Source: Candidatus Anderseniibacteriota bacterium
GTDB lineage: Bacteria > Patescibacteriota > Andersenbacteria > UBA10190
Direction of reading: 5' to 3'
Assembly (NCBI GenBank): GCA_021414205.1
Contig: JAIOOW010000002.1
Span: 89,520-153,519 of the forward strand
Length of the DNA stretch: 64,000 nucleotides
Part shown: positions 1 to 64,000 of the stretch, in pieces
How the letters are laid out: each line of letters begins with the position of its first letter
Position numbering within the stretch: position 1 is the stretch's first letter
Program-made: the position numbers and the translations under genes
The notes under the pieces: generated by a model
The model's database searches: none
Seen by the model: the letters and a program-made list of their open reading frames with translations, nothing else
What the model was told of the DNA's origin: nothing

Positions 1-756
1 TATCCGATCTCGCCCGCAGATAATGATTTTGTTGCAGTAAACTGCGGCTTAAATACGCCAACCTCAACAACACGATCATCTACATTTGTTCCCAAAAACG
101 TGATTGATTCCCCTTGCTTAATTTCCCCCTCAACAACGCGTACATACGCAACGACGCCTTTGTAATCGTCGTAGACAGAATCGAAAATGAGAGCACGCAA
201 ATTTTTATCTTTTATTTCCGTTTTTGCAGGAGGAACTTTCTCGCATACTCGATCAAGCAGCTCAATCACTCCTTTTCCCGTCTTCGCAGAAATATGCAAA
301 ATGTCTTTCGGATCGACCCCAAGCAAATTCACAATTTCTTTTGTAACACCCTCTACGTCTGCTGCGGGTAAATCAATTTTATTGATTACTGGAATAATCT
401 CGAGATTTTGCTCGAGTGCAAAATACACGTTTGACACTGTTTGAGCTTGCACGCCTTGCGTAGCATCAACTAATAAAATAGCTCCCTCAACTGCCTTCAA
501 ACTTCGAGAAACTTCATACTGAAAATCCACGTGACCAGGAGTGTCGATTAAATTTAAAATATAATCCCTGTACTCCATGCGCACGGGTTGCAGTTTAATC
601 GTGATTCCTTTTTCGCGCTCCAATTCCATAGAGTCCAACAACTGCGCCTGCATATTTCTCATTTCAACGGTATGCGTTAACTCAAGCATGCGGTCGGCCA
701 GCGTGCTCTTTCCATGATCTATATGCGCAATGATGCAAAAATTACGTATTTCCATA
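1..756 (-). CDS. lepA: Elongation factor 4 (LepA), N-terminal part; gene continues beyond window start
   Basis: Minus-strand translation starts [25 protein letters not shown]...DTPGHVDF...NKIDLP (GTPase G1-G4) from ATG at 754-756. Confidence 0.9.
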
Positions 757-873
757 CAATTCACCTAAAATATCATAATATGGCTCTCTTGACAAGCGCA
801 CTATTTCAAACTACTTTTGATCTACGCGTTTTTTGTTCGCCCTTTCACTTTCCAATTAGATTGCGAGAACAAG

Positions 874-1338
874 ATGAGTGGACTTCCGAGTATTCGAGAC
901 TTGCCTGTGTTTGCCGACAACCTGCATACGTTCAGATTTGTTCAACCTTCAGTTGGCAATGGGGTCATCGCTCTACACCAAACGGATTCGAAGAGCTCTC
1001 CGCATCCGCGACTAGCGGCTATTCGAATACTTACGCTCTACCCATGCACTATCGTGCCCGTGCATGTTCATCGGAGAAAAGAAAAGACCTACATGGTTCG
1101 CGGACTTAGCACGCATCTGCAGGTTGTTATTTGGGATAATGGGGTGCCAACAACGTACATCGCGCAACATCAGCATGACTGCGTCACCGTTCCTGCGGGA
1201 TGCCCCCATGCACTCATATACTCTGCGACCCACGCAAGTGAGCTTACCGTCTATACGACATCGCAAGATGCAGACGACATCGAATGGGAATCCGATCTTG
1301 AGACGCTGCTTAAAAACGAACATTTACAACCTCGCTGA
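874..1338 (+). CDS. Cupin-domain protein (ORF could start at TTG 817)
   Basis: PVHVHRRKEKTYMVRG and VPAGCPHAL two-motif cupin signature; followed by terminator. Confidence 0.5.
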   Translation: MSGLPSIRDLPVFADNLHTFRFVQPSVGNGVIALHQTDSKSSPHPRLAAIRILTLYPCTIVPVHVHRRKEKTYMVRGLSTHLQVVIWDNGVPTTYIAQHQHDCVTVPAGCPHALIYSATHASELTVYTTSQDADDIEWESDLETLLKNEHLQPR

Positions 1339-1363
1339 CCACCAATCCTCGCAACATAGCTAT

Positions 1364-1396
1364 GCCGACACAGAACACTGCTGTCGGCTTTTTTAT
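1364..1396 (+). terminator. Rho-independent terminator after cupin gene
   Basis: GCCGACA-N11-TGTCGGC stem followed by TTTTTTATT. Confidence 0.6.
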
Positions 1397-1402
1397 TCAA
1401 AT

Positions 1403-1432
1403 AAAAAAGGAGCGTAGCTTCTTGCTAGCTCC
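1403..1432 (-). terminator. Minus-strand rho-independent terminator ending the 1433-1847 transcript
   Basis: GGAGC(G)TAGC-TTCTT-GCTAGCTCC hairpin; A-run 1403-1408 is a U-run on the minus strand. Confidence 0.55.
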
Positions 1433-1847
1433 TCGCAATTCAACCAGTGGTGAGTGTTTCTAGCCATTAAGAGCTACTCAATGGCGCAGAATTACCCCTG
1501 CAGTTCATTCATCACCTGCCCGACTCTTTACTAGAAGACGGACGCCGAAGGTGATTCCTAGGGCAGGAAAAGGGCTCGTACACAACCCTATGTACAGCAT
1601 GCCAAACATCCTTCATCAGCATACTAATTCCCTCGCATGTTACCCGACGAAGTCGCCTAGGGAGAATCATAAGGAGATTTCACATAGATCTTGTGTGGAA
1701 TATCCTCATCATCCTGAACTTAGAGTTCAGACATTCACTCACTACGTTTCGCCGCTAAGCAATTCATAGCAAGCCGCTCGAATTTCACGAGACCACCAGT
1801 TTTATAAAGAGCATATTTACGATACCCCCATCATCGCTCACGCGCAA
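1433..1847 (-). ncRNA. Candidate structured RNA or unusually long murJ 3' region (class unknown)
   Basis: About 415 nt without a credible ORF between the murJ stop and a minus-strand terminator; several local hairpins (e.g. CTGAACT-CTA-AGTTCAG). Confidence 0.25.
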
Positions 1848-3470
1848 CTATTCAATCAATCCAGAAAATCTCGGGGTGTCGGTACCCTTTGGTAACTTTA
1901 GTTTACGAGGAATATACCGCTTGATGATTTCCAGCTCCTCGCTCCTCAGTAAAATGCAAATAATAATATATACCAAAATACCTCCAGCAAATGCTCCAAT
2001 TAATTGCGTTAAAATACCCCAGAAGCGCTGCATATCTACCATATTTGCAATCGGAGTTTTAAGAAGCTGCGTCGTGATTGCAGCAACAATAGTTGCAACA
2101 ACCATCTTCCCGATACTCAGCAGCACTTTCTTATCATCAAATCCGTCCAGATGAACATGGAGAATACCAAGCAATACTGCGAGTTGAATAATTGTCGAGA
2201 CAGAAAACGCAATCGCAAGCCCCTGCACGCCGTACATATGCGCGAACGGAAATGCGATAATGCTGTTAATTGCGATACTGCCCAAAGAAATTAAAACGGG
2301 TACTCTCGTATTTTGCTGCGCATAAAATGCTCGAGTTAAAAGCGGAATTGTCGCCTGCGCAAAAATACTTACCACTAAAAATCCGAATGTTTCATATGTA
2401 GCGGTTGTATCTGCCCAGTTGAATGCGCCGTGTCCGAACAGCACGCGAATAATTTGCGCACGAAGCAAATAGAACAGAGCGGATGTAGGCACTACGAAAA
2501 ACATAATATATCGAAATGACTTTGTAATCGTATGTCGGAAGTCTGCTCTTTTTTTACGAGCAAATTGCTCCGCAAGAGTGGGAAATGCCGCCTGAGCAAA
2601 CGCAATGCCAAAAATTCCGATAGGAATATATTGAACATTGTTCGCCAGATGAAACGCTGAAATACTTCCGGAAAGTAGCCCGGATCCTATAATCGTCACG
2701 ATGAATAAGTTCGCCTGCTGCGCCGCGAGCCCGAATACTCTCGGCAACATCATTTTCCAAATCTGCAACAAATCTTTTGAGGAAGATATTAAAACGGGCT
2801 GCCACTTAAACCCAACTTTCAATACGCTCGGCAATTGTACTCCGGCGTGGAGCAATGCCCCGAGGACCACACCCCAACCTAATCCTGCAACGCCGAGATA
2901 TGGAACAAAATAAACGGCACCCGCTATAATCCCCAAATTATACAAAATAGGGGCTAGTGCATATGCAAAAAACTTTTTATAGGAATTCAAAATTCCAGAA
3001 AAGACGAAACTCACGCACAGTAAAATAGGCTGAAGCGCCATGATGCGCGACAGCATCACTGTCATCGCAAGCTTATCTCCAGCAAAGCCCGGGGCAATAA
3101 GCGGGATAATTTGCGGAGCAAATAGCGCAAAGCATACGCTGAATAAGCCGATCCCGATTCCCATCAAGTGTAGGATGGAAAGCGCAAAGCGATGAGCATC
3201 CTCCTCGCCTTTTTTGCCGGCCACCATTTTTTCTGTGAACAACGGAATAAATGCTGCAGACAATGCTCCGATAACAACCAGATTAAAAATAAGATCGGGA
3301 ATACGGAATGCAACGACAAATGAATCAAACGTATCGCCTGCTCCGAACGTTGAGGTAAACACCCGATCTCTCACTAATCCAACAATCCTACTCAATAACG
3401 AAGAAACGCCCAATAAAAGCGCTGCGGAGACTATCATTCCATTACTCGAATTCTTATGAGTTTGAGACAT
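1848..3470 (-). CDS. murJ: MurJ/MviN-family (MOP superfamily) lipid-linked glycan flippase
   Basis: 540 aa polytopic; N-terminus RIVGLVRDRVFTSTFGAGDTFDSFVVAFRIPDLIFNL typical of MurJ. Confidence 0.8.
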   Translation of the reverse strand: MSQTHKNSSNGMIVSAALLLGVSSLLSRIVGLVRDRVFTSTFGAGDTFDSFVVAFRIPDLIFNLVVIGALSAAFIPLFTEKMVAGKKGEEDAHRFALSILHLMGIGIGLFSVCFALFAPQIIPLIAPGFAGDKLAMTVMLSRIMALQPILLCVSFVFSGILNSYKKFFAYALAPILYNLGIIAGAVYFVPYLGVAGLGWGVVLGALLHAGVQLPSVLKVGFKWQPVLISSSKDLLQIWKMMLPRVFGLAAQQANLFIVTIIGSGLLSGSISAFHLANNVQYIPIGIFGIAFAQAAFPTLAEQFARKKRADFRHTITKSFRYIMFFVVPTSALFYLLRAQIIRVLFGHGAFNWADTTATYETFGFLVVSIFAQATIPLLTRAFYAQQNTRVPVLISLGSIAINSIIAFPFAHMYGVQGLAIAFSVSTIIQLAVLLGILHVHLDGFDDKKVLLSIGKMVVATIVAAITTQLLKTPIANMVDMQRFWGILTQLIGAFAGGILVYIIICILLRSEELEIIKRYIPRKLKLPKGTDTPRFSGLIE

Positions 3471-3475
3471 ACACG

Positions 3476-5935
3476 CTATTTTTCAACAACGGCGCCCACT
3501 AACGTGTCGCGCGCTTCATCCCCACGGTAAACGATAGAGGAATCTGAATCAAGAGTAACACCGGAATCTGGCGCATGATCAACAATCCTAAAGCCCTTCG
3601 GGAAGGCGATACTTGCAGATATTGTCGTCCTTTGCTGTCCGGGCTGTTTTACCAACGCAACCGAATATGAAGTAGCAGGATGCAATAGGCTCGGCATAAC
3701 AACTCCATGCGGAATCCTATAATGATACAGAGCAACCGATGTTTGCCCCGGCTTCGTGACCAGCCAATTTGCAAAATACGCATACCCAGATTCGCTGCCA
3801 ATAGTCGTCCCGTTTATCCCGCCATGCTGTTGCTGCTGCCAGTAGGCAATATCCGCATCCGCAGTTAGTTGCAACGTAGTATCTGGGACAAGGGGATGAG
3901 GAACGTCTTTTTCTTGCGTAAACCCTTGCGCATCAAGCAGTACTGCGTTTTTAGGAACAAGCACGCGCTGGTATATAACATTGTCTTTTTGAGACGGATC
4001 CTCTCCTGCTGGATAGGGATAATCAATCTTTTCATCAGGTCCGTGATGGGTTCTTCGAATCGTAGTAACTACATCCACATCTCCGTTTGCAAGTACTGTA
4101 TTGCGCGTGTCTATTTCCTGAGATACAAACTGATCGCTCTTGTGTCCTCCAATATTGGCATTATCGATCATTAAAAATCCTTGAGTATCTTGAGGGATTA
4201 CCCCAGACCAACCCAGATTTTCGACTTCTTGCTGCGCAGATTCGTTCTTGAAATACAGCAAGATATCTTTGTCTGATAGCGAATTCGTAATTGCCGTAAG
4301 AGTCGCCAAGCGATCGGCAGGCTTTGCAGTATCATCAGCTGAAGCAAATAATTTGGACAGCAATATTGGAGTTAGGTCTGCTAGAAACTGCTTTGGCTTA
4401 TTTACCAAATGATCATAATTATACGTAACCTCTCCTTGTGTAACAGTCACAAAATTATCAGCCGTCACATCTACATCGTACCCAGGAACATGGATAGGCC
4501 CAGTTACTGATAATAAATTTTTTATCACATCAGGTGTAAATAAAATCACTCCATCAACCGTAGGGCCGTTTTCCTGCTCCAAGAAGTCGCTGGCTTTTTG
4601 CGCATCCTTTTTATAATCAACAAACCAATTTGAATCCCTCAAATACCAACGATCCGTAATTGGGGTAAGAGGTTCTGGCGGCGCAATAACTGTTTTCAAT
4701 TGCCCATCTCTATCGTAAACGCTTTGCACATCAATATTTTCAACCTTGCCCTTTGAAACATTCACCACTGCCGTACTGCCGATAAACCCGCCCACTGGGC
4801 GCAATTCATCGTTGTTCGCAAACATAATCAGATACTGACGATCTCGATCTGCGCCCAATAACGTGAGCAACGTTCCGCTTTCGGAATTTAAATGATGAAT
4901 AACTGCGAGCAATTTCGGCAACACTGTTTTTAGCGTGATTACCTGGTCTGCTACCTGCTTGGGCAACATTCCCGTAGAAACACCTGCCAGCTGATCATTT
5001 GCAGACGATATATCTTGCTCCGCATTTGCAAGTTCCGGCTGTGCCAGCTTCATCGCATCGGTGAGTGATGTTCCCGTATTTGTTTTTCCAATCATCTGTA
5101 CCGCATTTGCAATATGCTCACCCGCAGAACTAATTTTTATACCGGCAGACAAAAGAGTGGATCCGGATTTAATAGAGCCCGTTACATCCAATACGCTTAA
5201 AATATTTTTATTGCTTGCAAGCGCGCTGTCCATTTCATGCTGAGCCGTTACAAACTCAACGCCAGCAGATGCAAACGAGAGTTTGCTCGCATCGCTGCCT
5301 GTATCCGCCAATGCAGATCCTGCTTTCGTCATATCAGCGATTGCATTTTTTACCCTGCTTTCAACCGATGCAAGCACCTGCATCCCGCGACCGGCTGCTT
5401 GCAGATTCCAAATTGCAAACGATAAAAACGTAAACCCGATAAGCAAGATGATAAGGCCTGGGGTTCGATGCGAAATATTCGGCATTGAGATGCGCGATAA
5501 GCTTGGCGACTTCATCACAGAAGACCTACTTGGCAGAGATACGCCACGATTCAACGACGCTCGAGTAAGACTCGGTGCGCTTTCTTTCAAATTTGCAGTA
5601 CCTGATGATTGAGGGAATCGATAATCGACATCTCGCTCCGCAATAGGCATGTTTCCGAATACCCCAACACTGGAAAATGTATTTTTTGCCTTCTCTTTAT
5701 TTTTTGCGATTATATCAAAGTGGCGCCCACTTGGTTTTCTTTGCCACTTCCCCTTGCTACTCGCACTATCTGCAAGCACATCTTTTTTCTTCCGATAATT
5801 ATATCGAAAAGGATCCGGAGTATCGTTGGGCGGAATGATATCGTACACACTCTCATTATAGCGCGTTCTCGTATGCCCGTATATGCGCCGCTGCCGTACT
5901 GCCTGCCTGAAAACGTTCCGCATTTTGCCGGCCAA
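3476..5935 (-). CDS. DUF4012-domain membrane-anchored protein (start uncertain; the N-terminal ~95 codons overlap the upstream GT gene)
   Basis: ELRPVGGFIGS hallmark motif of DUF4012; single TM (LIILLIGFTFLSFAIW); long Ser/Thr-rich ectodomain. Confidence 0.6.
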   Translation of the reverse strand: MAGKMRNVFRQAVRQRRIYGHTRTRYNESVYDIIPPNDTPDPFRYNYRKKKDVLADSASSKGKWQRKPSGRHFDIIAKNKEKAKNTFSSVGVFGNMPIAERDVDYRFPQSSGTANLKESAPSLTRASLNRGVSLPSRSSVMKSPSLSRISMPNISHRTPGLIILLIGFTFLSFAIWNLQAAGRGMQVLASVESRVKNAIADMTKAGSALADTGSDASKLSFASAGVEFVTAQHEMDSALASNKNILSVLDVTGSIKSGSTLLSAGIKISSAGEHIANAVQMIGKTNTGTSLTDAMKLAQPELANAEQDISSANDQLAGVSTGMLPKQVADQVITLKTVLPKLLAVIHHLNSESGTLLTLLGADRDRQYLIMFANNDELRPVGGFIGSTAVVNVSKGKVENIDVQSVYDRDGQLKTVIAPPEPLTPITDRWYLRDSNWFVDYKKDAQKASDFLEQENGPTVDGVILFTPDVIKNLLSVTGPIHVPGYDVDVTADNFVTVTQGEVTYNYDHLVNKPKQFLADLTPILLSKLFASADDTAKPADRLATLTAITNSLSDKDILLYFKNESAQQEVENLGWSGVIPQDTQGFLMIDNANIGGHKSDQFVSQEIDTRNTVLANGDVDVVTTIRRTHHGPDEKIDYPYPAGEDPSQKDNVIYQRVLVPKNAVLLDAQGFTQEKDVPHPLVPDTTLQLTADADIAYWQQQQHGGINGTTIGSESGYAYFANWLVTKPGQTSVALYHYRIPHGVVMPSLLHPATSYSVALVKQPGQQRTTISASIAFPKGFRIVDHAPDSGVTLDSDSSIVYRGDEARDTLVGAVVEK

Positions 5936-6974
5936 GCAGCTTTAGAGTATTTGCATAATCATCATCCTCCAATACGGCGCTTATCCCTCGAGCAATATCA
6001 TGAGCGCTTTCCGGATTCGCATACCCAGCGCTCTTTTGAAGCAGTTCCGGCATGCTCGAAACATTTGAAGCAACGACGGGCGTTCCGCACGCCTGTGCCT
6101 CAAGTGGCGGTAATCCATACCCCTCATATAAACTTGGGAACGCCATAAGACTTGCCTCTGCATACAACGCCGGCAAAAGCTCATCTGGAACAAAGCCTGG
6201 AAAAACAATATGTTTCGCAAGATTTTTTTCTTGCACATATTCAATCAAATCGCTATAGCCATCTTGATACTTTCCGGTGATAACAAGCGTAGTATCAGGG
6301 TGCGCCTGTAACACTATCTCAAATGCATCAATAAGTCTGAATATATTTTTGTGGCTCATCCATACTCCCACAAAAAGAATGTAGTTATTTTTTGTGTTTA
6401 TATACTCGCGAACTTTTTTCCTGCTATCTTCTGAAATTTCTTGAAAAAATTTCTGTTCCAACCCCTCATAGATAACATCTACTTTTTTAGCTTGAAACGG
6501 CAATAATTGCATATCACGGGCAGTTGTTTTTGAAACGGCAATAACACTTCGAGCATTCTTTACCGCACTTGCAAACACGTATTCATACCCAACTTGCTGC
6601 AATAATGACTGCCGTTTCTGCCCAGGAAAAATAAATCGTGTAATATCATGAATCGTTACGATATATGGTTTTTTGTATAGCACCGGGACATTAAAATGCG
6701 CAAAATGAACTACGTCAATATTTTTCAAGTTATCTAATTGCTGCAAAAACATTGTCTGTTCTTTCAAAGAATAATAGCTTGGCTCCACGCCGATATATTC
6801 GAATATATTATTCGTATCCCCTAATTCGGTTCGAATTACTTCTTCCTGCCCCTCTGGAACAAGTAGTGTAAAGTGGTGCCCGCGCTGATTGTCATAATAT
6901 TCAAATGCCAGATTCCGAATATATCGGCCGATCCCTGTCCAATTCCATGCCCTGGCGTCTAGTGCGATACGCAT
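5856..6974 (-). CDS. Glycosyltransferase family 1 (GT4)
   Basis: MRIALDARAW...GIGRY N-terminus and C-terminal EGYGLPPLEAQACGTPVV motif. Confidence 0.8.
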   Translation of the reverse strand: MRIALDARAWNWTGIGRYIRNLAFEYYDNQRGHHFTLLVPEGQEEVIRTELGDTNNIFEYIGVEPSYYSLKEQTMFLQQLDNLKNIDVVHFAHFNVPVLYKKPYIVTIHDITRFIFPGQKRQSLLQQVGYEYVFASAVKNARSVIAVSKTTARDMQLLPFQAKKVDVIYEGLEQKFFQEISEDSRKKVREYINTKNNYILFVGVWMSHKNIFRLIDAFEIVLQAHPDTTLVITGKYQDGYSDLIEYVQEKNLAKHIVFPGFVPDELLPALYAEASLMAFPSLYEGYGLPPLEAQACGTPVVASNVSSMPELLQKSAGYANPESAHDIARGISAVLEDDDYANTLKLLGRQNAERFQAGSTAAAHIRAYENAL

Positions 6975-6994
6975 AGAAAAAGCGTATCACGAGA

Positions 6995-7050
6995 ATTTTT
7001 AGAAAAGAAAAGAACCCCTTCACGCATTCTCAAATGATGAGAATGAGGGT
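6995..7050 (-). terminator. Hairpin plus U-tract terminator downstream of the 7087-7740 gene
   Basis: CATTCTCA-AATGA-TGAGAATG within a longer imperfect stem, then a TTCTTTTCTTTTCT-like U-rich tract on the minus strand; second hairpin GGAACA-TTTC-TGTTCC at 7058-7073. Confidence 0.45.
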
Positions 7051-7086
7051 TCGTACGGGAACATTTCTGTTCCAATTGCGCAACCT

Positions 7087-7740
7087 TTATGCAGCCACAT
7101 CTGCTTCGCAACGAACTGGAAGGAGCTCGATCGAATCGGCCAGAAAGCGCAGTTCCATTTCTGCTGCCAAGGCGACTTTGTCAGACGCTTTGCCGCTCCG
7201 TTCACCACGCGGCCACACCATAATTGAACGACCAGTAGCCGGATCAATAAGCGGGGTGCGCGCCGTCATGTTCACCATGACGGCAAACTCACCTTCGACA
7301 AGCTCATGGTCAACAAACAACGGATTGATATAGGCTTGCGTTGCCCACATCGATTCTTGAAGCATCGCCCCGAGCATTAGGCGAACCTGGTCCCGAATGT
7401 TGATGAAAGCTGGCTTTGGTTCGGCGAATTCCTTTCTCGCAAACACAAACCGAACGATGTACGCAGGCTTGCCTCCACCGCTTGCTGGCCTCGGCTGGTA
7501 GAATGCGTCCACCAGGACGTACCCAAGCCCATCAAGCTCTGCCAACGCATCAGCAACACCGACATCCTGAGTTGGAGTTATAAACTCCTGGCCAGTCGCT
7601 GAATTACTCCGCGAACCTTGTTGTGCGGGCAATGCACGAATGAGCGCTGGAATCAACGCTTCGTTCGTAAACCGAAACTGCAGGCCAACTGTTCGCACTG
7701 ATTGACCAATGCCACCTACGCTCTGATTCTGGACTTGCAC
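7087..7740 (-). CDS. Hypothetical protein, compositionally atypical (GC-rich, Ala-rich); GTG start
   Basis: 217 aa ORF; AAGGAG RBS 7 nt before GTG; own promoter and terminator; no family recognised. Confidence 0.55.
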   Translation of the reverse strand: MQVQNQSVGGIGQSVRTVGLQFRFTNEALIPALIRALPAQQGSRSNSATGQEFITPTQDVGVADALAELDGLGYVLVDAFYQPRPASGGGKPAYIVRFVFARKEFAEPKPAFINIRDQVRLMLGAMLQESMWATQAYINPLFVDHELVEGEFAVMVNMTARTPLIDPATGRSIMVWPRGERSGKASDKVALAAEMELRFLADSIELLPVRCEADVAA

Positions 7741-7802
7741 GACTGTTCTCCTTGTAAAAAACGTGCTATCAAACCGAAAATCAAGACATCAACACTTTCA
7801 TC

Positions 7803-7831
7803 ATAATATTACATAAATTGTATTTTGTCAA
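7803..7831 (-). promoter_or_regulatory. Sigma70-like promoter TTGACA-N17-TATTAT for the 7087-7740 gene
   Basis: Minus strand reads TTGACAaaatacaatttatgtaaTATTAT; RBS AAGGAG downstream. Confidence 0.5.
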
Positions 7832-7843
7832 TATTATTCTGTT

Positions 7844-8959
7844 TTAGGCAACTTTCTCCAAAATATCAGCCACTTTACTTGCAGATTGTTCCCACGAGTA
7901 TTTTTCTAAAATCTGCTTACGAACGTTGTGCGGCACGCGCTTGGGGGTGCGCAATAATTCGGCAAGAACTAAGGCTAAATGGGGAGTGTTGTATGGGTCA
8001 ATTAACGTTGCCCACTGACCTACTACTTCCGGAAGTGAAGAATTAAACGAAACGACTACCGGTGTTCCAGCTAATAGCGCCTCAAGAGGCGGAAAGCCGA
8101 ATCCTTCATAAAAACTTGGATATATGAATAAGTCTGCAGCAGCATATAATGCGCCCTTGTCCTGCTCTTCTACGAAACCGATCATATGAATCTTGTGCTT
8201 GTAATGCGACACCGAGATTGCATCTATAATTTCGCGAGATTTCCACCCGCTCTCTCCCGCCAATACTAAATGGTGAGGAATGCGGTCTGCAATCGCAGAG
8301 AACGCTTCAATAATTGCTGGAATATTTTTTCTCGGCTCGAGCGCACCAAAAAATAAAATAAAATGTTCCGGCAAATGATACGCACTTTTAATTCGATGCA
8401 AATCAACCTGCGACACAACCGGAGTGCTTGGAACCCCTGGATATACAACAGAAATATTGTTTTCAGAAATACCATAATGTTCCTGAAGATCGTTTTTCGT
8501 ATGCTCTGAAACGGCAATAACATAGCTGGATTTTTGAAATAACTTCTTTGGTTGCATGGCTATATGCCATATTTTTCGTTTCCACGTTAAAAATTCCGGA
8601 AACCGTTCATACGAAATATCGTGCGCAACTGTAACGAACGGCTTTCCTGACGACAAGGGAACCAGCCGAGGATTGGGAACGAAGAAAACATCTATTGGAA
8701 CCGGCAGCAATTTGTCCCATTTTGGAAAACCGAATAGTAGCTGCAATGTGTTGAATATCTTATTTGGATAGCGAAATGCATGAACTGAAACGTTTTCTCG
8801 AAACGTTGGCAATTGCACTGCCTTTGCAGCATTGTAAAACAAATGATAGTGATGACGCGGCCGAACGCGAGAAAGCGTATCGATCATTCTGGTTGTATAT
8901 TCTTCTACTCCGGTATGTCGCCCCTCCATTAACGACCGTGCATCAATGGCAATATGCAT
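7844..8959 (-). CDS. Glycosyltransferase family 1 (GT4)
   Basis: MHIAIDARSLMEGRHTGVEEYT N-terminus; EGFGFPPLEALLAGTPVV motif; start chosen at ATG 8959, 4 nt after the upstream stop. Confidence 0.8.
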   Translation of the reverse strand: MHIAIDARSLMEGRHTGVEEYTTRMIDTLSRVRPRHHYHLFYNAAKAVQLPTFRENVSVHAFRYPNKIFNTLQLLFGFPKWDKLLPVPIDVFFVPNPRLVPLSSGKPFVTVAHDISYERFPEFLTWKRKIWHIAMQPKKLFQKSSYVIAVSEHTKNDLQEHYGISENNISVVYPGVPSTPVVSQVDLHRIKSAYHLPEHFILFFGALEPRKNIPAIIEAFSAIADRIPHHLVLAGESGWKSREIIDAISVSHYKHKIHMIGFVEEQDKGALYAAADLFIYPSFYEGFGFPPLEALLAGTPVVVSFNSSLPEVVGQWATLIDPYNTPHLALVLAELLRTPKRVPHNVRKQILEKYSWEQSASKVADILEKVA

Positions 8960-8963
8960 AGAA

Positions 8964-9599
8964 TTAGTCCTCACCCCTTTTAAGTGCTTCATAAAAAAGC
9001 ACAATAAGCGCAGCTATAGCAAGCGCGAACACGAGAGTAATTAACGCGATAGGCAGCACTGCAACACGAACAGTTCCCGTCCAGGCATTTGTCTGAGTAA
9101 GAGAAAATTGAGCCGTGTCTTTATTCTTTTTGTTATAGTCGCTCACCGCGTTTTGGGTAACGCTATCAACGGCGCGTGCCAATGCTTCAGCATTGCTTTT
9201 TGAAGCATCGACAACTGTTACCTGAACGAGCTGAGACGCCGCCTTTTCGGCCTTCACCTGCTTTGCAAGATCAATAGGATCCTGAGATGCAAGAGGAATA
9301 TTTGCAGAAGCGTATGCGCTTACAATTTGCTCCGGGGACATAATAAGCGATGCCAATGTTGCAGAAAACAGTTCAGTGCCGGAAATTGAATAATATCCAT
9401 CATATCGAAAAGCAGGAGAAGCATCGCGCTGTTGCTGCGCGATCATATATGAAAAATGAACCTCATAGGAAGGCGGTGTTTTACTCGCAACCGCATACGC
9501 AATACCAAAAGCTAGTACGCCGACAAGTACCATCATGGGCAAATTGCGCCATAATGCCATAATTGACTGCTCTACATCTTTTTGAGGACTTACATGCAT
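8964..9599 (-). CDS. Wzz/polysaccharide co-polymerase-like protein (two terminal TM helices)
   Basis: N-terminal and C-terminal TM segments around a hydrophilic Ala/Gln-rich middle; sits inside the glycan cluster. Confidence 0.4.
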   Translation of the reverse strand: MHVSPQKDVEQSIMALWRNLPMMVLVGVLAFGIAYAVASKTPPSYEVHFSYMIAQQQRDASPAFRYDGYYSISGTELFSATLASLIMSPEQIVSAYASANIPLASQDPIDLAKQVKAEKAASQLVQVTVVDASKSNAEALARAVDSVTQNAVSDYNKKNKDTAQFSLTQTNAWTGTVRVAVLPIALITLVFALAIAALIVLFYEALKRGED

Positions 9600-9608
9600 A
9601 TCATATGA

Positions 9609-10727
9609 TTATGCAAGCATTTTTGATTGCATGCAAAATTGATCCCAAGCTTGCCGAACAGCACCTCGTATTTCACCAATAAAGCGTTCTTTTGAAAATA
9701 CTAATGAATGCTCGCGAATTGTCTGCGCATTCCATGCAATAGATTGACTTTTTACGATAGCCTCGCACAGAGAAGCTACGGTCTGCTTACGAAATAGCAG
9801 TCCCGTTGTATTTGCCACAACGGTTTCAAGTGCCCCACCGGCTCCATACGCAATAGTTGGAATTCCGGAAGCGGCAGCTTCTAGCGGCGTAATGCCAAAA
9901 TCTTCTTCTTGCGGGAATAACAACGCTTTTGCATTTCGATACAGATTCGGAAGGTCATCATCTGGAACAAATCCAAGAAATTCCACCGTATCTCCTGCTA
10001 ACTCTTTTAACCTATCCATCTCCGGACCAACTCCTGCGATCTTCAGCGGAATCCCCAACACATTTGCTGATTGTATCGCCAAGTCAACGCGCTTGTACGG
10101 TACAAGCCGGGATACGACTAAGTAATATTCTTTTTCACCACTACCTATCGAAAATCGATTCACATCTACTGGCGGGTACACAACAGTAGATTCAGCGTTA
10201 TAATATTTTTTAATTCTCCGAGCTACATAATCAGACAGCGTTACGTATGCATCCACTCGATGCGAAGCAAAATAGTCCCATGTTCGAATATATGAAATAG
10301 CAAGCGGGGCAAACTTTTGGAATATCGCTCCTGATGAAAACTCTCGAACATACCTATGGCTTCCATCCCACGCATAACGAATAGGAGTTAAGCAGTACGA
10401 AATATGCATCGTATTCGGCCCCAAAACAATACCTTTTGCAAATCCATGAGTGTTGGATACAACCACGTCAAAGTTGGAAAAATCGAACTGTTCAATAGCA
10501 AATGGCATCATCGCAAGCGGAATATATCGATGAGATCGCTTTGCCCCGGGGAACCGCTGTAAAAACGACGTGCGAATTCTTCGAGGATTTATATCGAGTG
10601 CAACAGTCTCCTTGTCGTGCACAAGCGTAAAAATAGGCGCATCAGGAAATGCCTCTGCAAGAGCCTCAAGTACCCGTTCCCCTCCGCCAACATGGGTTAA
10701 ATAGTCATGAACGATGCATACGCGCAT
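9609..10727 (-). CDS. Glycosyltransferase family 1 (GT4)
   Basis: MRVCIVHDYLTHVGGGERV N-terminus; EDFGITPLEAAASGIPTIA motif. Confidence 0.8.
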   Translation of the reverse strand: MRVCIVHDYLTHVGGGERVLEALAEAFPDAPIFTLVHDKETVALDINPRRIRTSFLQRFPGAKRSHRYIPLAMMPFAIEQFDFSNFDVVVSNTHGFAKGIVLGPNTMHISYCLTPIRYAWDGSHRYVREFSSGAIFQKFAPLAISYIRTWDYFASHRVDAYVTLSDYVARRIKKYYNAESTVVYPPVDVNRFSIGSGEKEYYLVVSRLVPYKRVDLAIQSANVLGIPLKIAGVGPEMDRLKELAGDTVEFLGFVPDDDLPNLYRNAKALLFPQEEDFGITPLEAAASGIPTIAYGAGGALETVVANTTGLLFRKQTVASLCEAIVKSQSIAWNAQTIREHSLVFSKERFIGEIRGAVRQAWDQFCMQSKMLA

Positions 10728-10734
10728 ACATTCA

Positions 10735-12165
10735 TTACACCGCGTTCTTGTCAGAAATCAAAATGAGAAATGTTTTTACCAACAGCACGGCATCGAGCCA
10801 TAATGACCAGTTTTCGATATATGCGATGTCTAATTTAGCCTCTTCTTCAAATGCAAGACCGGCATTTCCTTCCACCTGCGCCATTCCGCTCATCCCCGGC
10901 TTAATAGCGAAAAGCTTGCGATGCACTTTGCTATATTGCGCAACCTCGCTCGGCAAATGAGGGCGTGGACCTATCAGGCTCATGTCGCCTTTTAAAACAT
11001 TAAATAATTGAGGAAGTTCGTCGATGCGAAGCTTGCGAATAATTTTTCCAACTGGAGTAATTCGCGGATCATTCCTCATCTTAAACAATGGGCCCTTTCG
11101 CTCATTTGCCTTCCCGATTAATTCTTGATATTTTTCTTCCGCCTTCTTCCCCCCATACTGAGCGCCTACGCAATACTCCATATACATGCTTCTAAATTTG
11201 ATAATTTCAAATGGAACCATATTTCTGCCTGCTCGAATTTGCGTATAAAATACCGTACCGGGAGAATTTTTCTTAATAATAAGCGCCGTAATCACAAGTA
11301 GCGGCGACAAAATAATAAGCCCCAATACTGCACCGATAATATCGATACTTCGCTTTGCAATTCTTCCCCAGCCATCAAGAGGGGTGCGAGATAGTTCGAG
11401 AAGCGGAATCGTCCCGATTTGGCGATATCGAACGTTAATCGCATGAGTTTCGAATATATTCGGAACATACTTATAATCGATCTTGTACTGCTCCGCAAAA
11501 TCCAGCAGCACTAGATTATCTTCATCGGGAAGTGTCGGGTTTGTTTGAATCACCTCGTCTAATCCATGACGCTTATAAATTGCCTCAAGAGAACTATACT
11601 CAACATTACTGAGCTCTCCAACGACAACGTATCCAAGTTCTGGCCGCTTGCGAAATAGTGACGCAAGCTCTACTGAAAAAGGACCATTTCCAGCAAGCAC
11701 GACTCGATGAATCCCCAAGCCGCGCTGCAGAAGAACTCGTTGTAATTCACGAATCATTGTTCGACCAAAGGATACAAACAATATCGCAAACACATACGCA
11801 ATAATTAAAATAAATCGAGATTGGAATAATTCAGCGCGTAAGAAAATAAACAAGATAATAATCATGAGCCCTAACGATATCCCGGAGAATATTTTCGTCA
11901 CCTCATCGAATGCTTTTCGAGTAACTCGCATTGCATAGAGTCCCTGCGTTGCAAACACAAATAGAACAACAATAGATACGATGCTCGCTAACTGCATGTA
12001 CTGAGAAAATGGCAAATCAACTTCAAACAATACAGGACGCAGGCCTCGCACAAGTTCGCTCAAGCGAACGTAGTACGCAGCAGCTCCTGCCGTAAGAAGC
12101 ATAATATAGTCGATCGGCACAAGCATCGCCCCGAAAAACAATTCAGACCGTTTCATGCAATCCAT
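10735..12165 (-). CDS. Polyprenyl-phosphate sugar phosphotransferase (WbaP/EpsL-like bacterial sugar transferase)
   Basis: 4-5 N-terminal TM helices; C-terminal KGPLFKMRNDPRITPVGKIIRKLRIDELPQLFNVLKGDMSLIGPRP motif. Confidence 0.8.
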   Translation of the reverse strand: MDCMKRSELFFGAMLVPIDYIMLLTAGAAAYYVRLSELVRGLRPVLFEVDLPFSQYMQLASIVSIVVLFVFATQGLYAMRVTRKAFDEVTKIFSGISLGLMIIILFIFLRAELFQSRFILIIAYVFAILFVSFGRTMIRELQRVLLQRGLGIHRVVLAGNGPFSVELASLFRKRPELGYVVVGELSNVEYSSLEAIYKRHGLDEVIQTNPTLPDEDNLVLLDFAEQYKIDYKYVPNIFETHAINVRYRQIGTIPLLELSRTPLDGWGRIAKRSIDIIGAVLGLIILSPLLVITALIIKKNSPGTVFYTQIRAGRNMVPFEIIKFRSMYMEYCVGAQYGGKKAEEKYQELIGKANERKGPLFKMRNDPRITPVGKIIRKLRIDELPQLFNVLKGDMSLIGPRPHLPSEVAQYSKVHRKLFAIKPGMSGMAQVEGNAGLAFEEEAKLDIAYIENWSLWLDAVLLVKTFLILISDKNAV

Positions 12166-12184
12166 TATACGCTAGGCGCCCAGA

Positions 12185-12212
12185 TTGACAAATAGCGTTT
12201 TTTCGGTACCAT
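12185..12212 (+). promoter_or_regulatory. Putative rnpB promoter (TTGACA-N16-TACCAT)
   Basis: TTGACA at 12185-12190; weak -10 about 7 nt before the RNA 5' end. Confidence 0.3.
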
Positions 12213-12218
12213 ATAAAA

Positions 12219-12551
12219 GCTGATGGATGGATAATCGCCCGTAACAGGGAGGAAAGTCCGGACACCACAAAAAGGGTGACAGGTAACGCCTGCCCCCTCG
12301 CCCTAAAAAGCAAGGGAGGGATAGTGCAACAGAAACATACAGCCCCTCCTCGGAGGAGCAATGGTGAAATCGTGAGGTAAGAGCTCACGCCCTGTATAGG
12401 TAACTATACAGGGGTGAAAACCCCACCTGGTGCAACCTCAAGTCGACCCGCCTTAAAACGGGTCAGGTAGAGGGCAAAGATTCTAGTAGCGATACTAGAA
12501 CAAGACAGATGATTATCTTCAATGACAGAATCCGGCTTACAGTCCATTAGC
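12219..12551 (+). ncRNA. rnpB: RNase P RNA, bacterial type A
   Basis: GGGAGGAAAGTCCGGACACCACA, GGTAACGCCTG, GTGAAATCGTGAGGTAAGAGCTCACGC and ACAGAATCCGGCTTACAG conserved blocks; P1 GCTGATGGA pairs with TCCATTAGC. Confidence 0.9.
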
Positions 12552-12560
12552 ATATATGCA

Positions 12561-12583
12561 AACCCCCGCCTAAAGCGGGGGTT
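12561..12583. terminator. Bidirectional hairpin terminator between convergent rnpB and rnhA
   Basis: AACCCCCGC-CTAAA-GCGGGGGTT, 9 bp perfect stem. Confidence 0.6.
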
Positions 12584-12586
12584 GCG

Positions 12587-12988
12587 TTATTTCTGCGCGT
12601 CGAGCGCTTCGTTGACGAGTCGATCTGCAATTTTATTTTTACTCCTTGGAACATGCTGAAACGTAAGGGAGGTAAACGCAGGAAACAGTTTTTTGATTTC
12701 TGCGAGCAACTCTTTGAGCTCGTCGTTTTTTACGCGATATTCTCCGCGAACCTGCTTTACTACAAGCTCGCTATCTAAAAAACATTGCACACCTTGAATA
12801 CCTTGCTTTTTTGCTTCCGTGAGCCCGGCAAGCAACGCTCGATACTCTGCCTGATTATTCGTTGCATGGCCGATATACTCGCCATATTCAAGCGGGACAT
12901 TCCCCATTTGGGATAATATAAAACCAATTGCGGCGGGGCCGGGATTCCCCCGTGCTCCGCCGTCGGTAAATAACGTTGCTACTTTCAT
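12587..12988 (-). CDS. rnhA: Ribonuclease HI
   Basis: TDGGARGNPGPAAIG ... NQAEYRALLAGL ... KNKIADRLVNEA. Confidence 0.85.
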   Translation of the reverse strand: MKVATLFTDGGARGNPGPAAIGFILSQMGNVPLEYGEYIGHATNNQAEYRALLAGLTEAKKQGIQGVQCFLDSELVVKQVRGEYRVKNDELKELLAEIKKLFPAFTSLTFQHVPRSKNKIADRLVNEALDAQK

Positions 12989-12992
12989 TGAA

Positions 12993-13262
12993 CTAGCAAC
13001 ACTTGCACTTGCCCTTCATTAACTTCGTAAACCCAATTCCAGCTAGCAGTACTGGCCAAATAATAGACACTGCGCTCTCAGATAACACGCCCCATACTCC
13101 AAGAAGGAACGTAAGAGCAATCAAGATAATCATTACTGGCACCGCCTTGTGGTGAGGGCAGTTACACCCTTTTACGCCACAACACTTTTCACCCCCTGGG
13201 CAATTAGCGCAATCACATCCTTCGCATTTTTTGTCCATGTTTTCCATAAAATTATAGTTCAT
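12993..13262 (-). CDS. Cys-rich small membrane protein (putative metal-binding)
   Basis: CEGCDCANCPGGEKCCGVKGCNCPHH N-terminal cluster, two TM helices, C-terminal KGKCKCC. Confidence 0.5.
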   Translation of the reverse strand: MNYNFMENMDKKCEGCDCANCPGGEKCCGVKGCNCPHHKAVPVMIILIALTFLLGVWGVLSESAVSIIWPVLLAGIGFTKLMKGKCKCC

Positions 13263-13286
13263 TAAGAATAGATTTATACATATATG

Positions 13287-14144
13287 TTACACCGGATGAA
13301 GTAATTTTGAAACCGCTATTTGCAGATGCTCCCAAAAAATTTCTAGGGACGTTTTTTTACATTGTGCAGTCAATCCGCCAATATCTTGAATAGACAATTC
13401 TTTAGAAGCCAAGTTTTTCGGATTGACCATGTAATACATGATAGATGCGGGATTTTCTACGTGCCCCAACCCTAGAGCATGTCCCAGTTCGTGCTCAAGC
13501 ACTAATTGCAAATCGTCATTTTTTGAAAACTCATAAATCGTAATCGTATTCCCCTGATACTCTCCTTGATCAAACTCACGCTGACCGGCATACGTCGTAT
13601 TAAATTGCTGAACATTCGCATTATATGTGCTTACAATTTGCTGCTCTTTGGTAGCAAGGCCGTTTACGGTATCTGCAAGCTTATTCACTGCAACCCGCTC
13701 CTGCTCAAGTTCGTCATAGCTTTTATTGCGATCCTTAACATCTTGCAGATATGCATTTTTTGCCGAGGTATATGAGGCATACGCTTGATCATATTTATTT
13801 TTTGCAGACTGTTGCTGAGCAGAAAGAGTATCAAGCTGATGGGTAAACTGATTTGTTTGATCCACTACTTGCTGGCGCTGATCATATACAAGATTAACAG
13901 TAAATTGAGCGTTCGAATCATATGTAAATAATTGCTTCCCGGATTCATGCTCCCAAACCTTCTCGGCATCTTGAACATCCTTTAAAAAAGTATCTCTTGA
14001 AACATGGAATTGCGGATCTACTCTCCCTATAGAATACGCAATCGGACGAGCGCATGGGGCGGGAAATTCCAGGCTTACCGCAAGATAAAACCCGCCTGTC
14101 AGCACTATTGGCCATACGAGAGCTCGCAATATCTTCATAATCAT
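13287..14144 (-). CDS. Metzincin (matrixin-like) zinc metalloprotease with N-terminal signal/TM and coiled-coil region
   Basis: HELGHALGLGHV (HExxHxxGxxH) followed by SIMYY Met-turn; start at ATG 14144 or 14138 (MIMKILRAL). Confidence 0.6.
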   Translation of the reverse strand: MIMKILRALVWPIVLTGGFYLAVSLEFPAPCARPIAYSIGRVDPQFHVSRDTFLKDVQDAEKVWEHESGKQLFTYDSNAQFTVNLVYDQRQQVVDQTNQFTHQLDTLSAQQQSAKNKYDQAYASYTSAKNAYLQDVKDRNKSYDELEQERVAVNKLADTVNGLATKEQQIVSTYNANVQQFNTTYAGQREFDQGEYQGNTITIYEFSKNDDLQLVLEHELGHALGLGHVENPASIMYYMVNPKNLASKELSIQDIGGLTAQCKKTSLEIFWEHLQIAVSKLLHPV

Positions 14145-14168
14145 ATATACAGTATACTGCAGATAATT

Positions 14169-14687
14169 ATGGAACGAGATGATCAATTTTGGAATATCGA
14201 TACGGCAGCCGGACAATTGCTCCAAGCGCTTGTTTTTACGCATCAGCCAAAAAATATCTTAGAAGTAGGAACATCCAATGGCTACAGCGCTATTCTTATG
14301 GCCGAAATAGCATCCCAATATGGCGGACATATAACAACAATTGAATTCCACGAAAAACGGATTATTTTAGCAAAAAATAATTTACAAAAAGCAGGACTAT
14401 TAAATTTAGTAACTATATTGCAAGGCGATGCGCTAGAAATATTGCATGGCTTCGAAAAAGAACGATTTGATTTCTTCTTCATCGATGCAAACAAAAAACA
14501 ATACGGCGAATACTTTAAAGAATGTATGCGCTTGGCAAACCACGGAGCCATTATTGTTGCCGACAATACAATATCTCATCGTCATAGCTTGGATAGTTTT
14601 TTTAAAGAATTGGAAATAGCAAAAGATTTAGATGTTCTTGAGTCTGAAATCGGAACAGGATTAGTAATAGTCAAAGTAAAAAAATAA
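14169..14687 (+). CDS. Class I SAM-dependent O-methyltransferase (caffeoyl-CoA OMT/YrrM-like)
   Basis: ILEVGTSNGYSAILMA SAM motif I, FDFFFIDANKKQY; start at ATG 14169 (MERDDQFW). Confidence 0.7.
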   Translation: MERDDQFWNIDTAAGQLLQALVFTHQPKNILEVGTSNGYSAILMAEIASQYGGHITTIEFHEKRIILAKNNLQKAGLLNLVTILQGDALEILHGFEKERFDFFFIDANKKQYGEYFKECMRLANHGAIIVADNTISHRHSLDSFFKELEIAKDLDVLESEIGTGLVIVKVKK

Positions 14688-14733
14688 CCGCCATCAAGTA
14701 CAAAGACTCGACGACGGCAACAAGCCTACAGAG

Positions 14734-15216
14734 CTACGCCAAAAGGTTTGGCCCACTCGGAGGATGCATTACAAAGACCACTTCTTTGCGATCGCCTGGA
14801 TTCCAGATCGTAATCATCAAGCTGGACCCAGGCTCGGTGAGTAGCAAGACGTTCTGCGACAATTTGCATTCAACGCATTTGTAACCTTCTTCCATCGAAA
14901 TAATTCCGATGGAAGTGCTGGGGCGACCAGGTTGAGAGTACTGCCACCAAATGCTTTTGATAATCGGCATCGTGCCTGATCGAGTGTATGGCAATCGAAA
15001 TCCTTGCACATACTCCCGCGATCGCAACTTAATAGTGCCAGGACAATAAGGTCCTTCACGTAATTCGAATGGACTGTTCACCGCACTCATTATCACGTGA
15101 ATTGTCTTATCCCACCTTTTCTCAAATCCGCCGGCATAGGCAAAACCAAGAACGCACGCGCCCAGAGCGATCGCAATAACAATAATCGTGAGCATATAAC
15201 GCCTTTCTTGTGGCAT
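14734..15216 (-). CDS. Hypothetical N-terminally membrane-anchored protein; contains three GCGATCGC octamers
   Basis: 160 aa ORF with own TTGACA-N17-TATATT promoter; no family recognised. Confidence 0.5.
   Translation of the reverse strand: MPQERRYMLTIIVIAIALGACVLGFAYAGGFEKRWDKTIHVIMSAVNSPFELREGPYCPGTIKLRSREYVQGFRLPYTRSGTMPIIKSIWWQYSQPGRPSTSIGIISMEEGYKCVECKLSQNVLLLTEPGSSLMITIWNPGDRKEVVFVMHPPSGPNLLA
14788..15175. repeat. Three copies of the HIP1-like palindromic octamer GCGATCGC (14788-14795, 15018-15025, 15168-15175)
   Basis: Exact octamer read three times within 390 nt; no other copy found by eye in the rest of the window. Confidence 0.8.
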
Positions 15217-15263
15217 TTTAAGCTGTGAAGGTGCCTAGCCGCCCAACGAGCGACTAACTTTTA

Positions 15264-15292
15264 AATATACACCTATTTACTAGAAATGTCAA
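15264..15292 (-). promoter_or_regulatory. Sigma70-like promoter TTGACA-N17-TATATT for the 14734-15216 gene
   Basis: Minus strand reads TTGACAtttctagtaaataggtgTATATT; overlaps the recJ 3' end. Confidence 0.45.
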
Positions 15293-16940
15293 GTATTCGC
15301 ACCTCAAGCGTTTGCCGGCCTCTAAATTCGTTAATTCCCAGAGTTGCCAATATATTCATTGGCTTTTCAGCAATGTCCGCTTTTTCCGCCAACCCGAATC
15401 CAATCGCCTCTACGTCTTTATCGCCAAAAGACAGTCGCATTTTAAGATGATCACCCGATGACCCTATAGTCCGAACATCGTATGCTTGGGCGTTTTGGAT
15501 AATAAATGTCGGCTCTGGATTCTGTTCTCCGAAGGGCTCAAATTGCTTGAGCGCTTGTACTGTTTCCCATGTAATGAGTCGCGGATCCAAAATTCCATCC
15601 GCATTATGGTCGACAGGAACGCTGTCGGCGCTTTTTGAAGAAAAATATTCCACTAAGCCGTCCTTCATATACTTTACCGATTCGTGCATGACGGAAAATC
15701 CAGCAGCCCCAGCGTGCCCACCTAGTTTTAATGTATGATGACGAACCGTTTCTAATGCATGGAGCACGTTCGTATTCCCCGCCCCTCGCGCTGATCCGAC
15801 TGCATGGGTATTCATGTCTGGCAGGCCACCTAATACGAACGCCGGCTTTCCGAATTTAGACGCGAGCCTCCCGGCAACTAGGCCAACAATCCCAGCATGC
15901 CAATCTTTATTTACTGCAAACACAAACGGAAGCGCAGGATCAACTGAATCTATTGCATCATCCATAATTTTCTTTGTCATGCTTCTTCGCTCGTTATTCA
16001 GCGAAATCAATTCTTTTACGGCAAGCTGCGCTTGTTCGGGAGTTTTCGCAATCAGGGCATTAAGCGCACTTTGCGGATGACCGATTCTGCCTGCCGCATT
16101 AATAAGCGGAATGATACGGAATGCGATATCTTTTGCAGTCATCACAGAAGGCTCTATACGAGCTTGCTTAATAAGTGCCAAAAGTCCTGGGCGTTTTGTG
16201 CGCATTAACACTTCTTTGCCGAACGTTACGATTGATCGATTCTCTCCGAGAAGTGGCATCACGTCCGCGATTGTTCCGATCATGGCTAAATCAAGTAACC
16301 ATTTCTCTTTATCCGGATCTTTTGCATATCCAGAATCTTCATGACGAAGCAATGCTTGTGCGAATTTCCAGCTCGTTCCGGCCCCGCATAAATGCCCCCA
16401 CCCATACGCGCCGTCCGGATACCGAGGGTGCAAAATTGCGGTAGCATTTGGAATCGTCTCCGGCAATTCATGATGATCTACAATAATAACGTCTTTTCCT
16501 AAGTTCCGAAGCATTGCGACAACGTCCGCATTTCCGATTCCACAATCAACGGTGATCAATACGTCAAACTCCGAACTTGCCGATTGCAGAACATCGCCGT
16601 TTAGTCCGTATCCGTCGTGATATCTATGCGGCAAGTAAGGCACCGCATGCGCGCCAATGCTTTCCAACACGTCCAACATAATAGCAGTCGACGTAATGCC
16701 GTCTGCATCATAATCGCCGTATACCATAATTCTCTCCTTATTCTTTACGGCACGCATCACTACCTCAACTGCCATCTGCATACCTGGCATGTCATATGGA
16801 TTATGAATCGACGACAAATACGATGGTGAAAAGAATGACTCTGCATGCACAGCATCCACTCCGCGATTTGCAAGCAGTCGCTCGATCAATTGCTCTTGCG
16901 TCGCTACAACCTCCTTACTATTTCCTCGTATCGGCCACAT
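15273..16940 (-). CDS. recJ: Single-stranded-DNA-specific exonuclease RecJ
   Basis: DHH family motifs (VLITVDCGIGNAD, IIVDHHELPE), DHHA1-like C-terminal region; start ATG 16940 directly after the eno stop. Confidence 0.85.
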   Translation of the reverse strand: MWPIRGNSKEVVATQEQLIERLLANRGVDAVHAESFFSPSYLSSIHNPYDMPGMQMAVEVVMRAVKNKERIMVYGDYDADGITSTAIMLDVLESIGAHAVPYLPHRYHDGYGLNGDVLQSASSEFDVLITVDCGIGNADVVAMLRNLGKDVIIVDHHELPETIPNATAILHPRYPDGAYGWGHLCGAGTSWKFAQALLRHEDSGYAKDPDKEKWLLDLAMIGTIADVMPLLGENRSIVTFGKEVLMRTKRPGLLALIKQARIEPSVMTAKDIAFRIIPLINAAGRIGHPQSALNALIAKTPEQAQLAVKELISLNNERRSMTKKIMDDAIDSVDPALPFVFAVNKDWHAGIVGLVAGRLASKFGKPAFVLGGLPDMNTHAVGSARGAGNTNVLHALETVRHHTLKLGGHAGAAGFSVMHESVKYMKDGLVEYFSSKSADSVPVDHNADGILDPRLITWETVQALKQFEPFGEQNPEPTFIIQNAQAYDVRTIGSSGDHLKMRLSFGDKDVEAIGFGLAEKADIAEKPMNILATLGINEFRGRQTLEVRILDISSK

Positions 16941-16941
16941 G

Positions 16942-18294
16942 CTAAACGACGACACGGTTAGGAATAAATTCCACTCCACCTTCTGTAGCGTGCACATACC
17001 TACTGGATTGATGTTCATAAAACTTCTGCATACTATGGCCCATCGGCGCGCGTGTTTCATCTTCTATTTGGAGCAATCTGTTATATTTACTCGTTCTATC
17101 GGAACGAGATGGAGCTCCTGTTTTAATTTGCCCCGCACCTACTGCAACAGCCAAGTCTGCAATAAATGTATCTTCTGTTTCTCCGGAACGATGCGAGATA
17201 ACGATATTCTGCCCAGCTTCTTGAGATGCCGTTATTGCCTGTATCGTTTCCGAAAACGTCCCAATTTGATTTGGTTTAATTAATACGGCATTCGTAGCAT
17301 GCAGTTGCACTCCTTGAGCAATACGTTTCGGGTTCGTTACGTACAAGTCGTCTCCGACTATCTGAGTATTTACTCCATTGCTCGCGGTGTATTTCACCCA
17401 ATCGTCCCATGCGTCTTCATGAAATGGATCCTCTATAGAAATAAGTGGGTATCTTTCTTGCCATGTCTTGTACAAATACGCCAAGTCGTTCGCATGTACA
17501 AACGATCCATCGATCATGTATCCATCCTTTTCTGCTTCGTAAAATTCTGATGCAGCGGCATCAATACCCAAGCATACGTCCACCCCGGGTACATATCCTG
17601 ATTGCTCAATCGCTCGAACGATGTACCCAAACACTGCTTCGCTATTTTCTAACTTAGGAGCAAATCCGCCTTCATCACCAACTTCTGTTTGAAACCCTGC
17701 TTGAATTAAAATATCGTGCAGGCTGTGGTGAATTTCCACACCCATACGCAACGCAGTAGCAAAATCTTTCGCACCCACGGGCAATACATGAAATTCTTGG
17801 ATAGAAAGCTGATTGCTTGCATGCATGCCTCCATTAATTAAATTCATCTGGGGCACCGGCATCATCAATTCCTGTTTTGGCATTGCCTGTCGAATCACCT
17901 CATACAACATTTTTTGCTGAGATACTGCCTCAGTCCGAACACATGCCAACGAAACAGCAAGCATAGCATTCGCACCTAGCCGAGATTTTTGCTCTGTTCC
18001 ATCAAGCTCTATCAGGCGACGATCGATTTTTTCCTGATTGCCCGTATCAAGCCCCGACAATGCGGACGAAATTTCCACGTTCACATTATGCACTGCAGTT
18101 AATACTCCTTTGCCAAAGTATCGATGCTCATCACGATCGCGCAATTCTACCGCCTCATGCGTTCCGGTAGAAGCTCCCGAGGGAACCATAGCAGATGCCA
18201 TAATACCACCCTCACACACCACCGTAGCCTGCACAGTAGGCGTGCCGCGAGAATCTATAACCTCCCGAGCCGTAATGAGCTTAATTCTTGCCAT
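16942..18294 (-). CDS. eno: Enolase
   Basis: MARIKLITAREVIDSRGTPTVQA...; SIEDPFHEDAWDDW; ATG confirmed at 18292-18294. Confidence 0.9.
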   Translation of the reverse strand: MARIKLITAREVIDSRGTPTVQATVVCEGGIMASAMVPSGASTGTHEAVELRDRDEHRYFGKGVLTAVHNVNVEISSALSGLDTGNQEKIDRRLIELDGTEQKSRLGANAMLAVSLACVRTEAVSQQKMLYEVIRQAMPKQELMMPVPQMNLINGGMHASNQLSIQEFHVLPVGAKDFATALRMGVEIHHSLHDILIQAGFQTEVGDEGGFAPKLENSEAVFGYIVRAIEQSGYVPGVDVCLGIDAAASEFYEAEKDGYMIDGSFVHANDLAYLYKTWQERYPLISIEDPFHEDAWDDWVKYTASNGVNTQIVGDDLYVTNPKRIAQGVQLHATNAVLIKPNQIGTFSETIQAITASQEAGQNIVISHRSGETEDTFIADLAVAVGAGQIKTGAPSRSDRTSKYNRLLQIEDETRAPMGHSMQKFYEHQSSRYVHATEGGVEFIPNRVVV

Positions 18295-19471
18295 ATAAGG
18301 GAACGAGCCCAGGCAACGATTTGCCTTCCAAAAATTCAATCATGGCGCCTCCTCCTATTGAAACATGCGTATATGCGGATATCAGATTCATTGATTCAAT
18401 CATCGTAACAGTATCGCCTCCGCCAACGATACGATTTGATTGCATGCCGGCTAGGGCGTGAGCTACTGCGCGTGTACCTTCGCCATATTCCGCAACTTCA
18501 TACCTCCCGACAGGGCCGTTCCAAACGATAGTCTGAGCAGCCGCACACGCATCAACAATCTGCTGAACCGATTTCGGCCCGATGTCCCATACCGGACCCG
18601 AGACTTCATCACCAGAATCAAGCTGAATAACTCTTTTGTTTGTCCCATCCTCATTGCCAATCACAACATCTACTGGCAACACAATCTTAGCGCCATGATC
18701 ATCCAGCAGCTTCTTTGCAGTAGCAATCTCCTCCTCAGAAAACGCAGCACTGTTCCATCGTCCCTGAGCTACGAGAAATACGTTTGCAATCTTTCCACCA
18801 ACACAGAGAATATCCACCTGAGATAGCAAATACTCAAGCACTCCGATTTTTGTTGAGATTTTTGCGCCGCTCGTGATTGCCACATACGGATGCTTCGCGT
18901 TATTGCGAAGAGATGAAAGCGTAGCAACCTCGAGGACAGTTCTTCTCCCCGCTACGCTCGGAAGTTTTTTCGGAAGCACCGACACCGACGTTTGATCGCG
19001 ATGAGAAACACTAAATGCTTCGTTGATATATGCATCCGCAGAAGATGCCAGCTCCTGAGCAAATCGATCATTCGGTGCCATCTCTCGATCATCCATCCGA
19101 ACATTCGGAAATAAAGCAACCTCCCCAGGTTCCATCCCCTGAATAATTGCATCCACTTGCGAACCGTATAATTTAGGAAGCAGGCGAACATCCTCTTGTA
19201 TAAGCGTCTGCAGTCTTCTATGAATCGGCGCGATGTCGACAATGCCGTCATCTTCTCCTGGTCTCCCAAGATGCGTTAATAGCAATACCTTGCATCGGCG
19301 CTGGCGCAGCTCGTGAATCGTTTCAAGCGCAGCTTCAATACGATAATCTTCCGTTGCATCAACAATGCCGTCTGCTCCAGCGCTCACATTAAAATCGACA
19401 CGCACAATAACACGCTTGCCATCAAGCTGCATGTCATCCATCCCTCTCAATGCAGGAGCGACGGTATTCAT
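18281..19471 (-). CDS. pgk: Phosphoglycerate kinase
   Basis: GKRVIVRVDFNVS..., GGGDTV..., 396 aa. Confidence 0.9.
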   Translation of the reverse strand: MNTVAPALRGMDDMQLDGKRVIVRVDFNVSAGADGIVDATEDYRIEAALETIHELRQRRCKVLLLTHLGRPGEDDGIVDIAPIHRRLQTLIQEDVRLLPKLYGSQVDAIIQGMEPGEVALFPNVRMDDREMAPNDRFAQELASSADAYINEAFSVSHRDQTSVSVLPKKLPSVAGRRTVLEVATLSSLRNNAKHPYVAITSGAKISTKIGVLEYLLSQVDILCVGGKIANVFLVAQGRWNSAAFSEEEIATAKKLLDDHGAKIVLPVDVVIGNEDGTNKRVIQLDSGDEVSGPVWDIGPKSVQQIVDACAAAQTIVWNGPVGRYEVAEYGEGTRAVAHALAGMQSNRIVGGGDTVTMIESMNLISAYTHVSIGGGAMIEFLEGKSLPGLVPLYGKN

Positions 19472-19474
19472 ATA

Positions 19475-20482
19475 CTATTTTGCCCCCAACGCAAGCACTT
19501 GCTCCACAAGTCGATTGGAATATCCCCACTCGTTGTCATACCACGCCATCACCTTCACTAAGTTTCCTCCAATCACGCGAGTAAGTTGTAAATCAACAAT
19601 TGCGGAATGCGTATCACCGATAAAATCACTTGAAACTACATCGTCCTTAGTAACAGCCAAGACACCCTGATATATGGAGTTTTGAGATGCTTCTTCGAAT
19701 GCACCATTTATTTCATCAACAGTAACGTCCTTCTTCAATACGCACGTAACGTCGATAATGGATACTACGGGAACTGGAATTCGAAGCGAGATGCCGTCAA
19801 ATTTATCCGTAAGCACGGGAATCGCCTTCGTTGCAGCAATAGCCGCTCCCGTGGAAGCAGGTACGATATTTTGAGCAGCTGCCCGCCCTCTTCGAAAATC
19901 TCCTTTTCCGCCTGGACCATCTACAATACTTTGCGTTGCAGTATATGCGTGAGCAGTAGTTAAAAGCGCTTTTTCAACTCCGAATACATTTTCAAGTACC
20001 GCCATCACTGGAGCAGCACAATTCGTTGTGCAAGACGCATTCGAAACAACGTCATTGCCCGCCAGCTTATCATCATTCACGCCCATCACAACCGTAGGCA
20101 CATCTTCACTTTTCGTAGGAGCGGAAATGACTACGTGCTTTGCACCCGCAGCAATATGCTTGCGCGCCCCTTCTGATTCGGTAAAGAACCCGGTTGATTC
20201 AATAACAACGTCGATATTCATATCGCCCCACGGCAATGTTTCCGGATCCTTGCTTTGCAACACCTGGATTCGCTTTCCTCCGACTACTAAGAAATCACCA
20301 TCCACAGAAACATCTGCGCCATATCGGCCATACACCGTGTCGTATCGCAATAAATATGCGAGGTTTTTGATATCGCCCAAATCATTTATCGCAACGATTT
20401 CAGCATCTTCATGAGCGAGCGCAATTTTACATGCCGCTCGTCCAATTCTTCCAAATCCGTTAATCGCAATTCGTGTAGACAT
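19475..20482 (-). CDS. gap: Glyceraldehyde-3-phosphate dehydrogenase, type I
   Basis: MSTRIAINGFGRIGR; SNASCTTNCAAP active-site Cys. Confidence 0.9.
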   Translation of the reverse strand: MSTRIAINGFGRIGRAACKIALAHEDAEIVAINDLGDIKNLAYLLRYDTVYGRYGADVSVDGDFLVVGGKRIQVLQSKDPETLPWGDMNIDVVIESTGFFTESEGARKHIAAGAKHVVISAPTKSEDVPTVVMGVNDDKLAGNDVVSNASCTTNCAAPVMAVLENVFGVEKALLTTAHAYTATQSIVDGPGGKGDFRRGRAAAQNIVPASTGAAIAATKAIPVLTDKFDGISLRIPVPVVSIIDVTCVLKKDVTVDEINGAFEEASQNSIYQGVLAVTKDDVVSSDFIGDTHSAIVDLQLTRVIGGNLVKVMAWYDNEWGYSNRLVEQVLALGAK

Positions 20483-20506
20483 AATAAGTAATAATTAGTA
20501 ATTAAA

Positions 20507-21490
20507 TTAAAGCGTAGCAAATACTCGAGGCGTAATATCGGCATGCTCTTTGATCATGTGCTCGATTGCCGGCCGCTCAAGCAGCCCCTCTCTTGCGCCG
20601 ATATATTGCACGACGGATGTGGAATTTGCATTCCCCCAGCGCATCGCCTCAACTAACGTTTGTTTGTGAATAAGGGCTGCGAGCATTCCGGACCCAAAAG
20701 CATCTCCGGCTCCTGTTCGCTCTACAACATCTCCGGGATAAATATCGAGGTGATATATTTGCCTGCTATCAGACGCATAGGCGCCATCAGGACCGTCAGT
20801 AATTACAACCGTTGCAATACCTATATCATGAAACCCCTGTGCAAGAGTCTTAATATCGCGCGTTTCATTCTCTAATACTTGCGCGGCCTCTTCTCGATTC
20901 ACAAAAAGAAGATTTGTCTTTTTCAATACCGGCATCAACTCGTCTTTCCCTAAATGAATTTGATGCGTCCCCGGATTAAACGCCAGTTTTGTTTCCGGAT
21001 GCTTATCTAAAAATTCCAACGTTTGCGCGTGCAAATCTTTTACCCCACTACCAGAGGCAGATGTTAAGTATATCCATTTCGTAGGCGAAATATCTGGCAG
21101 CTGATACGTTCTCGGTTCATGATATACAAGAATCGTTCGTTCAGTACGAAAGTTAATGACAATAGATAGGTTCGTTCCTCTCTTTTCATCGAATGAAAGA
21201 TACGAAGAATCTACATGGTTTTGCTCAAATACCTCTTTTGCCTTTTTACCCTGATCGTCATTTCCGACAACGGTATACACCCCAGCCTGCAATCCAAGCC
21301 GAGCAATACCGATTGCATGGTTCGCAGCATTCCCTACAGCAGGAACGACCGTTTTGCTTTCTACTGCAATTTTATCCGCATAGTCCAGACACAGCTTGCA
21401 ACTGCCCCCATCAATATCGCACTGCAAACTTGCATCATGAAGACCAAGAAAAATATCTTCGGTAGTATCTCCGACGGCAACGACATCCAT
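20507..21490 (-). CDS. PfkB-family carbohydrate kinase (possibly the phosphofructokinase of this glycolytic block)
   Basis: TGAGDAFGSGMLAAL PfkB signature; sits between gap and fba. Confidence 0.65.
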   Translation of the reverse strand: MDVVAVGDTTEDIFLGLHDASLQCDIDGGSCKLCLDYADKIAVESKTVVPAVGNAANHAIGIARLGLQAGVYTVVGNDDQGKKAKEVFEQNHVDSSYLSFDEKRGTNLSIVINFRTERTILVYHEPRTYQLPDISPTKWIYLTSASGSGVKDLHAQTLEFLDKHPETKLAFNPGTHQIHLGKDELMPVLKKTNLLFVNREEAAQVLENETRDIKTLAQGFHDIGIATVVITDGPDGAYASDSRQIYHLDIYPGDVVERTGAGDAFGSGMLAALIHKQTLVEAMRWGNANSTSVVQYIGAREGLLERPAIEHMIKEHADITPRVFATL

Positions 21491-21495
21491 ATCGC

Positions 21496-22368
21496 TTAGT
21501 ATATACCAGCAGTACCAGACGAGCCAAACAAAGCTATCTTTTCCTCAACAACCACCTGAACAGCATCGCGCGCAGGGCCAGTAATTTTCCGCGGATCGTA
21601 TGAATCATGCGTCTCATCAAAATATGCCTTCACTGCACGTTCAAACCCTATGCGAAGCTCCGTATCAACGTTCACTTTGCAAACATGCGTCTTGCACGCT
21701 TTTGCTAAATGGTCAGACGAAATCCCGGAAGCCCCGTGCAACACAAGTGGCATATTTGGAATTGCTTCCTGAATCTGCTGAAGCAATTCAAATCGTATAT
21801 ATTCTTGCCCGGAAAATGCTCCGTGAATTGTACCCACAGAAACGGCAAGCGCATCTACTCCTGTAGATTCCACAAACTGCTTAGCCTGGTTTGGTTGAGT
21901 GAAAAAAGAATCTGGAGTTTGCCCACCATGCAAATCTTTTACACCCTCCTTACCCACAATCGCTCCAAGCTCAGCTTCAACCCACACTCCTCGAGCATGC
22001 GCATAGGCGACCACTTCTTTTGTTTTCCTGATATTTTCTTCAAATTCCAATACCGACAAATCGATCATTACAGACGTGTATCCAGCTTCTATGCATTTTT
22101 TTGCCATATCTAGGCTTTTCCCATGATCCAAATGCAAAATAACTGGCACAGGAGATAATTCCGCAATTTTTTTATTAATGGCAGTAATTACTTCCAAGCC
22201 AGCATATTCTATAGCCCCTTCCGATGTTTGGATAATAACAGGGGCATTTAGCTTTTCCGCAGCCCGGGCAATACCTTGGCTCAATTCCATATTAGATGTA
22301 TTGAATGCCCCGATCGCATAATCGGATGCAAGAGCATCGGCAAATATCTGATGAGGCTTAACGAGCAT
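21496..22368 (-). CDS. fba: Class II fructose-bisphosphate aldolase
   Basis: YAIGAFNTSNMEL, HLDHG, GASGISSDHL; start at ATG 22368 (MLVKPHQIF). Confidence 0.8.
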   Translation of the reverse strand: MLVKPHQIFADALASDYAIGAFNTSNMELSQGIARAAEKLNAPVIIQTSEGAIEYAGLEVITAINKKIAELSPVPVILHLDHGKSLDMAKKCIEAGYTSVMIDLSVLEFEENIRKTKEVVAYAHARGVWVEAELGAIVGKEGVKDLHGGQTPDSFFTQPNQAKQFVESTGVDALAVSVGTIHGAFSGQEYIRFELLQQIQEAIPNMPLVLHGASGISSDHLAKACKTHVCKVNVDTELRIGFERAVKAYFDETHDSYDPRKITGPARDAVQVVVEEKIALFGSSGTAGIY

Positions 22369-23131
22369 AGTGCTTAGAAACGTTAGAAATAATCTCAAAA
22401 AAATCTCGCGGATGAATAGACGCCCCACCAACCAGAACACCATCGGCCCCTGCACCCGCTATGTACTGGCCTACGTTATCGCTTTTTACGCTTCCTCCGT
22501 ATAAAAGGCGCACTCGATCAGCAAGGTCGCCGTCGAACTTTTGAGAAATGCGCTTCCGTATTAATAGCATCACTTCATACACTTCGTTCGAATCAGGCAT
22601 TTCTCCGGTGCCTATAGCCCAGATAGGCTCATATGCAATAACAGTCTTCAATAAGGACACCCTGTCTAGCGCGCTAATCAAACTGTCAATCTGCTGAAGC
22701 AATACCCGTGTTGTCTGCTCATCAAAACGCTGTTCCTGCGTCTCGCCGATACAAACGATTGGAGTAATTCCATGCGTAAGAAGCAATCTTGTTTTCATTG
22801 CAACCATTTCATCCGAATCATGCTCCCGCTGGCGGACTTCTGAGTGGCCCACAATGCACCAAGAAACGAAATCCTTAATCTGTGAAACGGAGACACTCCC
22901 CGTATATGCTCCTCGGTCTTCTTCGTGAATATTCTGCGCACCTATCGTAAGAGAGGTATGTTTTGCAAGATCGGCAATTGCATGCAATGCCGGAAAAGAT
23001 GGGCACACAGCCACATCAACCTCAAATTCTTTTTCTTTCATCATTTTTTCAAGCGCAGAAAACACTTCAAGGGCACTCTTATGCGACAATTCCATTTTCC
23101 AATTGCCAACCACGACCGGTCGTTTATCCAT
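22358..23131 (-). CDS. tpiA: Triosephosphate isomerase
   Basis: VVGNWKM, AYEPIWAIGTG, GGSV. Confidence 0.9.
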   Translation of the reverse strand: MDKRPVVVGNWKMELSHKSALEVFSALEKMMKEKEFEVDVAVCPSFPALHAIADLAKHTSLTIGAQNIHEEDRGAYTGSVSVSQIKDFVSWCIVGHSEVRQREHDSDEMVAMKTRLLLTHGITPIVCIGETQEQRFDEQTTRVLLQQIDSLISALDRVSLLKTVIAYEPIWAIGTGEMPDSNEVYEVMLLIRKRISQKFDGDLADRVRLLYGGSVKSDNVGQYIAGAGADGVLVGGASIHPRDFFEIISNVSKHYAR

Positions 23132-23158
23132 ATATACAGTGTATGCTATACTCTTTAC

Positions 23159-23905
23159 ATGAACAATGTCGTTCCATATATATCAGTTGTCATTCCTGCC
23201 TACAACGAAGAAAAGCGACTCCCTCACACGCTTCGAGCAACGATCGCATACCTTAAAAAACAGCCGTATTCCTGGGAAATTGCCGTAGTAAATGACGGAT
23301 CGAGCGATAATACAGCTCAAGTAGTACGAACATCTGCCGCCGAAGACTCTCGCGTAATGCTCTTAGAGTATGGGCAGAACCACGGCAAAGGATACGCAGT
23401 GCGATTCGGAATGACGCACGTACATGGAGAGATTCGCGTGTTTATGGATGCAGACAATTCAACATCCATAGATCACTTAGAAAAATTCCTTCCTATCCTC
23501 AAGTCTGGCTACGACGTCGTTATAGGTTCTCGAGATATCGCAGGAGCAACCATAAACGTCCATCAATCAAAAGTAAAAGAGATTCTTGGGGATTTAGGTA
23601 ATTTATGGATCCAGTTTTGGGCAATAGGCGGCATAAAAGACACTCAAGCAGGATTTAAAGTATTCACCAAACAAGCATCAGATGACGTGTTCCCATACCT
23701 CACGATAGATCGTTGGGGATTTGACGTTGAAGCTCTAGCCGTTGCCCGTATGCGCGGATACAAGATATCGGAACAGCCTATTATATGGGTGAATGATCCG
23801 AATAGCAAAGTGTCGCCTTCTGCTTACATGCAAGTACTCAAGGAAGTGGTACAAGTCCGCATGAACATGCTGTCGGGAAAGTACAATCGCCATGAAACAG
23901 TTTAG
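23159..23905 (+). CDS. GT2 glycosyltransferase, polyprenyl-phosphate mannose/glucose synthase-like
   Basis: ISVVIPAYNEEKRL, VNDGSSDNT, DADNSTS (DxD); start ATG 23159. Confidence 0.75.
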   Translation: MNNVVPYISVVIPAYNEEKRLPHTLRATIAYLKKQPYSWEIAVVNDGSSDNTAQVVRTSAAEDSRVMLLEYGQNHGKGYAVRFGMTHVHGEIRVFMDADNSTSIDHLEKFLPILKSGYDVVIGSRDIAGATINVHQSKVKEILGDLGNLWIQFWAIGGIKDTQAGFKVFTKQASDDVFPYLTIDRWGFDVEALAVARMRGYKISEQPIIWVNDPNSKVSPSAYMQVLKEVVQVRMNMLSGKYNRHETV

Positions 23906-24947
23906 TCATCCGCTCGGACAACTTCGCCAAGACCCCATCACCGACAAATGGGTAGCCATGGCAACAGAACGATCAAAACGGCCGGACGCCGAGACGATTT
24001 TAAAACCAACAAATATAGCTCCCCTACCTCGATATAAAGACGATTGCCCATTTTGCAACTTAGCGCACTATCCACAAGAACCGGATGTGCTGCGGCTTCC
24101 AGACGATCCGCACCACTGGCAAGTACACATGTTCGCAAACAAATATCCAGCATTCAAACCCAGCAAGGAATTCCACGCCTGGAATGAAGGCCCTTATCGA
24201 GCGCTCGACTCTGTCGGATACCACGATATTCTTGCGACAAAGTACCATAATCAAGATGAAGCCCTTGCTGACAGAAAATTGATAGCGCTTGAGCTCGAAG
24301 CAATCATCCTCAGATATCGCCAGCTCCAAGGCGAGCTTGGAGTTAACTACATTCAAGTCATCAAAAATCACGGGAAAGAAGCGGGGGCATCCGTCGAGCA
24401 TCCTCATCACCAATTGTTTTCTATCCCAGTATTACCTGCGGATATCGCAGAGCTGCTTCACGGAACCGAACGCTTCGCAAAAAAGCACAACGAGAAAGCA
24501 TTCACCGTTATTCTTGAATACGAGAAAAGAGAGAAAAAGAGAATCGTATTTGAAAACGAATATTTCACAGCGTTTTGCCCGTTTGCTTCCCGAGTGCCGT
24601 ACGAAACGTGGATCATGCCCAATACCTCAAATCCGTTTTTCGAAAGCATCGGCCCAGAAGAGCGTGAGGCGCTTGCCGAAGCGCTTCAGCAAGTATTGGG
24701 CAAGCTATATACGGGCCTTAATAACCCATCATATAATTACTACATCCATTCCGCACCCTGCGACGAATCTGGATTCGTATGCGACAAAAGCGTATTTGGG
24801 CATTTTCGATGGCACGTTTCAATTCTTCCCAGAATTACCACCTGGGCCGGGTTTGAACTAGGGACGGGAATTGAAATCAATACCGTGCTCCCAGAAGACG
24901 CAGCTGCGTTCTTGCGGGAACAACATTTACCTTCTCAACATTCATAA
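23892..24947 (+). CDS. galT: Galactose-1-phosphate uridylyltransferase family (GalT/HIT-like nucleotidyltransferase)
   Basis: CPFC zinc motif and EHPHHQ (HPHxQ) active-site motif; two half-domains. Confidence 0.7.
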   Translation: MKQFSHPLGQLRQDPITDKWVAMATERSKRPDAETILKPTNIAPLPRYKDDCPFCNLAHYPQEPDVLRLPDDPHHWQVHMFANKYPAFKPSKEFHAWNEGPYRALDSVGYHDILATKYHNQDEALADRKLIALELEAIILRYRQLQGELGVNYIQVIKNHGKEAGASVEHPHHQLFSIPVLPADIAELLHGTERFAKKHNEKAFTVILEYEKREKKRIVFENEYFTAFCPFASRVPYETWIMPNTSNPFFESIGPEEREALAEALQQVLGKLYTGLNNPSYNYYIHSAPCDESGFVCDKSVFGHFRWHVSILPRITTWAGFELGTGIEINTVLPEDAAAFLREQHLPSQHS

Positions 24948-24956
24948 TATATTCCT

Positions 24957-25469
24957 ATGTCAATTGCGCTCACTATTGCAGAAAAATTATCTTCGCTTCC
25001 TCCAGAACTAGCAACAATCCTTCTAGGAATGATGCCCGTGGGCGAACTGCGCGGAGGAATCCCTATCGGAATCGCCATATTCAAGTTACCGGCATACGAA
25101 GCACTCATATTGGCAATCATTGGGACAATGATTCCAATTTATTTCATCTTATGGTTATTAGAAGACGTTTCGAGTTGGCTTCGCAAGCATTTTGAAATAT
25201 TTGAAACATTTTTTACTTGGTTATTCGAACATACACGAGCAAAAATGCATGGCCATGTAACAAAGTATGGACTGTTTGCAATTGGGCTTATTGCTGCCAT
25301 TCCAATTCCAATCTTGGGCGGTGCTTGGACGGCAGCCTTAGCAGCATTCGTATTCGGATTCGACAGAAAAAAATCCTTCTGGGTTATTTTTGCAGGAACG
25401 ATTATAGCCGGATTAATTGTATTGGCGCTCACTGAAGGCGGACTGCTTGCAGTGAAAACGATTGGATAA
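24957..25469 (+). CDS. Small multidrug-export-like membrane protein (COG2426-like)
   Basis: 170 aa, 4-5 TM, GELRGGIPIGIA motif. Confidence 0.45.
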   Translation: MSIALTIAEKLSSLPPELATILLGMMPVGELRGGIPIGIAIFKLPAYEALILAIIGTMIPIYFILWLLEDVSSWLRKHFEIFETFFTWLFEHTRAKMHGHVTKYGLFAIGLIAAIPIPILGGAWTAALAAFVFGFDRKKSFWVIFAGTIIAGLIVLALTEGGLLAVKTIG

Positions 25470-25473
25470 ATTA

Positions 25474-26172
25474 TTACGCCCCTTTGCGTCGCACTCTGGT
25501 AGCGTATTCTTCCAGCGCTTCATCGAAATCTGCCGTACTAAATTCCGGCCACAATTTTTGCGTAAACCATAACTGCGAATCCGTAACATCCCACATCATA
25601 AATCCTGCGGATAAATGCGGCTCGCCACCGGTGCGAATAATCAAATCAACAGGAGGCATGTCTTTAGTGAATAGATATTGCTTTACCGTTTCTTCGGTTA
25701 TATCCCTATCTCCATTTTTTACAATATCCTTGATCGCTTGAATCATTTCATCGACCCCATTATATGCCAAAAAGAAATTCAGAAAATGCTTGGAATACCC
25801 TTTGCTCGCTTCAATTGCTTTATCAATATTTGCTTTTACCGGAAATGGAAACTTTTCGCGCCAGCGGCCCAACACGGAAATTTTTACGTTCCTACTATGA
25901 ATATCATCACTAGTAATTAAATCTTTAAATTCGTTCCTAAATAAATTCAGTAATCCCGTTACTTCAGAAATATCGCGCTTGGTAAAATTATCCAACGACA
26001 TTCCCCAAATAGAAATATGCTCAACTCCCCTATCTGCAGCATGCGGCATTATTTTCTTTAACACTTCCGACCCTGCCGTATGCCCATCGATCGCGTTCTT
26101 GTCGTGCGCCTTCGCCCACCGACGGTTTCCGTCGGGAATAATTGCAACGTGCCTTGGAATAGATTCGTTCAT
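25474..26172 (-). CDS. uppS: Undecaprenyl-diphosphate synthase (cis-isoprenyl transferase)
   Basis: HVAIIPDGNRRWAK; FLAYNG. Confidence 0.85.
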   Translation of the reverse strand: MNESIPRHVAIIPDGNRRWAKAHDKNAIDGHTAGSEVLKKIMPHAADRGVEHISIWGMSLDNFTKRDISEVTGLLNLFRNEFKDLITSDDIHSRNVKISVLGRWREKFPFPVKANIDKAIEASKGYSKHFLNFFLAYNGVDEMIQAIKDIVKNGDRDITEETVKQYLFTKDMPPVDLIIRTGGEPHLSAGFMMWDVTDSQLWFTQKLWPEFSTADFDEALEEYATRVRRKGA

Positions 26173-26963
26173 AGAGTAAATGATGCGTACGTATAATCGA
26201 CTATATCATGAAGTTGCTTGGTATTCTTCCCCAGAAACGACAACTCTTTATATGACTCTGCCTTATATTGCTCAGCAAGCCTCATTGTTTCTTCACGACC
26301 AATAACCTTCATAGTCACCGGATCATTATCGCACAAATCGTCCAATAATTGGAATGCCTTGCCCAGCGCTTCGCCAAATAATCTGGCGTGATCAATGGAG
26401 CTATCTGAAGCATTGGCACACCGCGCGCCCATCACGCAAGAAATAGCAATAAGATTTGTAGTTTTTCGTCGTTGCATCTCAAGCAATTCCTCTTTTGTCG
26501 GAGCAGCATCCTTCATAGTCATATCATCCTGCTGACCACCCATTGTTCCTAAGCTCCCAGCTGCTTGTGCAAGATCAACAACTAACTGGGCATTTCCGGA
26601 TTTCCCCAGTATTTCAAATGAGAGCGTGAGCAATGCATCTCCAGCCAAGATTGCTGTAGCTTCGTTAAATTGCACATGACAGGTTGGTTTGCCATTGCGG
26701 AGCGCATCGTTGTCCATAGCAGGCAAATCATCATGAATAAGCGTGTACTTGTGAAGCAGCTCAATTGCACAAGCAGGAAGAAGCGCATCCTCTTGCCTAC
26801 CCCCTAGCGCTTCGCACATAGCGACACATAAGACTGGTCGAATTCTCTTTCCTCCGCTAAACACACTGTAACGCATTGCGGCGTGTAACAATTGAGGAGA
26901 AGTATACTCACTCGGAAGAAGTTCACCTAGCTTTGCATCCACTGACTGCAGAATTGATTCCAT
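26169..26963 (-). CDS. ispA: Short-chain trans-polyprenyl diphosphate synthase (FPP/GGPP synthase)
   Basis: LIHDDLPAMDND (FARM) and LLDDLCD (SARM). Confidence 0.8.
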   Translation of the reverse strand: MESILQSVDAKLGELLPSEYTSPQLLHAAMRYSVFSGGKRIRPVLCVAMCEALGGRQEDALLPACAIELLHKYTLIHDDLPAMDNDALRNGKPTCHVQFNEATAILAGDALLTLSFEILGKSGNAQLVVDLAQAAGSLGTMGGQQDDMTMKDAAPTKEELLEMQRRKTTNLIAISCVMGARCANASDSSIDHARLFGEALGKAFQLLDDLCDNDPVTMKVIGREETMRLAEQYKAESYKELSFLGKNTKQLHDIVDYTYASFTL

Positions 26964-26982
26964 ACGTCACTTTTTACCTTGA

Positions 26983-27390
26983 TTATGAAGCTTGCGCAAG
27001 GTATTCTGCGAGCAAAATACGCGCAGCCTCTGCATGCTCTTGAGAGATATCAGCCTCTTCAATGGCGAGTAATCGCTTTGCCTCCTGACTGGTAAGCGTT
27101 TCATCAATCTCTATATATTCTAAAATATCAGGTAAAACAGCTTTTAATTGTGCGATAAATTCTCGAGTCTTTATGGTTTGCCGTGTCTCACTCCCATCTT
27201 CAACATGAAATGGCACCCCCGCAACAATGTGAGTGATTTGCTCTTGCTTACAAATTTGTTTTATTTTTTCAAAAACATCTTCTCGCTTTCTGTCGATAGT
27301 TGCAAACCGATACGGGATTTTTCCAGAATGATCGACCGTCGCAACGCCAATATAACGCCCGCCAATATCCAATGCGATAATATTAGCCAT
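26983..27390 (-). CDS. ruvX: Holliday-junction resolvase-like RuvX/YqgF
   Basis: MANIIALDIGGRYIGVA...; 135 aa. Confidence 0.8.
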   Translation of the reverse strand: MANIIALDIGGRYIGVATVDHSGKIPYRFATIDRKREDVFEKIKQICKQEQITHIVAGVPFHVEDGSETRQTIKTREFIAQLKAVLPDILEYIEIDETLTSQEAKRLLAIEEADISQEHAEAARILLAEYLAQAS

Positions 27391-28141
27391 TAGACACGGT
27401 TAATATTCTTGGCCCTTTCTTCGTGATTGCAATCGTGTGCTCCTCATGCGCAGATGGTTTTCCGGATAACGCAACAATACTCCATCCATCGTCTGCTGTA
27501 ATCACATCAGGACTAATAAATGTAACCATAGGCTCAATAGCAATTACTAACCCTTCTTCCAATCTTGTTCCTGTGCCCGCTTTACCAAAATTGGGAACCT
27601 GAGGCTCTTCATGCAAATCGTATCCAACACCGTGTCCTACAAGAGCTCTCACAACTTCCAGCCCTTCCGATTCTACATACTGCTGAATAGCGTGTCCTAT
27701 ATCGCCTGTAGTATTACCGACTACTGCCTGCCTAATTCCTATCTTCAAAGCTTTTTTCGTCACCTCCATAAGATGCATATTTTCTTCAGATGCTATGCCA
27801 ATACCGACTGTTCGTGCACTATCTACAACAACGCCATCAAGCCACAAACCTGCATCTATACCAACTATATCGCCATCGGCAAATGGAATATCACGCGGGA
27901 GGCCATGCACTACCTCTGCATTGACAGACACGCAAATTGCTCCCGGAAACGGAGGCTCCCCATATCCCAAAAAGGCTGGCTTTGCACCCGCCTTTTTAAT
28001 TTCTTGCATAGCATACGCATCGAGATCTTTTCCCGTAACGCCAATGTTCGCCATTGCAACAAGCCCATCCAAAATAGAACCTAATAATGCTCCAGCTCGT
28101 GCAATTTTTTCAATGTCCTCAGGACTTTTTTTCGAAATCAT
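27383..28141 (-). CDS. map: Methionine aminopeptidase type I
   Basis: Pita-bread fold motifs; GHGVG, DDGWS. Confidence 0.85.
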   Translation of the reverse strand: MISKKSPEDIEKIARAGALLGSILDGLVAMANIGVTGKDLDAYAMQEIKKAGAKPAFLGYGEPPFPGAICVSVNAEVVHGLPRDIPFADGDIVGIDAGLWLDGVVVDSARTVGIGIASEENMHLMEVTKKALKIGIRQAVVGNTTGDIGHAIQQYVESEGLEVVRALVGHGVGYDLHEEPQVPNFGKAGTGTRLEEGLVIAIEPMVTFISPDVITADDGWSIVALSGKPSAHEEHTIAITKKGPRILTVSNG

Positions 28142-28793
28142 AGCGAGAGATAATACCCATAACTTCTCGATTTACTTCCTCGATACTTTGCGTTCCATCA
28201 ATCGTATACAAAATCCGTTCTTCTCGATATTTTTCAACAACAGGATACGTGTGCTCCATAAATTGGTTATATCGCATCATAAATTTATCTGGAGCATCAT
28301 CAGGACGTTGCCCTACAACACCGCCCATATCTTGGCACCTTTTTTTATCCTCTTCATCTAATACGGGAAATCCGCCCTCAACATCCATGCAATACAATCT
28401 CTTTGCGTTTCGCTCCATCATGATTTCTTTTTTTACTTCTAGATAAATAGCAAGCGGCCTACCATAATTGTGCTCAAGGAAAAATTCATCGATAATTTCA
28501 GATTCCCGAACAGTGCGAGGAGTACCGTCGAAAATTAAACCAGCATCTTCTGTTACTAAATCCTTAATCGCAGCCATAACAACTTCAGCAGCAAGCTCTG
28601 GAGGACACAAAATTCCATTATCGATAATATTTTTTACCTTATGCCCAAGCTCAGTATCTTGGCGAGAAATACTTCGAAAAGCATCTCCAGTAGAAAATTG
28701 CTTATACCCGATTTCAGCACAAAGTTTTTCTGCCTGAGTACCCTTTCCAGCACCCGGCATTCCCATAATATAAATTACTTTTGGTAGCTTCAT
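28119..28793 (-). CDS. adk: Adenylate kinase
   Basis: GMPGAGKGTQAEKL P-loop. Confidence 0.9.
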   Translation of the reverse strand: MKLPKVIYIMGMPGAGKGTQAEKLCAEIGYKQFSTGDAFRSISRQDTELGHKVKNIIDNGILCPPELAAEVVMAAIKDLVTEDAGLIFDGTPRTVRESEIIDEFFLEHNYGRPLAIYLEVKKEIMMERNAKRLYCMDVEGGFPVLDEEDKKRCQDMGGVVGQRPDDAPDKFMMRYNQFMEHTYPVVEKYREERILYTIDGTQSIEEVNREVMGIISRYDFEKKS

Positions 28794-30082
28794 AGGAATC
28801 CTTCGTATTCACGCATTGTAAGCTGGGATTCGATTTGTTTCATCGTCTCCAGCACAACAGAGACAACGATCAGTAGCGCAGTTCCTCCAATCGTAAGCGT
28901 TCGAAGGCCGGTAAATGCCTGCACAATTAATGGCAACACGGCAATTGCCCCTAAGAAGATTGCACCAGCTAACGTAATCCTTCGCACCACATATTCTAAA
29001 TAATTTTTCGTTTGCTTGCCTGGGCGAATACCAGGAATAAATCCGCCCTGCTTCTGCACATTTTCAGCAATTTGATCCGGATCGAACGTAACCGACGTAT
29101 AAAAATATGTAAACAATACTACGAGAATAAAGTAGAAAATTCCGTAGAACCATTGATTTTGAAACAACGAAACAACGTATTGAGCAGCAGCGGCAACTTT
29201 CGCATTGCTTGCTGCCACGAAGAAGTTCGCCACAATTCCGGGAAATAGCATAATGGAAAGCGCAAAGATGATTGGCATCACCCCTGCCTGGTTCACGCGA
29301 AGCGGTAAGTGAGTAGATGTTCCTCCGAGCATTCTATTTCCGCGAACCTGTTTTGCATAATTCACCGGAATAGACCGCTGACCTTCTGTAATCACTACAA
29401 CACCTGCGATAACAACAAGGGAAACAAGCGCGAATGCTCCATACGTAAACAACTGATCAGGAGTCCACGTTGATATAAGCTGCGTAATCGCGCCAGGCAA
29501 TCTACTAATAATACCCACGAAAATAATAATGGAAATTCCATTACCGAATCCTTGCTTAGAAATAAGCTCACCAATCCACATTAAGAAAATCGTACCCGCA
29601 GCAAGCGCAACGAGCGTCAGCACCATTTCGTATGGCGTAAACGTCAGGCTTGCAACGCCAGGAGTTCCGCTATGAGTAAGCAAGTTTAAAAATCCAAACC
29701 CCTGAAGAGCAGAAAATGGCACCGCAAGCATGCGTGTCCATTGGTTAATCTTTCGTCGGCCAGCCTCCCCTTCTTCTTTCTGCATCTCTTCCAATCTTGG
29801 AAAAATCATCGTTGATAATTGAATGACAATAGATGCTGTAATATAGGGCCCGAGTCCAAGCATTACTATTGAAAGGCGAGACAATCCTCCACCGGAAAAG
29901 ATGTCTAACAATCCGAACAATTGATTGCCTTGAAATAATTGCGCCAAGCTTTCCTTAGGCACTCCCGGAACAGGAATAACGGCAGCTATTCGAAATACGA
30001 GAATAAGCCACAATACAATAAGCAACTTCTTCCGAAGCTCCGGAATTCGTACGATCGCCGTAAATCGCGATAAGTCAATCAC
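28790..30082 (-). CDS. secY: Preprotein translocase SecY
   Basis: 430 aa, 10 TM; GLGPYITASIV motif. Confidence 0.9.
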   Translation of the reverse strand: MIDLSRFTAIVRIPELRKKLLIVLWLILVFRIAAVIPVPGVPKESLAQLFQGNQLFGLLDIFSGGGLSRLSIVMLGLGPYITASIVIQLSTMIFPRLEEMQKEEGEAGRRKINQWTRMLAVPFSALQGFGFLNLLTHSGTPGVASLTFTPYEMVLTLVALAAGTIFLMWIGELISKQGFGNGISIIIFVGIISRLPGAITQLISTWTPDQLFTYGAFALVSLVVIAGVVVITEGQRSIPVNYAKQVRGNRMLGGTSTHLPLRVNQAGVMPIIFALSIMLFPGIVANFFVAASNAKVAAAAQYVVSLFQNQWFYGIFYFILVVLFTYFYTSVTFDPDQIAENVQKQGGFIPGIRPGKQTKNYLEYVVRRITLAGAIFLGAIAVLPLIVQAFTGLRTLTIGGTALLIVVSVVLETMKQIESQLTMREYEGFL

Positions 30083-30534
30083 GCCGTTTTTCGTTCAATC
30101 AGTTCTATTGTTCCGCCATTTTTTTCAACAACAGCCCGCGCTCCTGGCGTGCATGCATGAACTCGAACAGTATACTTGCCTTTCAATTCTCCATTTCCGA
30201 TAAGCTTTACGAGATCGGTTCTCTTTGGAACATATCCGCGCTTATGGAGTTGGCCTGGTCCTACAATGCTTCCATCCTCAAATGCTCGAAGTACCCCTAA
30301 TGTAATCGCAATCGGTTTCTTAACCTGAGAAGGATTGATCTGCTTAACACCTCGACCCTTTGGAAAACGCATGTACAGTGGAGTTTGTCCGCCTTCAAAT
30401 CCTTTTTTCGCGCTATATCCAGCACGAGACTTTTGGCCTTTTTGCCCACGACCAGACTTGCCACCATTACGGCCATGTCCTCGGCCTAGGCGATTCTTTT
30501 TCTTTGTTATAGCTGGAAGTGTAAATACTGACAT
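30079..30534 (-). CDS. rplO: Ribosomal protein L15
   Basis: LGRGHGRNGGKSGRGQKGQKSR. Confidence 0.9.
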   Translation of the reverse strand: MSVFTLPAITKKKNRLGRGHGRNGGKSGRGQKGQKSRAGYSAKKGFEGGQTPLYMRFPKGRGVKQINPSQVKKPIAITLGVLRAFEDGSIVGPGQLHKRGYVPKRTDLVKLIGNGELKGKYTVRVHACTPGARAVVEKNGGTIELIERKTA

Positions 30535-30543
30535 ATGATTATA

Positions 30544-31008
30544 TTATACTAGCTCTTGAAAAGCCTTGATAGTTGCTCGCGCATTGCTGATTCTATTCGA
30601 AGAACCGTATCGCTTAGATACCAAGTCGCGAATTCCAACAAGGTCAGCAACTGTTCGAATAATACCGCCTGCAATAACTCCCGTTCCAGGACGAGCTGGT
30701 TTTAATAAAACTTTTGCTCCTTTAAACTTTGCGACTACCTCATGTTTGATCGTACCATCGACAACAGGGATTGTTACAACTCTCTTCATCGCACGAGCCT
30801 GCGCCTTTTGGATTGCCTGCTGAACGTCTCGACTCTTACTAATCCCAAGCCCGATCTTGCCCTGCCTATCTCCAACAACTACCGTTGCACGGAATCTGAA
30901 TCTGCGACCACCCTTTACTACGCGCACGACGCGAGAAATCTCTAACACTTCGTGTCCGAATTGGTTGTCATCAAGTTGTCCTGGTGTAAACGCCATAATG
31001 TAATTCAA
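30544..31008 (-). CDS. rpsE: Ribosomal protein S5 (likely start at MAFTPG, 30996)
   Basis: RVVKGGRRFRFRATVVVGD; directly abuts rplO with no L30 gene between. Confidence 0.9.
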   Translation of the reverse strand: MNYIMAFTPGQLDDNQFGHEVLEISRVVRVVKGGRRFRFRATVVVGDRQGKIGLGISKSRDVQQAIQKAQARAMKRVVTIPVVDGTIKHEVVAKFKGAKVLLKPARPGTGVIAGGIIRTVADLVGIRDLVSKRYGSSNRISNARATIKAFQELV

Positions 31009-31010
31009 TA

Positions 31011-31346
31011 TTAAAACTTGAGTCCGCCTTCTCGCATTGCCTCAGCCAATGCCTTAACTCGCCCGTGGTATCGATATCCACCTCGATCAAAGACAATAAC
31101 GGAAATGCCTTTTTCTTGGGCAGATTTTGCTAAATCTAGTCCTAGCTGCGTAGCAATTGCCGTCTTATTTGTTTTGCCATCAGCAATCTTTCGCGCAGAT
31201 ACAAGCGTCACACCCTTTGCATCGTCAATAATCTGCACTTCAAGCCCTTTAATGCTTCGATATACACATGCTCGAGGACGAGCAGCAGTTCCAACCATTC
31301 GTGATCGGATTTTGCCATGTCTTCGGTTTCTTCGTAGGTGATTCAT
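31011..31346 (-). CDS. rplR: Ribosomal protein L18
   Basis: Sequence and operon position. Confidence 0.85.
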   Translation of the reverse strand: MNHLRRNRRHGKIRSRMVGTAARPRACVYRSIKGLEVQIIDDAKGVTLVSARKIADGKTNKTAIATQLGLDLAKSAQEKGISVIVFDRGGYRYHGRVKALAEAMREGGLKF

Positions 31347-31358
31347 AGTAATTATGTA

Positions 31359-31901
31359 TTATGCTGCAGAACCTACAATTTTACCAACTTTTCTGCGAAC
31401 ATGTTCGCCAACATATCGGATACCCTTGCCCTTATATGGTTCTGGCGGTCGAACTTTTCGAATGTCCGCTGCAATCTGCCCAACCATATATGCATCAAAC
31501 CCTTCAACGGTAACGATTTCTTTTTCCACAGCAAATGTAACCCCTTCAGGCGCCTCGACAATAACCGGATGAGAATATCCAACAAGCAACTGAAGATTCT
31601 TGCCCTGCATGGATGCGCGGTACCCTACTCCTTGTAATTCTAGCTGTTTCTTAAACCCAGTAGAGACACCCTCTACTGCATTAGATAAAATTGCTCGCAT
31701 TGTTCCCCATAGCGCTGAAGATTTCTTCGTTTTTCGCGCAATAGAACACGTAAGGACATTATCTTGAACAGCAACACCGATAACGGAGTGCACCGGTACA
31801 GTAATTTCACCCTTAGGTCCTTTCACAGTAACGTCAGCACCATTAATCGTGACAGTTACGCCAGCGGGGATTACTATTTCTTTTTTACCAATTCGTGACA
31901 T
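31359..31901 (-). CDS. rplF: Ribosomal protein L6
   Basis: Two-domain L6 signature; operon position. Confidence 0.85.
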   Translation of the reverse strand: MSRIGKKEIVIPAGVTVTINGADVTVKGPKGEITVPVHSVIGVAVQDNVLTCSIARKTKKSSALWGTMRAILSNAVEGVSTGFKKQLELQGVGYRASMQGKNLQLLVGYSHPVIVEAPEGVTFAVEKEIVTVEGFDAYMVGQIAADIRKVRPPEPYKGKGIRYVGEHVRRKVGKIVGSAA

Positions 31902-31907
31902 AGGAGA

Positions 31908-32294
31908 TTACCAAATAGCGCAAATAAGTTCTCCGCCCACTTTCTTACCTCGAGCATGCTTTTCATCCATAAGCCCCTCAGAAGTAGACACGATGATCAT
32001 GCCGTTATCTTGCTGAGAATATGGCAGATTATCAGAACCTACATACACTCGTCGCCCTGGCTTACTAATTCTCTTTGCGCCAGCAATCTTTGGCGTTTCA
32101 TCATCTTCGTATGCAAGAGAAACAACTAGTTTTGCAATTGGTGTTTCCTGAAGTCGAACATCGCCAATCAAGTTCTCTTTCTTAAGAAAATCTAGAAAAT
32201 TCTTTGCAAATTTTGAATACGGCACAGCCACGCGTTCTTTACCAACACGCTGTCCGTTTAATAGTATTGTTAAAATGTTTGCTACAGAGTCCAT
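31908..32294 (-). CDS. rpsH: Ribosomal protein S8
   Basis: Operon position; 128 aa. Confidence 0.85.
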   Translation of the reverse strand: MDSVANILTILLNGQRVGKERVAVPYSKFAKNFLDFLKKENLIGDVRLQETPIAKLVVSLAYEDDETPKIAGAKRISKPGRRVYVGSDNLPYSQQDNGMIIVSTSEGLMDEKHARGKKVGGELICAIW

Positions 32295-32304
32295 AATCGT
32301 AAAA

Positions 32305-32490
32305 TTACCAAGATGATTTTCTAATTCCAGGAACTACCCCAGCCTCCGCTTGTTCTCGGAAGCAAATACGGCACATTCCAAAATCCCCCATGTATCCGCG
32401 AGGGCGTCCGCAGAGCTTGCATCGATTTCGAACACGGGTCGAAAATTTCGCCGGTCTCTTGCTCTTTGCAATGGATGATGTTTTTGCCAT
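32305..32490 (-). CDS. rpsZ: Ribosomal protein S14, type Z (zinc-binding)
   Basis: 61 aa, CKLCGRP...CRIC. Confidence 0.9.
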
Positions 32491-32521
32491 AGGTCGTTAG
32501 ATAGTGAGAATACTGTATTTG

Positions 32522-33079
32522 TTATTTTTCATCAAGTTCATCTACTCCGCGGAACGGGAATCCGAGGGCTCGAAGCATCTGTTCTGCCGTTTGATTATCT
32601 TTCGCCGTACTTACAAATGTAATACCTACGCCGAAGATAACGTCTGTTTTATCAGCATGAATTTCCGGGAACGCAAGCTGTTCCGTAAGACCAATGCTCG
32701 CATTTCCATATCCATCCAATACTTTCAATGAAAGTCCTCGGAAATCACGAACTCGAGGAAGAGTAACGTCGACAAATCGAGTAATAAAGTCTTCCATACG
32801 CTTTCCGCGAAGTGTAACACTGTATCCAACAAGATTGCCCTCTCGAACGTTGAATCCTGCGATAGATTTCTTTGCGTGAGTTTCTTTTGGCTTTTGACCG
32901 GTAATAGCAGCCAAGTCTTTTTGAATAGCTTCAACGTATTGTTTATTGTCTCGATTCTTTCCAACACCAACAGTCACCATTACTTTCGTAATACGGGGAA
33001 CTGCATGAATATTTTCAATCTTCATCGCTTCAGCAAGCTTTTTTGTTGTAGGGGTAATAACGGGCATAGGATTATTCAA
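32522..33079 (-). CDS. rplE: Ribosomal protein L5
   Basis: Operon position; 185 aa. Confidence 0.85.
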   Translation of the reverse strand: MNNPMPVITPTTKKLAEAMKIENIHAVPRITKVMVTVGVGKNRDNKQYVEAIQKDLAAITGQKPKETHAKKSIAGFNVREGNLVGYSVTLRGKRMEDFITRFVDVTLPRVRDFRGLSLKVLDGYGNASIGLTEQLAFPEIHADKTDVIFGVGITFVSTAKDNQTAEQMLRALGFPFRGVDELDEK

Positions 33080-33407
33080 TTACTGCATTACATTGCTTGC
33101 ACGTGCGCTGGCGAACGCCGTTTTCTCGAGTGATAGAAACCTTTGTTCCTTTTTTGCATGCTGCGCAAATAACTTGAACATTCGCAAGAGGAATAGGAGC
33201 AGAAATGCTTACGCGTTGGCCCTTCTGGCCTGACTGACGAGGCTTCACATGCTTAAACACGGTATTGAGCCCTTCAATAACAACACGATCTTCTTGCGGA
33301 AGAACAGCAACAACTTTTGCCTTCTTGCCAGCATCTTTTCCGCGAAGAACGCGAACGGTATCGCCTGTTTTAATTTTTGGAGTAATCATAGTCATAGGGT
33401 TTACCAA
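33072..33407 (-). CDS. rplX: Ribosomal protein L24 with C-terminal CxxC...CxxC zinc ribbon
   Basis: KOW motif [18 protein letters not shown]; C-terminus CAACKKG...CKQC. Confidence 0.85.
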
Positions 33408-33772
33408 ACTTCAGAAGCTAGTGAAACAATCTTTTGAAAACCTCGCGCTCGAAGCTCTCGAGCAATTGGCCCGAATACGCGAGTTCCGATCGGTTCTTTT
33501 GATTCTTTATTAACAATCACGGCTGCATTGTCATCGAACCGAATAGCAGTACCGTCTGGGCGCTTGTGCTCCTTGCGCACACGAACAATCACTGCGCGAA
33601 CAATATCACCTTTCTTTACAGAGGCGCGAGGTTCTGCAACCTTAACTGCAGCAACAACCACGTCTCCAATATATGCATACCGTCGATTTGTGGATCCCAA
33701 AATACGGATGACCTTAATCATCTTTCCGCCGGAATTGTCCGCAACTACTAATTTAGCTTCTTCCTGAATCAT
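33401..33772 (-). CDS. rplN: Ribosomal protein L14
   Basis: [17 protein letters not shown]. Confidence 0.9.
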
Positions 33773-34035
33773 ACCGTTTTCTTAATTACTACCCAACGTT
33801 TGCGCTTTGAAAGCGGTCGGGATTCTTCAATTAACACTGCATCTCCAACAGTAATCTCGTTGCTTTCATCGTGAGCCAAATATCTGCTCGTTCGATTCAT
33901 ACGCTTTCCGTAGAGTGGATGAGCCACTACGCGAACGATTTCAACAGAAACTGTCTTTGCCCCAGACTTGCGCACCACAGTACCCGAAAGCTGTCGCTTT
34001 CTTGTGCCTTCCTGTGTTGTATCTGGAGTACTCAT
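33769..34035 (-). CDS. rpsQ: Ribosomal protein S17
   Basis: 88 aa; operon position. Confidence 0.85.
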
Positions 34036-34073
34036 AAGAAATTACTATGAATGAATAAGTGTAAAAACGCAAG

Positions 34074-34265
34074 CTATTTAGCTTCTTTTGCCTTAATTGC
34101 CGTAAAAATTCGAGCAACATCCCCTCGAAGACCTTTGAGCTGTGCAAAATTCTTCTCTTTCCCCGTGGCAACGTTCTGCGCCATAGCGAACAGCTCTTGG
34201 CGAGCGTTCGTCAATTTTACAGATAATTCCTCGAAAGATAGTTGTGCGAGTTCTTGCATGTTCAT
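34074..34265 (-). CDS. rpmC: Ribosomal protein L29
   Basis: 63 aa; MNMQELAQLSFEEL. Confidence 0.85.
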   Translation of the reverse strand: MNMQELAQLSFEELSVKLTNARQELFAMAQNVATGKEKNFAQLKGLRGDVARIFTAIKAKEAK

Positions 34266-34269
34266 AGTC

Positions 34270-34680
34270 TTAAATCTTCTTTACAAACTTGGTTTTAATA
34301 GAAAGCTTCTGAGCTGCTAGGCGAAGCCCTTCGCGAGCCGTTGCTTCGTCCATTCCGTCTACTTCGAATACGATACGTCCTCGACGAACGACTGCCACGA
34401 AGTGATCAACGGACCCCTTTCCTTTTCCCATCGGAGTTTCTGCACCCTTTTGAGTAATAGGCTTATCCGGGAACACGCGAATCCATACTTTTCCGCTTCG
34501 CTTTGCATGGCGAGTAACAGCGCGGCGAGCAGCTTCTAGCTGGCGCGCAGAAATCCATCGGCTTTCCATCGCTTTCAACCCATACTGTCCGAAATCAACA
34601 GAAAGAGAACCTTTGGAAGCTCCGCGAACGGACCCCTTTTGGTGCTTTCGATGTTTTACTTTTCGAGGAATAAATGCCAT
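34270..34680 (-). CDS. rplP: Ribosomal protein L16
   Basis: [12 protein letters not shown]. Confidence 0.9.
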
Positions 34681-34690
34681 ATCAGTTCAA

Positions 34691-35431
34691 TTATTTCTTC
34701 ACCTTATCAGCCAAAGACGGACGAGTGCGTCGAGGCACAGCCTTTTCTTTCACTGGCGCACCGATAGCCTCTCCTGGCTTATCAGTATTTTCCGTTTCAT
34801 ACTCACCTCTGTTAATCCACACCTTTACTCCGATTGTTCCGAATGTGGTAAATGCTGTTTTTGTAGCATATGAAATATCTGCTCTGAATGTGTGCAATGG
34901 AACATTTCCATCTGCAAGCCATTCTCTACGAGCGATATCAGCACCATTAAGGCGTCCAGCAATCGCGATACGCACTCCGCGCGCACCTGCCTGCATAGAA
35001 CGCTGCACAGATTGCTTCAACACTCTCCTATAGGGCATACGTCGCTCAATCTGATCAACTACTTGAGTTGCAACAGCAGTTGCGTCAGTGTCCGGATTTC
35101 GAACCTCTTGAACGTTAATGCGTACACGGATCTCGTTACCCAAAAACTTCTTCAAATCTTTTTGAATTTTTTCGATTCCGCTTCCGCCTCGGCCGATTAC
35201 CATTGCAGGACGAGACGTGTGCACGGTAAGAGCAATTTCCTTTGCTTGTCGCACAACTTCAACTCGAGAAATAGATGCTGATCGCAAGCTTTTCTTTAAA
35301 TACGTTCGGATCTTAACATCCTGAATCAAGTTCGTACTGAAATCTTTTGGATTATCTGAAAACCACTTCGCATCCCAGTTATGGAGAATGTTACCGATTC
35401 GTAATATATTTGGATTTGTTTTTCGTCCCAT
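34691..35431 (-). CDS. rpsC: Ribosomal protein S3
   Basis: KH domain and S3 C-terminal domain; 246 aa. Confidence 0.9.
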   Translation of the reverse strand: MGRKTNPNILRIGNILHNWDAKWFSDNPKDFSTNLIQDVKIRTYLKKSLRSASISRVEVVRQAKEIALTVHTSRPAMVIGRGGSGIEKIQKDLKKFLGNEIRVRINVQEVRNPDTDATAVATQVVDQIERRMPYRRVLKQSVQRSMQAGARGVRIAIAGRLNGADIARREWLADGNVPLHTFRADISYATKTAFTTFGTIGVKVWINRGEYETENTDKPGEAIGAPVKEKAVPRRTRPSLADKVKK

Positions 35432-35453
35432 AGGAAATTATATAGTCTAGATA

Positions 35454-36044
35454 TTATCCAATACTCTTTCTGCGATGTGTCTTCTTGTCCCCACCCTTTT
35501 GATTCATTTTAATCTTACCTGATGCTAACTGCTTTTTGTCTTGAATAGTTTCAACACTGCGTTCTTCCGTCGCATCATGTTTATGTAAATGCTCCTCAGA
35601 AACCACTTGCTCTTCTTCCTGCTCCTTCTGCTGGGATTGCATAAATTCATTTGCAGAAACAGTCTTAATAGATTCAGCTTTCTTGGCTTTCTTCGTGTCT
35701 GCTTTTACAACAGCGTCGCCCTCTACTACAACCGTAACATGAGCAGTGCGCTTTAAAATGGCATGAGCCATACCCTTGGAAACAGGGTTGAATCGCTTCA
35801 TTACCAATCCTTGATTAATAAGAACGCTAGAAATTTTCAAACTGTTCTTATCAAGTTCGTGCGTATTTACAGCATTCGCAACAGCGCTTTTTACTACATG
35901 CAATAAAATTTCAGGAGCTTTGCCTGTAGCAAACATAAGCTGGCTGATTGCCCTATCTGATGCCATTCCTTGAACCAACCGTGCGTATGGACGGATTTTT
36001 CGAGGAGACATTCGAGCGTGTTTTTGTGTAGCAGAAACTTTCAT
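35454..36044 (-). CDS. rplV: Ribosomal protein L22 with ~85 aa charged C-terminal extension
   Basis: L22 core in the first ~110 aa; 196 aa total. Confidence 0.85.
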   Translation of the reverse strand: MKVSATQKHARMSPRKIRPYARLVQGMASDRAISQLMFATGKAPEILLHVVKSAVANAVNTHELDKNSLKISSVLINQGLVMKRFNPVSKGMAHAILKRTAHVTVVVEGDAVVKADTKKAKKAESIKTVSANEFMQSQQKEQEEEQVVSEEHLHKHDATEERSVETIQDKKQLASGKIKMNQKGGDKKTHRRKSIG

Positions 36045-36050
36045 AGGAGA

Positions 36051-36362
36051 TTATTTCTTAGCAGCTGCTGAAGCTGCCTTAGGAGCAGATTCAACTTCCT
36101 TTTGAAGCTTTCCACCATGTCGAACAAATTTTCGAGTCATTGAAAATTCTCCGAGCTTATGACCAACCATATCCTCAGTGATCATTACCGGAATATGTTC
36201 TTTTCCATTATGCACGCCAAATCGAAAACCAACCATCTCCGGGAAAATAGTGGATCTGCGGCTCCATGTCTTAATAACAGTGCGGTCGCCCTGTTTCAAA
36301 TTCTTCACTTTTGCTAGCAAGTGAGCGTCAATGAATGGTCCTTTTTTAAGTGATCGTGACAT
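36051..36362 (-). CDS. rpsS: Ribosomal protein S19
   Basis: [12 protein letters not shown]. Confidence 0.9.
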
Positions 36363-36368
36363 AATAGG

Positions 36369-37211
36369 TTATTTTTTCTTCTTACTCTTTCTTCGTTCTA
36401 ATATAAATTGATTCGAATACCTGTTCGGCTTGCGAGTCTTAACTCCGTTCGCATGCTTTCCCCATTTCGTCTTTGGGTACTTCAATCCAATAGACTGAGC
36501 ACCTTCTCCACCTCCATGAGGATGGTCAACGGGGTTCATTACTTTTCCTCGTACGTTCGGACGCTTTCCAAGGCGACGATTTCGACCAGCTGAACCAATT
36601 GTTTGGAGACGCCAATCTGGATTGCTAACCGAGCCAATTGTGGCATAACATTCCTTAGAAATCAAGCGAACCTCTCCTGATGCCATCTTAATCTGAGCAT
36701 GATCACCCTGCACGTCCATCACCATTCCATATGATCCTGCGGATCGGAATAAGATTCCGCCTCGGCCAGGCATAATTTCTACATTGTGCACAGAAAGCCC
36801 TGGTGTTACGTTCTTTAATTGCATACGGTTACCGTCTTTTTCCGGGGTCTTTTCATCGGCAATCATCATAGATCCTTCAACGGCGCCTGCCCACGCAAGA
36901 ACGTATCTGCGCTCTCCATCCTTATACACAATGCGCGCAAGATATGCCGATCGGTTTGGATCGAATTCAACGTGCTCCACTCGCCCAGGAATGCCAAGCT
37001 TTTCTTGTCCAAAATCTACCATACGAACAGCTCGCTTCACTCCGCCTCCGCGATGTCGTGTCGTAATCTTTCCAGCACTTCCACGTCCGCTTGTAGCAGT
37101 CTTCTTTGTAAGCTTCGCCTTCATCGGCTCACCGCGATACAGATCCGTTCGGTCTACGATCGATGCTTTCTTACGAGCTCCGCGACTTGATTTGTAATGT
37201 TTAATAGGCAT
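36369..37211 (-). CDS. rplB: Ribosomal protein L2
   Basis: 280 aa; GGGEGAQSIGLKYPKTKWGK-like C-terminus. Confidence 0.9.
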   Translation of the reverse strand: MPIKHYKSSRGARKKASIVDRTDLYRGEPMKAKLTKKTATSGRGSAGKITTRHRGGGVKRAVRMVDFGQEKLGIPGRVEHVEFDPNRSAYLARIVYKDGERRYVLAWAGAVEGSMMIADEKTPEKDGNRMQLKNVTPGLSVHNVEIMPGRGGILFRSAGSYGMVMDVQGDHAQIKMASGEVRLISKECYATIGSVSNPDWRLQTIGSAGRNRRLGKRPNVRGKVMNPVDHPHGGGEGAQSIGLKYPKTKWGKHANGVKTRKPNRYSNQFILERRKSKKKK

Positions 37212-37214
37212 AGG

Positions 37215-37643
37215 TTATGCGTGAGATACAACAGCTTGAATATTATCAACTTTTACGTATGCCTTTTTGAACTTATTCGTAACACCTTCCGTAATCCCTC
37301 TTCGGCGAATACGAGGATGAGACAATGCGGTTCGTACAGCAAGTACATGAACGCCATATGTAGCTTCTACCACGCTCGTGATTTGAGACTTCGTAACATG
37401 CGGAAGCACTTTGAATACAGCAGTTCCTTGCGTCTGTTGCATAATGCCTTTTTCGGAAACGACTTCCGTAAGACCGATTAAGCCAGTAGATAGCGCATGA
37501 GTATCAACAGGTGCTTTCTTTTTCTTTGCAGAATCAGCAACTGATTTCAGTTTCTTGTTTCGTACGGGAGCTTTTTTAGCGTCTTTCCCGAGAATTCGTT
37601 TTGATAGTGTAAGAAGTGACATAGGGCCGGTTATATTGAGCAA
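37215..37643 (-). CDS. rplW: Ribosomal protein L23 with Lys-rich N-terminal extension
   Basis: L23 core in the C-terminal ~95 aa. Confidence 0.8.
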   Translation of the reverse strand: MLNITGPMSLLTLSKRILGKDAKKAPVRNKKLKSVADSAKKKKAPVDTHALSTGLIGLTEVVSEKGIMQQTQGTAVFKVLPHVTKSQITSVVEATYGVHVLAVRTALSHPRIRRRGITEGVTNKFKKAYVKVDNIQAVVSHA

Positions 37644-38269
37644 CGATTTTCAATGATAGGAAGAGCTGTTTCATCAACCCACACTTCATGAGCGGATACG
37701 ATATCAGACAACAGCACCTTGTGCGCATATCGAACATGCACTGTAGGCACGTTGCGCATTGCGCGCTCTACTTGCTTGTGAGACTCATCAAGAATGATCA
37801 AGAGCCCAGCTTTGCCAGCAATGTCTTTTGCAACATCTTTCGTCTTTACCGGCATATCCTTTGGCAATCGCATAATCATCATCGATTCATTCTTTACATG
37901 CATTGCAAGCACTCCTGAAAATGCGCGTCGTCGTTCCTTGAGCTGTGTTTTTCGAACAGTCGGCTTGATACTTCGTGGTCCAAATGTAATTCCACCGCCA
38001 ACCCAAATAGGAGATCGAGTTGATCCGTGTCGAGATCGTCCTGTTCCTTTTTGCTTCCACGGCTTTCGTCCTCCGCCTTGTACCTCAGAACGTTCTTTTG
38101 TGTGCGCCTTTCGAATACGCATTCGCTTGCTTGTAGTATGAATTGCTCGCGCAATTAATTCCGGAGTATCAACACCAATAATGTATGCAGGAATAGCAAC
38201 CGTGTCCTTAGAAGCTTTGGATCCAAGTTCTCGTACTGGCAACGTTTTTGTTGTAGTTTTGGTAGCCAT
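37631..38269 (-). CDS. rplD: Ribosomal protein L4
   Basis: 212 aa; operon position. Confidence 0.85.
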   Translation of the reverse strand: MATKTTTKTLPVRELGSKASKDTVAIPAYIIGVDTPELIARAIHTTSKRMRIRKAHTKERSEVQGGGRKPWKQKGTGRSRHGSTRSPIWVGGGITFGPRSIKPTVRKTQLKERRRAFSGVLAMHVKNESMMIMRLPKDMPVKTKDVAKDIAGKAGLLIILDESHKQVERAMRNVPTVHVRYAHKVLLSDIVSAHEVWVDETALPIIENRCSI

Positions 38270-38271
38270 AA

Positions 38272-38880
38272 TTATTTCGATTCAATACCACGGATAGAAA
38301 CGATGCTGCCGCGCGGCCCTGGCACTGCGCCTTTCACAGCAACAAGATTGTGCTCAGCATCAACCTGCACAATTTCCAAATTCTTTACGGTTACCTGATC
38401 AGCACCCATTCGGCCTGCCATGCGTCGTCCTTTTACTACGTGCTGCGGGAATCGACCTCCGATAGAACCTGGTCGGCGAAGTACGTGTCTATGACCGTGA
38501 GATGCTGGACCTCCTGCAAAATGATGACGCTTTACCACACCCTGATTTCCTTTTCCTTTTGAAACGCCAGTTACTTCGATTGCATCGCCTTGTGCAAATT
38601 GGTCAACACCAACAGATTCGATATCTGCAGGAAATTCTCCTTTAAATTCTTCTCGTTTTGCGAACACTTCTTTATATGCGTTCGGGGTTCGCTTCTCTCC
38701 AAGTTTCGCTCCCTCTTTCTTTGGGAGTGCTAATTGGACAGCAGCGTATCCATCTTTTTCTACTGTTCTGCGAATAGTAACGGTATTAGGAAGCGCGGAA
38801 ATTAGGGTAACAGGAATAACATCTCCTTCGGGAGAGAATACCTGAGACATGCCGATTTTTCGTCCTAGAAGCGCTTTCAT
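38272..38880 (-). CDS. rplC: Ribosomal protein L3
   Basis: MKALLGRKIGMSQVF. Confidence 0.9.
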   Translation of the reverse strand: MKALLGRKIGMSQVFSPEGDVIPVTLISALPNTVTIRRTVEKDGYAAVQLALPKKEGAKLGEKRTPNAYKEVFAKREEFKGEFPADIESVGVDQFAQGDAIEVTGVSKGKGNQGVVKRHHFAGGPASHGHRHVLRRPGSIGGRFPQHVVKGRRMAGRMGADQVTVKNLEIVQVDAEHNLVAVKGAVPGPRGSIVSIRGIESK

Positions 38881-38973
38881 AATGTGTTACTCGCATGGAG
38901 CTGAAAATAAAAAAGCTTATGTAATTAAAAGCTTATAAAACGACTTTCCCACACCTAAGCACGGGTATTTGTC

Positions 38974-39002
38974 AGGATAGAACATGCTCAGAAAAAAGTC
39001 AA
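38974..39002 (-). promoter_or_regulatory. Putative rplC-operon promoter (TTGACT-N17-TATCCT) ahead of a ~90 nt leader
   Basis: Correct spacing but weak -10; leader carries a 2x AUAAGCUUUU direct repeat. Confidence 0.3.
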
Positions 39003-39052
39003 AGAAAAAAGGGGTGAATTGGGCAAATCGCTGCACCAACCACCCATTGTAC

Positions 39053-39409
39053 TCAAGAGAGCTCATCTGCATGCCCAGAGGTACCCCTAAACACGACTAC
39101 ATGGAGTATCTTACCTGGCGGATCCCGAACAAGCCAAAAGCGTTGGCCTACTAGAGGACAAGACTCTGTCATCCCCTTCCAAATCACCCACTCCTTATGT
39201 ATCTCTCGTGGATCTTGAAGCGATGCACGATACACCACTACACCACGCGCCCATAATCGATCAGCAATATAGCACTGACCACTTACAAGCTCTGTTGGCA
39301 TAATTGACTTCTGCACCCCGCGAGATCTAGGAATAACTACTACTAGAAAGAGTAGAAAAACCGGAATAAAAACCAACCAAGCAATAATCAAGAACTTAAC
39401 AATCAGCAT
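39053..39409 (-). CDS. Hypothetical small membrane-anchored protein (orphan insertion in the S10 cluster)
   Basis: ATG 39409 with AAAGGAAG RBS (the ORF track's upstream start is TTG); predicted N-terminal TM (by eye); no recognised family. Confidence 0.5.
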   Translation of the reverse strand: MLIVKFLIIAWLVFIPVFLLFLVVVIPRSRGVQKSIMPTELVSGQCYIADRLWARGVVVYRASLQDPREIHKEWVIWKGMTESCPLVGQRFWLVRDPPGKILHVVVFRGTSGHADELS

Positions 39410-39598
39410 CGCTATTCTTCCTTTCGAAATACTTATCTTTTCGGACAAGAGCCCAGAAAAGAATCAAGGGGAACGCCAATGGCCAGATCCTAAACAAAAA
39501 ATCAAGCGTATCTTCATCGATCTCCATGATCTCATACTCCCTCTTCTTGAGGATAAAACGAGCTATTTGCACATATACCCGTTGTATATTGCTATATC

Positions 39599-39627
39599 AT
39601 AATATATTAAAAAGTATTAATTGTCAA
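39599..39627 (-). promoter_or_regulatory. Sigma70-like promoter TTGACA-N17-TATTAT for the 39053-39409 gene
   Basis: Minus strand reads TTGACAattaatactttttaataTATTAT. Confidence 0.5.
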
Positions 39628-39639
39628 GTATTGATAGAT

Positions 39640-39679
39640 AAAAAAACGGCAGTCGAATCACGAAGTGAAACAACTGCCG
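39640..39679 (-). terminator. Rho-independent terminator of the 39700-40089 gene
   Basis: CGGCAGT-N19-ACTGCCG stem followed by UUUUUUU on the minus strand. Confidence 0.55.
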
Positions 39680-39699
39680 AAAAAGAGCTGTCCGCTATC

Positions 39700-40089
39700 C
39701 TACTTCACAAGAAGCCCCGTAGACGGATCTGCAAATCGCTCGAATAAACATTTCTGAGAAACCTCTTCTCCATTGGAAAGCGGAACAAAAGCCCCGGAAC
39801 CATTCGGGCAAAACTCGCGACGGATGTGTTCCGGAATTCCTTCTCGCAGTACTGCCAACCAGATTTCTCCGCCAACAGTCACAACGACAAACTTACCATT
39901 ATTATATCCGGAACTTCCAAGTTCGTTCTGTCGAACCTTTTCACCAATAACATACTCGGGAGATCCTTTGTGACCGTAGACCTGAAGGCCAGTCACGTGG
40001 ACAAAGCCGGCATGACGGAGAGTTTCTCTTTGCTCTTGCGTCGTCGGCGTTCCTTGAAAAATGGTGAATTGCTCAGTTGAAACGGACAT
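39700..40089 (-). CDS. Hypothetical soluble protein (orphan insertion in the S10 cluster)
   Basis: 129 aa; AAGGAG RBS 7 nt before ATG; own promoter and terminator; no recognised family. Confidence 0.5.
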   Translation of the reverse strand: MSVSTEQFTIFQGTPTTQEQRETLRHAGFVHVTGLQVYGHKGSPEYVIGEKVRQNELGSSGYNNGKFVVVTVGGEIWLAVLREGIPEHIRREFCPNGSGAFVPLSNGEEVSQKCLFERFADPSTGLLVK

Positions 40090-40105
40090 CTGTTACTCCT
40101 TCGCG

Positions 40106-40156
40106 CCTGCTGGCACTTCTAGCATACTTAAGCCCAAGACGGTTACCTGCTGGCAC
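40106..40156 (-). repeat. Direct repeat GUGCCAGCAGG (x2, 40 nt apart) in the 5' UTR of the 39700-40089 gene
   Basis: CCTGCTGGCAC at 40106-40116 and 40146-40156 on the plus strand, each followed by GCACTTCT-like sequence. Confidence 0.6.
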
Positions 40157-40183
40157 CCTATGCACTTCTCAAGCTCGATTGCA

Positions 40184-40211
40184 ATTATACATAATTATAT
40201 AAATTTGTCAA
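40184..40211 (-). promoter_or_regulatory. Consensus sigma70 promoter TTGACA-N16-TATAAT for the 39700-40089 gene
   Basis: Minus strand reads TTGACAaatttatataattatgTATAAT. Confidence 0.55.
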
Positions 40212-40237
40212 CTATTTATATAAAAAAATCCAGATAA

Positions 40238-40265
40238 CAAAAGACCCCTTTCTAAGGGGTCTTTT
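40238..40265 (-). terminator. Rho-independent terminator immediately after rpsJ
   Basis: AAGACCCCTT-TCTA-AGGGGTCTT perfect 10-bp stem then U-run on the minus strand. Confidence 0.65.
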
Positions 40266-40283
40266 GAGTGGCTTTTACGCCTA

Positions 40284-40628
40284 CTAGACAGTCTTCATTG
40301 ATACATCCACTCCTGCCGGTAAGTTAAGACTCATGAGAGTATCAACTGTTCGGGGTGTAGCCTGTACAATGTCGATCAATCGCTTATGTACTCGGATCTC
40401 ATATTGATCTCGTGCGTTCTTGTGAACGAACGTAGATCGGTTCACCGTGTACTTTTTCTTCGCAGTAGGAAGAGGGGTTGGACCGGCAACTTTCGCGCCG
40501 TCCCGCTCCACCGCATCCATAATCTGCTTTGCAGACTGATCGATCAACTTGTGATCGTATGCCTTCAGCTTGATCCGAATCTTCGGAACAGCTACTGGCG
40601 CTTCAGATTGTTTGGTAGCGTCGCTCAT
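40284..40628 (-). CDS. rpsJ: Ribosomal protein S10
   Basis: [15 protein letters not shown]...; start overlaps the tuf stop (TAATG). Confidence 0.9.
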
Positions 40629-41824
40629 TATTCAATGATTTTTGTAACAACTCCGGCACCAACGGTTCGTCCACCTTCTCGGATAGCGAATCGCATTCCG
40701 TCTTCCATCGCAACCTTTGAACCAAGTTCAACAGTGATTGAGATAGTGTCGCCTGGCATTACCATCTCTGTTCCTTCAGCCAAGAATACTTCTCCAGTTA
40801 CGTCCGTTGTTCGGATGTAGAACTGTGGCTTGTATCCCTTAAAGAATGGAGTGTGGCGTCCGCCTTCGTCTTTTGTAAGAACGTATACTTCAGCTTCGAA
40901 CTTCTTGTGAGGGTTGATAGAACCTGGCTTTGCAACAACCTGTCCTCGTTCAACGTCTTCTTTCTTCAAGCCTCGAAGAAGAACACCGGCATTGTCTCCA
41001 GCTCGTCCTTCATCTAATTGCTTGTTGAACATTTCGATACCGATAATTGTTGTCTTCTGCGTGTCGCGGATTCCAACGATTTCAGCTTCGTCTCCAACTT
41101 TGATAAGTCCTCGTTCGATTCGACCAGTAACCACAGTTCCTCGACCCTCAATAGAGAACACGTCCTCGATTGGAAGCAAGAATGGTTTGTCTACATCTCG
41201 AACTGGTTCTGGAATTGCTTCATCCAATGCTTGGATCAAGTCAAGAATAGGCTTAGCATCTGGATCGTTCAAATCCTTTGAAACCAATGCCTTTGTAGCA
41301 GATCCGCGAATGATTCGCGTATTAGCTCCATCGTATTCGTACTTTGTAAGCACGTCTCGGATTTCTTCCTCAACGAGGTCGATAAGTTCCGGATCATCAA
41401 CAAGGTCAACCTTGTTTAAGAATACAACGATGTTAGAAACACCTACCTGACGAGCCAAGAGAATGTGTTCTCGAGTTTGCGGCATCGGACCATCCGTTGC
41501 AGCTACTACGAGAATTGCTCCATCCATCTGAGCAGCACCGGTAATCATGTTTTTGATGTAGTCGGCGTGGCCTGGGCAGTCTACGTGTGCATAGTGTCTG
41601 TTGTCAGACTCATATTCACAGTGAGCGGTGGAAATTGTAATTCCACGAGCCTTAGATTCTGGAGATTTATCGAGATCATCGATAGACATCACCTTTTTAA
41701 CTCCGCCCTTCATGTTCATCACATGCAGGATTGCAGCAGTCGTGGTCGTCTTTCCATGGTCAACGTGACCAATGGTACCTACGTTCACGTGCGGCTTGTT
41801 TCGTACGAATTTTTCAACAGCCAT
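40628..41824 (-). CDS. tuf: Elongation factor Tu
   Basis: [24 protein letters not shown]. Confidence 0.95.
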
Positions 41825-41935
41825 AGGCTTAAAGTACTTAGAAATAAAATAATAAAATGCCCTCTGGCGTTTTATCCAGTTATTTTTCTTCCCTACAAAA
41901 AGAGCAGAAAAACAACCGCCTCAAGGTCGTATATA

Positions 41936-41964
41936 TTTGTACCAGAAGATAGTTTGCAAGTCAA
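41936..41964 (-). promoter_or_regulatory. Putative tuf promoter (TTGACT-N17-TACAAA, or TTGCAA-N18-TATATA)
   Basis: Good -35 element; -10 imperfect. Confidence 0.3.
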
Positions 41965-41966
41965 TA

Positions 41967-42003
41967 ATAAAAAAGGGCCGGATGAGTATGCACTCAAACG
42001 GCC
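41967..42003 (-). terminator. Weak hairpin plus U-tract terminator after the 42008-42802 gene
   Basis: GGCCG-N18-CGGCC stem followed by UUUUUU on the minus strand. Confidence 0.35.
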
Positions 42004-42007
42004 GCTA

Positions 42008-42802
42008 TTAATCTTTCAGGGTTACCAGATAGTCGAAGAAATCCGTGGCTACGTCCAGGAATTGTGCTGGCTCAGTCTCCAGATACTGGATGCAGAAACT
42101 ATTCACCCGGGCATCGTTTCCTGCTCGAGTCCTTTTCACAAGAAAATCCAATACCGTTTGCGCATTACTAGCCACAGCATCCCTGCTTTTTGCCAGAACG
42201 AGCCCTTTTTCAAGAAGTTTTCGCCACTCATAGACCTCGGGCAATAATGCCACCGTGGATCGCAATGTATGCGCAAGAGGGTTTGGATAGTTGGCGAGCT
42301 TACTTGCAACTTCGTTGCTCCGGTATAGCACTATCTCAGATCCATCTTCAACGAACTTTGAAAACGCGTACCCTTGCGCATCAACCTCAAGTGGCGCGGA
42401 AAGGAATTTCCACATCTCCTGCACAAGACCGTTCGCCTTGCTTTGAACAATACGCACGCGTTTTCGCATGTATTGCTGCCACACCAGATCTTGCAACGCC
42501 TGATACGCGTGTCGAAGTTCGTGACAGAGGACAAATCTCTGCACACCCTGCTGCCGAGCAAAGAAGTACTCACCCAATGCGATATGGGGAGCTGGATTCA
42601 TAGAAAACCCAGCACTACTTGTTTCAGGGTTGCAAAGCCGCGTACCAACCGTCTCCCACCCCTGAAGACTGCAAACATCCGCATATTGAAGCGGAGGAAT
42701 TGCAAGATCTTCTAAGGCCATAATGATGTCAGCATTACAAATCAAATGCATCGCATCCTGCTGCCTTCCAGGGAGAGTAACAATGCGCAAGATGTTCTGC
42801 AT
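42008..42802 (-). CDS. DUF4157-like zincin (HExxH) domain protein, orphan insertion between fusA and tuf
   Basis: GEYFFARQQGVQRFVLCHELRHAYQ resembles the DUF4157 block (Y-F-A-R ... HELxHvxQ); own promoter and AGGAG RBS. Confidence 0.5.
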   Translation of the reverse strand: MQNILRIVTLPGRQQDAMHLICNADIIMALEDLAIPPLQYADVCSLQGWETVGTRLCNPETSSAGFSMNPAPHIALGEYFFARQQGVQRFVLCHELRHAYQALQDLVWQQYMRKRVRIVQSKANGLVQEMWKFLSAPLEVDAQGYAFSKFVEDGSEIVLYRSNEVASKLANYPNPLAHTLRSTVALLPEVYEWRKLLEKGLVLAKSRDAVASNAQTVLDFLVKRTRAGNDARVNSFCIQYLETEPAQFLDVATDFFDYLVTLKD

Positions 42803-42859
42803 AGCACTCGCTCCTTTCTCATAGAAAGTGTTAACGATCAGTCAAAATAGGGAAATCAC

Positions 42860-42887
42860 ACTATACCCTATCTCCTCAAAAAGTCAA
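42860..42887 (-). promoter_or_regulatory. Sigma70-like promoter TTGACT-N16-TATAGT for the 42008-42802 gene
   Basis: Minus strand reads TTGACTttttgaggagatagggTATAGT. Confidence 0.5.
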
Positions 42888-42894
42888 TCTATGA

Positions 42895-43341
42895 TCAGTC
42901 CTGCAGATGCGGGCTTAAGTCGCCTCTATCAGATTCGAATCGGATTTTTGGTACAGGAGGAGGTGTTGGGCGAGTGTACATATTCAAATCATCATCCTCA
43001 TGCACCTCTTCTGCAATATCATCAATTTCATCCTCTTGTTCAAATTGTTCCTGCGCAGCAGTTAAGGCAATATCCCGGTTGATACGGTCAATCACATCAT
43101 CCCCGATTTCCGCATCAATATTTTTCCGAATAGCACTTGCCATCGTATCTGTATCCAAAAATAACTCTAATTGCTGTTCTTCTTGGTGCATTGCCATATG
43201 CTCTTCTTCAAGCGCTTCTCGAGATGCCAATACGAATTCCCGACCCTCATCGTCCATAAATGTAAACTTTCCGCCTAAATCCGATAACACCTGTAAAATC
43301 GGCTCTAATGTTTCTTTAATTGTTTTGGATTCTGTTTGCAT
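42895..43341 (-). CDS. Hypothetical highly acidic protein (Asp/Glu-rich), start at ATG 43341
   Basis: 148 aa; EEEHMAMHQEEQQLE, EDEIDDIAEEVHEDDD; the ORF track's upstream start is TTG. Confidence 0.45.
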   Translation of the reverse strand: MQTESKTIKETLEPILQVLSDLGGKFTFMDDEGREFVLASREALEEEHMAMHQEEQQLELFLDTDTMASAIRKNIDAEIGDDVIDRINRDIALTAAQEQFEQEDEIDDIAEEVHEDDDLNMYTRPTPPPVPKIRFESDRGDLSPHLQD

Positions 43342-43363
43342 GTATTTAAAGTATAGGGAGAAC

Positions 43364-43388
43364 AAAAAACGCGCAATGCGCGTTTTTT
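43364..43388. terminator. Bidirectional A6-CGCGC-AAT-GCGCG-T6 terminator after fusA
   Basis: Perfect palindrome with flanking A-run and T-run. Confidence 0.45.
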
Positions 43389-43391
43389 GTA

Positions 43392-45485
43392 TTATTTCTT
43401 TGCTCGTGTTCCTGCAATTTCTTCTTGAATGTTTCTCGGAACTTCTTCGTAATGGTCGAAGTGCATCGTATAGTTCGCACGCCCTTGGCTCATAGAGCGG
43501 ACCGTCGTTGCGTATCCGAACATTGATCCAAGCGGAACAATTGCATCGATAACTTTAAGATTGGTTCGATCTGTAAGAGATAAGATTTGTCCCCGCCTGG
43601 AATTCAAGTCTCCTACAACATCTCCCATGTATTGCTCAGGAGTTACTACTTCAACTTTCATGATTGGCTCAAGAATAACCGGATCAGCATTTTTCATAGC
43701 TTCTCTAAATGCCATTGCACCCGCAATCTTAAACGCGATTTCAGATGAGTCCACATCGTGGTAACTTCCATCAAATGCAGTTGCCTTTACGTCCACAACA
43801 GGGAATCCGGCAACAATACCGTTCTTCGAAGCTTCATCAACACCCTTTCCAATTGCTGGTAGGTATTCCTGTGGAATAACTCCACCCTTGATCGCTTGCT
43901 CATATTCAACACCTTTTCCGCGATCCTGCGGTTCCAATCGAATCCATACGTGTCCGTATTGTCCGCGTCCTCCAGACTGCTTGATATACTTTCCTTCTGC
44001 TTCAACGGTCTTTCGAATTGTTTCCTTATAGGCAACCTGCGGCTTTCCAACGTTTACTTCAACGCCGAATTCTCGCTTCATACGGTCAACGATAATTTCC
44101 AAATGCAATTCTCCCATTCCTTCCATAATCATCTGCATCGTCTCTTCATCAGTATGCGCTCGAAGGGTCGGGTCTTCTCCCATAAGCGCCTTCAATGCCA
44201 TACCCATCTTTTCTTGGTCTGCCTTAGACTTCGGTTCGATCGCAAGAGAGATAACTGGTTCATGGCCCACGATACGTTCCAAAATAATCGGCGCATCTTC
44301 CGCACATAGCGTATCCCCTGTCGTCGTCGCCTTCATACCAACTAGGGCACCAATTCCACCGGCAGAAATTTCCTCAACTTCTTCTCGCTCGTTAGCATGC
44401 ATGCGCAAGATTCGGCTAATACGTTCTCGCTTTCCGTTCGAAGCGTTGAGTACGTAAGATCCTGTCGTAAGCTTTCCGGAATATACACGGAAGAATGTAA
44501 TCTGCCCGACGTATGGGTCGGTCGCAACTTTGAACGCAAGCGCTGCGAAGGGCTCTGTATCTAAAGGCTTTCGAATAAGAACCTTTTCCGGATCATCAAC
44601 ATCAACACCCTCAACTGGAGGAACGTCAGATGGTGAAGGCAAGTATGCAACAACTGCATCAAGCATTCGCTGTACGCCCTTATTCTTCAACGCCGTTCCG
44701 CACAAAATTGGAACAACCTTGCTTGCAATAACAGCAGATCGAAGTACTGCGTTTAATTCATCAACAGAAATATCTTCTCCGTTTAAATATTTCTCCGTAA
44801 GAGCATCATCAAACCCGGCGATTACATCAACCATTTCTGCACGTCGAACCTTTGCATCTTCCAATAATTCTGCAGGGATATCTTTTTCCACAATCGTCGT
44901 TCCCATTTCTCCTTCGAAGTACCACGCCTTCATAGAAAGCAAATCGATAATACCTTCAAACGCTTCTTCGGATCCGATTGGGAGCGTTAAAATCACGGTC
45001 GTTTTCGTAAGTCGTTCGTGAATAGAATCAACTACTTTCCAAAAGTCTGCGCCCGTTCGATCAAGTTTATTTACGAAACACATGCGCGGAACTTTGTGCT
45101 TGTCCGCTTGGCGCCACACTGTTTCTGATTGCGGCTCAACTCCGGCAACGCCGTCGAATACAACCACAGCTCCGTCCAATACGCGCAAGCTTCGCTCTAC
45201 TTCAACGGTAAAGTCTACGTGCCCTGGTGTATCGATCAAGTTTAATCGGTACCCTTTCCAAAATGCCGTAGTCGTCGCAGAGGTAATCGTAATACCGCGC
45301 TCTCGTTCCTGTTCCATCCAGTCCATGACGGTATCCCCCTCATGCACTTCACCAATCTTGTGAGTTAATCCTGTATAAAACAAAATACGCTCCGATACCG
45401 TTGTTTTTCCAGCATCGATGTGCGCAATAATTCCAAAATTTCTTACCTTCTCAATAGGTACCTGTGGGAACTTTGTATCGGCCAT
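43392..45485 (-). CDS. fusA: Elongation factor G
   Basis: [22 protein letters not shown]; 697 aa. Confidence 0.95.
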
Positions 45486-45500
45486 ATGTAATATAAAAAA

Positions 45501-45977
45501 TTAACGAGCAAAATGAGAGAACGCTCGGTTCGCCTCAGCCATTCGATGCATGTCTTCACGCTTCTTCATAGCTCCGCCTTCTTTATTCGAAGCTTCAATA
45601 AGTTCTGCGGCAAGCTTTTCTGCCATCGATTTTCCACCGCGAGATCGCGATGCATCACGAAGCCATCGCATAGAAAGCGTGTCTTTGCGAGCAGGGCGTA
45701 CTTCTTGCGCGATTTGATAGTTAGCACCACCAACTCGGCGAGCCTTTACTTCAAGTACTGGCGCAACGTTTCGAAGCGCAGCATCAAACACCATAAGAGG
45801 ATCGTTCTTTGTCTTCTCAGAAATAATCTCAAGAGCATCATACATTACTCGCTGAGCCGTGCTCTTCTTTCCATCATACATGATGTAGTTGATAAACTTA
45901 GACAACGCCAAGTTTCCGAACTTTGGATCCGGCTGCAAATGTTTCTTATTCTTATATACTCGCTTTTTTCGTGGCAT
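45501..45977 (-). CDS. rpsG: Ribosomal protein S7
   Basis: 158 aa; operon position after rpsL. Confidence 0.9.
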   Translation of the reverse strand: MPRKKRVYKNKKHLQPDPKFGNLALSKFINYIMYDGKKSTAQRVMYDALEIISEKTKNDPLMVFDAALRNVAPVLEVKARRVGGANYQIAQEVRPARKDTLSMRWLRDASRSRGGKSMAEKLAAELIEASNKEGGAMKKREDMHRMAEANRAFSHFAR

Positions 45978-45985
45978 AAAATAGA

Positions 45986-46408
45986 TTATTCAGATTTTGG
46001 TTTCTTAGCTCCGTATCGGCTTCGTCCTCGTCGTCGAGCCTCAACTCCAACAGTATCGAGCACGCCTCGCACTACCTGGTATCGAATACCTGGCAAGTCT
46101 TTTCTTCGTCCGCCTCGGATTACTACGATGGAATGCTCCTGGAGGTTATGACCTTCGCCTGGGATAAACGCAGTAACTTCCATTCCGTTCGTAAGTCGCA
46201 CACGAGCAACTTTTCGAAGAGCGGAGTTCGGTTTCTTTGGAGTCATCGTCTTTACCTGCAAGCATACTCCACGCTTAAACGGGGATCCTTTAGGAAATAC
46301 CGTTGGCTTGTCGATTAATGTATTAAAACCTCTCTGCAGGGCAGGAGTCTTGGATTTCGATGGTTTCCGTTCTCGGTTTTTTCGTACTAATTGATTAATA
46401 GTTGGCAC
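45986..46408 (-). CDS. rpsL: Ribosomal protein S12
   Basis: [10 protein letters not shown]...[10 protein letters not shown]. Confidence 0.95.
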
Positions 46409-46441
46409 AGAATTGTAGTGTAGGCAATCGGGGAAAAAATG

Positions 46442-47128
46442 TCAAAGAATATGCACAAGATCCGTAAACGGCACCCCCATAATGTACGCCGTAAGGCTGA
46501 ATGCGGGCAAGAAAACGAATTGAGTCAAGAACCCAGGAGCTAAAATAATAATGCCGAGCAAGATAAACATGCCATACTGCTCAAATCGAGCGATCAGGTC
46601 TGGGCGCTTGTCAAAAAACAAGAATAAAACCTTCGACCCATCGAGGGGCGGGATCGGCATCAAGTTAAACATCATCAAAATACCGCTCACTAACCCGATA
46701 ATGAGGAATAAATATGGCATTGCCGTATTTTCTGGGGAAATCCTATACAGCAATCCGGAAACCAAAAGAATTATAAAGTTCGTCACTGGCCCGGAGAGCG
46801 CCACGATAACAGGTCCCCATTTCCCATATTTTAAGTTGTAATAATTCACTGGTACCGGCTTTGCCCATCCAAAGACGAATCCCGCATGACTAACTATAAG
46901 TAATAGTGGAATAACAATAGTTCCCCACATATCCACATGCTTAATCGGGTTTAAAGATAGTCGGCCAGCATATTTTGCCGTGGGGTCTCCAAGCTTGTTT
47001 GCTACCCAGCCGTGAGACACTTCATGCAAAATAACGCCCACTCCTAAAGCTACGATAGATGCTGTAATACTAAGACTTTGCGGGATTTGAGAAATATCAA
47101 TCATACAATTACCATACCATAGTTGCAT
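46442..47128 (-). CDS. Site-2 protease family (peptidase M50) membrane metalloprotease
   Basis: HEVSHG (HExxH) and NLMPIPPLDGSKV (LDG) motifs; polytopic. Confidence 0.7.
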   Translation of the reverse strand: MQLWYGNCMIDISQIPQSLSITASIVALGVGVILHEVSHGWVANKLGDPTAKYAGRLSLNPIKHVDMWGTIVIPLLLIVSHAGFVFGWAKPVPVNYYNLKYGKWGPVIVALSGPVTNFIILLVSGLLYRISPENTAMPYLFLIIGLVSGILMMFNLMPIPPLDGSKVLFLFFDKRPDLIARFEQYGMFILLGIIILAPGFLTQFVFLPAFSLTAYIMGVPFTDLVHIL

Positions 47129-47150
47129 TTTATTTCTATCTTATTTATAG
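47122..47150 (+). promoter_or_regulatory. Sigma70-like promoter TTGCAT-N17-TATAGT for rpmB
   Basis: Read directly; ~12 nt leader without SD. Confidence 0.45.
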
Positions 47151-47162
47151 TAATCCCTATCT

Positions 47163-47354
47163 ATGGCACGAATTTGTGAAATCTGCGAAAAGCGAAAACA
47201 ATCGGGCAACCACCGAAAGCTGTTGCGCGGTCATTATAATATCACCGGAAAGCGTTTCTTTAAGCCGAATCTCCAAAAGACACTGCATGAGGGTAAAAAA
47301 GTACTCGCTTGCGTAAACTGCATCCGCACCCAAGCGAAACACGCCGCAGCGTAA
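47163..47354 (+). CDS. rpmB: Ribosomal protein L28
   Basis: MARICEICEKRKQSGNHRK...; 63 aa. Confidence 0.85.
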   Translation: MARICEICEKRKQSGNHRKLLRGHYNITGKRFFKPNLQKTLHEGKKVLACVNCIRTQAKHAAA

Positions 47355-47366
47355 CCCAAATAGCCT

Positions 47367-47391
47367 AAACACCCCGCAAAGGGGTGTTTTT
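47367..47391 (+). terminator. Rho-independent terminator after rpmB
   Basis: AAACACCCC-GCAAA-GGGGTGTTTTT. Confidence 0.65.
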
Positions 47392-47402
47392 ATATAGAGT
47401 AC

Positions 47403-47431
47403 TTGACTTTTTATAATATATGGATTATAAT
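47403..47431 (+). promoter_or_regulatory. Consensus promoter TTGACT-N17-TATAAT
   Basis: Read directly; drives the 47511-47873 gene (AAGGA RBS). Confidence 0.5.
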
Positions 47432-47510
47432 AGTACGTTGGTCTTTTTTCAACCTTTGGCACATGCGTGCCCCGCCATCTCAACGGTTTTGAGGCAATGC
47501 AAAGGATTGC

Positions 47511-47873
47511 ATGATGAGAAAAGTCTTGGAAGAATGCGTGCTGATTTCAATCGTTCTCGGCTTTCCGCTAGCAATGATACTAGCGATACCCGGAGATGGG
47601 AAAATCGCCATCCTATCGATGCTGCCGATTTTCATACTCGGCGGAATTGCATGGATGAAGCTGGGTCTTCGCGAACAACTCTTCTTTGAGCCATGGATCG
47701 CTAAGTGCCCAATGTTCGGCGTACCGATTCTGGTAACACTGCTTGCAGGTATCGTCTTCGGAGAAATGCGGATCATTATTCGCACAAAACTCCCCGAACT
47801 TGCTATCCAAAAGCCAGCAACCCAAAAAGAAGTCCAGCAAGCGCTCGCAGAAGAATTCCCTGAGTTTCGCTAG
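47511..47873 (+). CDS. Hypothetical small membrane protein (3 TM)
   Basis: 120 aa hydrophobic ORF with promoter, RBS and terminator. Confidence 0.5.
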   Translation: MMRKVLEECVLISIVLGFPLAMILAIPGDGKIAILSMLPIFILGGIAWMKLGLREQLFFEPWIAKCPMFGVPILVTLLAGIVFGEMRIIIRTKLPELAIQKPATQKEVQQALAEEFPEFR

Positions 47874-47904
47874 AAAGTATCAACGTGATTTGCATCTTTG
47901 ATTA

Positions 47905-47945
47905 GTCGCCCGATTGGTTTACTCCGACGGGCGATATTTATTTTG
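47905..47945 (+). terminator. Hairpin plus T-tract terminator
   Basis: TCGCCCG-N15-CGGGCGA then TATTTATTTT. Confidence 0.45.
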
Positions 47946-48069
47946 TTAAATAATATTGACAAAATTTTTCACCATTCGTACATTGATAATGGTTAAGTAA
48001 TTCGATGCTGTAGGAATCTTTCATAAGAAGGAAGCAGCAAAGAGAACGCACATTTGGAAGGATCTCGTA

Positions 48070-48435
48070 ATGTTTCTCGGACCGCGCCTCATCGACCTAG
48101 TCTGCCTCACTGTTATTGCAGCTATTATTGGCAGCTCCTACATCCAAGAATATCGGTACCACAACACTACCCCATCTGAAGTAAAACAATTTCATACAAC
48201 AATGGCCCGCAAGCTACGGCAAGCCGAGAATAGCGATTTTTTCGAATTGATCGATAATCGAATCGGCATAGTCGTCATGCAAAAACCAAAATTCGACGCC
48301 ATCTTTTTCAAGCTTCATCCACATGACAAGGTTCGAAAAATGAGCTGCTTTAAGCTTGGCAAACTAACGAAAAGAATTATACAAAAAGATACTGACGAAT
48401 GGCATGATATGGCAGGGCTATTCTTGCGACATTAG
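48070..48435 (+). CDS. Hypothetical protein with N-terminal TM
   Basis: 121 aa; GGAAGGA RBS 8 nt upstream; TTGACA-N17-TACATT upstream at 47956-47984. Confidence 0.45.
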   Translation: MFLGPRLIDLVCLTVIAAIIGSSYIQEYRYHNTTPSEVKQFHTTMARKLRQAENSDFFELIDNRIGIVVMQKPKFDAIFFKLHPHDKVRKMSCFKLGKLTKRIIQKDTDEWHDMAGLFLRH

Positions 48436-48452
48436 CATTACTTACCTCAAGT

Positions 48453-48484
48453 CCACAAGACTATCAAATCTTGTGGGCATTTTC
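48453..48484 (+). terminator. Rho-independent terminator (CCACAAGA-N8-TCTTGTGG then T-run)
   Basis: Perfect 8-bp stem between convergent genes. Confidence 0.55.
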
Positions 48485-49651
48485 TTACTTCAGTTTTCTT
48501 ACCCTGCAAATAAACGATTTCAAATACAAACTTTCCGGAAAATATACCGAGAGCGGGTGATCGGATGCCTGGCGAACTACTTCAAGTACATCTAGCTGCA
48601 ATCCAGCCTGCACAGACGCCCTGCGCAATGTGTATGCAAAATCATCTTCTGTAAAAAAATGAGAACAACTCGAGGTTACGAATATACCCCCATCCTTCAC
48701 CAGTCGCATACCCGCACGATTTACAAAGTGATATGCTTTTTTTGCCTGCTCTATTTCTCGCTTTGTTTTTGCAAGTGCAGGAGGATCAATAATAACCATA
48801 TCGTATGCAGTATCCTTTTGAGCACCGAGCCACGCAAACGCATCCCCTTCTTGAGTAGTTATTTTCTTACTATCAATGCCGTTGAGCGTTGCGTGCTTTA
48901 GGCATAACTCTAACGCGGCTTTCGACTCATCGACGTTATGAACGCTCGCCGCTCCGCCGAGCAATGCAGCGATTCCTGTTGCTCCGGTATACGAAAAAGC
49001 GTTCAATACAGATTTTCCGTGCGCATATTTTTTTACTGCTTGGCGTAATTCTTTTTGATCAAAAAAGAATCCCGTTTTTTGTCCACCCATCACATCTGCT
49101 GTTAATTTTATTCCATGCTCTAAAAACCCAACTGCCTCGACAGCCTTGCCATCGACAACATTCGATTCACCTTCGCTGCGATCAATAATTGCAATCGGAT
49201 TAAATAGTTTTTTACACGCGCGTATTACAATCGGAGACAGATTACTCATACCAATAGTCGAAATCTGAACGACGAGGACGTCCGCATATCGATCAATAAC
49301 AAGGCCCGGCAGATTATCTGCTTCACCGAATACTATTCGATATCCAGTAGTATCCGTATCTGGGCCATACCCAAGCAATAGTCGCTGATCATTCGCCTGC
49401 TCAATTCGATTCGTAATCCATTCCTCATTTATTTCAGTTTCAGAAAAATCAAATACGCGCACTGCAATACTAGAATCGCCCTCGAATGTTCCTGTGCCAA
49501 TAATTCTGCCATTGCGATCTGCAATATGAACAAGCGCCCCTTCTTCAAGATTATCCGGGATAGATTCTATTGCGCCAGAAAATACCCATGGGTGATGAAA
49601 CCCAACGCTTGCCTCTCGCCCCATCTTTAATTGAATTACTGGATATGCCAT
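48485..49651 (-). CDS. Class I SAM-dependent rRNA methyltransferase, RlmI/RlmK-like (PUA plus MTase)
   Basis: VIIDPPALAK (DPP motif IV), GGIFVTSSCS; start ATG 49651 (MAYPVIQ). Confidence 0.6.
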   Translation of the reverse strand: MAYPVIQLKMGREASVGFHHPWVFSGAIESIPDNLEEGALVHIADRNGRIIGTGTFEGDSSIAVRVFDFSETEINEEWITNRIEQANDQRLLLGYGPDTDTTGYRIVFGEADNLPGLVIDRYADVLVVQISTIGMSNLSPIVIRACKKLFNPIAIIDRSEGESNVVDGKAVEAVGFLEHGIKLTADVMGGQKTGFFFDQKELRQAVKKYAHGKSVLNAFSYTGATGIAALLGGAASVHNVDESKAALELCLKHATLNGIDSKKITTQEGDAFAWLGAQKDTAYDMVIIDPPALAKTKREIEQAKKAYHFVNRAGMRLVKDGGIFVTSSCSHFFTEDDFAYTLRRASVQAGLQLDVLEVVRQASDHPLSVYFPESLYLKSFICRVRKLK

Positions 49652-49669
49652 GCTATTACTATACCCGAC

Positions 49670-50326
49670 ATGAAACAATATTCGCTACAAGACCGCAAAC
49701 TCCGAGCTGAAATTATTCACCACGAACTGGAAAAGTTATTTCCTGGCAACTTAGCAACGCCGCTTGATTACACAACAGAATTTCAGTTACTCGTTGCCGT
49801 TATCTTATCCGCACAATGCACAGATGAACGCGTAAATATAGTAACTAAAGCGTTGTTTAAAAAATATAGAAGTGTAAAAGATTTTGCGAAAGCTGACATT
49901 CACGAACTAGAGCAACTCGTTTTTTCTACAGGATTTTATAGGAGCAAAGCAAAGGCAATTAAAAATAGTGCAATTATTATTCATGAAACATATAACGACA
50001 AATTACCAAGCACGATGCAAGAATTATTAGAACTACCTGGAGTTGGCAGAAAAACTGCAAACGTTATCTTGGGACATATATTCGATACCGTGGAAGGCAT
50101 CGCAGTAGACACGCACGTAAAACGCCTGGCATATAAATTCGGCCTTACCCAAGAAACAGATCCAGATAAAATAGAGAAGGATTTGTGTAAGCTGCTCCCG
50201 CAAAAAGATTGGTGGAATTTTTCCTATCGCCTAAAAGCCTATGGCCGACAATACAGCAAGGCGCATCAGAAAGATTTGAATACGGATCCGGTGAGTATTG
50301 CCCTAAAAAAAGAATCCTCTACGTAG
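49670..50326 (+). CDS. nth: Endonuclease III-like HhH-GPD DNA glycosylase lacking the C-terminal 4Fe-4S cysteine cluster
   Basis: LPGVGRKTANVILGHIF...DTHVKRL; only two Cys in the whole protein; start ATG 49670. Confidence 0.7.
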   Translation: MKQYSLQDRKLRAEIIHHELEKLFPGNLATPLDYTTEFQLLVAVILSAQCTDERVNIVTKALFKKYRSVKDFAKADIHELEQLVFSTGFYRSKAKAIKNSAIIIHETYNDKLPSTMQELLELPGVGRKTANVILGHIFDTVEGIAVDTHVKRLAYKFGLTQETDPDKIEKDLCKLLPQKDWWNFSYRLKAYGRQYSKAHQKDLNTDPVSIALKKESST

Positions 50327-50338
50327 AGGATTCTTTTT
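50305..50338. terminator. Bidirectional terminator (AGAATCCTCTA-CG-TAGAGGATTCT with A6/T5 flanks)
   Basis: Perfect 11-bp stem between convergent nth and ndk. Confidence 0.6.
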
Positions 50339-50346
50339 AATTCAAA

Positions 50347-50940
50347 CTATTCGAGTATCCCGTCCAGATTCACGTCGTATAAGATTTGTTCCTGGAGGAG
50401 TCGGTATGAAACAATGTCTTCCTTATTAAACCATAATGGAATTTCTCGCTGAGCTTCTTCTGGGCTATCTGAACAATGAACGAGATTTCGAACTGCTCGA
50501 TTATCTAAACTAGAAAGAGAATATGAGTCTACTGTCAGGTCTCCTCTAATAGTTCCGATGTCAGATGTTGCAGGCTCTGTTTCACCAACGAGCTTCTTCA
50601 CAATTGCAACAGACTGGTTCCCTTCAATCACAAATGCTAATACTGGGCCGGATGTGAAGAAATCAACGTTTGACTTAATAATGTCTTTTCCATACTCGAT
50701 TACTTCTTTTTCAATTGGCATTCCATGAGTCTTTCGATCCTCAACGATACGGGTCCCCTTTTTCATGAACCATTCCTCATCTTTATTATAATGCTTCCAG
50801 CACTGGTCAGCTTCCGGAACTAAAAACTTAATAGCAACAAACTTAAGGCCGGTGCGCTCAATGCGTTTCATAATCTCGCCCATAAGCGAACGCTGTACTC
50901 CGTCTGGTTTTATGATTACTAATGTTTGTTCTGACTTCAT
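50347..50940 (-). CDS. ndk: Nucleoside diphosphate kinase with ~45 aa insertion
   Basis: TLVIIKPDGVQR; NLVHCSD in place of NxxHGSD; 197 aa. Confidence 0.75.
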   Translation of the reverse strand: MKSEQTLVIIKPDGVQRSLMGEIMKRIERTGLKFVAIKFLVPEADQCWKHYNKDEEWFMKKGTRIVEDRKTHGMPIEKEVIEYGKDIIKSNVDFFTSGPVLAFVIEGNQSVAIVKKLVGETEPATSDIGTIRGDLTVDSYSLSSLDNRAVRNLVHCSDSPEEAQREIPLWFNKEDIVSYRLLQEQILYDVNLDGILE

Positions 50941-50947
50941 AGGATAT

Positions 50948-51715
50948 TTATTTATTCATACAGTAATGTTGCAAAAAAGGCAAATCAGTTTCATGAACAC
51001 ACTTCATAAACCACGAATTGACGCGGAACGCAAGTGTAGCGTCGTACGGCAAGTCAGAAAAAGAAATGTTAGGTGAAATTGCCTGTAATAGGCCTGGAAT
51101 AATGCTTGGCGGTTTCGTTCCGTGCTTCTCCGCGTACAGTATTTTTGCGGGGAACGCTTCCGTAGGAACACTTCCAAGCAATTGTTGCTGCATTTTTGCA
51201 TTCGCATCACCCAAAACAATAATCGACACATCCCGTATATCAGCTCGAAATGCAATTGCAGGACCCCCTGCCATAATACGCAGCGTTATCCTGTTAGCTG
51301 TAATGCGCTGGCCATATTCAGCAAAACGATACGGGATATGCCGACGAACTATTTCACTAATAAGCATTTCGCCCTGAGGGTCTATTTTACCTGATCGTGG
51401 CAACACGACCGCGCCCACATCGTATCGATCAAGAATTGAAACAAGGCTCATAATATCCTCTGATTTCCACGTAGGGACGATAATAACTTCAATCCTTTTA
51501 TCAAACCAAGACATTTTTGAAGGAAGTGAACTTAAAAGTGATTCATCCCCTCCTCCGCCAATAAGCATCTGAACCGTTCCGTCCTGCACAAGAAGTGTAT
51601 TTCCATGTTTCGGATCAAATCGCGTAATACCCACTCCCTGTTGCGGCGCAGAAGACACGAACACAACATACACAATCAACAGAGCACACCAAACAATCCT
51701 GCTATCTATATCCAT
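50948..51715 (-). CDS. ComEC C-terminal metallo-beta-lactamase-like domain encoded as a separate ORF
   Basis: GITRFDPKHGNTLLVQDGTVQMLIGGGGD resembles the ComEC lactamase-domain start; overlaps upstream comEC by 10 nt. Confidence 0.45.
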   Translation of the reverse strand: MDIDSRIVWCALLIVYVVFVSSAPQQGVGITRFDPKHGNTLLVQDGTVQMLIGGGGDESLLSSLPSKMSWFDKRIEVIIVPTWKSEDIMSLVSILDRYDVGAVVLPRSGKIDPQGEMLISEIVRRHIPYRFAEYGQRITANRITLRIMAGGPAIAFRADIRDVSIIVLGDANAKMQQQLLGSVPTEAFPAKILYAEKHGTKPPSIIPGLLQAISPNISFSDLPYDATLAFRVNSWFMKCVHETDLPFLQHYCMNK

Positions 51716-53079
51716 AGTTCTCTAAGATGCATTCTTCGCTGATGCATAAAAAGCACCACGCCACATAGAAGGAGTGCGTAGAAAGCAAAAACGCCCCACC
51801 CCGGCATGCTCAGGTGATCGATATATGCATAGGGAATATACTGAACACTGGATGTGATTCCAATTGTCCACAAAATAAGAATATGAACAACATACGAGAA
51901 CATGAGGGAGATGATGGGAGAAATCACGCTCCCCGCCAACACCAAAAGAATAGCAATTAGCAGTGCTGGAGTAATAGGAACAATAAGTATGTTCACCAAG
52001 ATGCCGAGTGTTGGAATTCCGCCAAAATAGTACACAACGAGCGGAAATGTCCCTATAGTAGCTCCGAGAGAAACAAAGAAGAGTGATGAAACGGGGTGCA
52101 GCCTAAAAGAAACAAGGCGTAGCATAAGGAAAATTCCTGTCACAGCCGCCATGGAAAGTTGGAATCCTGGTGATAAAATCGCTCGAGGATCAAATGTCAT
52201 GAGAAGAGCCAAGACAGCAAGAGGGACGGTAGATGCACCAATAAGTACTCGCGCCCGGTAGGCGAGCGCGTAGAGGGTCCAAAACACGCCCGCCCGCACA
52301 GCAGACAACGGAGCCCCGATGCTCGCTATATATACCCACATAACAATGGCCATAATTCCAAATCGGAATATGGGCGGAATTGGCAACAACTGAAGCACGA
52401 GCGCTAAAACTCCCACAAGAATAGAGACGTGGAGCCCAGAAATGGAAAGCACGTGACTTATTCCACTCACACGAAATTCGTCTTGAATATTTTGAGATAT
52501 CGTACCGCGATCCCCCAGCAACATTCCGATCGAGATCGACGCATCGGGCTCGCTTAAATACCGAGATAGCGTCTCAATTCCCCTTATTCTCAATGTATCA
52601 ATTATAGATGTCCCTTTATGTAACACCTCTACGTTTGCATGCTTAACGATTAAATCTATTCCATCGTCTTGCAAAAATATCGACGAAATAACTTGAGAGC
52701 CTTGAATATGCGCTTGAGTGCCGCGGGCAAGTAGCGGAAATCGATTCATGTATACCAAAATTGAACATCCATCATTTCTCTTGAACACATATACTGCTTG
52801 GTCGAATGATATCGAATATGCATGATCGAGCGTAGCATATGAAGTTGTTTCACCCTGGCATACAGTAGCGCGCGGTTGAACAATGCCCCCACCATAGATA
52901 AATCCGAGATAGATCAATGCAATAACTGCAATAAAAAATTGCGTTCGAAGACGCATATAATATGCTATTGCCAACATACTCAGCCCGCAGGCGCCAAGCA
53001 ACATCGGAACTGCTTGAAATACTCCAGCAGTTATCCCAACCACCCACGAAACAACAAGTATGCAAACAGAAGCTCGCAT
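51706..53079 (-). CDS. comEC: ComEC/Rec2 DNA-uptake channel (DUF4131 plus competence domain)
   Basis: Polytopic; FRVSGISHVLSISGLHVSILVG competence-domain motif. Confidence 0.75.
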   Translation of the reverse strand: MRASVCILVVSWVVGITAGVFQAVPMLLGACGLSMLAIAYYMRLRTQFFIAVIALIYLGFIYGGGIVQPRATVCQGETTSYATLDHAYSISFDQAVYVFKRNDGCSILVYMNRFPLLARGTQAHIQGSQVISSIFLQDDGIDLIVKHANVEVLHKGTSIIDTLRIRGIETLSRYLSEPDASISIGMLLGDRGTISQNIQDEFRVSGISHVLSISGLHVSILVGVLALVLQLLPIPPIFRFGIMAIVMWVYIASIGAPLSAVRAGVFWTLYALAYRARVLIGASTVPLAVLALLMTFDPRAILSPGFQLSMAAVTGIFLMLRLVSFRLHPVSSLFFVSLGATIGTFPLVVYYFGGIPTLGILVNILIVPITPALLIAILLVLAGSVISPIISLMFSYVVHILILWTIGITSSVQYIPYAYIDHLSMPGWGVFAFYALLLCGVVLFMHQRRMHLRELWI

Positions 53080-53109
53080 ACTTGTAACTCTACATCAGTT
53101 GCAGATCAC

Positions 53110-54345
53110 CTACACCTCTTCTTGTCCGAGATTCTGTTTGCGCTCGCGCATTTTCCTGCGGATAAACGTCGGTACTTCCAAATCCTCATCCTCTTGCTGT
53201 TGCTGCATTGGCATGATTCTTGGCTTTGGAGCAGGCTGATTTTGCTGAGACAAATTCACAGAAGGCATACCATACGGGGATCTCATTGGCTGCACTCGCG
53301 GTTCATTCTGAGGCATCTGTTGCTGTTGTTGCGATTGCTGGTTAGTTGCATACCCGGGCGTATTTCGAGGACGGATAATTGCTTGTGGCTTGTCAAAACC
53401 AGTAGCAACAACGGTAATCTTAATCTCTCCCTCTTCTACTTGGTCCGAATCAATTACCGCACCAAAAATAACCTTTGCATTCGGATCCGCATGTTCCGTG
53501 ATCGTTCGGGCCGCAGCGTCCACTTCATACATACGAAGATCGGGGCCGGATGTAATATTGAATACAATTCCCTTTGCGCCATCAATCGTCACGTCAAGCA
53601 TAGGACTATCAATTGCCGCGCGCGCAGCTTCCACCGCTCTATTTTCCCCAGAAGCTTTTCCAATACCCATAAGAGCAGATCCGGCATTTTGCATAATCGC
53701 CTTAATGTCCGCAAAGTCTACGTTGACCATTCCGTGATGAGTAATCAAATCGGAGATACCTTGAACGCCTTGTCGCAATACATCATCCACCACTCGAAAT
53801 GCGTCAATGAGGCTTGTTTTCTTATCGATGATTTGAAGCAGCCTGTCATTCGGGATAACCACAGATGCGTCCGCCCTGCTCTGTAACTCTGCAAGCGCTT
53901 CTTCTGCAATAGTCATGCGCTGCTGTCCTTCAAACGAAAATGGCTTCGTTACAACTGCAACAGTAAGAGCTCCTACTTCGCGAGCAATTTCCGCAACAAC
54001 GGGGCCTGCACCAGAACCGGAACCGCCACCGAATCCAGCGGCGATAAACACCATGTCAGCTCCTTTTAGTAATTCATAAATTTCTTCTCGACTTTCTTCT
54101 GCCGCTTGCTGCCCAAGCAGAGGATTCATTCCAGCTCCCAAACCTTTAGTAACCGTTTGTCCAATATGAAGTTTTGTAGGGGCAGCGGAATAGTGAAGCG
54201 CCTGCGCATCGGTATTCACCGCGATAAATTCAACGCCCTTAATATTCGCCTCAACCATTCTATTAAGCGCGGCGTTTCCGCCTCCACCCACACCAACAAC
54301 TTTGATGTTTGCTACGTTTTCAATACTGGCTCGTTTTAGTGGCAT
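53110..54345 (-). CDS. ftsZ: Cell-division GTPase FtsZ
   Basis: [25 protein letters not shown] tubulin signature. Confidence 0.95.
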
Positions 54346-54431
54346 ATCATCTTCATCGTACGAACGAAAAAAAGAATGTCAATAACAATATGTGTACAAC
54401 CCGTACACACTTTGTGTTCACGAATATTTTT

Positions 54432-55676
54432 TTACGGCAGGAATGACTTAGTCCAATCTCTCAGCTTTTGCACGGTACCACTAATATCGGGTAAAGATAG
54501 AGATTTATGAGAAACTTCTTTGCCCTCCTGATCAAGCGCAAACGCAATCAGTCCGATTGCAACTGCAAATTCCGGTCCATCTGTTTGATCGGATAATCCA
54601 GCCAATTTTTTCGGATGACCAATTCGAACCGGCAAGCGTAATCGCTTTTTTGCCAATTCAACAATCCCATCCATGTACGCTCCTCCGCCAGTTAATATCA
54701 CTCCCGCGGGCAACAATCCAGACCGTCCTATGTTCTTAAGTTCACGATCAACATGAGAGAATAGCTCGTCTAATCTGTCGGAAATAATTTCAGCAACTTC
54801 TTTTCTTGAAATAGATTCTTGCTCGCCGTCCTGCCCTTCAACAACAATCATATCGCTTTGAGAAATACCTTCTACCGTGGCAGTACCGTGAGATAACTTA
54901 ATTGCTTCTGCAATCTCTATTGAAGTGCGAAGACCAATTGCAATGTCGTTCGTAATATGTGATGCGCCCACAGGCAGCACACTTGTATGTAATAAAATAT
55001 TCTCCTCGTATACCGCGAGGCTCGTTGTACCGGCTCCCAAATCAATGAGCACAACCCCTAACTCTTTTTGACGTTTTTCAAGAACGGCAAGTGCTGCTGC
55101 GAGCGGAGCGAACACAAACTCGTCGATATGAACACCAGATTGATTCACAACCTTGGTCAGGTTTTTAATTGCCGGGGAAGATCCTACGATTGCATGCGCC
55201 TCCACTTCGAGACGCACTCCCGTCATACCAACAGAATCCTGAATATGCTCTTGCCCATCAACAATATAGTTTTGAGGCAGAATGTGCATAATCTCTCGAT
55301 TAGGCGGAAGAGATATTGCTTGAGCTGCATTAATAACTCGGTCAACATCATCCGGAGTAATCTCACCGTCTGCACGACTTATAGCAATAACACCACGCAA
55401 TTCTTGGGATACTAAGTGCGCACCATTCACGCTCACCACCGCTTTTTCTACAGGTATTCCGGAAATACGCTCTGCTACATCGAGAGCAGTTCCCAGGCAA
55501 GCGACAGCTTCTTCCACGTCTGTTACAACGCCTTTTTGCATTCCGCTCATGACAGCCTTCCCAACACCGAGAATCTTTACCTCACCATCTTCCGATTGAG
55601 GATTTTTTTGCGCAACAACAACACGAACAGCACTGGATCCAATATCAATCGCGGTATATATATGCGGTCGGTTCAT
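54432..55676 (-). CDS. ftsA: Cell-division protein FtsA
   Basis: Actin-like ATPase; IDIGSSAVRVVV, DLGAGTTSLAV. Confidence 0.9.
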   Translation of the reverse strand: MNRPHIYTAIDIGSSAVRVVVAQKNPQSEDGEVKILGVGKAVMSGMQKGVVTDVEEAVACLGTALDVAERISGIPVEKAVVSVNGAHLVSQELRGVIAISRADGEITPDDVDRVINAAQAISLPPNREIMHILPQNYIVDGQEHIQDSVGMTGVRLEVEAHAIVGSSPAIKNLTKVVNQSGVHIDEFVFAPLAAALAVLEKRQKELGVVLIDLGAGTTSLAVYEENILLHTSVLPVGASHITNDIAIGLRTSIEIAEAIKLSHGTATVEGISQSDMIVVEGQDGEQESISRKEVAEIISDRLDELFSHVDRELKNIGRSGLLPAGVILTGGGAYMDGIVELAKKRLRLPVRIGHPKKLAGLSDQTDGPEFAVAIGLIAFALDQEGKEVSHKSLSLPDISGTVQKLRDWTKSFLP

Positions 55677-55703
55677 AATGAAGATATTCTACACCTATTG
55701 TAC

Positions 55704-56069
55704 CTAAAAAAGATTGGGAAGAAAAATCAATACCCCAACAACGCAAGCTGCAATAGTAACGACGAGAACAGCTCCTGCGGAAATATCCTTCACATTCCGA
55801 ACAATCACACTGTATTCAGGATGCACCATATCGGATAACAACTCGATTGCGGTATTTACCATTTCAAAGGCAAGCACAAGCAAAATAGCAATAATGCCGA
55901 TTCCTATGCCTGCTAAAGATACATGCAAAAAAACCATCATGAACAAAATAATTGTTCCAATAAAAAGTTGTATGCGAATATTTCTCTCGCGCAAAATTGC
56001 GGTTGCAATTCCTCGAAGGGCAAAAGCAAGTGCTTCAAAAAAAGATCTACTTCGGTGCCAGCGCTTCAT
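55704..56069 (-). CDS. dgkA: Diacylglycerol/undecaprenol kinase (DgkA family)
   Basis: 121 aa, 3 TM; FEMVNTAIE motif. Confidence 0.75.
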   Translation of the reverse strand: MKRWHRSRSFFEALAFALRGIATAILRERNIRIQLFIGTIILFMMVFLHVSLAGIGIGIIAILLVLAFEMVNTAIELLSDMVHPEYSVIVRNVKDISAGAVLVVTIAACVVGVLIFLPNLF

Positions 56070-56497
56070 ATTGAAAATAATGTTACAGCAGAAAACCCTG
56101 TCTCTGCCAGAATTTGCTTTTCCAATTCTTCCGTCTTCAATTCTTCTGCATCAGATGCCTCATGATCCATTCCCAGCGCATGCAAGAATCCGTGAGTCGC
56201 AAGCAATGCAACATAGTCAGCAAGCCCGACTCCTCGTTCTTGCGCCTCATCCATTGCAACATTCATGCAAATAGCAATATCGTGCTCGTTTTCATCATAT
56301 GAAAATGTGAGTATGTTTGTCGGAGAATTTTTGTGCCGATAAGTTGCGTTCATGTTTGTTATTTCATCAATTCCAACACAGCGCAATGTCACGTGCCCAT
56401 CGTGTCGCATATTCAGCTTATCGCATGCGCAATCCAATATCTTCATTACCTGCTCATGCGTAAGTGGAAATTGTTCGCACTGCAACTCAAGCGTCAT
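56066..56497 (-). CDS. ybeY: rRNA maturation endoribonuclease YbeY
   Basis: HGFLHALGMDHE zinc motif. Confidence 0.85.
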   Translation of the reverse strand: MTLELQCEQFPLTHEQVMKILDCACDKLNMRHDGHVTLRCVGIDEITNMNATYRHKNSPTNILTFSYDENEHDIAICMNVAMDEAQERGVGLADYVALLATHGFLHALGMDHEASDAEELKTEELEKQILAETGFSAVTLFSI

Positions 56498-56512
56498 ATA
56501 TTACATGCGCTA

Positions 56513-57253
56513 TTACAGCTTGTCGTTCGGTGCAGGAACAAGCGGATTATGCCCGTGCGCAACCTCGCTTCCATCCGAATATCCATCTCCATCTGTATCA
56601 GGATTAAACGGATCAGTACCCATTTTACGTTCCACTGGATCAGTCAAACCATCATTATCAGAATCAAGCGCACCAGCTCCAAGCGGATTATATCCATTCT
56701 TCACTTCCTCGCCGTCATTATATCCATCTCCGTCAGTATCAGGATTATTCGGATCAGTACCATACAAACGCTCCTCCGCATTATTTACCCCATCCTTATC
56801 AGGATCATCGCCATCGGATCCGACTTGGGCCGAAGATGTGGGCGGGGGCGTACTAGACTCCGTCACTACAGGCTGCTGACTTTGAACCGGAGCTGCGTCG
56901 GGAGTAGGGGTAATATCCGTAGCAGTTTTTTGCGCAGCAGGTCCGGAAAACATTTTCATTGCAATCGCGACGCCCACAACAACAAGTAAAACCACAATTC
57001 CAATAACTATAAATACAAGCGTCTTTGCGCTTCGCTTTCTTGTTGGCATTTCTGGCTTTACGAATACGGGCTGGTCGGTCTCCAAGGACTCATCAACCTC
57101 TGGAGGTGTAATAAGAGGGTTAGGCTGACTGGTTTTATCAGGCATTGAAGATACATCCTCAAAAGGGTCCGGCACATCGAATCCAGTTGCGGGAGCACCC
57201 CCTGCAGGAGGGATCGGCGGAATCGGTAAATTTGGGGGGAGTTCATTGGCCAT
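56513..57253 (-). CDS. Membrane-anchored protein with Pro-rich N-terminus and thrombospondin type-3-like Ca-binding repeats
   Basis: DPNNPDTDGDGYNDGEEV, DSDNDGLTDPVE, DPFNPDTDGDGYSDGSEV; single TM. Confidence 0.6.
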   Translation of the reverse strand: MANELPPNLPIPPIPPAGGAPATGFDVPDPFEDVSSMPDKTSQPNPLITPPEVDESLETDQPVFVKPEMPTRKRSAKTLVFIVIGIVVLLVVVGVAIAMKMFSGPAAQKTATDITPTPDAAPVQSQQPVVTESSTPPPTSSAQVGSDGDDPDKDGVNNAEERLYGTDPNNPDTDGDGYNDGEEVKNGYNPLGAGALDSDNDGLTDPVERKMGTDPFNPDTDGDGYSDGSEVAHGHNPLVPAPNDKL

Positions 57254-57280
57254 ATAACTTCTTCATTATACCTATAAATA

Positions 57281-57318
57281 CAAAATAAAACACCCGGGCT
57301 TTTACCCGGGTGTTTTTA
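57281..57318. terminator. Bidirectional terminator after rpsU (ACACCCGGG-N6-CCCGGGTGT)
   Basis: 9-bp perfect stem with A-run and T-run flanks. Confidence 0.6.
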
Positions 57319-57322
57319 TCTG

Positions 57323-57574
57323 TTAGAACCGCTTACCTTTCTTTTGAGGATATGCGAATTCGTCTATTTCCCCCATCTTGATTGCTCGTTCGCGTTCGGT
57401 CTGCAATTCGCTTCTTCGTTGCGCAGCTTCACGAACTTTCATTTTGCTTTGTTTTTTTTCGTGGTATCGAACCTTCTTCGCCTGTAACAACACTCCGCTT
57501 TGTTGCACAACACGAGAAAACCGACGGATTAATCCTTCGGAATTTTCATTATCACGTTTCTGTACTTCTAACAC
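57323..57574 (-). CDS. rpsU: Ribosomal protein S21 (GTG start)
   Basis: LIRRFSRVVQQSGVLLQAKKVRYHEKK...; AGGAGG RBS 9 nt before GTG. Confidence 0.8.
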   Translation of the reverse strand: MLEVQKRDNENSEGLIRRFSRVVQQSGVLLQAKKVRYHEKKQSKMKVREAAQRRSELQTERERAIKMGEIDEFAYPQKKGKRF

Positions 57575-57618
57575 AGGAAAAAGTCACCTCCTAAAAATAA
57601 TAACAAACTCTAGTAAAC

Positions 57619-57647
57619 ATCCTACCACGTGATAAGTTGCATGTCAA
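57619..57647 (-). promoter_or_regulatory. Sigma70-like promoter TTGACA-N17-TAGGAT for rpsU
   Basis: Minus strand reads TTGACAtgcaacttatcacgtggTAGGAT. Confidence 0.45.
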
Positions 57648-57650
57648 TGA

Positions 57651-58061
57651 CTATTTCCCCGTACTTCCGCTGACTGCAGTGCCGTTAAAATAATCTGCCG
57701 GCTTAGTAACACCCAAGACAGTAAGAAGCGTATTAATAAGCACGTATGCAAGCAATATAATAGCCAACCCAATCAATGCCTCTATGACCGTTTTCTTGCC
57801 TGCCGCAAGATTATCTTCATCCACTGAATAGAGGAACATTTTTATCCCGCCATAAATCAAGAATACAAACGCAACAATAGCGCCCATACCTAATAGATAA
57901 TTAAAGATATCGACAAATATCTTGAAAAAGTCATTAATATCGCATGGCTTCCCTCCAGGATTACCGCATTTAACAAGCCCCGTATCTTGCGCAAGCCCAG
58001 CAAAGGGCAATGTTGCAATAAATAAAAATGCATACATTCGCATTATGTATTTCTTATTCAT
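57651..58061 (-). CDS. Small secreted two-TM protein with TrbC/VirB2-pilin-like topology
   Basis: Signal peptide (…AGLAQ), mature part with two hydrophobic helices separated by a short charged loop; 136 aa. Confidence 0.35.
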   Translation of the reverse strand: MNKKYIMRMYAFLFIATLPFAGLAQDTGLVKCGNPGGKPCDINDFFKIFVDIFNYLLGMGAIVAFVFLIYGGIKMFLYSVDEDNLAAGKKTVIEALIGLAIILLAYVLINTLLTVLGVTKPADYFNGTAVSGSTGK

Positions 58062-58426
58062 AACGATGACGCATTACAAATAAGCGGTCCCAAATCTTCT
58101 CCGCCAACAATATGAAAATGCAAATGACGCACTTCTTGTCCCGCATGCTTGCCCACATTTGTAATCACGCGATATCCAGATTCAAAAATACCCGCATCGC
58201 GAGCAACATGCGTTGCTTCATGCAATAGCTTGCCAATCATTGCATGGTCATCGCCTTGAATAGCATCGAGTGATACCAAATGCTTTTTAGGAATTCCGAT
58301 AATATGCACAGGAGCCTTCGGATTGATATCTTTGAAAAATAGCGTATCCCCGCCATCAAACAAAACATCTGCAGGAACAGCTTGTTCTGCGATACTACAA
58401 AAAATGCATTCTGATTCAGTCGACAT
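58058..58426 (-). CDS. HIT-family nucleotide hydrolase/transferase
   Basis: HLHFHIVGG histidine triad; start at MSTESECIF. Confidence 0.8.
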   Translation of the reverse strand: MSTESECIFCSIAEQAVPADVLFDGGDTLFFKDINPKAPVHIIGIPKKHLVSLDAIQGDDHAMIGKLLHEATHVARDAGIFESGYRVITNVGKHAGQEVRHLHFHIVGGEDLGPLICNASSL

Positions 58427-58451
58427 ACTAAGCGTAGTATATCGTTTTTTA

Positions 58452-59819
58452 CTACTCGCGTACAATATGCAGCCGTTTTTCCAATTCTTGCACGAGCTTA
58501 TCCCGATCAACAACTTCTTGCATCCCGCTTTCCATGTTTCTCAAAATAACAGTATTATCGATTACTTCTTTTTGTCCGATAATAATCGACCATTCAACCT
58601 TCAGCCTGTCTGCCATATGCAATTGTTGTTGCATGCCGTCCCTATCAATACTTTCAGAAAACGGAATATCTGCATCGCGAAGCTGTTTCATCACCTTAAG
58701 TCCCACAATCTTTGCTTGCTCTCCTAATTGCGCAATAAACAATTGAGGCTGATCCATAATCATCAAATCGATTCCTTCCGCCTTCACACGGTCGATCACG
58801 CGCTCAACTCCGATCCCAGCACCAATCGCAGAGGCCTCTTTGCCACCCAATTCCTTAATCAAGTTATTATATCGACCACCGGCAGCGAATGAACTTTGCT
58901 GACCCTCTCCGCGAGTAGACTTTGGCACAAACTCGAATACAGTGTGCGTGTAATAGTCCAGTCCGCGAACAAGAGATGGGGAAACCTCGTGCGGAACTTC
59001 CAATTCGCGCAAGCTATTGAGAATAAATTCAAAATGCTTTTTCGATGCATCAGACAAATGATCAAGCAATCGCGGTGCAGTATTGCTTACTTGTACACAT
59101 TTTTCCTCTTTGCAATCAAGCAAGCGAAGCGGATTCGTCGTAAGGCGTTCTTTGCAATCACGGCATAATTTTGTTCGATTTCTTCGAAAATGCTCTTTTA
59201 ACAAACCAATATACGTTTTTCTCTCGGATGGCTCGCCCAATGTATTAAGCAGTACAACATAATCCTCTAAGCCAAGCGACTTAAAGTAATTATGCATCAC
59301 GTAAATAAGCTGAACATCGGTAATAGGATTGCCTGCTCCAATAATTTCCAAATCAATTTGATGAAGTTCTCGAAATCTTCCAGCTTGCGGACGATCGTAT
59401 CGGAAAAATGAACCAATTGTGAATAACTTCACCGGCTTCGGCCAGCTTCGCATGCCGTGCTCGATATACGCTCGAATAATTGAAGCAGTTGCCTCTGGAC
59501 GCAGTGAATAATTTGCGCCTTTTCCGCGAGATTTCAATTCAAATAATTCTTTATCAACAATATCTGTACCCTCCCCAATACCGCGCGTAAATAACGCCGT
59601 TTCTTCAAACATAGGAGTTTCGAGCTGCTGGAAGTGCCATCCACGCATGAACGTCTTTGCATTTTCTGTTACATATTCCCAATATTTCTGATCTTGAGGG
59701 AGAATATCTTGCGTACCCCGAGGGCTGTGCAATGGAAATTGAACGGTCTCGGCTGGTGATGTTTTCTTTTTAGATGGCATATGAATGCTCAGTATAGCGA
59801 TGAACGGGGTAAAAATCAA
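58452..59819 (-). CDS. hisS: Histidyl-tRNA synthetase
   Basis: Class II aaRS motifs; RPEATASIIRAY, GGRYNNL. Confidence 0.9.
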   Translation of the reverse strand: MIFTPFIAILSIHMPSKKKTSPAETVQFPLHSPRGTQDILPQDQKYWEYVTENAKTFMRGWHFQQLETPMFEETALFTRGIGEGTDIVDKELFELKSRGKGANYSLRPEATASIIRAYIEHGMRSWPKPVKLFTIGSFFRYDRPQAGRFRELHQIDLEIIGAGNPITDVQLIYVMHNYFKSLGLEDYVVLLNTLGEPSERKTYIGLLKEHFRRNRTKLCRDCKERLTTNPLRLLDCKEEKCVQVSNTAPRLLDHLSDASKKHFEFILNSLRELEVPHEVSPSLVRGLDYYTHTVFEFVPKSTRGEGQQSSFAAGGRYNNLIKELGGKEASAIGAGIGVERVIDRVKAEGIDLMIMDQPQLFIAQLGEQAKIVGLKVMKQLRDADIPFSESIDRDGMQQQLHMADRLKVEWSIIIGQKEVIDNTVILRNMESGMQEVVDRDKLVQELEKRLHIVRE

Positions 59820-59821
59820 GC

Positions 59822-60490
59822 CTACGACTGAGGGGATACGAAACTTGGTACCAAGGAATGAAACGTCGTAAGTCGATCAAACGGCCACGCGCGAACCCAG
59901 ACTCTCCCGACTATCTCGCTTCTTTTTACCAGCCCCCACACTCTTGAATCAGAACTAGACGGGCGATTATCTCCCAAAACAAAATACTCGTCGCTGCCCA
60001 AGCGAACATCTACCTGGCCTCCCGTAGTAACATCAGATGACAAGTACTGAGATTCATTCAACAATACCCCATTCGGATATGAAGTATTTTTTATTTCAAT
60101 CTGCGAATTATCAATAATAACTTCGTCGCCGGGCAACCCTATAATCCTCTTAATAAAAAATTGCGACTCATCAAGGGGGTATCGAAACACAATAACATCA
60201 TCTCTCTTCGGCTGGCTTAATCGATATGACAACTGATCAATGACCAAGTATTCACCGTTATGAAAATTCGGCTCCATCGATGCGCCACGAACGAAAAATG
60301 GCTGCGCGATGAAGTATCGAATCGGTACAATGATGACCATCGCAAGCAAAAATGCTTTCAGCAATTCCCAAAAGAATGAGCCTACCACCCACACAAACGA
60401 CCGGTTCTCAAACGACTCTTCATCCATATTGGCAAGTTTACTAGGATGCAGTATGATATGCAAGACATGGAAGAACCACATAAAGGGCAT
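59822..60490 (-). CDS. lepB: Signal peptidase I
   Basis: RGASMEPNF, VIVFRYP, GDNRPSSSDSR. Confidence 0.85.
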   Translation of the reverse strand: MPFMWFFHVLHIILHPSKLANMDEESFENRSFVWVVGSFFWELLKAFLLAMVIIVPIRYFIAQPFFVRGASMEPNFHNGEYLVIDQLSYRLSQPKRDDVIVFRYPLDESQFFIKRIIGLPGDEVIIDNSQIEIKNTSYPNGVLLNESQYLSSDVTTGGQVDVRLGSDEYFVLGDNRPSSSDSRVWGLVKRSEIVGRVWVRAWPFDRLTTFHSLVPSFVSPQS

Positions 60491-61900
60491 TCAAACGCAT
60501 TTCGCATTACTCGAGCCATTCTTATCGTTCTCGTTATTTTCCTATTAACTGGCGCGGGCGTATTCGGATATAAAATTCTTTCTGCAAGCAATAGCATTAG
60601 TACTGCGAACCAAACAATCTTCGGACAACTTTCAGACCTCCTGTTTAAATCTGGTAACAAGCTAAAAGGAGAACAAGACGATCGAATCAACATCCTTCTT
60701 ATGGCAATTGGCGGAGATGGTCATGATGGACCGAACCTTAGCGACACCATCATGATCGCCAGCATTCAGCCAAAGGAAAAACGGATTGCTCTCCTCTCTC
60801 TTCCGCGCGACTTATACGTACAGGTACCAGGCCAGCAATTCTACTCAAAATTAAATGCAGTGAACGCATATGGAGAGGCAGCGAAACCTGGAAGCGGAGC
60901 TTCCTTGCTCGAACAAAAAGTGGAAGAGATTACCGGACTTAAAATGGACTACTATGCCCGAGTAGACTTTACGGCATTCAAAAAGATCGTAGATGCAGTT
61001 GGCGGTGTCAACATTAAAATTGATAATGGATTTTTTGACTACTGGCACAAAATCGCCTTCCCTGCAGGGACAGAAACAATGAATGGCGACAGAGCGCTTG
61101 CATATGTTCGAGCCAGGTACGTAGAAGGTCCTGAGGGAGGGGACTTCAAGCGCACGGCGCGACAACAGCAAGTCGTTCTTGCAATCCGCGATAAAGTATT
61201 CTCCGTATCAACTGCGCTTGATTTCAATGCGATCAGCGGAATTTTCTCGTCATTATCTGAAAACATCCGAACAGACATGCAAACATGGGAAATGAAGCGA
61301 TTCTTTGAATTGTTCCGGCAAATCGACCCTTCAAGCTACAAATCTGACGTCATGAGCACTGGCCCGAACGGCATCTTAAAAAGCGACACGGTAATGCTTG
61401 GCGGTGTTCCCGCATCTGTATTAAAAACCCGAACAGGAGATTTTTCAGAAATTAAAACATTAGCCCAAAACATGTTCTCGTCATCAACGGGAACGGATTT
61501 ATCTGCGAATCAAGCAGACACGTCAGTGCATAACATTGATGCAAACGGAGATATTATTCCAAGCATTTCTCCATCAGCATCGCCTACTCCAGATGCAAGC
61601 TCGACACCAGTATCCGCATCCGCAACGATCGAGGTTCGAAACGGAACAAGCACTTCGGGTCTTGCAGGAAAAACAGCAACGAAACTCAAGAGTCTCGGAT
61701 ATAAAGTTATTGCGACAGGTAACGCCGCATCAAAAACGATTACAAAAACAACAGTGTACTCTCCAAATGTCACTCAATCAGACAATGCTACAAAAATCGC
61801 ATCAAGCTTAAACGCATCATCTGCAACAGATATTCCATCTACCGAAGCAAAAACAAAAGCAGATATACTCGTTATCGTCGGATCAGACCAGGCGCAGTAA
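60446..61900 (+). CDS. LytR-CpsA-Psr (LCP) family cell-envelope glycopolymer transferase with C-terminal LytR_C-like domain
   Basis: ILLMAIGGDGHDGPNLSDTIMIASI, LLSLPRDLYV; true start may be an internal Met (60458 or 60467). Confidence 0.8.
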   Translation: MQYDMQDMEEPHKGHSNAFRITRAILIVLVIFLLTGAGVFGYKILSASNSISTANQTIFGQLSDLLFKSGNKLKGEQDDRINILLMAIGGDGHDGPNLSDTIMIASIQPKEKRIALLSLPRDLYVQVPGQQFYSKLNAVNAYGEAAKPGSGASLLEQKVEEITGLKMDYYARVDFTAFKKIVDAVGGVNIKIDNGFFDYWHKIAFPAGTETMNGDRALAYVRARYVEGPEGGDFKRTARQQQVVLAIRDKVFSVSTALDFNAISGIFSSLSENIRTDMQTWEMKRFFELFRQIDPSSYKSDVMSTGPNGILKSDTVMLGGVPASVLKTRTGDFSEIKTLAQNMFSSSTGTDLSANQADTSVHNIDANGDIIPSISPSASPTPDASSTPVSASATIEVRNGTSTSGLAGKTATKLKSLGYKVIATGNAASKTITKTTVYSPNVTQSDNATKIASSLNASSATDIPSTEAKTKADILVIVGSDQAQ

Positions 61901-62444
61901 TTGCTTCAGTTATCGCATCGAGCACGCCTTGCTTCTTGCTATCAAAAATCATTCGTTCTTGTTCCGTAAACTTTTCTAGTACAAAGACATCGATAGGCTT
62001 CTGATCCGCTGGCCTACCAATACCAATCCGCAATCTTGGAACTTCCAATGTTCCCAAATATTCATGAATGCTGCGGACGCCGTTATGGCCTTTCGCACTT
62101 CCAGATTCTTGCAACTTCACTTCGCTTAATGGTAATTCCAAATCGTCATGAACAATAAGAATATTCTTATGATCAACTTCGTTATATCGCAAATACTGCA
62201 TCACCGCTTTCCCGGATTCGTTCATAAAAACATCGGGATATAAAATAGTTATCTTTATATTATTAAAAACAACCTCTTGAATACGCGCATGCAACGATTC
62301 TTTCGATTGAACGACTTGCACATCTGCGCCCCTTTCTCTCGCCAACTCAACCCAGCTCAACACAATATCTTGACCAAGATTATGCCTCGTATTCTTAAAT
62401 TTTTCTCCAGGGTTTCCTAATGCAACAACTAAAACATGCTCCAT
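61872..62444 (-). CDS. pth: Peptidyl-tRNA hydrolase
   Basis: LVVALGNPGEKFKNTRHNLG. Confidence 0.9.
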   Translation of the reverse strand: MEHVLVVALGNPGEKFKNTRHNLGQDIVLSWVELARERGADVQVVQSKESLHARIQEVVFNNIKITILYPDVFMNESGKAVMQYLRYNEVDHKNILIVHDDLELPLSEVKLQESGSAKGHNGVRSIHEYLGTLEVPRLRIGIGRPADQKPIDVFVLEKFTEQERMIFDSKKQGVLDAITEAITAPGLIRR

Positions 62445-63016
62445 TACCCTATCGTACTATTGTCCGCAATGTTCCGCCAGCAAGGTATCTCCTGGAATCT
62501 AGGAGGGGGTGATTCCAGTGAAATATTCTTAACTGGCAGAACGCTAATGACAATAGTGAAAAGGACTCATAAATGTACCCTGAAACAGAAAAGTGTGTCA
62601 AAAGAAAAAGACCCGGAAGCGCAACACGTGCTGCGCCCCGGGCCCCCCTTACAAAGCGGCGAGCACCTTCCAAGGTACCCTGCGTTTGCCGCTTTGGAGC
62701 AGGAGCCGCTACTATAACACTTTATGTGAAATATGCAAGAAAAAACCCGAAGGAAACCGGAAGGTCTCAATCGGGCGAGTCTGAAACTCTGCGCAAGTTC
62801 GCGTAACGCATCAAGCGAACTTATAAAATGTGCACTCCTGCTCGGGTCGCTGGTCTCTTCTTCCATGAAGAGACGGATACGGTCAATGAGTCATGACGCA
62901 TTTCCTCCTCCAAAGAATTCGGCCTAGTAACGACGCCCTTTGTCAGAGAATGAATCTCCGACAATCCGATTTGGGGTCTCGAGAATTCCCAATCGAATAC
63001 TTAGAGTGTAATCCAT
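62445..63016. ncRNA. Candidate structured non-coding element of unknown class (strand undetermined)
   Basis: 570 nt with no credible ORF; locally GC-rich; several perfect hairpins and a long-range GGAGCAGGAG / CTCCTGCTC pairing. Confidence 0.3.
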
Positions 63017-63799
63017 TTATTCTTTTTCGTCAATACCTTTTGCAGACTCCCAAGCAAGGTCAAACAATGCTCGCATCATGTTTGCCATTTGTTCACTTTC
63101 AATGATTACACCAAACAATTTACCAGTAAACGATCCAATAGCAACCCTGTCTCGATAAATTGTCATACCTGCTGGGACAGGAAACTTATTATGGGGGACG
63201 TACCTTCGTTCTGTGTGTCGGCTGAACTCCTGAGATGACCAATATTTTCTCAATTGTTCAGAAGTCGTGGAAAATATCGTCTTACCCTTGATTCCCTTTG
63301 CAACGCGTTGCACATAATTCGTATGTTCATCATCAGGAAAAACTCCCACGAGATGGTCCGCAGGGGTAAAATTATATATCGTATCCTCTGGGCGCGAATA
63401 CATAACTAAATCTCTTCGAATTGCAGCCAAACCCTCTTTACCTTCGAAATATCTAACGGATGGCTTGTCGCCCAGCGCTTTTGTAAGCATCTGCAATTCT
63501 GGCAAAATTTGCTCTAAATCTTTTTGTCGCTGCTCAATAACCTCTTCTTCTTTTTCCAGTAAGCGCATCAACTGGCGCGGAGCTTCGGCAGAAAACATCG
63601 TTTTCTTGCCTTCCTTATATTTTGTGACCAAGCCCATAGCCATCAGCTCTTCTAAAATCACATAGGTAGTAGCCCTCACTACGTCAGCCTTTTTTGCTAT
63701 ATATTGAGCAGGAGAGGGTCCTAATTGCAGGCACGAAAGATACACGGATGCTTGCTTATCCTTAAGACCTAAGCTCATTAATTCTTGGATAAATTCCAT
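63017..63799 (-). CDS. TrmB-family sugar-responsive transcriptional regulator
   Basis: N-terminal wHTH (QASVYLSCLQLGPSPAQYIAKKADVVRATTYVILEELMAMGLV), TrmB-like C-terminal domain; start ATG 63797-63799. Confidence 0.6.
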   Translation of the reverse strand: MEFIQELMSLGLKDKQASVYLSCLQLGPSPAQYIAKKADVVRATTYVILEELMAMGLVTKYKEGKKTMFSAEAPRQLMRLLEKEEEVIEQRQKDLEQILPELQMLTKALGDKPSVRYFEGKEGLAAIRRDLVMYSRPEDTIYNFTPADHLVGVFPDDEHTNYVQRVAKGIKGKTIFSTTSEQLRKYWSSQEFSRHTERRYVPHNKFPVPAGMTIYRDRVAIGSFTGKLFGVIIESEQMANMMRALFDLAWESAKGIDEKE

Positions 63800-63866
63800 A
63801 GGGGGGTTGCTTGAAAACAGAATGTACAGTAACAATATAAGAATGTCAATCATAGACCTATCTCAA

Positions 63867-63890
63867 TTTTGTCAAAGTATTTTGACAAAA
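63867..63890. promoter_or_regulatory. Perfect palindromic operator TTTTGTCAAA-GTAT-TTTGACAAAA upstream of the TrmB-like gene
   Basis: 10-bp perfect inverted repeat with 4-bp spacer, 68 nt upstream of the regulator start. Confidence 0.5.
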
Positions 63891-64000
63891 TACCAACCAG
63901 AATGGGAGGAGTTTCTGCATGACGTCTCAACAGAACTGACAATTTCTCATAAAGAAGTGGGTATTTCACTGCCGGAAAACCTCAATTTGATGTTCGCGAG

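Follow-up and report, generated by a model that had tools for sequence, protein, structure and literature searches.

Phage genomes are said to carry 'morons', autonomous promoter-gene-terminator units that lie between genes adjacent in related phages and often have a deviant base composition. For bacterial genes with a raised GC content at third codon positions (GC3), GC-biased gene conversion and selection for GC have reportedly been put forward as causes. The gene described here, ORF 7087-7740 on the reverse strand of the 64-kb stretch of DNA that was analysed (hereafter the window), can be compared with both.

Like a phage moron, it consists of one ORF equipped with a sigma-70 promoter and a factor-independent terminator of its own, it separates two genes that adjoin each other in relatives, and in composition it clearly departs from the genes around it. 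Unlike a moron, it does not lie in a phage or prophage; it is flanked by glycan-synthesis and housekeeping genes and has no PHROG match. Moreover, its family is a cellular one, spread through the lineage and GC-rich wherever it occurs, hence the composition of the gene marks no foreign source. As read from its predicted signals, the unit has a moron-like anatomy in a chromosomal operon. With the genes of raised GC3 ascribed to conversion or selection it shares a symmetric weak-to-strong shift, independent of tRNA-type preference, and signs of recombination at the window locus. It differs from them in that the effect is tied to one small family across distant genomes, rather than being a genome-wide correlate of recombination rate, and in that, at the family level, mRNA folding exceeds what composition gives.

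An autonomous expression cassette

The whole inserted unit, comprising promoter, leader, CDS and terminator, occupies positions 6975..7843 (~870 bp) and extends from the stop codon of the upstream GT4 glycosyltransferase gene to the start of the downstream GT4 gene. All features given here and below are on the reverse strand. The CDS (7087..7740) has a GTG start and a TAA stop and encodes a soluble, cytoplasmic protein of 217 aa that belongs to an uncharacterised family of Patescibacteria. The sigma-70-type promoter (7803..7831) consists of the -35 element TTGACA (7831-7826), a 17-nt spacer and the -10 element TATTAT (7808-7803), and matches 11 of the 12 consensus positions. Only seven promoters with at least 11/12 matches are present on both strands of the 64-kb window, this one included, and its -35 element is invariant across five orthologous loci.

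The 5' leader (7741..7796; ~55 nt, as estimated from the position of the -10 element) carries an AAGGAG ribosome-binding site (RBS) at 7748-7753, with a spacing of 7 nt to the GTG start; its AGGAG portion is invariant among orthologues. No significant structure was found in the leader by comparison with shuffles (z +0.58), hence the RBS should be open. An Rfam search of the leader gave no match either, and a regulatory leader was rejected on these two grounds.

The intrinsic terminator (7001..7052) comprises a hairpin at 7052-7012, with an internal loop and the outer stem GAACCC/GGGTTC, followed by the T-rich stretch TTTTCTTTTCT at 7011-7001. The 92 nt located 3' of the stop codon fold with an energy of -27.9 kcal/mol (z -3.5), and none of 200 shuffles folded as well. 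A simple terminator scan overlooked this element due to the internal loop in the stem. The outer stem and the T-run are invariant in the five orthologous loci, and in one of these, L003, the inner stem differs in sequence yet stays complementary. The promoter, RBS and terminator are thus predictions from sequence; the start codon, RBS, promoter and hairpin with U-tract that the initial annotation assigned to this 217-aa ORF were all borne out. ORF 7087-7740 is an autonomous, self-contained expression cassette embedded in a glycan-synthesis operon.

The same initial annotation regarded these as host expression signals with which a horizontally acquired gene had been domesticated. This does not agree with their distribution, as near-consensus promoters, AGGAGG sites and terminators are found family-wide. 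Promoters matching at least 10 of 12 positions precede the family gene in 16/23 loci (12/12 in five), and AGGAGG sites and strong hairpin/T-run terminators flank family members in most lineages. The family gene is a predicted monocistronic unit everywhere. Judged by these consensus signals, the gene is probably highly expressed. A strong promoter and terminator inside a glycan operon could also serve studies of how operon transcription is organised in Patescibacteria.

A GC-rich island in an AT-poorer genome often turns out to be an RNA gene, and GC-rich DNA has fewer stop codons; one such GC-rich RNA gene, that for RNase P RNA, lies in the window at 12219-12555. On this ground the segment might be read as a structured non-coding RNA or a spacer, with the frame open by chance. 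The substitution pattern is that of a protein gene: dN/dS among five orthologues is 0.06-0.32, far below 1, and substitutions are mostly at third codon positions. The protein encoded in the window is 100% identical to 'hypothetical protein K8Q97_00425 [Candidatus Andersenbacteria bacterium]' from a metagenome-assembled genome, and orthologues in the same slot of other assemblies share 83, 76, 75 and 59% identity with it. An exhaustive phmmer search revealed 427 representative homologues at E<=1e-3 and 229 at E<=1e-10, nearly all of 195-235 aa and aligned over the full length (window residues ~10-210). Homologues reach down to ~30% identity with the length conserved, and the window protein is found again by profile search, at 3.8e-67. 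A confident AlphaFold2 (AF2) model was also obtained (see below). On the side of RNA, the region gave no Rfam match at E up to 1, and alifold analysis of a protein-guided codon alignment of 24 sequences returned an energy of 0, i.e. no consensus RNA structure. By these results a non-coding RNA or spurious ORF is excluded, its probability being practically nil. ORF 7087-7740 is a real, conserved protein gene, and not the spurious frame in a spacer that the initial annotation had named as the outcome that would overturn its reading.

Insertion into the glycan cluster and genomic context

The gene cluster has the order Bac_transf, GT4, a gene for a 211-aa protein whose two ends each carry a hydrophobic stretch, GT4, the family gene, GT4, DUF4012 and MurJ. 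The upstream GT4 glycosyltransferase gene is at 7844..8959 (Pfam Glycos_transf_1, 1e-28); the mechanically defined ORF extends to 9004, and 371-aa orthologues suggest a start near 8959. The downstream GT4 gene is at 5856..6974 (Pfam Glycos_transf_1, 1.5e-35) and starts 26 nt past the T-run of the terminator. LepA is also found, together with MurJ, among the neighbours of the cassette-bearing loci.

The slot occupied by the cassette is common to five Andersenbacteria genomes, represented by the window and by the loci L001/L002, L005/L006, L007/L008/L014 and L003. For comparison, four contigs (L030-L033) were picked from homologues of the downstream GT4. Here the two GT4 genes lie side by side, separated by 18, 18, 129 and 53 nt, and the clusters contain no remnant of the family gene. 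Synteny from GT4 to MurJ is retained in 4/4, with Bac_transf upstream in three and LepA downstream in two. As the two GT4 genes are adjacent in four syntenic clusters, the ~870-bp unit is an insertion. The initial annotation had proposed horizontal acquisition, to be checked by the presence or absence of the gene in otherwise syntenic clusters; the insertion is confirmed by this comparison, and the foreign donor is not (see below).

No direct or inverted repeats of note were detected in the flanks of the unit, and hallmarks of mobility were also lacking, with no tRNA in the window and no integrase or phage genes nearby. Thus, among the features expected of an islet from a compositionally deviant donor, absence from the same site in relatives was found, while donor-type composition and mobility hallmarks were not. 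No paralogue of the family gene was found in the 64-kb window.

Genomes with the cassette do not form a monophyletic group in a neighbour-joining tree built from the concatenated proteins of the cluster. The window groups with L001 and L007 in one clade; the cassette-free L030 and L031 come next, and the cassette-bearing L003 lies outside them. To account for this pattern, the cassette must have been lost precisely on two occasions or else transferred by recombination through the GT4 genes on either side. Within the clade of the window, L001 and L007, dS for the first 140 codons (0.175 and 0.81) is comparable to that of the neighbouring genes (0.24-0.48 and 0.78-0.95), which indicates that here the gene co-diverges with the operon.

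The 3' end of the gene has a different history. In a tract at 7040..7300, which covers the C-terminal ~70 codons and the first ~45 nt past the stop codon, identity to the closest relative L001 falls to 0.70-0.85, as compared with 0.90-0.96 around it. Between the window and L001, dN and dS are 0.28 and 0.79 in the C-terminal part versus 0.026 and 0.175 in the N-terminal part. This divergent tract may be a further hint of recombination, and the patchy presence of the cassette together with the mosaic 3' end would point to recombination at this locus.

Association of the family gene with glycan-synthesis genes was found only in the Andersenbacteria subclade. Outside it, 95 neighbours in 19 loci represent 127 Pfam families, none of which occurs more than three times, and only two of the neighbours are GT2 glycosyltransferases. 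Neighbours elsewhere include FtsH, UvrC with D-Ala-D-Ala ligase, RNase III with sigma-70, and ABC transporter genes, as well as genes for AlaRS, TIM, UppS, FtsK, L27 and S1 proteins. A conserved partner gene was also considered and rejected, as the small ORFs beside family members are mutually unrelated and no Pfam neighbour is recurrent.

Modification of the glycan made by the cluster, which had been suggested as a role for the gene, is not borne out. There are no recurrent glycan neighbours outside the subclade, the family has no invariant Cys, His, Ser or Lys, and the protein gave no Pfam, NCBIfam or fold match to an acetyl-, pyruvyl-, methyl- or glycosyltransferase. The protein is probably not a glycan-modifying enzyme, and the place of its gene in the glycan cluster is probably incidental.

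High GC as a maintained property of the gene family

The window contains 68 ORFs of at least 100 aa, whose GC content averages 0.448 (sd 0.028); ORF 7087-7740 ranks first among them with 0.540, about 3.3 sd above the mean. Its GC1 is 0.656, and its GC3 is 0.523, as compared with 0.400±0.057 for the window ORFs. In sliding windows, GC is 0.51-0.54 within the ORF and 0.36-0.44 in the flanks. These values agree with the 'low-to-mid 50s %' estimated by eye in the initial annotation, and the deviation from window norms is upheld. For the same protein written in the background codon usage of the window, a GC of 0.500 and a GC3 of 0.421 are expected (observed GC3 0.523); about half of the GC excess is due to amino-acid composition and about half to synonymous choice. 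Alanine is raised (13.0% vs 9.2%) and lysine lowered (2.3% vs 4.9%), and isoleucine and asparagine are also scarce. Hence the description of the protein as Ala/Gly/Arg-rich holds for alanine and arginine and fails for glycine, which at 7.9% is ordinary.

At third bases, A and T lose (-0.086 and -0.076) what C and G gain (+0.076 and +0.086), a symmetric shift that is spread uniformly over the length of the gene. The ribosomal-protein genes of the window have a low GC3 of 0.30-0.40, and the GC3 of a putative EF-Tu gene is likewise lower than that of ORF 7087-7740. The low values for ribosomal-protein genes and the symmetry of the C/G shift indicate that this is not ordinary tRNA-matched codon bias, and a translational explanation of the excess was rejected.

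The excess is not confined to the window gene. In 22/23 loci from many lineages of Patescibacteria, GC3 of the homologue is above that of its neighbours, the mean excess being +0.17 (Wilcoxon p = 1.7e-6). In a scan of species-representative genomes, GC and GC3 of the homologue were above those of the other ORFs of the locus in 16/16 loci; examples of GC3 for the homologue and for the rest of its locus are 0.776 vs 0.377, 0.626 vs 0.327, and 0.738 vs 0.443. Of eight loci retrieved separately, six had the higher GC and GC3, and the excess was small or absent in L009 and L011. Over the 23 loci, GC3 of the family gene correlates with the background GC3 of the host (r = 0.63, slope 0.70); the gene keeps pace with the composition of its host, at a constant distance above it. 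Even where synonymous sites are saturated between Andersenbacteria orthologues (dS >2 or not computable), the excess is retained. An excess that outlasts synonymous saturation is not a decaying legacy of a donor and must be maintained in place. High GC is therefore an intrinsic, actively maintained property of the gene family wherever it is found. Such a compositional anomaly would ordinarily be taken for horizontal transfer; that the gene here maintains it as a property of its own bears on methods for the detection of genomic islands.

These data can be set against two explanations centred on the glycan cluster. A recent gene from a GC-richer foreign donor, fitted with host signals and modifying the glycan of the cluster, would account for the insertion relative to four syntenic clusters and for the presence of the most GC-rich ORF of the window between glycosyltransferase genes. 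Nevertheless, the named homologues are without exception from Patescibacteria, the GC excess extends across the family (22/23 loci), tracks host GC3 and survives synonymous saturation, and the expression signals are equally family-wide. The lack of glycan context elsewhere and of invariant Cys, His, Ser or Lys residues of catalytic type, and co-divergence with the neighbours within the clade, argue in the same direction, so that this explanation is largely refuted and very improbable. The gene might instead be a functional part of the glycan operon in the subclade, as a regulator, chaperone or scaffold, with its promoter reading through to GT4, DUF4012 and MurJ. Its position is stable in at least five genomes at 59-83% protein identity, and in the 26 nt that separate the terminator from the start of the following GT4 gene no promoter can be recognised, nor do GT4, DUF4012 and MurJ have one of their own past the terminator. 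However, relatives with the same operon (L030-L033) do without the gene, family members elsewhere have no glycan neighbours, and the strong terminator is conserved; such a role is distinctly unlikely.

The folding energy of each CDS was compared with those of 40 within-gene synonymous-codon shuffles, which retain the protein, the codon usage and GC3. The z scores of minimum free energy averaged -2.4 for 22 family genes, 12 of them below -2, whereas the 18 control genes that these loci supplied had a mean of -0.75, with three below -2 (Mann-Whitney p = 4e-4). The window gene itself (z -0.93) and its closest orthologues (+0.02 and -1.32) show no excess folding, hence the argument from mRNA structure comes from other lineages. 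A conserved RNA structure embedded in the mRNA was rejected by the alifold energy of 0 for the 24 aligned members; the folding signal is one of more structure in general, and not of one particular RNA fold.

The best explanation of the whole, to which moderate confidence is given, is a moron-like, probably highly expressed cassette with a GC-rich, structured mRNA that selection would maintain and possibly with a binding or scaffold protein as its product. The GC shift would be kept by selection for a GC-rich, strongly folded and hence long-lived mRNA of a highly expressed gene, and the gene would be of a strongly expressed housekeeping type, able to relocate as a unit. The main alternative driver is GC-biased gene conversion through recurrent recombination: the cassette would be the same, and its GC excess would come from conversion at a hotspot of homologous recombination between lineages, the tracts favouring G/C alleles, with no selection on the mRNA. 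The symmetric and uniform weak-to-strong shift at third positions is as expected for conversion, and so are the patchy presence of the cassette on the cluster tree, the mosaic 3' tract with both dN and dS raised, and the varying location of the gene among lineages. Conversion acting on composition alone does not predict folding beyond that of synonymous shuffles (z < -2 in 12/22 family genes vs 3/18 controls), and it gives no clear reason why recombination should concentrate on one small gene in such a range of distant lineages. The folding excess thus speaks for selection, and the patchy occurrence of the cassette and its mosaic 3' end speak for conversion, which is regarded as a serious though tentative alternative. 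The family-wide GC3 excess bears in this way on the debate over selection and biased gene conversion as sources of bacterial GC.

Selection on the transcript could also be given a wider form. The product would be an abundant cytoplasmic protein specific to Patescibacteria and of unseen fold, with GC3 and mRNA structure held by transcript selection throughout the radiation and with moron-like movement of the gene between chromosomal sites. This proposal is considered possible, if doubtful; if true, selection might for example act through an mRNA of exceptionally long life, in cells whose RNA-decay machinery is minimal.

The protein family and its predicted fold

Patescibacteria account for a large share of bacterial diversity and have many conserved genes without known function. 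The named homologues of the window protein are all from Patescibacteria (CPR), namely Andersen-, Nealson-, Berkel- and Taylorbacteria, WWE3, Paceibacterota and Minisyncoccales. The deposited 'hypothetical proteins' K8Q97_00425, WEA04_01300 and AAB631_03205 form one family with it (E 1e-137 to 1e-14). These proteins and the window protein are of ~200-220 aa and share the motifs LQFSFSN, GYxLVDAF, VRFVFAR, AMWRVRAYxNP and SINxEARxP. In two family alignments, the window protein carries the family residues Q20, F21, G49, D77, R96, F99, W131, N138, P139, N156 and R160. The polar residues that are invariant or near-invariant in the family are Q20, R43, D77, R83, R96, N138, N156 and R160, and no Cys, His, Ser or Lys, which are typical catalytic residues, is conserved in the family alignments.

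The initial annotation could not match the protein to a family, and the library searches gave the same outcome: the window protein had no match in Pfam, NCBIfam, PHROGs or PADLOC, and sequence and profile searches of the PDB revealed nothing better than E 0.047. Other family members gave only scattered sub-threshold matches to the libraries. A defence-system or phage protein was rejected, as there is no PADLOC or PHROG match save for one distant member (E = 0.032). No description of the family or of its GC phenomenon was found in the literature. The family is already deposited as hypothetical proteins and has no name, no Pfam or NCBIfam model and no solved structure.

The structure prediction that had been proposed as a check produced a confident AF2 model (pLDDT 91.5, pTM 0.87) from an alignment of 31 sequences, and did not lead to identification of the family by fold. 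The model is a single alpha+beta domain with a large antiparallel sheet, in which residues 50-142 follow a beta-alpha-beta-beta-alpha-beta order, and includes a long hairpin at residues 129-162. The systems compared were ferredoxin-like and RRM-like alpha+beta domains, such as those of the RAMP proteins Cas5 and Cmr1, HUH Rep endonucleases, ribosomal protein S6 and ACT domains. A fold search with the model against the PDB and BFVD, i.e. solved and viral structures, gave no match, and the predicted fold is thus one without a counterpart in these two collections.

The lack of conserved Cys, His, Ser and Lys, together with the alpha+beta domain of the AF2 model, weakly suggests a binding or scaffold role rather than that of a classical hydrolase or transferase. 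The protein might be an abundant binding or scaffold protein of housekeeping type, and its ligand might be anionic, possibly a nucleic acid or a phosphorylated compound. The family is tractable, being widespread in the radiation, with expression signals among the strongest in the window and a confident model that has no PDB or BFVD match. The window protein has no transmembrane segment and no hydrophobic stretch of membrane-spanning length. Its pI is 5.1, and the median pI of the family is 6.8.

The empty site and the divergent 3′ end of the gene

GCA_001817035 is an Andersenbacteria genome that lacks the cassette, and there the two GT4 genes of the syntenic cluster (L032) are separated by a GC-rich spacer of 129 nt (L032:5872-6000), which coincides exactly with the insertion site of the gene in the window. 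This spacer holds long palindromic stretches (CCCTTCTCCCTC...GAGGGGAG).

Comparison with L001, the closest relative of the window locus, revealed a divergent tract at window positions ~7040-7300 (minus strand), comprising the 3′ end of the gene and ~45 nt past its stop codon. Nucleotide identity to L001 is 0.70-0.85 inside the tract and 0.90-0.96 around it. The dN and dS values are 0.28 and 0.79, respectively, for the 3′ part of the gene, as compared with 0.026 and 0.175 for the 5′ part. The tract looks like either a recombination mosaic or the outcome of an episode of rapid change along the lineage of the window.

Codon usage and mRNA folding of comparison genes

The ribosomal-protein gene block of the window (30079-38880, minus strand) has a GC3 of 0.30-0.40, lower than the window average of 0.40. 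Thus, the window genes presumed to be highly expressed favour A/T-ending codons, a lean opposite to that of the gene under study. Two control genes of another Andersenbacteria locus, L012:10053-10718 and L012:9231-9965, also fold much better at the mRNA level than synonymous shuffles of the same genes do (z of -3.7 and -2.5, respectively); one has a faint Pfam match to the RpoA C-terminal domain and the other encodes RNase III. Hence, excess mRNA structure is not confined to the family in that genome.

Neighbouring genes and other promoters

The glycan cluster further includes an ORF of 211 aa (8964-9599, minus strand) with a hydrophobic stretch at both ends, as in a Wzz/PCP-like topology, for which no Pfam match was found. 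A counterpart of 197-221 aa occupies the same position in all syntenic clusters examined, likewise with no Pfam match recorded. The upstream GT4 gene was called mechanically as an ORF of 386 aa with a TTG start (7844-9004, minus strand) that shares 41 nt with the gene before it. Given that its orthologues are 371 aa long, translation probably begins instead at an ATG near position 8959.

The local rise in GC at 12.0-12.6 kb is due to a gene for Bacterial class A RNase P RNA (12219-12555, plus strand; 230 bits, E 1.6e-73). Divergent from this gene is a promoter matching 11 of the 12 sigma-70 consensus bases (TTGTCA-16-TATAAT, 12191, minus strand), which probably drives the glycan operon beginning at 12165. 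The other near-consensus sigma-70 matches of the window (11-12 of 12) were located on the minus strand at 40211 and 39627, just upstream of short ORFs adjoining the ribosomal-protein block (39700-40089 and 39053-39448, respectively), on the minus strand at 15292, and as a divergent pair at 47452 (minus) and 47403 (plus).

Follow-up and report, generated by a model that had tools for sequence, protein, structure and literature searches.

A Patescibacteria family of small Cys/His-rich membrane hairpins related to LiaI/LiaF, with a candidate membrane-tethered metal site

The mercury transporter MerF is a protein of about 81 amino acids with two transmembrane (TM) helices and two vicinal Cys pairs; it serves as a model of soft-metal binding and transfer by a very small hairpin. 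The bacterial metallothioneins SmtA and BmtA are soluble proteins built around a Cys9His2 Zn4 cluster. A third point of reference is the N-terminal hairpin of LiaI and LiaF (PF18917, LiaI-LiaF-like_TM1, formerly DUF5668; PF22570, LiaF-TM). The small protein described here resembles MerF in size, in helix-loop-helix membrane architecture and in carrying near-membrane Cys motifs on its N- and C-terminal sides, but differs in that His belongs to its motif. It resembles SmtA/BmtA in being small and very Cys-rich with two His, its 11 Cys and 2 His coming near their ligand count; unlike them, it is membrane-embedded, and only 5 Cys and 2 His are conserved family-wide, the other tail Cys being variable. 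With LiaI/LiaF it shares the two-helix hairpin itself, including a W-P that opens helix 2 and a G-rich helix 1. To our knowledge, few lineage-specific proteins of Patescibacteria have been characterised, and literature searches on DUF5668/PF18917/PF22570, on Cys-rich small membrane proteins of Patescibacteria and on membrane-anchored metallothionein returned nothing relevant.

Within the window, by which we mean the whole 64,000-nucleotide stretch of DNA that was analysed, the small gene lies on the minus strand (12993..13247, stop codon 12993-12995) and encodes a Cys/His-rich protein of 84 aa with two TM helices. The preliminary description had given its product as 89 aa; a longer in-frame ATG at 13262 does open such an ORF (12993-13262, minus strand; translation MNYNFMENMDKKCEGCDCANCPGGEKCCGVKGCNCPHHKAVPVMIILIALTFLLGVWGVLSESAVSIIWPVLLAGIGFTKLMKGKCKCC), but the methionine of the MEN start (M6) is the invariant start in all aligned homologues, so that 13247 is likely the true start. 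Cysteine makes up 13.1% of the 84-aa protein (11 residues), against 0.79% in the long ORFs of the window (binomial P 8e-11). Read from its N-terminus, and always on the minus strand, the protein comprises a variable tail with 6 extra Cys (MENMDKKCEGCDCANCPGGEKCCGVKG, 13167..13247, delimited by alignments and composition), a juxtamembrane motif C-N-C-P-H-H followed by Lys (13149..13166), TM helix 1 (13095..13157), TM helix 2 (13020..13079) and a C-terminal C-K-C-C (12996..13007) placed 53 residues beyond the first Cys of the N-terminal motif. The N-terminal Cys cluster, paired TM helices and Cys-containing C-terminal tail noted at first sight are all present. One public record calls the gene as 46 aa only, a call which illustrates how the functional half of such a gene can escape automatic annotation.

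To define the family, a profile was searched at E<=1e-3 and matched at least 378 clusters at 50% identity, all of them small proteins, a breadth from which the Cys-rich ORF is judged to be a genuine gene. The family is large, uncharacterised and almost confined to Patescibacteria, being present in at least 119 species-level genomes, nearly all of which carry that label. Loci of the small gene were located by a degenerate DNA pattern scan, and all neighbourhood counts below refer to 118 species-level loci. The family core has a fixed spacing: C-x-C-x-[H/C]-H, TM1, a short acidic loop, W-P, TM2, K and C-x-C-C. Alignment of 218 members with hmmalign showed the N-terminal motif to be occupied by C in 207, C in 208, H in 176 or C in 33 (with just 2 Tyr besides) and H in 210, the C-terminal motif by C in 213, 211 and 188, and the start of helix 2 by W in 207 and P in 210; the seven Cys/His positions are accordingly 86-98% conserved. 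The distance between the two motifs is 53 residues in 103 of 131 members. The TM core and its flanking motifs are the most conserved parts, whereas the N-terminal tail, rich in Gly, Lys, Asn, Cys and Met, differs in length and composition across the family. The long N-terminal Cys cluster CEGCDCANCPGGEKCC that had been emphasised earlier falls in this variable part, and what is conserved is CxCxHH together with the C-terminal CxCC. Tails are enriched in Cys (7.9%) and Met (7.5%), with at least two extra Cys in 52 of 149 members and at least three extra Met in 24, and some members bear C-terminal extensions rich in His, Met and Cys.

The hairpin is related to that of LiaI/LiaF. At E<=0.01, 91 of 94 members matched Pfam LiaF-TM (best 3e-08) and 88 matched LiaI-LiaF-like_TM1 (best 5.1e-10); the window protein itself scored 23.5 and 16.9 bits, respectively, both under the Pfam gathering cut-off of 27. 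The best annotation available for members is likewise 'DUF5668/LiaF-TM domain-containing', and some carry the NCBI names 'DUF5668 domain-containing' or 'LiaF transmembrane domain-containing'. Unlike LiaI/LiaF, members of this family are no more than one hairpin of about 60-90 aa, framed by CxCx[H/C]H and CxCC, two motifs that generic DUF5668 proteins (e.g. P0335 and P0337) do not have. None of the homologue search hits, all 46-153 aa long, fuses the hairpin to an added domain. An AlphaFold2 (AF2) model of the small protein consists of two helices at residues 31-51 and 57-76 (84-aa numbering; pLDDT >90) with both tails at low confidence; the family profile matched no PDB sequence at E<=1, and a Foldseek search of the PDB with the hairpin model returned generic helical hairpins only, all at E>4. 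Lys and Arg average 1.14 per protein in the N-terminal flank and 2.58 in the C-terminal flank against 0.23 in the loop, which carries 0.93 Asp and Glu. By the positive-inside rule, this excess in the flanks and the acidic loop point to an N-in/C-in topology, and both Cys/His motifs are predicted, from this charge bias only, to face the cytoplasm; termini facing outward could instead allow the Cys residues to form disulfides.

The reading we favour, and hold to be somewhat better than an even bet, is that the protein stands alone as a hairpin of LiaI/LiaF type and carries a Cys5His2 metal clasp on the cytoplasmic side, and that the adjoining M10 protease and O-methyltransferase (OMT) genes are unrelated to it. 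The hairpin would set C-x-C-x-[H/C]-H, ahead of helix 1, alongside C-x-C-C, beyond helix 2, and the two motifs would jointly make up a metal-binding clasp with thiolate and imidazole ligands from as many as 5 Cys and 2 His. Exchange of His for Cys is classic between metal ligands, and the interchange at one motif position suggests metal ligation here; the seven conserved residues probably bind a metal on the inner side of the membrane, with Zn(II) or Cu(I) as the likeliest candidate. The variable Cys/Met/Gly-rich tail, through its extra Cys in the window protein, may contribute further soft-metal ligands. The protein would then act as a membrane-tethered metal-binding element that buffers metal or hands it over; alternatively, the metal may serve to staple it into a stable, possibly oligomeric, membrane element. 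If true, such a conserved site would bear on trace-metal management in the reduced Patescibacteria or on the function of the DUF5668 hairpin. We advance only tentatively, and with less than even confidence, the wider proposal that the family forms an unrecognised class of membrane-anchored metallothionein or metallochaperone on a LiaI-type hairpin, specific to Patescibacteria and widespread in them; in these minimal-genome organisms its members would retain Zn/Cu (or an Fe-S cluster) on the inner side of the membrane or relay it.

Searches against known metal proteins did not place the family among them. The window protein matched no metal-binding family in Pfam or NCBIfam (LiaF-TM models only, E<=1), and no such Pfam family was matched among the 94 members. 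An initial likening to a metallothionein or metal chaperone on a membrane anchor thus keeps its two TM helices and its metal-ligand-like Cys/His clusters but finds no matching metallothionein model, either in Pfam/NCBIfam scans of the window protein or by HMM among the 94 members. MerF was likewise unmatched in Pfam by the window protein (E<=1) and by the 94 members (E<=0.01), and the loci show no mer operon context. Neighbouring genes are housekeeping genes, and every neighbour family is limited to 10 or fewer of the 118 loci; with regard to metal transporters and regulators, a P-type ATPase occurs in only 2 of the 118 neighbourhoods and a CopZ-like gene in none.

The relatedness of the hairpin to LiaI/LiaF would also fit a different use of the conserved residues, as structural or regulatory thiols (disulfides, a redox switch or acylation sites) on a LiaI-like anchor or scaffold in envelope stress or membrane organisation, and membrane-related neighbours do occur in some lineages: the +1 position holds a PLD-type cardiolipin-synthase-like gene in 6 loci and bPH_2 in 5, and a histidine kinase lies in 8 of 118 neighbourhood blocks (adjacent in one). 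We nevertheless consider this unlikely: two adjacent near-invariant His and the H/C interchange are hard to square with disulfide or acylation chemistry, the predicted cytoplasmic location disfavours disulfides, and no partner of the LiaIH-LiaFSR system (LiaS/LiaR, LiaH or PspA-like) is consistently adjacent in the 118 loci.

Less probable again, though it leaves the metal site in place, is that the conserved Cys/His ligate haem or an Fe-S cluster in place of Zn or Cu, in which case the protein would be a redox element or Fe-S carrier tethered to the membrane. Five Cys and two His at fixed spacing with one H/C interchange would suit such a role, as would the Cys-Pro dipeptide that about 45% of members carry at the motif. 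The 3Cys-1His 2Fe-2S sites of mitoNEET type begin with CxC and combine Cys with His ligation, features that the small-protein motif recalls. Against this, CDGSH and other Fe-S families went unmatched, the residue that follows the second Cys varies (M, S, T, G or K may replace Pro), the Met- and Gly-rich tails are more typical of Cu(I)/Zn ligands, and Fe-S assembly genes are absent among the neighbours in the 118 loci.

RNase HI (12587..12988, minus strand; Pfam RVT_3/RNase_H and NCBIfam RNase HI models) lies 4 nt downstream of the small gene, and M10 lies 24-39 nt from it on its other side; all three share one strand, and the unit is flanked by terminator-like hairpins (12561-12583 and 14687-14718). 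This tight same-strand packing makes co-transcription likely, so RNase HI, the small gene and M10 are probably co-transcribed in the lineage of the window, which leaves room for a lineage-specific link. On an M10 query combined with tblastn, M10 stands beside the small gene in 6 of the 118 loci and OMT in 6, all of them in the Andersenbacteria clade, while about 111-112 loci have neither gene nearby. In that clade the small gene lies within about 20 kb of conserved gene order (GAPDH-PGK-enolase-RecJ-OMT-M10-small-RNaseH-RNase P RNA-Bac_transf-glycosyltransferases), and even there one relative lacks OMT (L011) and another lacks M10 (L030). In other lineages, M10 homologues sit among unrelated genes, with no small-family gene or motif nearby.

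A preliminary description had proposed that the three genes form a metal-handling or peptide-maturation module. On such a reading, the small protein would supply or handle metal for the zinc protease, or would be a precursor peptide that the protease processes and the OMT methylates. Despite the adjacency of all three genes in the window and several Andersenbacteria relatives, and the close spacing of M10 and the small gene, we regard such a module as very improbable, since adjacency limited to one clade with general synteny leaves it unsupported, the M10 catalytic domain and the Cys/His motifs are predicted to lie on opposite sides of the membrane (extracellular and cytoplasmic, respectively), the conservation peak in the TM core and flanking motifs is unlike a leader/core peptide layout, and RNase HI is coupled more tightly still with no conceivable module role. 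A RiPP-type precursor was rejected on the same distribution of M10 and OMT, and zinc delivery to M10 by the small protein on that distribution and the opposite predicted membrane sides. Under the favoured reading, M10 and OMT are functionally unrelated neighbours whose adjacency is kept by Andersenbacteria gene-order conservation. A three-gene module would have meant a new metal-handling or peptide-maturation system; the evidence points instead to an accident of gene order, and the object that remains is the small protein with its seven near-invariant Cys/His around a LiaI/LiaF-type hairpin.

The M10 gene (13287..14144, minus strand) encodes a membrane-anchored, matrixin-type zinc metalloprotease of 285 aa, whose true start at 14144 is given by an identical 285-aa database protein (P0162), and which matches Pfam Peptidase_M10 (PF00413; E=3.4e-11, 43.7 bits against a cut-off of 24). 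It had been described as a coiled-coil protein ending in a bare metzincin unit; the zinc site HELGHALGLGH, the Met-turn SIMYY and the anchor are all there, but the unit belongs to a complete MMP-type fold interrupted by a two-helix hairpin. The AF2 model (pLDDT 93.4) matched MMP-13, MMP-8 and MMP-12 in Foldseek at probability 1.0 with target-normalised TM-scores of 0.60-0.66, and shows an N-terminal TM helix followed by the MMP catalytic fold. The N-terminal anchor and a conserved Cys pair predict a catalytic domain outside the cell. Homologues of MMPs have already been reported in Parcubacteria/CPR (PMC12587646). With bacterial and CPR matrixins the window protease shares HExxHxxGxxH, the Met-turn and the catalytic fold; it differs in its insert of ~95 residues, which separates the active-site half from the N-terminal beta/alpha part, and combines the membrane anchor with the lack of a pro-domain or haemopexin domain.

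Divergent from M10, the OMT gene (14166..14687, plus strand) encodes, as first supposed, a class I O-methyltransferase; it is a SAM-dependent enzyme of family 3 (the cation-dependent type), and the two start codons stand 21 nt apart rather than the 25 nt given originally. Its product matches Methyltransf_3 (PF01596; E=1.4e-26, 93.5 bits against a cut-off of 22), and its best PDB relatives are family-3 enzymes (8c9v, 9.6e-24; TrmR, 8k1f, 2e-21) of the CCoAOMT and TrmR-YrrM types, 8k1f being a tRNA 5-hydroxyuridine methyltransferase. Compared with the about 205-245 aa of family-3 OMTs, the window enzyme is shorter at 173 aa, roughly 25 N-terminal residues being missing.

The small Cys-rich ORF (12993-13262, minus strand), the M10-type metalloprotease gene and the O-methyltransferase gene all exist as first described. 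Although the ORF was quoted at 89 aa, the methionine of its MEN triplet (M6) is invariant in the homologue alignment and is the first residue in every homologue, so that translation likely starts at 13247 and yields 84 aa. Cys accounts for 11 of its residues (13.1%), versus 0.79% in the window's long ORFs (binomial P = 8e-11). The upstream same-strand gene (13287-14144, minus strand, start 14144) encodes a 285-aa protein, identical to database protein P0162, that carries the metzincin motifs HELGHALGLGH and SIMYY and matches Pfam Peptidase_M10 (43.7 bits, cut-off 24); the divergent gene (14166-14687, plus strand) is, as proposed, a class I O-methyltransferase (Methyltransf_3, 93.5 bits), its start codon lying 21 nt from that of the protease gene and not the 25 nt given previously. 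RNase HI (12587-12988, minus strand) begins 4 nt past the small gene. Based on the short intergenic gaps and the terminator-like hairpins that bracket this unit (12561-12583 and 14687-14718), the protease, small gene and RNase HI probably form a single transcript.

Several further features were observed around these genes. A full-length bacterial class A RNase P RNA (12219-12555, plus strand; Rfam RF00010, 230 bits) sits between the RNase HI and Bac_transf genes, and the strong hairpin at 12561-12583 could terminate both it and the convergent RNase HI gene. Between RecJ and the O-methyltransferase lies a 160-aa ORF (14734-15216, minus strand) that has a TM segment at its N terminus and matches nothing in Pfam or NCBIfam; it looks recently inserted, since RecJ directly abuts the O-methyltransferase in more distant Andersenbacteria relatives and only the closest genome (L028) also has the ORF. 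In the public NCBI record K8Q97_00460 (Candidatus Andersenbacteria bacterium, 470,730-bp contig), the small gene is called at only 46 aa (P0334; 12993-13130, minus strand) from an internal Met (MIILIALTF...), a call in which the entire N-terminal Cys/His region, and with it one half of the putative metal site, is lost.

Both neighbors are new representatives of already known protein kinds. The O-methyltransferase is unremarkable for family 3, and tRNA 5-hydroxyuridine methyltransferase is among its nearest relatives of solved structure. The protease has the ~300-aa architecture common in Patescibacteria (NCBI name "matrixin family metalloprotease"), and MMP homologues in CPR have been reported (PMC12587646). 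Its AF2 model (pLDDT 93.4) comprises an N-terminal TM helix (residues 2-26) and then a catalytic fold of MMP type, in which an inserted two-helix hairpin (89-138, 143-185) separates the first beta/alpha unit from the active-site half; Foldseek returned the catalytic domains of MMP-13, MMP-8 and MMP-12 (probability 1.0), and the Pfam alignment runs through the insertion, from profile position 7 to position 154 of 159. This insertion (residues 89-185) is ~30 residues shorter in the window's clade than in most Patescibacteria homologues. Conservation of Cys31 (nearly invariant) and Cys262 (invariant) among homologues suggests an extracytoplasmic disulfide.

The preliminary description proposed that the three genes form a metal-handling or peptide-maturation module, a proposal that gene order does not support. 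Within Andersenbacteria, the Patescibacteria/CPR lineage to which the window belongs judging by the source names of its nearest homologues, the trio is embedded in a much longer syntenic block (GAPDH-PGK-enolase-RecJ-O-methyltransferase-M10-small gene-RNase HI-(RNase P RNA)-Bac_transf-glycosyltransferases), so that adjacency there is uninformative about any specific link; moreover, the trio is broken inside the clade, with one locus (L011) reading RecJ-M10-small gene-RNase HI and another (L030) RecJ-O-methyltransferase-small gene-RNase HI. Separately, three P0003-bearing relatives (L001-L003) have an IS200/IS605-type Y1 transposase (Y1_Tnp) and a 23S rRNA-intervening-sequence-like protein between enolase and RecJ (positions 1085-1750), an insertion that breaks the otherwise conserved block.

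Beyond the clade, we took a single genome for each GTDB species and searched these with a degenerate DNA pattern built on the family's core; at least 119 loci were recovered, the small gene being placed in 118. By tblastn, protease and O-methyltransferase each occurred within the same 8-kb block in 6/118 loci, and the loci bearing either or both were all Andersenbacteria-type (L028, L030, L036, L078, L097, L116, L118); where the upstream sequence reached at least 1.2 kb (95 loci), the protease was adjacent in 5. Outside one clade, neither the protease nor the methyltransferase accompanies the surveyed homologues of the small protein. Conversely, protease homologues on three non-Andersenbacteria contigs had differing contexts (DNA pol III gamma/tau with DsbB/DsbA; an adjoining peptidase M16; glycosyltransferase clusters), and no family-motif ORF lay near them. 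Linkage of the small gene to RecJ and RNase HI in a second lineage devoid of both genes (L041, L058, L092; RecJ only in L113) suggests that protease and O-methyltransferase were later arrivals. There is a slim chance of a link to the protease specific to this lineage, as the probable shared transcript would allow, although the protease catalytic domain is predicted to be extracellular and the conserved Cys/His motifs of the small protein intracellular.

Clustering of all 1,121 neighboring ORFs yielded no family present in more than 10/118 loci, the commonest being an ABC exporter, RecJ, RNase HI, IF-3/L20, a PD-(D/E)XK nuclease and a histidine kinase, followed by a PLD-type enzyme, a bPH_2 protein, a thioredoxin-like protein and a sigma-70 factor. 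At +1 of the small gene, a PLD-type (cardiolipin-synthase-like) gene is found in 6 loci of one sublineage and a bPH_2 membrane protein in 5 loci of another (among them L035, L039, L043, L048, L059 and L085), and either synteny within lineages or a theme related to the membrane may lie behind this.

The small protein itself is a variant, marked by CxCx[H/C]H...CxCC, of a hairpin family that is known but not yet characterised. Searched with a profile, a set of 1.84 billion representative proteins yielded 378 clusters at E<=1e-3 (171 at E<=1e-10), with members of 54-155 aa among the best 150 of the 378. In an hmmalign alignment (n=218), the N-terminal motif reads C (207), x, C (208), x, H (176) or C (33), H (210), followed by TM1 (G, F-L-L), a short loop, W (207), P (210) and TM2 (G), and then K (184), C (213), x, C (211), C (188; Y in 14); the two motifs are 53 residues apart in 103/131 members. 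The Cys cluster initially emphasized is present, but belongs to the variable part of the family. Pfam LiaF-TM matched 91/94 members and LiaI-LiaF-like_TM1 (formerly DUF5668) 88/94 (best E 5.1e-10), the window protein scoring just under the LiaF-TM cut-off (23.5 versus 27 bits), and NCBI labels some members "DUF5668 domain-containing" or "LiaF transmembrane domain-containing". We found no fusion of the hairpin to other domains among family matches, no solved structure matching by sequence and no published description in the literature searched. The two TM helices noted earlier are modeled by AF2 at 31-51 and 57-76 (pLDDT >90), with low-confidence tails. Mean K+R counts (N flank 1.14, loop 0.23, C flank 2.58; loop D+E 0.93), read through the positive-inside rule, predict that both termini, and hence both motifs, lie side by side in the cytoplasm.

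From this arrangement we infer a putative Zn(II)/Cu(I)-binding clasp tethered to the membrane by a LiaI-type hairpin, in which the two hairpin ends would jointly form one metal site: five Cys and two His occupy fixed positions, one position interchanges His and Cys, the predicted location is at the membrane interface on the reducing, cytoplasmic side, and accessory tails are rich in Cys and Met. The idea of a "metallothionein-like" protein on a membrane anchor is partly supported, with the putative metal site moved from the Cys cluster to the conserved motifs. No metal-family HMM matched, and the 118 neighborhoods, with a P-type ATPase in 2 and a CopZ-like gene in none, lend the clasp no support; the conserved cysteines could instead perform non-metal thiol chemistry on the LiaI-like scaffold, which we consider unlikely. 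An Fe-S or haem cofactor at the same Cys/His positions appears somewhat less likely still.

Tail length varies, and Gly, Lys, Asn, Cys (7.9%) and Met (7.5%) are abundant in the tails, with Cys/His/Met-rich C-terminal extensions in some members; in composition, the accessory tails (L104, L087, P0096, P0103, P0065, P0043) resemble known soft-metal-binding segments. L104 has a Cys/Gly/Lys-rich 60-aa N-terminal extension, P0096, P0103 and L087 have Cys/Gly/Glu/His-rich C-terminal tails, P0043 and P0023 have Met-rich ones (e.g., MDMKGMGGMHDMK), and P0065 is also among the members with long tails. Finally, many family-bearing TPA_asm MAG records (loci L012-L130) bear the title "uncultured Candidatus Saccharibacteria" or "uncultured Gammaproteobacteria", titles that seem to be taxonomic placeholders: L028, for one, is near-identical to the Andersenbacteria window, and L049 ("Gammaproteobacteria") is one residue off L108 (Uhrbacteria). 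Two loci labelled Myxococcales/Myxococcaceae (L029, L128) may be mis-binned.

Follow-up and report, generated by a model that had tools for sequence, protein, structure and literature searches.

Evidence for a re-cut str/S10 boundary, a variable gene spacer and a structured leader RNA in Andersenbacteria

Gene order and signals between tuf and rplC

We analyzed a window of 64,000 nt from contig JAIOOW010000002.1 of Candidatus Anderseniibacteriota bacterium (GCA_021414205.1, positions 89,520-153,519 of the forward strand), and all coordinates below are window positions. The original prediction was that rpsJ is joined to tuf and cut off from rplC by a hairpin and two inserted genes that carry their own promoters and terminators. 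Every sequence feature it named lies where it had been placed, on the minus strand, including the TAATG overlap, the hairpin and U-run after rpsJ, both promoters and the terminator of the first gene. From tuf to rplC, the locus contains:

40628..41824, minus strand: tuf (EF-Tu), ending in a TAATG overlap in which base 40628 is common to its stop codon and the start codon of rpsJ
40284..40628, minus strand: rpsJ (S10), final gene of the tuf unit; Pfam Ribosomal_S10, 1e-35
40238..40266, minus strand: intrinsic-terminator-like hairpin (13 pairs) and T-run 3' of rpsJ
40184..40211, minus strand: ORF1 promoter-like site, TTGACA-16-TATAAT, 12/12 consensus positions
40093..40177, minus strand: ORF1 5' leader RNA, three helices; covariance model R1, 46 bits, E 3e-9
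39700..40089, minus strand: ORF1, 129 aa, of an uncharacterised small alpha/beta protein family
39640..39679, minus strand: ORF1 terminator-like hairpin, CGGCAGU...ACUGCCG with a 7-bp outer stem, plus U7; read from the sequence
39599..39627, minus strand: promoter-like site of cassette 2, TTGACA-17-TATTAT, 11/12 consensus positions
39396..39527, minus strand: small ORF (MEIDEDT...) whose 43 aa include a hydrophobic core; SD AGGGAG
39053..39409, minus strand: ORF2, 118 aa; N-terminal TM helix, then about 90 aa without an assigned fold
38881..39009, minus strand: rplC promoter-like site (TTGACT-17-TATCCT at 39002-38974) and leader of about 95 nt
38272..38880, minus strand: rplC (L3), Pfam Ribosomal_L3; heads the downstream r-protein operon

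The 1403-bp gap between rpsJ and rplC holds a terminator-like hairpin and two promoter-like sites, and beyond rplC the r-protein genes continue. The same junctions occur in an independent assembly of the closest relative, L001 (GCA_964450915.1), and in a Logan contig, L002 (SRR8931222), so the contig is not chimeric and the mis-assembly that the original prediction had asked to be checked is excluded. The one-base tuf/rpsJ overlap is retained in the closest relatives (L011-L017).

Physically, rpsJ is tied to tuf and parted from rplC; the sequence signals suggest that the same holds for transcription. The two TTGACA sites are the top two promoter matches within 11 kb, and weaker matches occur at chance level (16 found, 17.1 expected), so only the two near-perfect sites count. 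The ORF1 promoter-like site and the ORF1 terminator-like hairpin are both identical in L001; a terminator scanner missed the latter because its loop is long. As these promoters and terminators are consensus matches, their activity is predicted, and transcripts of tuf-rpsJ may read through into rplC.

Downstream of ORF1, the second promoter-like site precedes the 43-aa ORF, whose end overlaps the start of ORF2 by 14 nt. In L001 the UTR, the SD and the first three codons (ATG-GAG-ATC) of this small ORF recur at 83% identity before the sequences diverge, and the ORF probably opens cassette 2 as its first cistron. Collinearity of the window with L001 is lost inside the TTGACA-17-TATTAT site, and ORF2 is missing from L001, its body replaced by unrelated DNA. 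ORF2 can be read from a TTG (131 aa) or an ATG (118 aa), and NCBI calls an 82-aa version. The N-terminal TM segment foreseen by the original prediction appears as a confident helix in a single-sequence AF2 model (residues 2-25, pLDDT 95; remainder <50). A search of 5.8 billion proteins returned only the self-match of ORF2. The claim that both genes are independently equipped holds for ORF1 and for the promoter of cassette 2; the stretch from ORF2 to the rplC promoter yielded no terminator.

That missing terminator would suit a reading in which ORF2, the 43-aa ORF or both are not genes and the second promoter drives a non-coding RNA or an extra feed into rplC. Neither ORF has a homologue, the ORF2 body is exchanged in L001, AF2 is uninformative past the TM helix, and the NCBI annotation covers just the shortest version, all of which fit such a reading. 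Against this, the sense strand is open for 118-131 codons, SD-like motifs stand well spaced before both ATGs, the ORF overlap suits coupling, and small TM-protein ORFs also occur in the same slot of L001 and other relatives. Weighing ORF length, SD placement and TM prediction, on which the coding status of both ORFs rests, we consider a non-coding second cassette unlikely. Read as genes, the two ORFs would make cassette 2 a lineage-specific unit, probably bicistronic, for small membrane proteins.

The ORF1 family and its leader RNA

Both genes had been called orphans of unrecognisable family. Curated libraries indeed match neither: ORF1, ORF2 and the 43-aa ORF all stay below family thresholds in PHROGs, PADLOC, Pfam and NCBIfam. 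The term orphan fits ORF2, but ORF1 belongs to a family of 352 representative clusters, whose organism-named members are all Patescibacteria except one and whose genes stand alone in many different genomic contexts. ORF1 has no relatives in Pfam, NCBIfam or the PDB, and a Pfam search of 99 family members gave zero matches. The AF2 model of ORF1 is confident (pLDDT 87, pTM 0.81) and finds no structural neighbor in the PDB; sequence searches, including the family profile against PDB sequences, found no relative there either. Compared with L001, ORF1 carries 15 synonymous and 11 non-synonymous codon changes. In one protein with five tandem ORF1-like repeats (P0114), scattered sub-domain Pfam matches to SpmSyn_N and Mvb12, with no significant single stretch, were set aside as noise. 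Another protein (P0045), from a lone 1.1-kb contig, has a C-terminal STAS match of 25.8 bits, at most a hint.

The ORF1 5' UTR, put at 95 nt and described as repeat-bearing in the original prediction, is about 88 nt long and contains no simple repeat; what had looked like one is a pair of CCAGNAGG-capped hairpins within a conserved structured leader. Its parts, in order, are a 9-bp helix (P1), an internal hairpin (P1a, GGUGCC-AGCA-GGUA(A)CC), a linker and a second hairpin (P2, GUGCC-AGCA-GGCGC), with the ORF1 SD beginning 1 nt beyond P2. In alignment A5, which is N-padded and was matched to the structure manually, so that pair counts are inflated, 97.7% of cells across 20 pairs are paired and 14/20 pairs have changed on both sides. 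None of 500 shuffled controls attained the observed pairing (0/500), and slid controls reached at most 48% paired. RNAalifold on a plain MAFFT alignment recovered P1a alone because P1 and P2 are mis-registered in that alignment. The leader is not more stable than shuffled sequence (z = 0.17), and its unpaired nucleotides, AGUGNAUAG and GUAAYCG, are highly conserved.

The motif occurs at 12 distinct loci in unrelated contexts, each time at the same 5' UTR position upstream of an ORF1 homologue, and homologues elsewhere have near-consensus promoters directly ahead of it. It always accompanies the closest ORF1-family members, and two members (L008 and L115) are without it. In a metagenome pattern scan the full leader architecture appeared only in matches preceding an ORF1 homologue, and model R1 found no further matches across 582 kb. 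None of 4227 Rfam families matched the leader: scans of the whole window at gathering thresholds and of 38700-40400 at E <= 10 yielded nothing beyond sub-threshold matches caused by the terminator. Because GUGCCAGCAG in the window is identical to the 530 loop region of 16S rRNA, we considered mimicry of that loop by the hairpins, but dropped the idea since the C is not conserved in the family (AGNA loop). A literature search found nothing on the S10 operon, or on riboswitches or covariation, in Patescibacteria. We conclude that the ORF1 leader is a conserved structured RNA, supported by covariation and previously undescribed.

Like autoregulatory leaders and riboswitches, this RNA combines covarying helices with conserved unpaired bases, lies downstream of a promoter and ahead of an SD, and is passed on along with a single gene family; unlike them, it has no Rfam counterpart and no obvious expression platform. 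The SD is unpaired in the consensus and not visibly sequestered, and any regulatory logic assigned to the leader is therefore a guess. Most likely the leader would govern ORF1 translation initiation. Any factor that binds the pair of CCAGNAGG-capped hairpins, and this may be the ORF1 protein, would adjoin the SD. The near-neutral pI of ORF1 (6.1), atypical for an RNA-binding autoregulator, weighs against autoregulation. We tentatively suggest that the leader represents a new cis-regulatory RNA class, so far known from ORF1-family genes alone. It would act either as an operator bound by ORF1, whose fold would then be new among RNA-binding proteins, or as a riboswitch. It lies in a slot where Andersenbacteria place strongly promoted accessory genes amid the ribosomal super-operon.

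Taken by itself, the riboswitch, in which P1, the junction and P1a would form an aptamer for a small molecule or ion that ORF1 acts upon, with ligand binding altering translation or mRNA stability, seems to us improbable. A covariation-supported domain with highly conserved unpaired nucleotides, at the mRNA 5' end of one gene family in unrelated contexts, is what such an aptamer would look like, and the non-basic character of ORF1 that weakens autoregulation works in its favor. Yet the motif is small and its twin hairpins with the same cap resemble protein operators more; no terminator or sequestered SD offers an expression platform, the distribution is narrow, with a dozen examples, and no ligand suggests itself. 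We give somewhat less credence still to a leader that only stabilizes or processes the mRNA, shielding its 5' end from RNases without specific regulation. Terminal 5' stem-loops do stabilize bacterial mRNAs, and P1 begins a few nucleotides from the predicted transcription start wherever a promoter is recognizable, but conservation in loops and junctions, and a further hairpin kept in place by the SD, are more than stabilization would require.

Age and turnover of the spacer

A gap of 230-2259 bp separates rpsJ from rplC in all Andersenbacteria-type relatives whose contig reaches rplC (13/13, L012-L024), and its contents are different in every one, among them an XRE regulator, a NYN-domain protein, an AbiEii toxin and unidentified proteins. 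In distant Patescibacteria the gap is mostly 86-377 bp. Most Andersenbacteria-type relatives have a predicted terminator after rpsJ: the hairpin persists in L001 through compensatory stem changes, and comparably strong hairpins with T-runs follow rpsJ in L011-L018, L021 and L022. On the far side of the gap, the rplC promoter and leader are conserved in L012-L018 and common to at least nine genomes, and differ from L001 at one position across the final ~140 nt of the block. This leader is built from a hairpin block (AAUACCCGUGC), an AAGCUU...AAGCUU element with a U-run and a third block (CAUGCGAGU), and its folding energies are unremarkable. Homology breaks off at two points in 8/8 genomes compared, exactly at the stop codon of rpsJ and at the rplC promoter's -35.

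Because gap, rpsJ terminator and rplC promoter and leader are shared by species with different inserts, the break between rpsJ and rplC is, on this comparison, older than the cassettes. The original prediction had rplC needing a new promoter and leader; it does have its own, but they are shared across the clade and predate the cassettes. The same prediction had named in advance, as grounds for giving it up, close relatives with both genes at this position in recognizable housekeeping roles: the closest relative has ORF1 here but lacks ORF2, and neither gene is recognizably housekeeping. The central claim, that a mobile or horizontally acquired two-gene cassette lately broke an intact rpsJ-rplC operon and forced a new rplC promoter, finds an echo in cassettes with their own signals, in the confinement of ORF1 and ORF2 at this spot to this genome and its sister L001 (where ORF2 is absent) and in ORF1 homologues lying elsewhere in other genomes, but is largely refuted by the clade-wide synteny, with flat GC content across the insert and no integrase, transposase or long inverted repeats within the region, and we regard it as very improbable.

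In L001, the slot has an extra 326-bp cassette with a 52-nt copy of the ORF1 terminator segment on either side, a direct repeat whose two copies are 100% identical. We also considered that the slot proteins are fast-evolving positional orthologues; this is unsupported because BLASTP between genomes, including ORF2 against the slot proteins of relatives, found no similarity. An integron-like cassette array was rejected as well: there is no integrase, the cassettes carry promoters, and the sole repeat is the terminator.

We consider it probable that a re-cut str/S10 boundary, a variable spacer slot and ORF1 with its structured leader together explain the locus. In Andersenbacteria the str and S10 clusters would be partitioned unlike in E. 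coli, with rpsJ translationally coupled to tuf in a unit closed by an intrinsic terminator and rplC heading a separate operon with a conserved promoter and leader of its own. The spacer (39010-40283) would act as a hotspot for self-contained cassettes of promoter, gene and terminator that are gained, lost and swapped over short evolutionary times, in at least some cases by recombination at the repeated terminator-promoter module. Here the slot would hold two cassettes, ORF1 with its leader and the 43-aa ORF with ORF2. The order of the genes, its conservation and turnover, the covariation in the RNA and the family of ORF1 are observed here; that the promoters and terminators work, that the leader regulates and what any of the proteins does are inferred.

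Comparison with known clusters and significance

In cyanobacteria, plastids and archaea, rps10 follows an elongation-factor gene at the end of a str-type cluster. The plastid gene has a conserved 3' inverted repeat (PMC2410131). The window resembles that arrangement in having tuf and then rpsJ, a strong hairpin and T-run after rpsJ, found clade-wide with compensatory changes, at which transcription may end, and a separate L3-L4-L23-L2 block. It differs in the one-base tuf/rpsJ overlap and in that the rplC block lies merely 1.4 kb downstream on the same strand, with an accessory slot as spacer. The E. coli-type S10 operon begins rpsJ-rplC-rplD and has an L4-responsive leader (Fu et al. 2013, PMC3616713). 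As there, the operon's first gene has ahead of it a leader in which a small hairpin is followed by a U-run. Unlike there, rpsJ lies outside the operon rather than directly before rplC in one unit; the leader precedes rplC, and it has no sequence or Rfam similarity to its E. coli counterpart. No Rfam leader was found in 38700-40400, and the TAATG overlap with tuf leaves no room for an L4-binding attenuator upstream of rpsJ.

The slot also shares with accessory and defense hotspots its fixed flanks, direct repeats at cassette borders and contents that vary among close relatives, including AbiEii toxin, NYN and XRE genes. It departs from them in lying within the gene cluster that is best conserved among bacteria, in its tiny cassettes (0.3-1 kb), each with a near-consensus promoter and, ORF2 excepted, a terminator, and in the absence of a recombinase ORF, its neighbors being fusA, tuf, rpsJ and rplC.

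The rpsJ-rplC junction is often taken as fixed, an assumption on which concatenated r-protein markers and synteny-based binning rely. Our comparison indicates that the str/S10 boundary has been cut anew across an entire class of Patescibacteria, in which the spacer serves as a slot where small accessory genes turn over fast, among them genes for toxin-like and membrane proteins. Two leads follow. One is the uncharacterised family of ORF1, with about 350 representative clusters, whose fold is predicted with confidence and lacks any relative in the PDB; the other is a compact, covariation-supported RNA motif beside its closest members. Each is open to testing in vitro without culture, in organisms that offer few experimental handles.

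Layout of the rpsJ-rplC region

In the window, rpsJ is joined to tuf through a single common base, with TAA and ATG overlapping as TAATG, and is separated from rplC by two cassettes, confirming the originally reported split of the S10 operon. The first cassette consists of ORF1 and the second probably of a 43-aa ORF together with ORF2.

Features from tuf to rplC
40628-41824, minus: tuf
40284-40628, minus: rpsJ (S10), confirmed as S10 by Pfam
40238-40266, minus: 13-pair hairpin, then a T-run, 18 nt past the rpsJ stop
40211-40184, minus: perfect TTGACA-16-TATAAT promoter-like site 5' of ORF1
39700-40089, minus: ORF1, 129 aa, with a UTR of ~88 nt
39640-39679, minus: long hairpin with U7, 3' of ORF1 (putative ORF1 terminator)
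39627-39599, minus: TTGACA-17-TATTAT promoter-like site of the second cassette
39396-39527, minus: 43-aa ORF
39053-39409, minus: ORF2, 118 aa, overlapping the 43-aa ORF by 14 nt
39002-38974, minus: weaker promoter-like site, TTGACT-17-TATCCT, upstream of rplC
start 38880, minus: rplC (L3), confirmed as L3 by Pfam

Using a promoter consensus scan over 11 kb, we found that the two near-perfect promoters are the top two matches; weak matches did not exceed the total expected by chance. With these promoters and the hairpin and U7 following ORF1, the cassettes are independently equipped, as had been proposed. The predicted 5' UTR of ORF1 is present, at ~88 nt and not 95. ORF2 likewise exists, but the second cassette had been described incompletely, the 43-aa ORF that precedes and overlaps ORF2 having been missed. 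The 43-aa ORF has a hydrophobic core and residues 2-25 of ORF2 form a predicted transmembrane helix; both look like small membrane proteins and are candidate coding ORFs. GC content shows no shift across the insert.

Mis-assembly had been raised as a concern. An independent assembly of a sister genome (L001, GCA_964450915.1) is ~90% identical to the window across fusA-tuf-rpsJ-ORF1 and keeps its gene order (fusA, two ORFs, tuf, rpsJ, ORF1, small ORFs, rplC), and the rpsJ-ORF1 junction is also present in L002, a Logan contig from another run (SRR8931222). Stem differences between the window and L001 in the post-rpsJ terminator are compensatory. The region is not an assembly artefact.

The fusA-tuf junction is also interrupted (window 41825-43391, minus), and other features were recorded elsewhere in the window.

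Other features of the window
43362-43390, minus: hairpin after fusA
42895-43365, minus: very acidic ORF, 156 aa, fusA-tuf junction
42887-42860, minus: TTGACT-16-TATAGT site
42008-42802, minus: 264-aa ORF with weak, below-threshold hints of an HExxH-type metallopeptidase (DUF6782 / Peptidase_M91)
35454-36044 and 37215-37643, minus: L22 (196 aa), extended at its C terminus by a long, charged stretch, and L23 (142 aa), with a long N-terminal extension, both assigned by operon position
12219-12555, plus: bacterial RNase P RNA class A (Rfam, 230 bits)

The acidic ORF has same-position relatives in L001 and in related loci L011, L013, L015, L020, L022 and L023 (31-92% identity), and the 264-aa ORF in L001 and L015 only. 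The L22 and L23 extensions are judged against usual bacterial lengths. RNase P RNA is the sole Rfam family at gathering threshold in the window.

Age of the break and turnover of its contents

To compare relatives, we searched for S10 in one genome per species and mapped the positions of tuf, S10 and L3 around each match. Most of the 14 nearest loci (L011-L024) bear the label Andersenbacteria; 13 of the 14 extend to rplC, with S10-L3 gaps of 230-2259 bp. In more distant Patescibacteria this gap is mostly 86-377 bp, and many have 1-4 kb between tuf and rpsJ instead; the latter arrangement was seen in Doudnabacteria-like and other genomes (for example L030, L046, L047, L069, L078 and L089). Across lineages, a variable slot seems to shift among the same three junctions. 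An rpsJ-rplC gap of 3.9 kb occurs in one distant Patescibacteria genome (L064:5309-9177).

Gap contents in L012-L024 are unrelated to one another and to those of the window. They include an XRE-type HTH regulator (L012), an NYN-domain protein (L014) and an AbiEii toxin (L017); the remaining gap proteins match no Pfam family. In BLASTN comparisons with eight of these genomes, similarity to the window ends at the rpsJ stop codon. It returns between 38897 and 39009 in the seven whose contig continues past rpsJ, and for four of those seven the point of return is 39002-39009, which corresponds to the -35 region of rplC's promoter-like site. Most of these Andersenbacteria-type genomes have a strong hairpin and T-run 3' of rpsJ, and ~130 nt 5' of rplC are conserved across the window, L001 and L012-L018. 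The final ~140 nt before the rplC start differ at one position between the window and L001, a conservation exceeding that of coding DNA. Because the operon boundary, terminator and rplC promoter/leader are all common to relatives with unrelated inserts, they are older than the slot's present genes. These comparisons indicate that the boundary is old and the slot content young. The proposal of a recent insertion does not hold, the break being clade-wide, and the suggestion that it forced a new rplC promoter reverses the order of events.

Collinearity between the window and L001 is lost inside the second promoter. L001 has an additional 326-bp cassette (promoter, 49-aa ORF and terminator), on either side of which a 52-nt copy of the ORF1 terminator stands as a perfect direct repeat. 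Past it, 181 nt of L001 match the window at 83%, covering terminator, promoter, UTR, SD and the first three codons (MEI), beyond which the coding bodies are unrelated up to the rplC promoter. Such a pattern is characteristic of cassettes being gained or lost through recombination between repeat copies of a terminator-promoter module. Neither recombinase genes nor long inverted repeats were found in the region.

Two further elements lie just past rpsJ in relatives. A complex palindromic element (GTCATCCCGG...GGGATCCACG...AGATTCCGG...CCGGAATGAC) is common to L012:916-1010 and L018:5318-5400 and could represent a small element that is mobile or repeated; L024:3509-3620 contains heptamer-like tandem repeats (GTAACTA / GTAATCA).

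The ORF1 family and its leader RNA

Both genes had been taken for orphans; ORF1 is not one. A word-indexed search returned 13 ORF1 relatives, all without a Pfam domain, and a full profile search returned 352 representative clusters at E <= 1e-3 (229 at E <= 1e-10). Members are mostly 110-150 aa, with sharp motifs GFVHVTGL, GGEVWL, GAFVP(L/C)SNGE and R.ADP; none of 99 matched Pfam, and ORF1 had no match in NCBIfam, PHROGs or PADLOC. Relatives bearing a name in their source are "hypothetical protein", and those with a named source are all from Patescibacteria lineages except P0004, labelled Candidatus Aenigmatarchaeota. Synonymous and non-synonymous codon changes against L001 number 15 and 11 in ORF1, 13 and 0 in rpsJ, and 19 and 1 in rplC; the ORF1 counts indicate purifying selection, looser than on rpsJ or rplC.

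Homologues of ORF1 occur as stand-alone genes whose neighbours vary (ppa, groESL, dnaKJ, aspS/ndk, AhpC/ferritin/SOD, toxin-antitoxin genes, miaA/gatB) or that lie in an island of small ORFs, and the ribosomal placement is specific to this lineage. One such island (L004:4100-10400, also L005-L007), between glycosyltransferase/DUF4012 genes and murJ, has ten or more small ORFs lacking Pfam matches, and GC-rich hairpin elements resembling one another (CCTTCCCTCAC...GGGTGAGGGAAGG) flank the ORF1 homologue. P0045 joins an ORF1-like domain to a STAS domain at its C terminus (25.8 bits; single 1.1-kb contig), and P0114 (656 aa) has five tandem ORF1-like domains; a binding or regulatory role is possible from these two.

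ORF1 homologues in unrelated contexts are preceded by a common ~85-nt architecture, starting at the predicted transcription start. P1 (9 bp) and a conserved junction, AGUGNAUAG, are followed by the P1a hairpin (GGUGCC-AGNA-GGUA(A)CC), an 11-15-nt linker and P2, a 4-5-bp GC-rich hairpin with an AGNA cap and the SD 1-8 nt downstream. The "repeat" originally reported in the UTR is really the paired CCAGCAGG hairpin tips of this leader. In a hand alignment of 11 distinct leaders, fitted to the structure, pairing extends to 97.7% of cells and both-sided changes occur at 14 of 20 pairs, values reached by none of 500 shuffles; sliding partners by 1-3 columns lowers pairing to <=48%. RNAalifold on an unsupervised alignment recovered P1a only, with GC/AU/UA covariation. 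A covariance model built from the hand alignment and run on 582 kb, including the whole window and 40 ribosomal loci, matched the training copies, L002 and a truncated copy in L112, with no further matches. Scanning metagenome contigs for the exact pattern yielded 21 matches: five precede ORF1 homologues, all with the full architecture, and 16 are isolated, with no homologue downstream; those isolated matches searched with the model align over the core hairpin only. The motif is absent upstream of two family members, L008 and the distant L115. Annotated N-terminal extensions in P0004 (MPAGNR...), P0008 (VPVGGRP...) and P0018 (VPAGNRP...) are translated leader, and these public starts are mis-called, too early. 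Taken together, the comparative evidence identifies the leader as a conserved structured RNA.

In the window both hairpin tips (40143-40152 and 40101-40110, minus) read GUGCCAGCAG, which we take to be identical to the universally conserved 16S rRNA 515-524 stretch (530-loop region). Mimicry of 16S rRNA is unsupported, the loop base varying across the family (AGNA).

Possible regulation and relation to known systems

We tentatively read the leader as a translational operator at which a bound factor occludes the ribosome-binding site: its two hairpins share one cap and the second abuts the SD. The most natural candidate for that factor would be ORF1 itself, its gene and the leader being co-inherited, although its near-neutral pI (6.1) counts against this. 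That the leader is a riboswitch seems unlikely, and a passive 5' stabiliser is the least probable reading. Alongside the putative operator, the tuf-rpsJ unit would stop at the post-rpsJ terminator, and rplC and the following genes would be driven from rplC's own conserved promoter. In most genomes the leader of rplC contains a small hairpin and then a U-run, with a folding energy that is unremarkable. This leader may act as an attenuator, sharing its logic but not its sequence with the E. coli L4-responsive S10 leader (PMC3616713).

Adjacency of rpsJ and rplC is not universal, because cyanobacteria, plastids and archaea link rps10 to an elongation-factor gene, apart from the L3 block. The window resembles them in joining rpsJ to tuf, apart from the rplC block. 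Plastid rps10 has a conserved inverted repeat at its 3' side (PMC2410131). What is unusual in the window's lineage is a break in cis, class-wide in this Patescibacteria lineage, whose spacer now serves promoter-equipped mini-cassettes as a hypervariable slot. Neither the leader RNA nor the ORF1 family appears to have been described so far: Rfam held no leader match, Pfam, NCBIfam and PDB were also negative, and neither was found in the searchable literature. In type the region is familiar, an r-protein operon that has been re-partitioned around a hotspot for accessory genes, and it carries a candidate new cis-regulatory RNA and an uncharacterised protein family.

What the first reader, a model, noticed from the sequence alone, without database searches (positions are those of the whole stretch)
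41825..43391. Second orphan insertion between fusA and tuf: a DUF4157-like zincin (HExxH) protein plus a highly acidic partner
fusA and tuf are normally adjacent in the str operon. Here 1.5 kb separates them. It holds a 264-aa protein whose N-terminal part reads GEYFFARQQ...RFVLCHELRHAYQ. I recall this Y-F-A-R ... HELxHvxQ arrangement as the signature of DUF4157, a zincin-like metallopeptidase domain described at the N-termini of polymorphic toxins and effectors. The gene has its own TTGACT-N16-TATAGT promoter, an AGGAG RBS and a terminator. The second gene encodes a 148-aa extremely acidic protein (Glu/Asp runs). tuf has acquired its own promoter downstream. A toxin- or effector-like metallopeptidase with a possible acidic inhibitor or chaperone, parked inside the translation-factor operon of a reduced genome, could be an uncharacterised effector/immunity or regulatory pair.
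Basis: partly seen in the sequence, partly recalled or inferred. Interest (0 to 1): 0.7.

Follow-up and report, generated by a model that had tools for sequence, protein, structure and literature searches.

The report
Orphan zinc-protease cassette upstream of tuf
The gap between the EF-G and EF-Tu genes of this tiny-genome (Candidatus Andersenbacteria) bacterium holds two unrelated things: a small acidic protein that belongs to the translation operon throughout the lineage, and a strain-variable, self-contained gene for a new kind of zinc-protease-like protein lodged in an insertion hot spot at the tuf promoter; it is not a toxin/antidote pair.

Summary
The physical features are real: two minus-strand genes fill the 1,567-bp fusA–tuf gap. 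The order is acidic gene first, then the HExxH gene.

**264-aa protein**
- It carries HELRH, its own TTGACT-16-TATAGT promoter, an AGGAG ribosome-binding site and a strong terminator.
- It is not a DUF4157 (now Pfam eCIS_core) member: the query gives no hit, and the best relative scores 17.4 bits against a 22-bit cut-off.
- It belongs to a tiny orphan family of 7 clusters among 1.84 billion proteins.

**148-aa acidic protein**
- It is not a dedicated partner. It has at least 167 clusters and sits as fusA–X–tuf in every relative examined, with or without the zincin.
- It is under strong purifying selection and ends in an invariant C-terminal peptide.

**The slot**
- The stretch between the acidic gene's stop codon and the tuf −10 box is a hot spot.
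- In relatives it is empty, or it holds transposase-like, helicase/HNH or DUF3800 genes.
- One close relative appears to have lost the zincin cassette cleanly.

The most likely reading is a cytoplasmic accessory metallopeptidase of unknown substrate. The toxin/immunity idea is not supported. Interest is modest.

The parts
43392..45485 (-). fusA (EF-G, 697 aa), upstream boundary of the gap
   Evidence: ORF. Pfam GTP_EFTU/EFG domains on the orthologues.
43362..43390 (.). Perfect 14+14 palindrome with flanking A/T runs: a bidirectional terminator-like hairpin directly after the fusA stop codon
   Evidence: I4; -17.2 kcal/mol, z -6.6. Conserved in L001, L007 and L008.
43350..43355 (-). -10-like hexamer TATACT, 8 nt before the acidic gene's ATG, with no Shine-Dalgarno sequence. 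Suggests a leaderless mRNA (inferred).
   Evidence: A TATACA/TATAGT/TAGAGT hexamer lies 7-9 nt before the ATG in L001, L007, L008, L012, L014 and L022; L010 shows no clear such hexamer at that spacing. L022 reads TTGACT-17-TAGAGT-7-ATG.
42895..43341 (-). 148-aa acidic protein (pI 4.15). A lineage-wide member of the str operon with an invariant C-terminal peptide (I/V)RFExxxGDLxPxLQ.
   Evidence: at least 167 clusters. Synteny fusA-X-tuf. dN/dS 0.01-0.06. No Pfam, NCBIfam, PDB or PADLOC hit. AlphaFold2 model is poor, pLDDT 64.
41945..42898 (-). 954-bp cassette that is present here but replaced by about 27 bp in the close relative L008. It is bounded on both sides by ATTGACTT (a -35 box).
   Evidence: blastn and junction sequences. 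No terminal inverted or long direct repeats.
42860..42887 (-). Promoter of the HExxH gene, TTGACT-16-TATAGT. It starts 8 nt after the acidic gene's stop codon.
   Evidence: Conserved in L001 and L007; a variant form (TTGACA ... TTATAT) is seen in L006.
42811..42815 (-). Shine-Dalgarno AGGAG of the HExxH gene
42008..42802 (-). 264-aa soluble gluzincin-like protein (orphan family). HELRH is residues 94-98 (nt 42509-42523). Candidate third ligand is E139 in SxPxExDA (nt 42386-42388).
41968..42006 (-). Intrinsic terminator of the HExxH gene (two-tier hairpin plus U6)
   Evidence: -16.7 kcal/mol, z -4.6. Conserved with compensatory changes in L001, L006 and L007.
41936..41964 (-). tuf promoter TTGACT-17-TACAAA(T), ancestral to the clade
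   Evidence: present before tuf in L008, L010, L012, L014, L018 and L022.
41825..41935 (-). Structured tuf 5' leader: conserved outer stem, variable inner hairpin, U-rich tract
   Evidence: No Rfam match.
40628..41824 (-). tuf (EF-Tu, 398 aa), downstream boundary
   Evidence: Orthologues.

Best explanation
The fusA-tuf gap of this Candidatus Andersenbacteria genome holds two independent elements.

**1. The acidic gene is resident.** The 148-aa acidic protein is a strongly constrained member of the str operon in this lineage (rpsL-rpsG-fusA-X-tuf). It probably has its own promoter and a leaderless mRNA. Its layout is a small folded N-terminal part, an acidic disordered linker and an invariant C-terminal peptide. 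Together with its operon position, this points to a translation-associated binding role (inferred).

**2. The HExxH gene is cargo.** A 954-bp promoter-gene-terminator cassette is wedged between the acidic gene's stop codon and the -10 box of the tuf promoter. It encodes a soluble cytoplasmic protein with a gluzincin-type metallopeptidase core.
- Inferred active site: H94 and H98 of HELRH plus E139 of the conserved SxPxExDA motif bind zinc, and E95 is the catalytic base.
- A C-terminal all-helical domain probably caps the active site.
- The protein founds a tiny orphan family.

**3. The slot is a recombination hot spot.** In relatives it is empty or carries other accessory or mobile cargo. The zincin is therefore strain-variable cargo that evolves quickly under purifying selection. 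It was probably present in the ancestor of the closest relatives and lost from one of them.

**Shown versus inferred.** Shown here: the anatomy, distribution, fold class, selection pattern and independence from the acidic gene. Inferred: catalytic activity. The biological role, perhaps a conflict or defence function or regulated proteolysis, is unknown.
For: **Organism and family size**
- The exact protein is annotated in a Candidatus Andersenbacteria MAG.
- Only 4 homologues were found by word search and 7 representatives by exhaustive HMM search of 1.84 billion proteins.

**Motifs and fold**
- HELRH, and E139/D141 of the SxPxExDA motif, are each kept in 9 of 10 members.
- The AlphaFold2 model has pLDDT 93.4 and pTM 0.90: a beta-sheet, then the helix carrying HELRH, then the helix carrying E139.
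- Weak Pfam echoes are confined to the HExxH core: DUF6782 in 7/10 members, eCIS_core 3/10, SprT-like 3/10, M91 3/10.
- There is no transmembrane segment or signal peptide.

**Expression signals:**

**Cassette boundaries against the empty site in L008:**

**Slot contents in relatives**
- Empty: L008, L010, L022.
- Zincin: window, L001-5, L007, L018.
- Zincin plus a transposase-like gene: L006.
- Transposase-like gene plus DUF3800: L014.
- ResIII/HNH-repeat helicase: L012.
- Sources.

**Evolution**
- fusA dS places L008 (no zincin) inside the zincin-bearing group: window-L008 0.41, window-L007 0.47, window-L001 0.68.
- Zincin dN/dS is 0.11-0.23, against 0.01-0.06 for the acidic gene and fusA.
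- The zincin gene's GC3 is 0.50, against a mean of 0.40 +/- 0.04 for 34 window genes.

**Acidic protein:** at least 167 clusters with an invariant C-terminus, and fusA-X-tuf synteny holds even at 35% identity.
Against: - No sequence-level match to any curated peptidase family reaches threshold.
- I could not inspect the model's coordinates, so the convergence of H94, H98 and E139 is inferred from conservation and helix positions.
- One family member (P0039) has RELRR in place of HELRH, so catalysis is not universal.
- A homologue at only 40% identity (L018) also sits directly upstream of tuf. This could mean a functional tie to tuf rather than mere hot-spot residence.
- Most distant homologues lie on contigs of about 2.4 kb or less, so their contexts are incomplete.
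Confidence: 0.65

Rival explanations
1. One reading: the 264-aa protein is a DUF4157-type toxin or effector metallopeptidase, and the acidic protein is its cognate inhibitor, immunity protein or chaperone.
For: - The HExxHxxQ motif and the preceding strand resemble the C-terminal half of the eCIS_core (former DUF4157) profile in 3 of 10 family members (E 0.005-0.2).
- The two genes are adjacent in the window, L001, L007 and L006.
- There is no terminator between them.
Against: - The query has no PF13699 hit at E<=10. The best family member scores 17.4 bits against a 22-bit threshold.
- DUF4157 is defined by its association with contractile-injection-system operons and fused or adjacent toxins (PMC8213781). 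Neither is present here.
- The acidic protein is about 20 times more widespread than the zincin. It keeps its fusA-X-tuf position without the zincin.
- The acidic protein is under housekeeping-like constraint, dN/dS 0.01-0.06.
- Zincin homologues in L018, L019 and L021 have other upstream neighbours.
Confidence: 0.04
2. A Lit-like abortive-infection protease: a latent HExxH peptidase that cleaves a translation factor (EF-Tu, EF-G or the acidic operon protein) when a phage cue appears, parked beside its target's gene.
For: - Lit of E. coli e14 is an HExxH zinc protease that cleaves EF-Tu during T4 infection (PMC3014915).
- This gene is a solo, self-expressed, fast-evolving accessory gene.
- The slot's other occupants include defence-like or mobile genes: a ResIII/HNH helicase with hits to restriction and PbeA models, and DUF3800. 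A HicA-like gene lies elsewhere in the same fusA-tuf gap in L014.
- A 40%-identical homologue also sits directly upstream of tuf.
Against: - No hit to any PADLOC defence model, to Pfam's Lit family (Peptidase_U49) or to any PHROG.
- No relatives on phage, plasmid or viral contigs.
- Adjacency to tuf is equally explained by the hot spot, which also collects unrelated genes.
Confidence: 0.1
3. A lineage-specific housekeeping or regulatory protease that serves the translation operon, for example by processing or turning over the acidic protein or a ribosomal component. On this view it is ancestral at this position and repeatedly lost.
For: - Parsimony on fusA dS suggests loss in L008 rather than gain elsewhere.
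- The position upstream of tuf is kept between homologues that are 40-100% identical.
- The gene is under purifying selection.
Against: - It is absent from most Andersenbacteria that carry the acidic gene.
- There are only 7 clusters worldwide.
- Its dN is about 10 times that of its neighbours.
- It has its own promoter and terminator, and elevated GC3.
- More distant homologues sit in other contexts, for example beside a RadC-like gene in L021.
Confidence: 0.12
4. A non-catalytic zincin-fold protein (pseudo-enzyme, binding module or scaffold).
For: - P0039 has RELRR and lacks E139; P0040 lacks D141.
- Large helical C-terminal domain.
- No significant match to any active peptidase family.
Against: - H94, E95 and H98 are kept in 9 of 10 members down to 20% identity.
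- E95 is invariant, and the SxPxExDA motif is co-conserved.
Confidence: 0.09

Closest known systems
Peptidase family M48 / M56 gluzincins (BepA, HtpX, Ste24/ZMPSTE24, BlaR1)
   Same: - HExxH sits on a helix preceded by a beta-sheet.
- A conserved Glu lies on a later helix, about 40 residues downstream, in an ExDA-type motif.
   Different: - No Pfam M48/M56 hit and no PDB sequence hit, even at E<=10.
- The protein is soluble, with no transmembrane segments or TPR domain.
- It has a distinct 110-residue helical C-terminal domain.
- The family is tiny and restricted to one lineage.
Pfam DUF6782 (putative metallopeptidase family)
   Same: The most consistent sequence echo: 7 of 10 members match profile positions ~59-108, which cover the strand and the HExxH helix.
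   Different: - All scores are 12-18.6 bits, against a gathering score of 27.
- Only about 50 of the 241 profile positions align.
- No literature mentions DUF6782.
Pfam PF13699 eCIS_core (former DUF4157, 'PVC-metallopeptidase')
   Same: HExxHxxQ with a preceding hydrophobic strand. Three of 10 members give sub-threshold matches to profile positions 41-75 of 79.
   Different: - The query itself gives no hit, and the best relative scores 17.4 bits against 22.
- DUF4157 is a marker of extracellular contractile injection systems and sits N-terminal to, or next to, toxins (PMC8213781).
- Here the neighbours are fusA, tuf and a housekeeping-like acidic gene, and there is no toxin domain.
Lit protease of E. 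coli prophage e14 (Peptidase_U49)
   Same: A solo accessory HExxH zinc protease of similar size linked to translation elongation: Lit cleaves EF-Tu (PMC3014915). Here the gene abuts tuf.
   Different: - No sequence similarity was detected in Pfam or PADLOC.
- There is no prophage context.
- No evidence on substrate was obtained.

Membership tests
DUF4157 / eCIS_core (PF13699) | Match to the Pfam profile at or above the gathering score (22 bits) | tested here: not met
   The query has no hit at E<=10. The best family members score 17.4, 15.9 and 12.3 bits.
DUF4157 / eCIS_core (PF13699) | HExxH motif | tested here: met
   HELRH at residues 94-98, conserved in 9 of 10 members.
DUF4157 / eCIS_core (PF13699) | Encoded in or next to a contractile-injection-system operon, or fused or adjacent to a toxin domain (PMC8213781) | tested here: not met
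   Neighbours are fusA, the acidic gene and tuf in the window and in relatives. The C-terminal half has no Pfam hit.
Zincin / gluzincin metallopeptidase fold (clan MA(E)) | HExxH on an 'active-site' helix that follows a mixed beta-sheet | tested here: met
   Model pLDDT 93.4. Strands at 5-9, 38-42, 64-67 and 73-76, then helix 85-103 carrying H94-H98.
Zincin / gluzincin metallopeptidase fold (clan MA(E)) | Third zinc ligand: a Glu on a downstream helix | tested here: inconclusive
   E139 lies in the conserved SxPxExDA motif on helix 136-149 and is kept in 9 of 10 members. I could not inspect the model coordinates, so the geometry is unverified.
Zincin / gluzincin metallopeptidase fold (clan MA(E)) | Structural similarity to solved zincins | tested here: met
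   [not shown]
Zincin / gluzincin metallopeptidase fold (clan MA(E)) | Zinc binding and peptide-bond hydrolysis | not testable with these tools
   Needs biochemistry.
Peptidase M48 (BepA/HtpX/Ste24) | Sequence-profile membership, and membrane or periplasmic architecture | tested here: not met
   No Pfam M48 hit in any of the 10 members. No PDB sequence hit at E<=10. No transmembrane segment.
DUF6782 | Match to the Pfam profile at or above the gathering score (27 bits) | tested here: not met
   Best score is 18.6 bits, and only about 50 of 241 profile positions align.
Lit-type abortive-infection protease | Similarity to Lit / Peptidase_U49 or to any PADLOC defence model | tested here: not met
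   No PADLOC hit at E<=0.1. Peptidase_U49 is not among the Pfam hits of any member.
Toxin-antitoxin or effector-immunity gene pair | The two genes co-occur and are inherited together | tested here: not met
   The acidic gene occurs without the zincin in L008, L010, L012, L014 and L022. The zincin occurs without an adjacent acidic gene in L018, L019 and L021. Cluster counts are at least 167 against 7.
ImmA/IrrE-type (M78) regulatory protease of mobile elements | Pfam M78 match and an adjacent HTH repressor gene | tested here: not met
   No such Pfam hit. No HTH gene beside it in any context.

The most novel reading that the evidence does not exclude
In Andersenbacteria the promoter of tuf is a dedicated landing pad for conflict genes. 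The orphan zincin lodged there is a latent, Lit-like suicide or regulatory protease whose substrate is a translation component encoded next door: EF-Tu, EF-G, or the lineage-specific acidic protein. That acidic protein would itself be a new translation-factor- or ribosome-binding protein acting through its invariant C-terminal peptide.
Probability: 0.08. Interest if true: 0.7.

Novelty: new variant of a known kind. Interest (0 to 1): 0.33.

Why it matters
As posed, a toxin/immunity pair inside the translation operon, the finding does not hold, so its importance is modest. Three things remain.

1. **A new orphan family of soluble gluzincin-like proteins.** It is known only from a handful of candidate-phyla-radiation (CPR) genomes and adds a data point on accessory proteases in ultra-small bacteria.
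2. **An insertion hot spot inside a promoter of the most conserved operon in bacteria.** It shows that even reduced genomes keep a slot for variable cargo.
3. **A side-product that may be more interesting than the zincin.** A strongly conserved acidic protein sits between fusA and tuf across a whole CPR lineage. Its invariant C-terminal peptide is a testable candidate for a lineage-specific translation-associated factor.

Tried and rejected
**Family and sequence searches on the zincin and the acidic protein**
- Pfam, NCBIfam, PADLOC and PHROGs scans of both proteins gave nothing at threshold.
- PDB sequence search with the zincin profile found nothing at E<=10.

**Structure searches**
- Foldseek against PDB gave nothing significant.
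- The Foldseek afdb50 library was unavailable.
- Foldseek against viral structures gave only a non-significant top hit: E 0.056, probability 0.99, a phage protein labelled 'cobalamin biosynthesis protein'.
- The AlphaFold2 model of the acidic protein has pLDDT 64, too poor for a fold search.

**Wider searches for zincin relatives**
- The genome-contig scan found 1 locus, identical to L001. The metagenome-contig scan found 1 short contig. The viral-contig scan found none.
- tblastn against phage and plasmid records found no match.

**Other tests**
- Rfam on the region gave only chance-level hits.
- A search for terminal inverted or direct repeats around the cassette found only the 8-bp ATTGACTT shared with the -35 box, so it is not an obvious IS or MITE.
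- hhalign of the zincin profile against the 291-aa cargo protein of L010 showed they are unrelated.

**Ideas considered and rejected**
- DUF4157 membership.
- An effector/immunity pair.
- 'tuf acquired its own promoter' because of the insertion.
- Plus-strand ORFs overlapping the region (41465-42247 and 42974-43495). These are shadows of minus-strand genes that are conserved and under purifying selection.

**Left unresolved**
- tuf is 98.8% identical at the nucleotide level between the window and L008. I considered recent recombination at the cassette boundary, but strong codon constraint on tuf explains the figure about equally well.
Full report
**1. What is there**

All genes in this part of the window lie on the minus strand. 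The order is:
- rpsL (45986-46408)
- rpsG (45501-45977)
- fusA (43392-45485)
- a 148-aa acidic ORF (42895-43341)
- a 264-aa HExxH ORF (42008-42802)
- tuf (40628-41824)
- rpsJ (40284-40628)
- two further small orphan ORFs
- rplC

The exact 264-aa and 148-aa proteins are annotated as hypothetical proteins of a Candidatus Andersenbacteria MAG, a member of the Patescibacteria/CPR.

**2. Expression signals**

- A perfect 14+14 palindrome with flanking A/T runs follows the fusA stop codon (43362-43390; -17.2 kcal/mol, z -6.6).
- The acidic gene has no Shine-Dalgarno sequence. Instead a -10-like hexamer lies 7-9 nt before its ATG: TATACT here, and TATACA, TATAGT or TAGAGT in relatives. This holds in six of the seven relatives examined (not clearly in L010), and L022 reads TTGACT-17-TAGAGT-7-ATG. 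I infer a leaderless mRNA, but this was not shown.
- Eight nucleotides after the acidic gene's stop codon begins TTGACT-16-TATAGT (42887..42860, 10 of 12 positions matched). It is one of the two best promoter matches in 6.4 kb, the other being the one before rpsL.
- AGGAG lies 8 nt before the HExxH gene's ATG.
- A two-tier hairpin plus a U6 run follows that gene's stop codon (-16.7 kcal/mol, z -4.6).
- Next comes TTGACT-17-TACAAAT and a 110-nt leader before tuf.

So the physical observation is confirmed.

**3. The 264-aa protein**

*Sequence searches.*
- Pfam gives no DUF4157 hit for the query at E<=10. (DUF4157 is PF13699, now named eCIS_core.)
- The only echoes are DUF6782 (E 0.016, residues 83-105) and Peptidase_M91 (E 0.23). 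NCBIfam, PADLOC, PHROGs and PDB sequence searches give nothing.
- The word-indexed search of 5.8 billion proteins found 4 relatives at 100, 85, 76 and 61% identity.
- An exhaustive HMM search of 1.84 billion cluster representatives found 7. This is a very small family.

*Conservation.* In the 10-sequence alignment, which reaches down to 20% identity:
- E95, L96 and R97 are invariant.
- H94 and H98 are kept in 9 of 10 members. P0039 has RELRR instead.
- A second motif, F-L-S-x-P-x-E139-x-D141-A, has E139 and D141 each kept in 9 of 10.
- P188 and Y191 (LLPxxY) and R115 are invariant.

*Pfam scan of every member.* All scores are below the gathering thresholds and are confined to the strand-plus-HExxH-helix core:

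| Pfam family | Members matching | Best score |
|---|---|---|
| DUF6782 | 7 of 10 | 18.6 bits (cut-off 27) |
| eCIS_core | 3 of 10 | 17.4 bits (cut-off 22) |
| SprT-like | 3 of 10 | below threshold |
| M91 | 3 of 10 | below threshold |

*Structure.*
- AlphaFold2 on the 10-sequence alignment gives a confident model (pLDDT 93.4, pTM 0.90).
- It shows a four-stranded sheet with helices (residues 1-76), a helix at 85-103 carrying HELRH, a helix at 136-149 carrying E139, and an all-helical C-terminal half.
- Foldseek was not significant.

*Other properties.*
- No hydrophobic segment is long enough for a membrane span or signal peptide, and the pI is 6.0.

*Conclusion.* This is a soluble gluzincin-like protein forming a new family. 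It is not a demonstrable member of DUF4157, DUF6782 or M48. The defining context of DUF4157, contractile injection systems and fused or adjacent toxins (PMC8213781), is also absent.

**4. The acidic protein is not its partner**

- A single-sequence search found 30 clusters, and a profile search at least 167. All are 120-175 aa and unnamed, and where labelled they come from Andersenbacteria or Patescibacteria.
- In every context retrieved the gene lies between fusA and tuf. These are the window, L001-5, L007, L006, L008/9, L010/11, L012/13, L014/15 and L022/23. The last is only 35% identical and has nothing else in the gap.
- Five of these lineages have no zincin.
- Conversely, zincin homologues have other upstream neighbours: a divergently oriented 139-aa ORF in L018 (40% identity), a 118-aa ORF in L019 (31%) and the end of a RadC/JAB-like gene in L021 (25%).
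- The acidic gene's dN/dS is 0.01-0.06, like fusA. The zincin's is 0.11-0.23, with about ten-fold higher dN.
- The acidic family keeps a beta-hairpin block (LGGxFxFxDxxGxxFV), a helix (INRDIA) and, after a variable acidic linker, an invariant extreme C-terminal peptide (V/I)RFEP(L/I)(R/K)GDLPP(E/D)LQ(E/D).
- Its AlphaFold2 model is poor (pLDDT 64), consistent with long helices and disorder.
- I read it as a lineage-specific str-operon protein, plausibly binding a translation component through its C-terminal peptide. This rests on operon position and architecture only.

**5. The slot is a hot spot and the zincin is cargo**

*Boundaries.* Against L008, a relative with about 92% identical fusA and a 93% identical acidic protein, homology runs through the acidic gene's stop codon (window 42899). 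It resumes at the tuf -10 box (41944). The 954 bp in between are replaced by about 27 bp in L008. Both ends of the cassette carry ATTGACTT. The -35 box next to the acidic gene's stop drives the zincin, and a second copy after the zincin terminator serves tuf. No inverted or long direct repeats flank the cassette.

*Slot contents in relatives.*
- L012/13 carry a 525-650-aa ResIII helicase with HNH-associated repeats (Pfam E 5e-31, with PADLOC hits to restriction-type and PbeA models).
- L014/15 carry a 565-aa transposase-like protein (phrog_4285, E 5e-10) plus a DUF3800 protein.
- In L006 a 526-aa homologue of that transposase-like protein (59% identical, E 2e-14) sits right after the zincin terminator, within the tuf promoter spacer.
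- Between fusA and the acidic gene, L014 has a HicA-like gene, and L010 has a 291-aa ORF plus a GNAT gene.
- Sources.

*Gain or loss.* fusA synonymous distances are window-L008 0.41, window-L007 0.47, L008-L007 0.48, and 0.62-0.68 to L001. These place L008 (no zincin) inside the group that carries it. Loss in L008 is therefore more parsimonious than three gains.

*Composition and origin.* The zincin's GC3 (0.50) is 2.3 sd above the mean of 34 window genes. No relatives were found on phage, plasmid or viral contigs.

**6. How it most likely works**

*Shown:*
- A self-contained transcription unit.
- A protein under purifying selection.
- A confident zincin-like fold.
- Conservation of HExxH and of a downstream Glu/Asp motif.
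- Cytoplasmic location.
- Variable presence in a hot spot.
- Independence from the acidic gene.

*Inferred:*
- H94, H98 and E139 bind zinc, and E95 activates water.
- Y191 or R115 may stabilise the transition state.
- The helical C-terminal domain gates access to the active site.

The substrate and biological role are unknown. Given the company kept by the slot and the fast evolution, a conflict-related role is the most attractive. A Lit-like protease acting on a translation factor (PMC3014915) is the most interesting version. But no defence, Lit or phage similarity was found, so I give that version about 10%. A housekeeping link to the operon is possible, because L018 shows the same position at 40% identity, but the sparse distribution argues against it.

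**7. Verdict**

- The zincin is a new variant within a well-known fold class, with a narrow distribution and unknown role.
- Interest is modest at about 0.33. It is raised slightly by two by-products: the conserved acidic str-operon protein, and the promoter-embedded hot spot with a structured tuf leader.

Noticed in passing
window 42895-43341 (-); L008, L010, L012, L014, L022: The acidic protein is a lineage-wide str-operon gene with at least 167 clusters, found as fusA-X-tuf even at 35% identity. Its extreme C-terminal peptide (V/I)RFEPLRGDLPPELQ(E/D) is invariant and follows a variable acidic linker. It is a candidate lineage-specific translation-associated factor.
   Followed up: partly
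window 43341-43355 (-); same position in L001, L007, L008, L012, L014, L022: The acidic gene lacks a Shine-Dalgarno sequence. A -10-like hexamer lies 7-9 nt before its ATG in six of seven relatives examined (L022 reads TTGACT-17-TAGAGT-7-ATG). This suggests a leaderless mRNA.
   Followed up: partly
window 41825-41935 (-): The tuf 5' leader is conserved across Andersenbacteria. An outer stem (CCUUG.GGCG / CGCC..AGGG) encloses a hairpin of variable sequence and length with compensatory changes, followed by a U-rich tract. It looks like a terminator or attenuator, and there is no Rfam match.
   Followed up: partly
L006 1250-2830; L014 5610-7307: Two 59%-identical transposase-like proteins (526 and 565 aa) hit phrog_4285 at E 2e-14 and 5e-10, with a weak IS110-type Transposase_20 signal. 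Both occupy the same slot upstream of tuf in two divergent genomes. In L006 the insertion point is inside the tuf promoter spacer. The contig carrying P0035 (a zincin at 40% identity) also has a gene of more than 456 aa right after the zincin. No copy exists in the window.
   Followed up: partly
window 38881-40283 (-): The rpsJ-rplC gap holds two orphan ORFs: 129 aa, and 131 aa with a hydrophobic N-terminal segment. The same gap holds different small ORFs in L001, L008, L010 and L012. It is closed in the distant relative L022, so this is a second variable slot in the operon.
   Followed up: no
window 40628-41944 vs L008 5468-6784: tuf and its leader are 98-99% identical at the nucleotide level between the window and L008 (dS 0.05). 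Flanking fusA is 92.5% identical (dS 0.41). The cause is either very strong codon constraint or a recent recombination ending at the cassette boundary.
   Followed up: partly
P0039 (family member, 26% identical): One zincin homologue has RELRR in place of HELRH and Val in place of E139. It is a probable inactivated or pseudo-enzyme variant.
   Followed up: no
L001/L016 (CAYVFG010000012.1): The depositor titled this contig 'uncultured Candidatus Saccharibacteria'. Its str locus is about 90% identical in DNA to this Andersenbacteria window, so the label is probably a taxonomic misassignment. Its tuf is broken by a run of N.
   Followed up: no
L014 4382-4961: A 117-aa ORF and a 79-aa HicA-like ORF (Pfam HicA_toxin E 6e-4) lie between fusA and the acidic gene. 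This may be a HicAB-type toxin-antitoxin pair in the other half of the gap.
   Followed up: no
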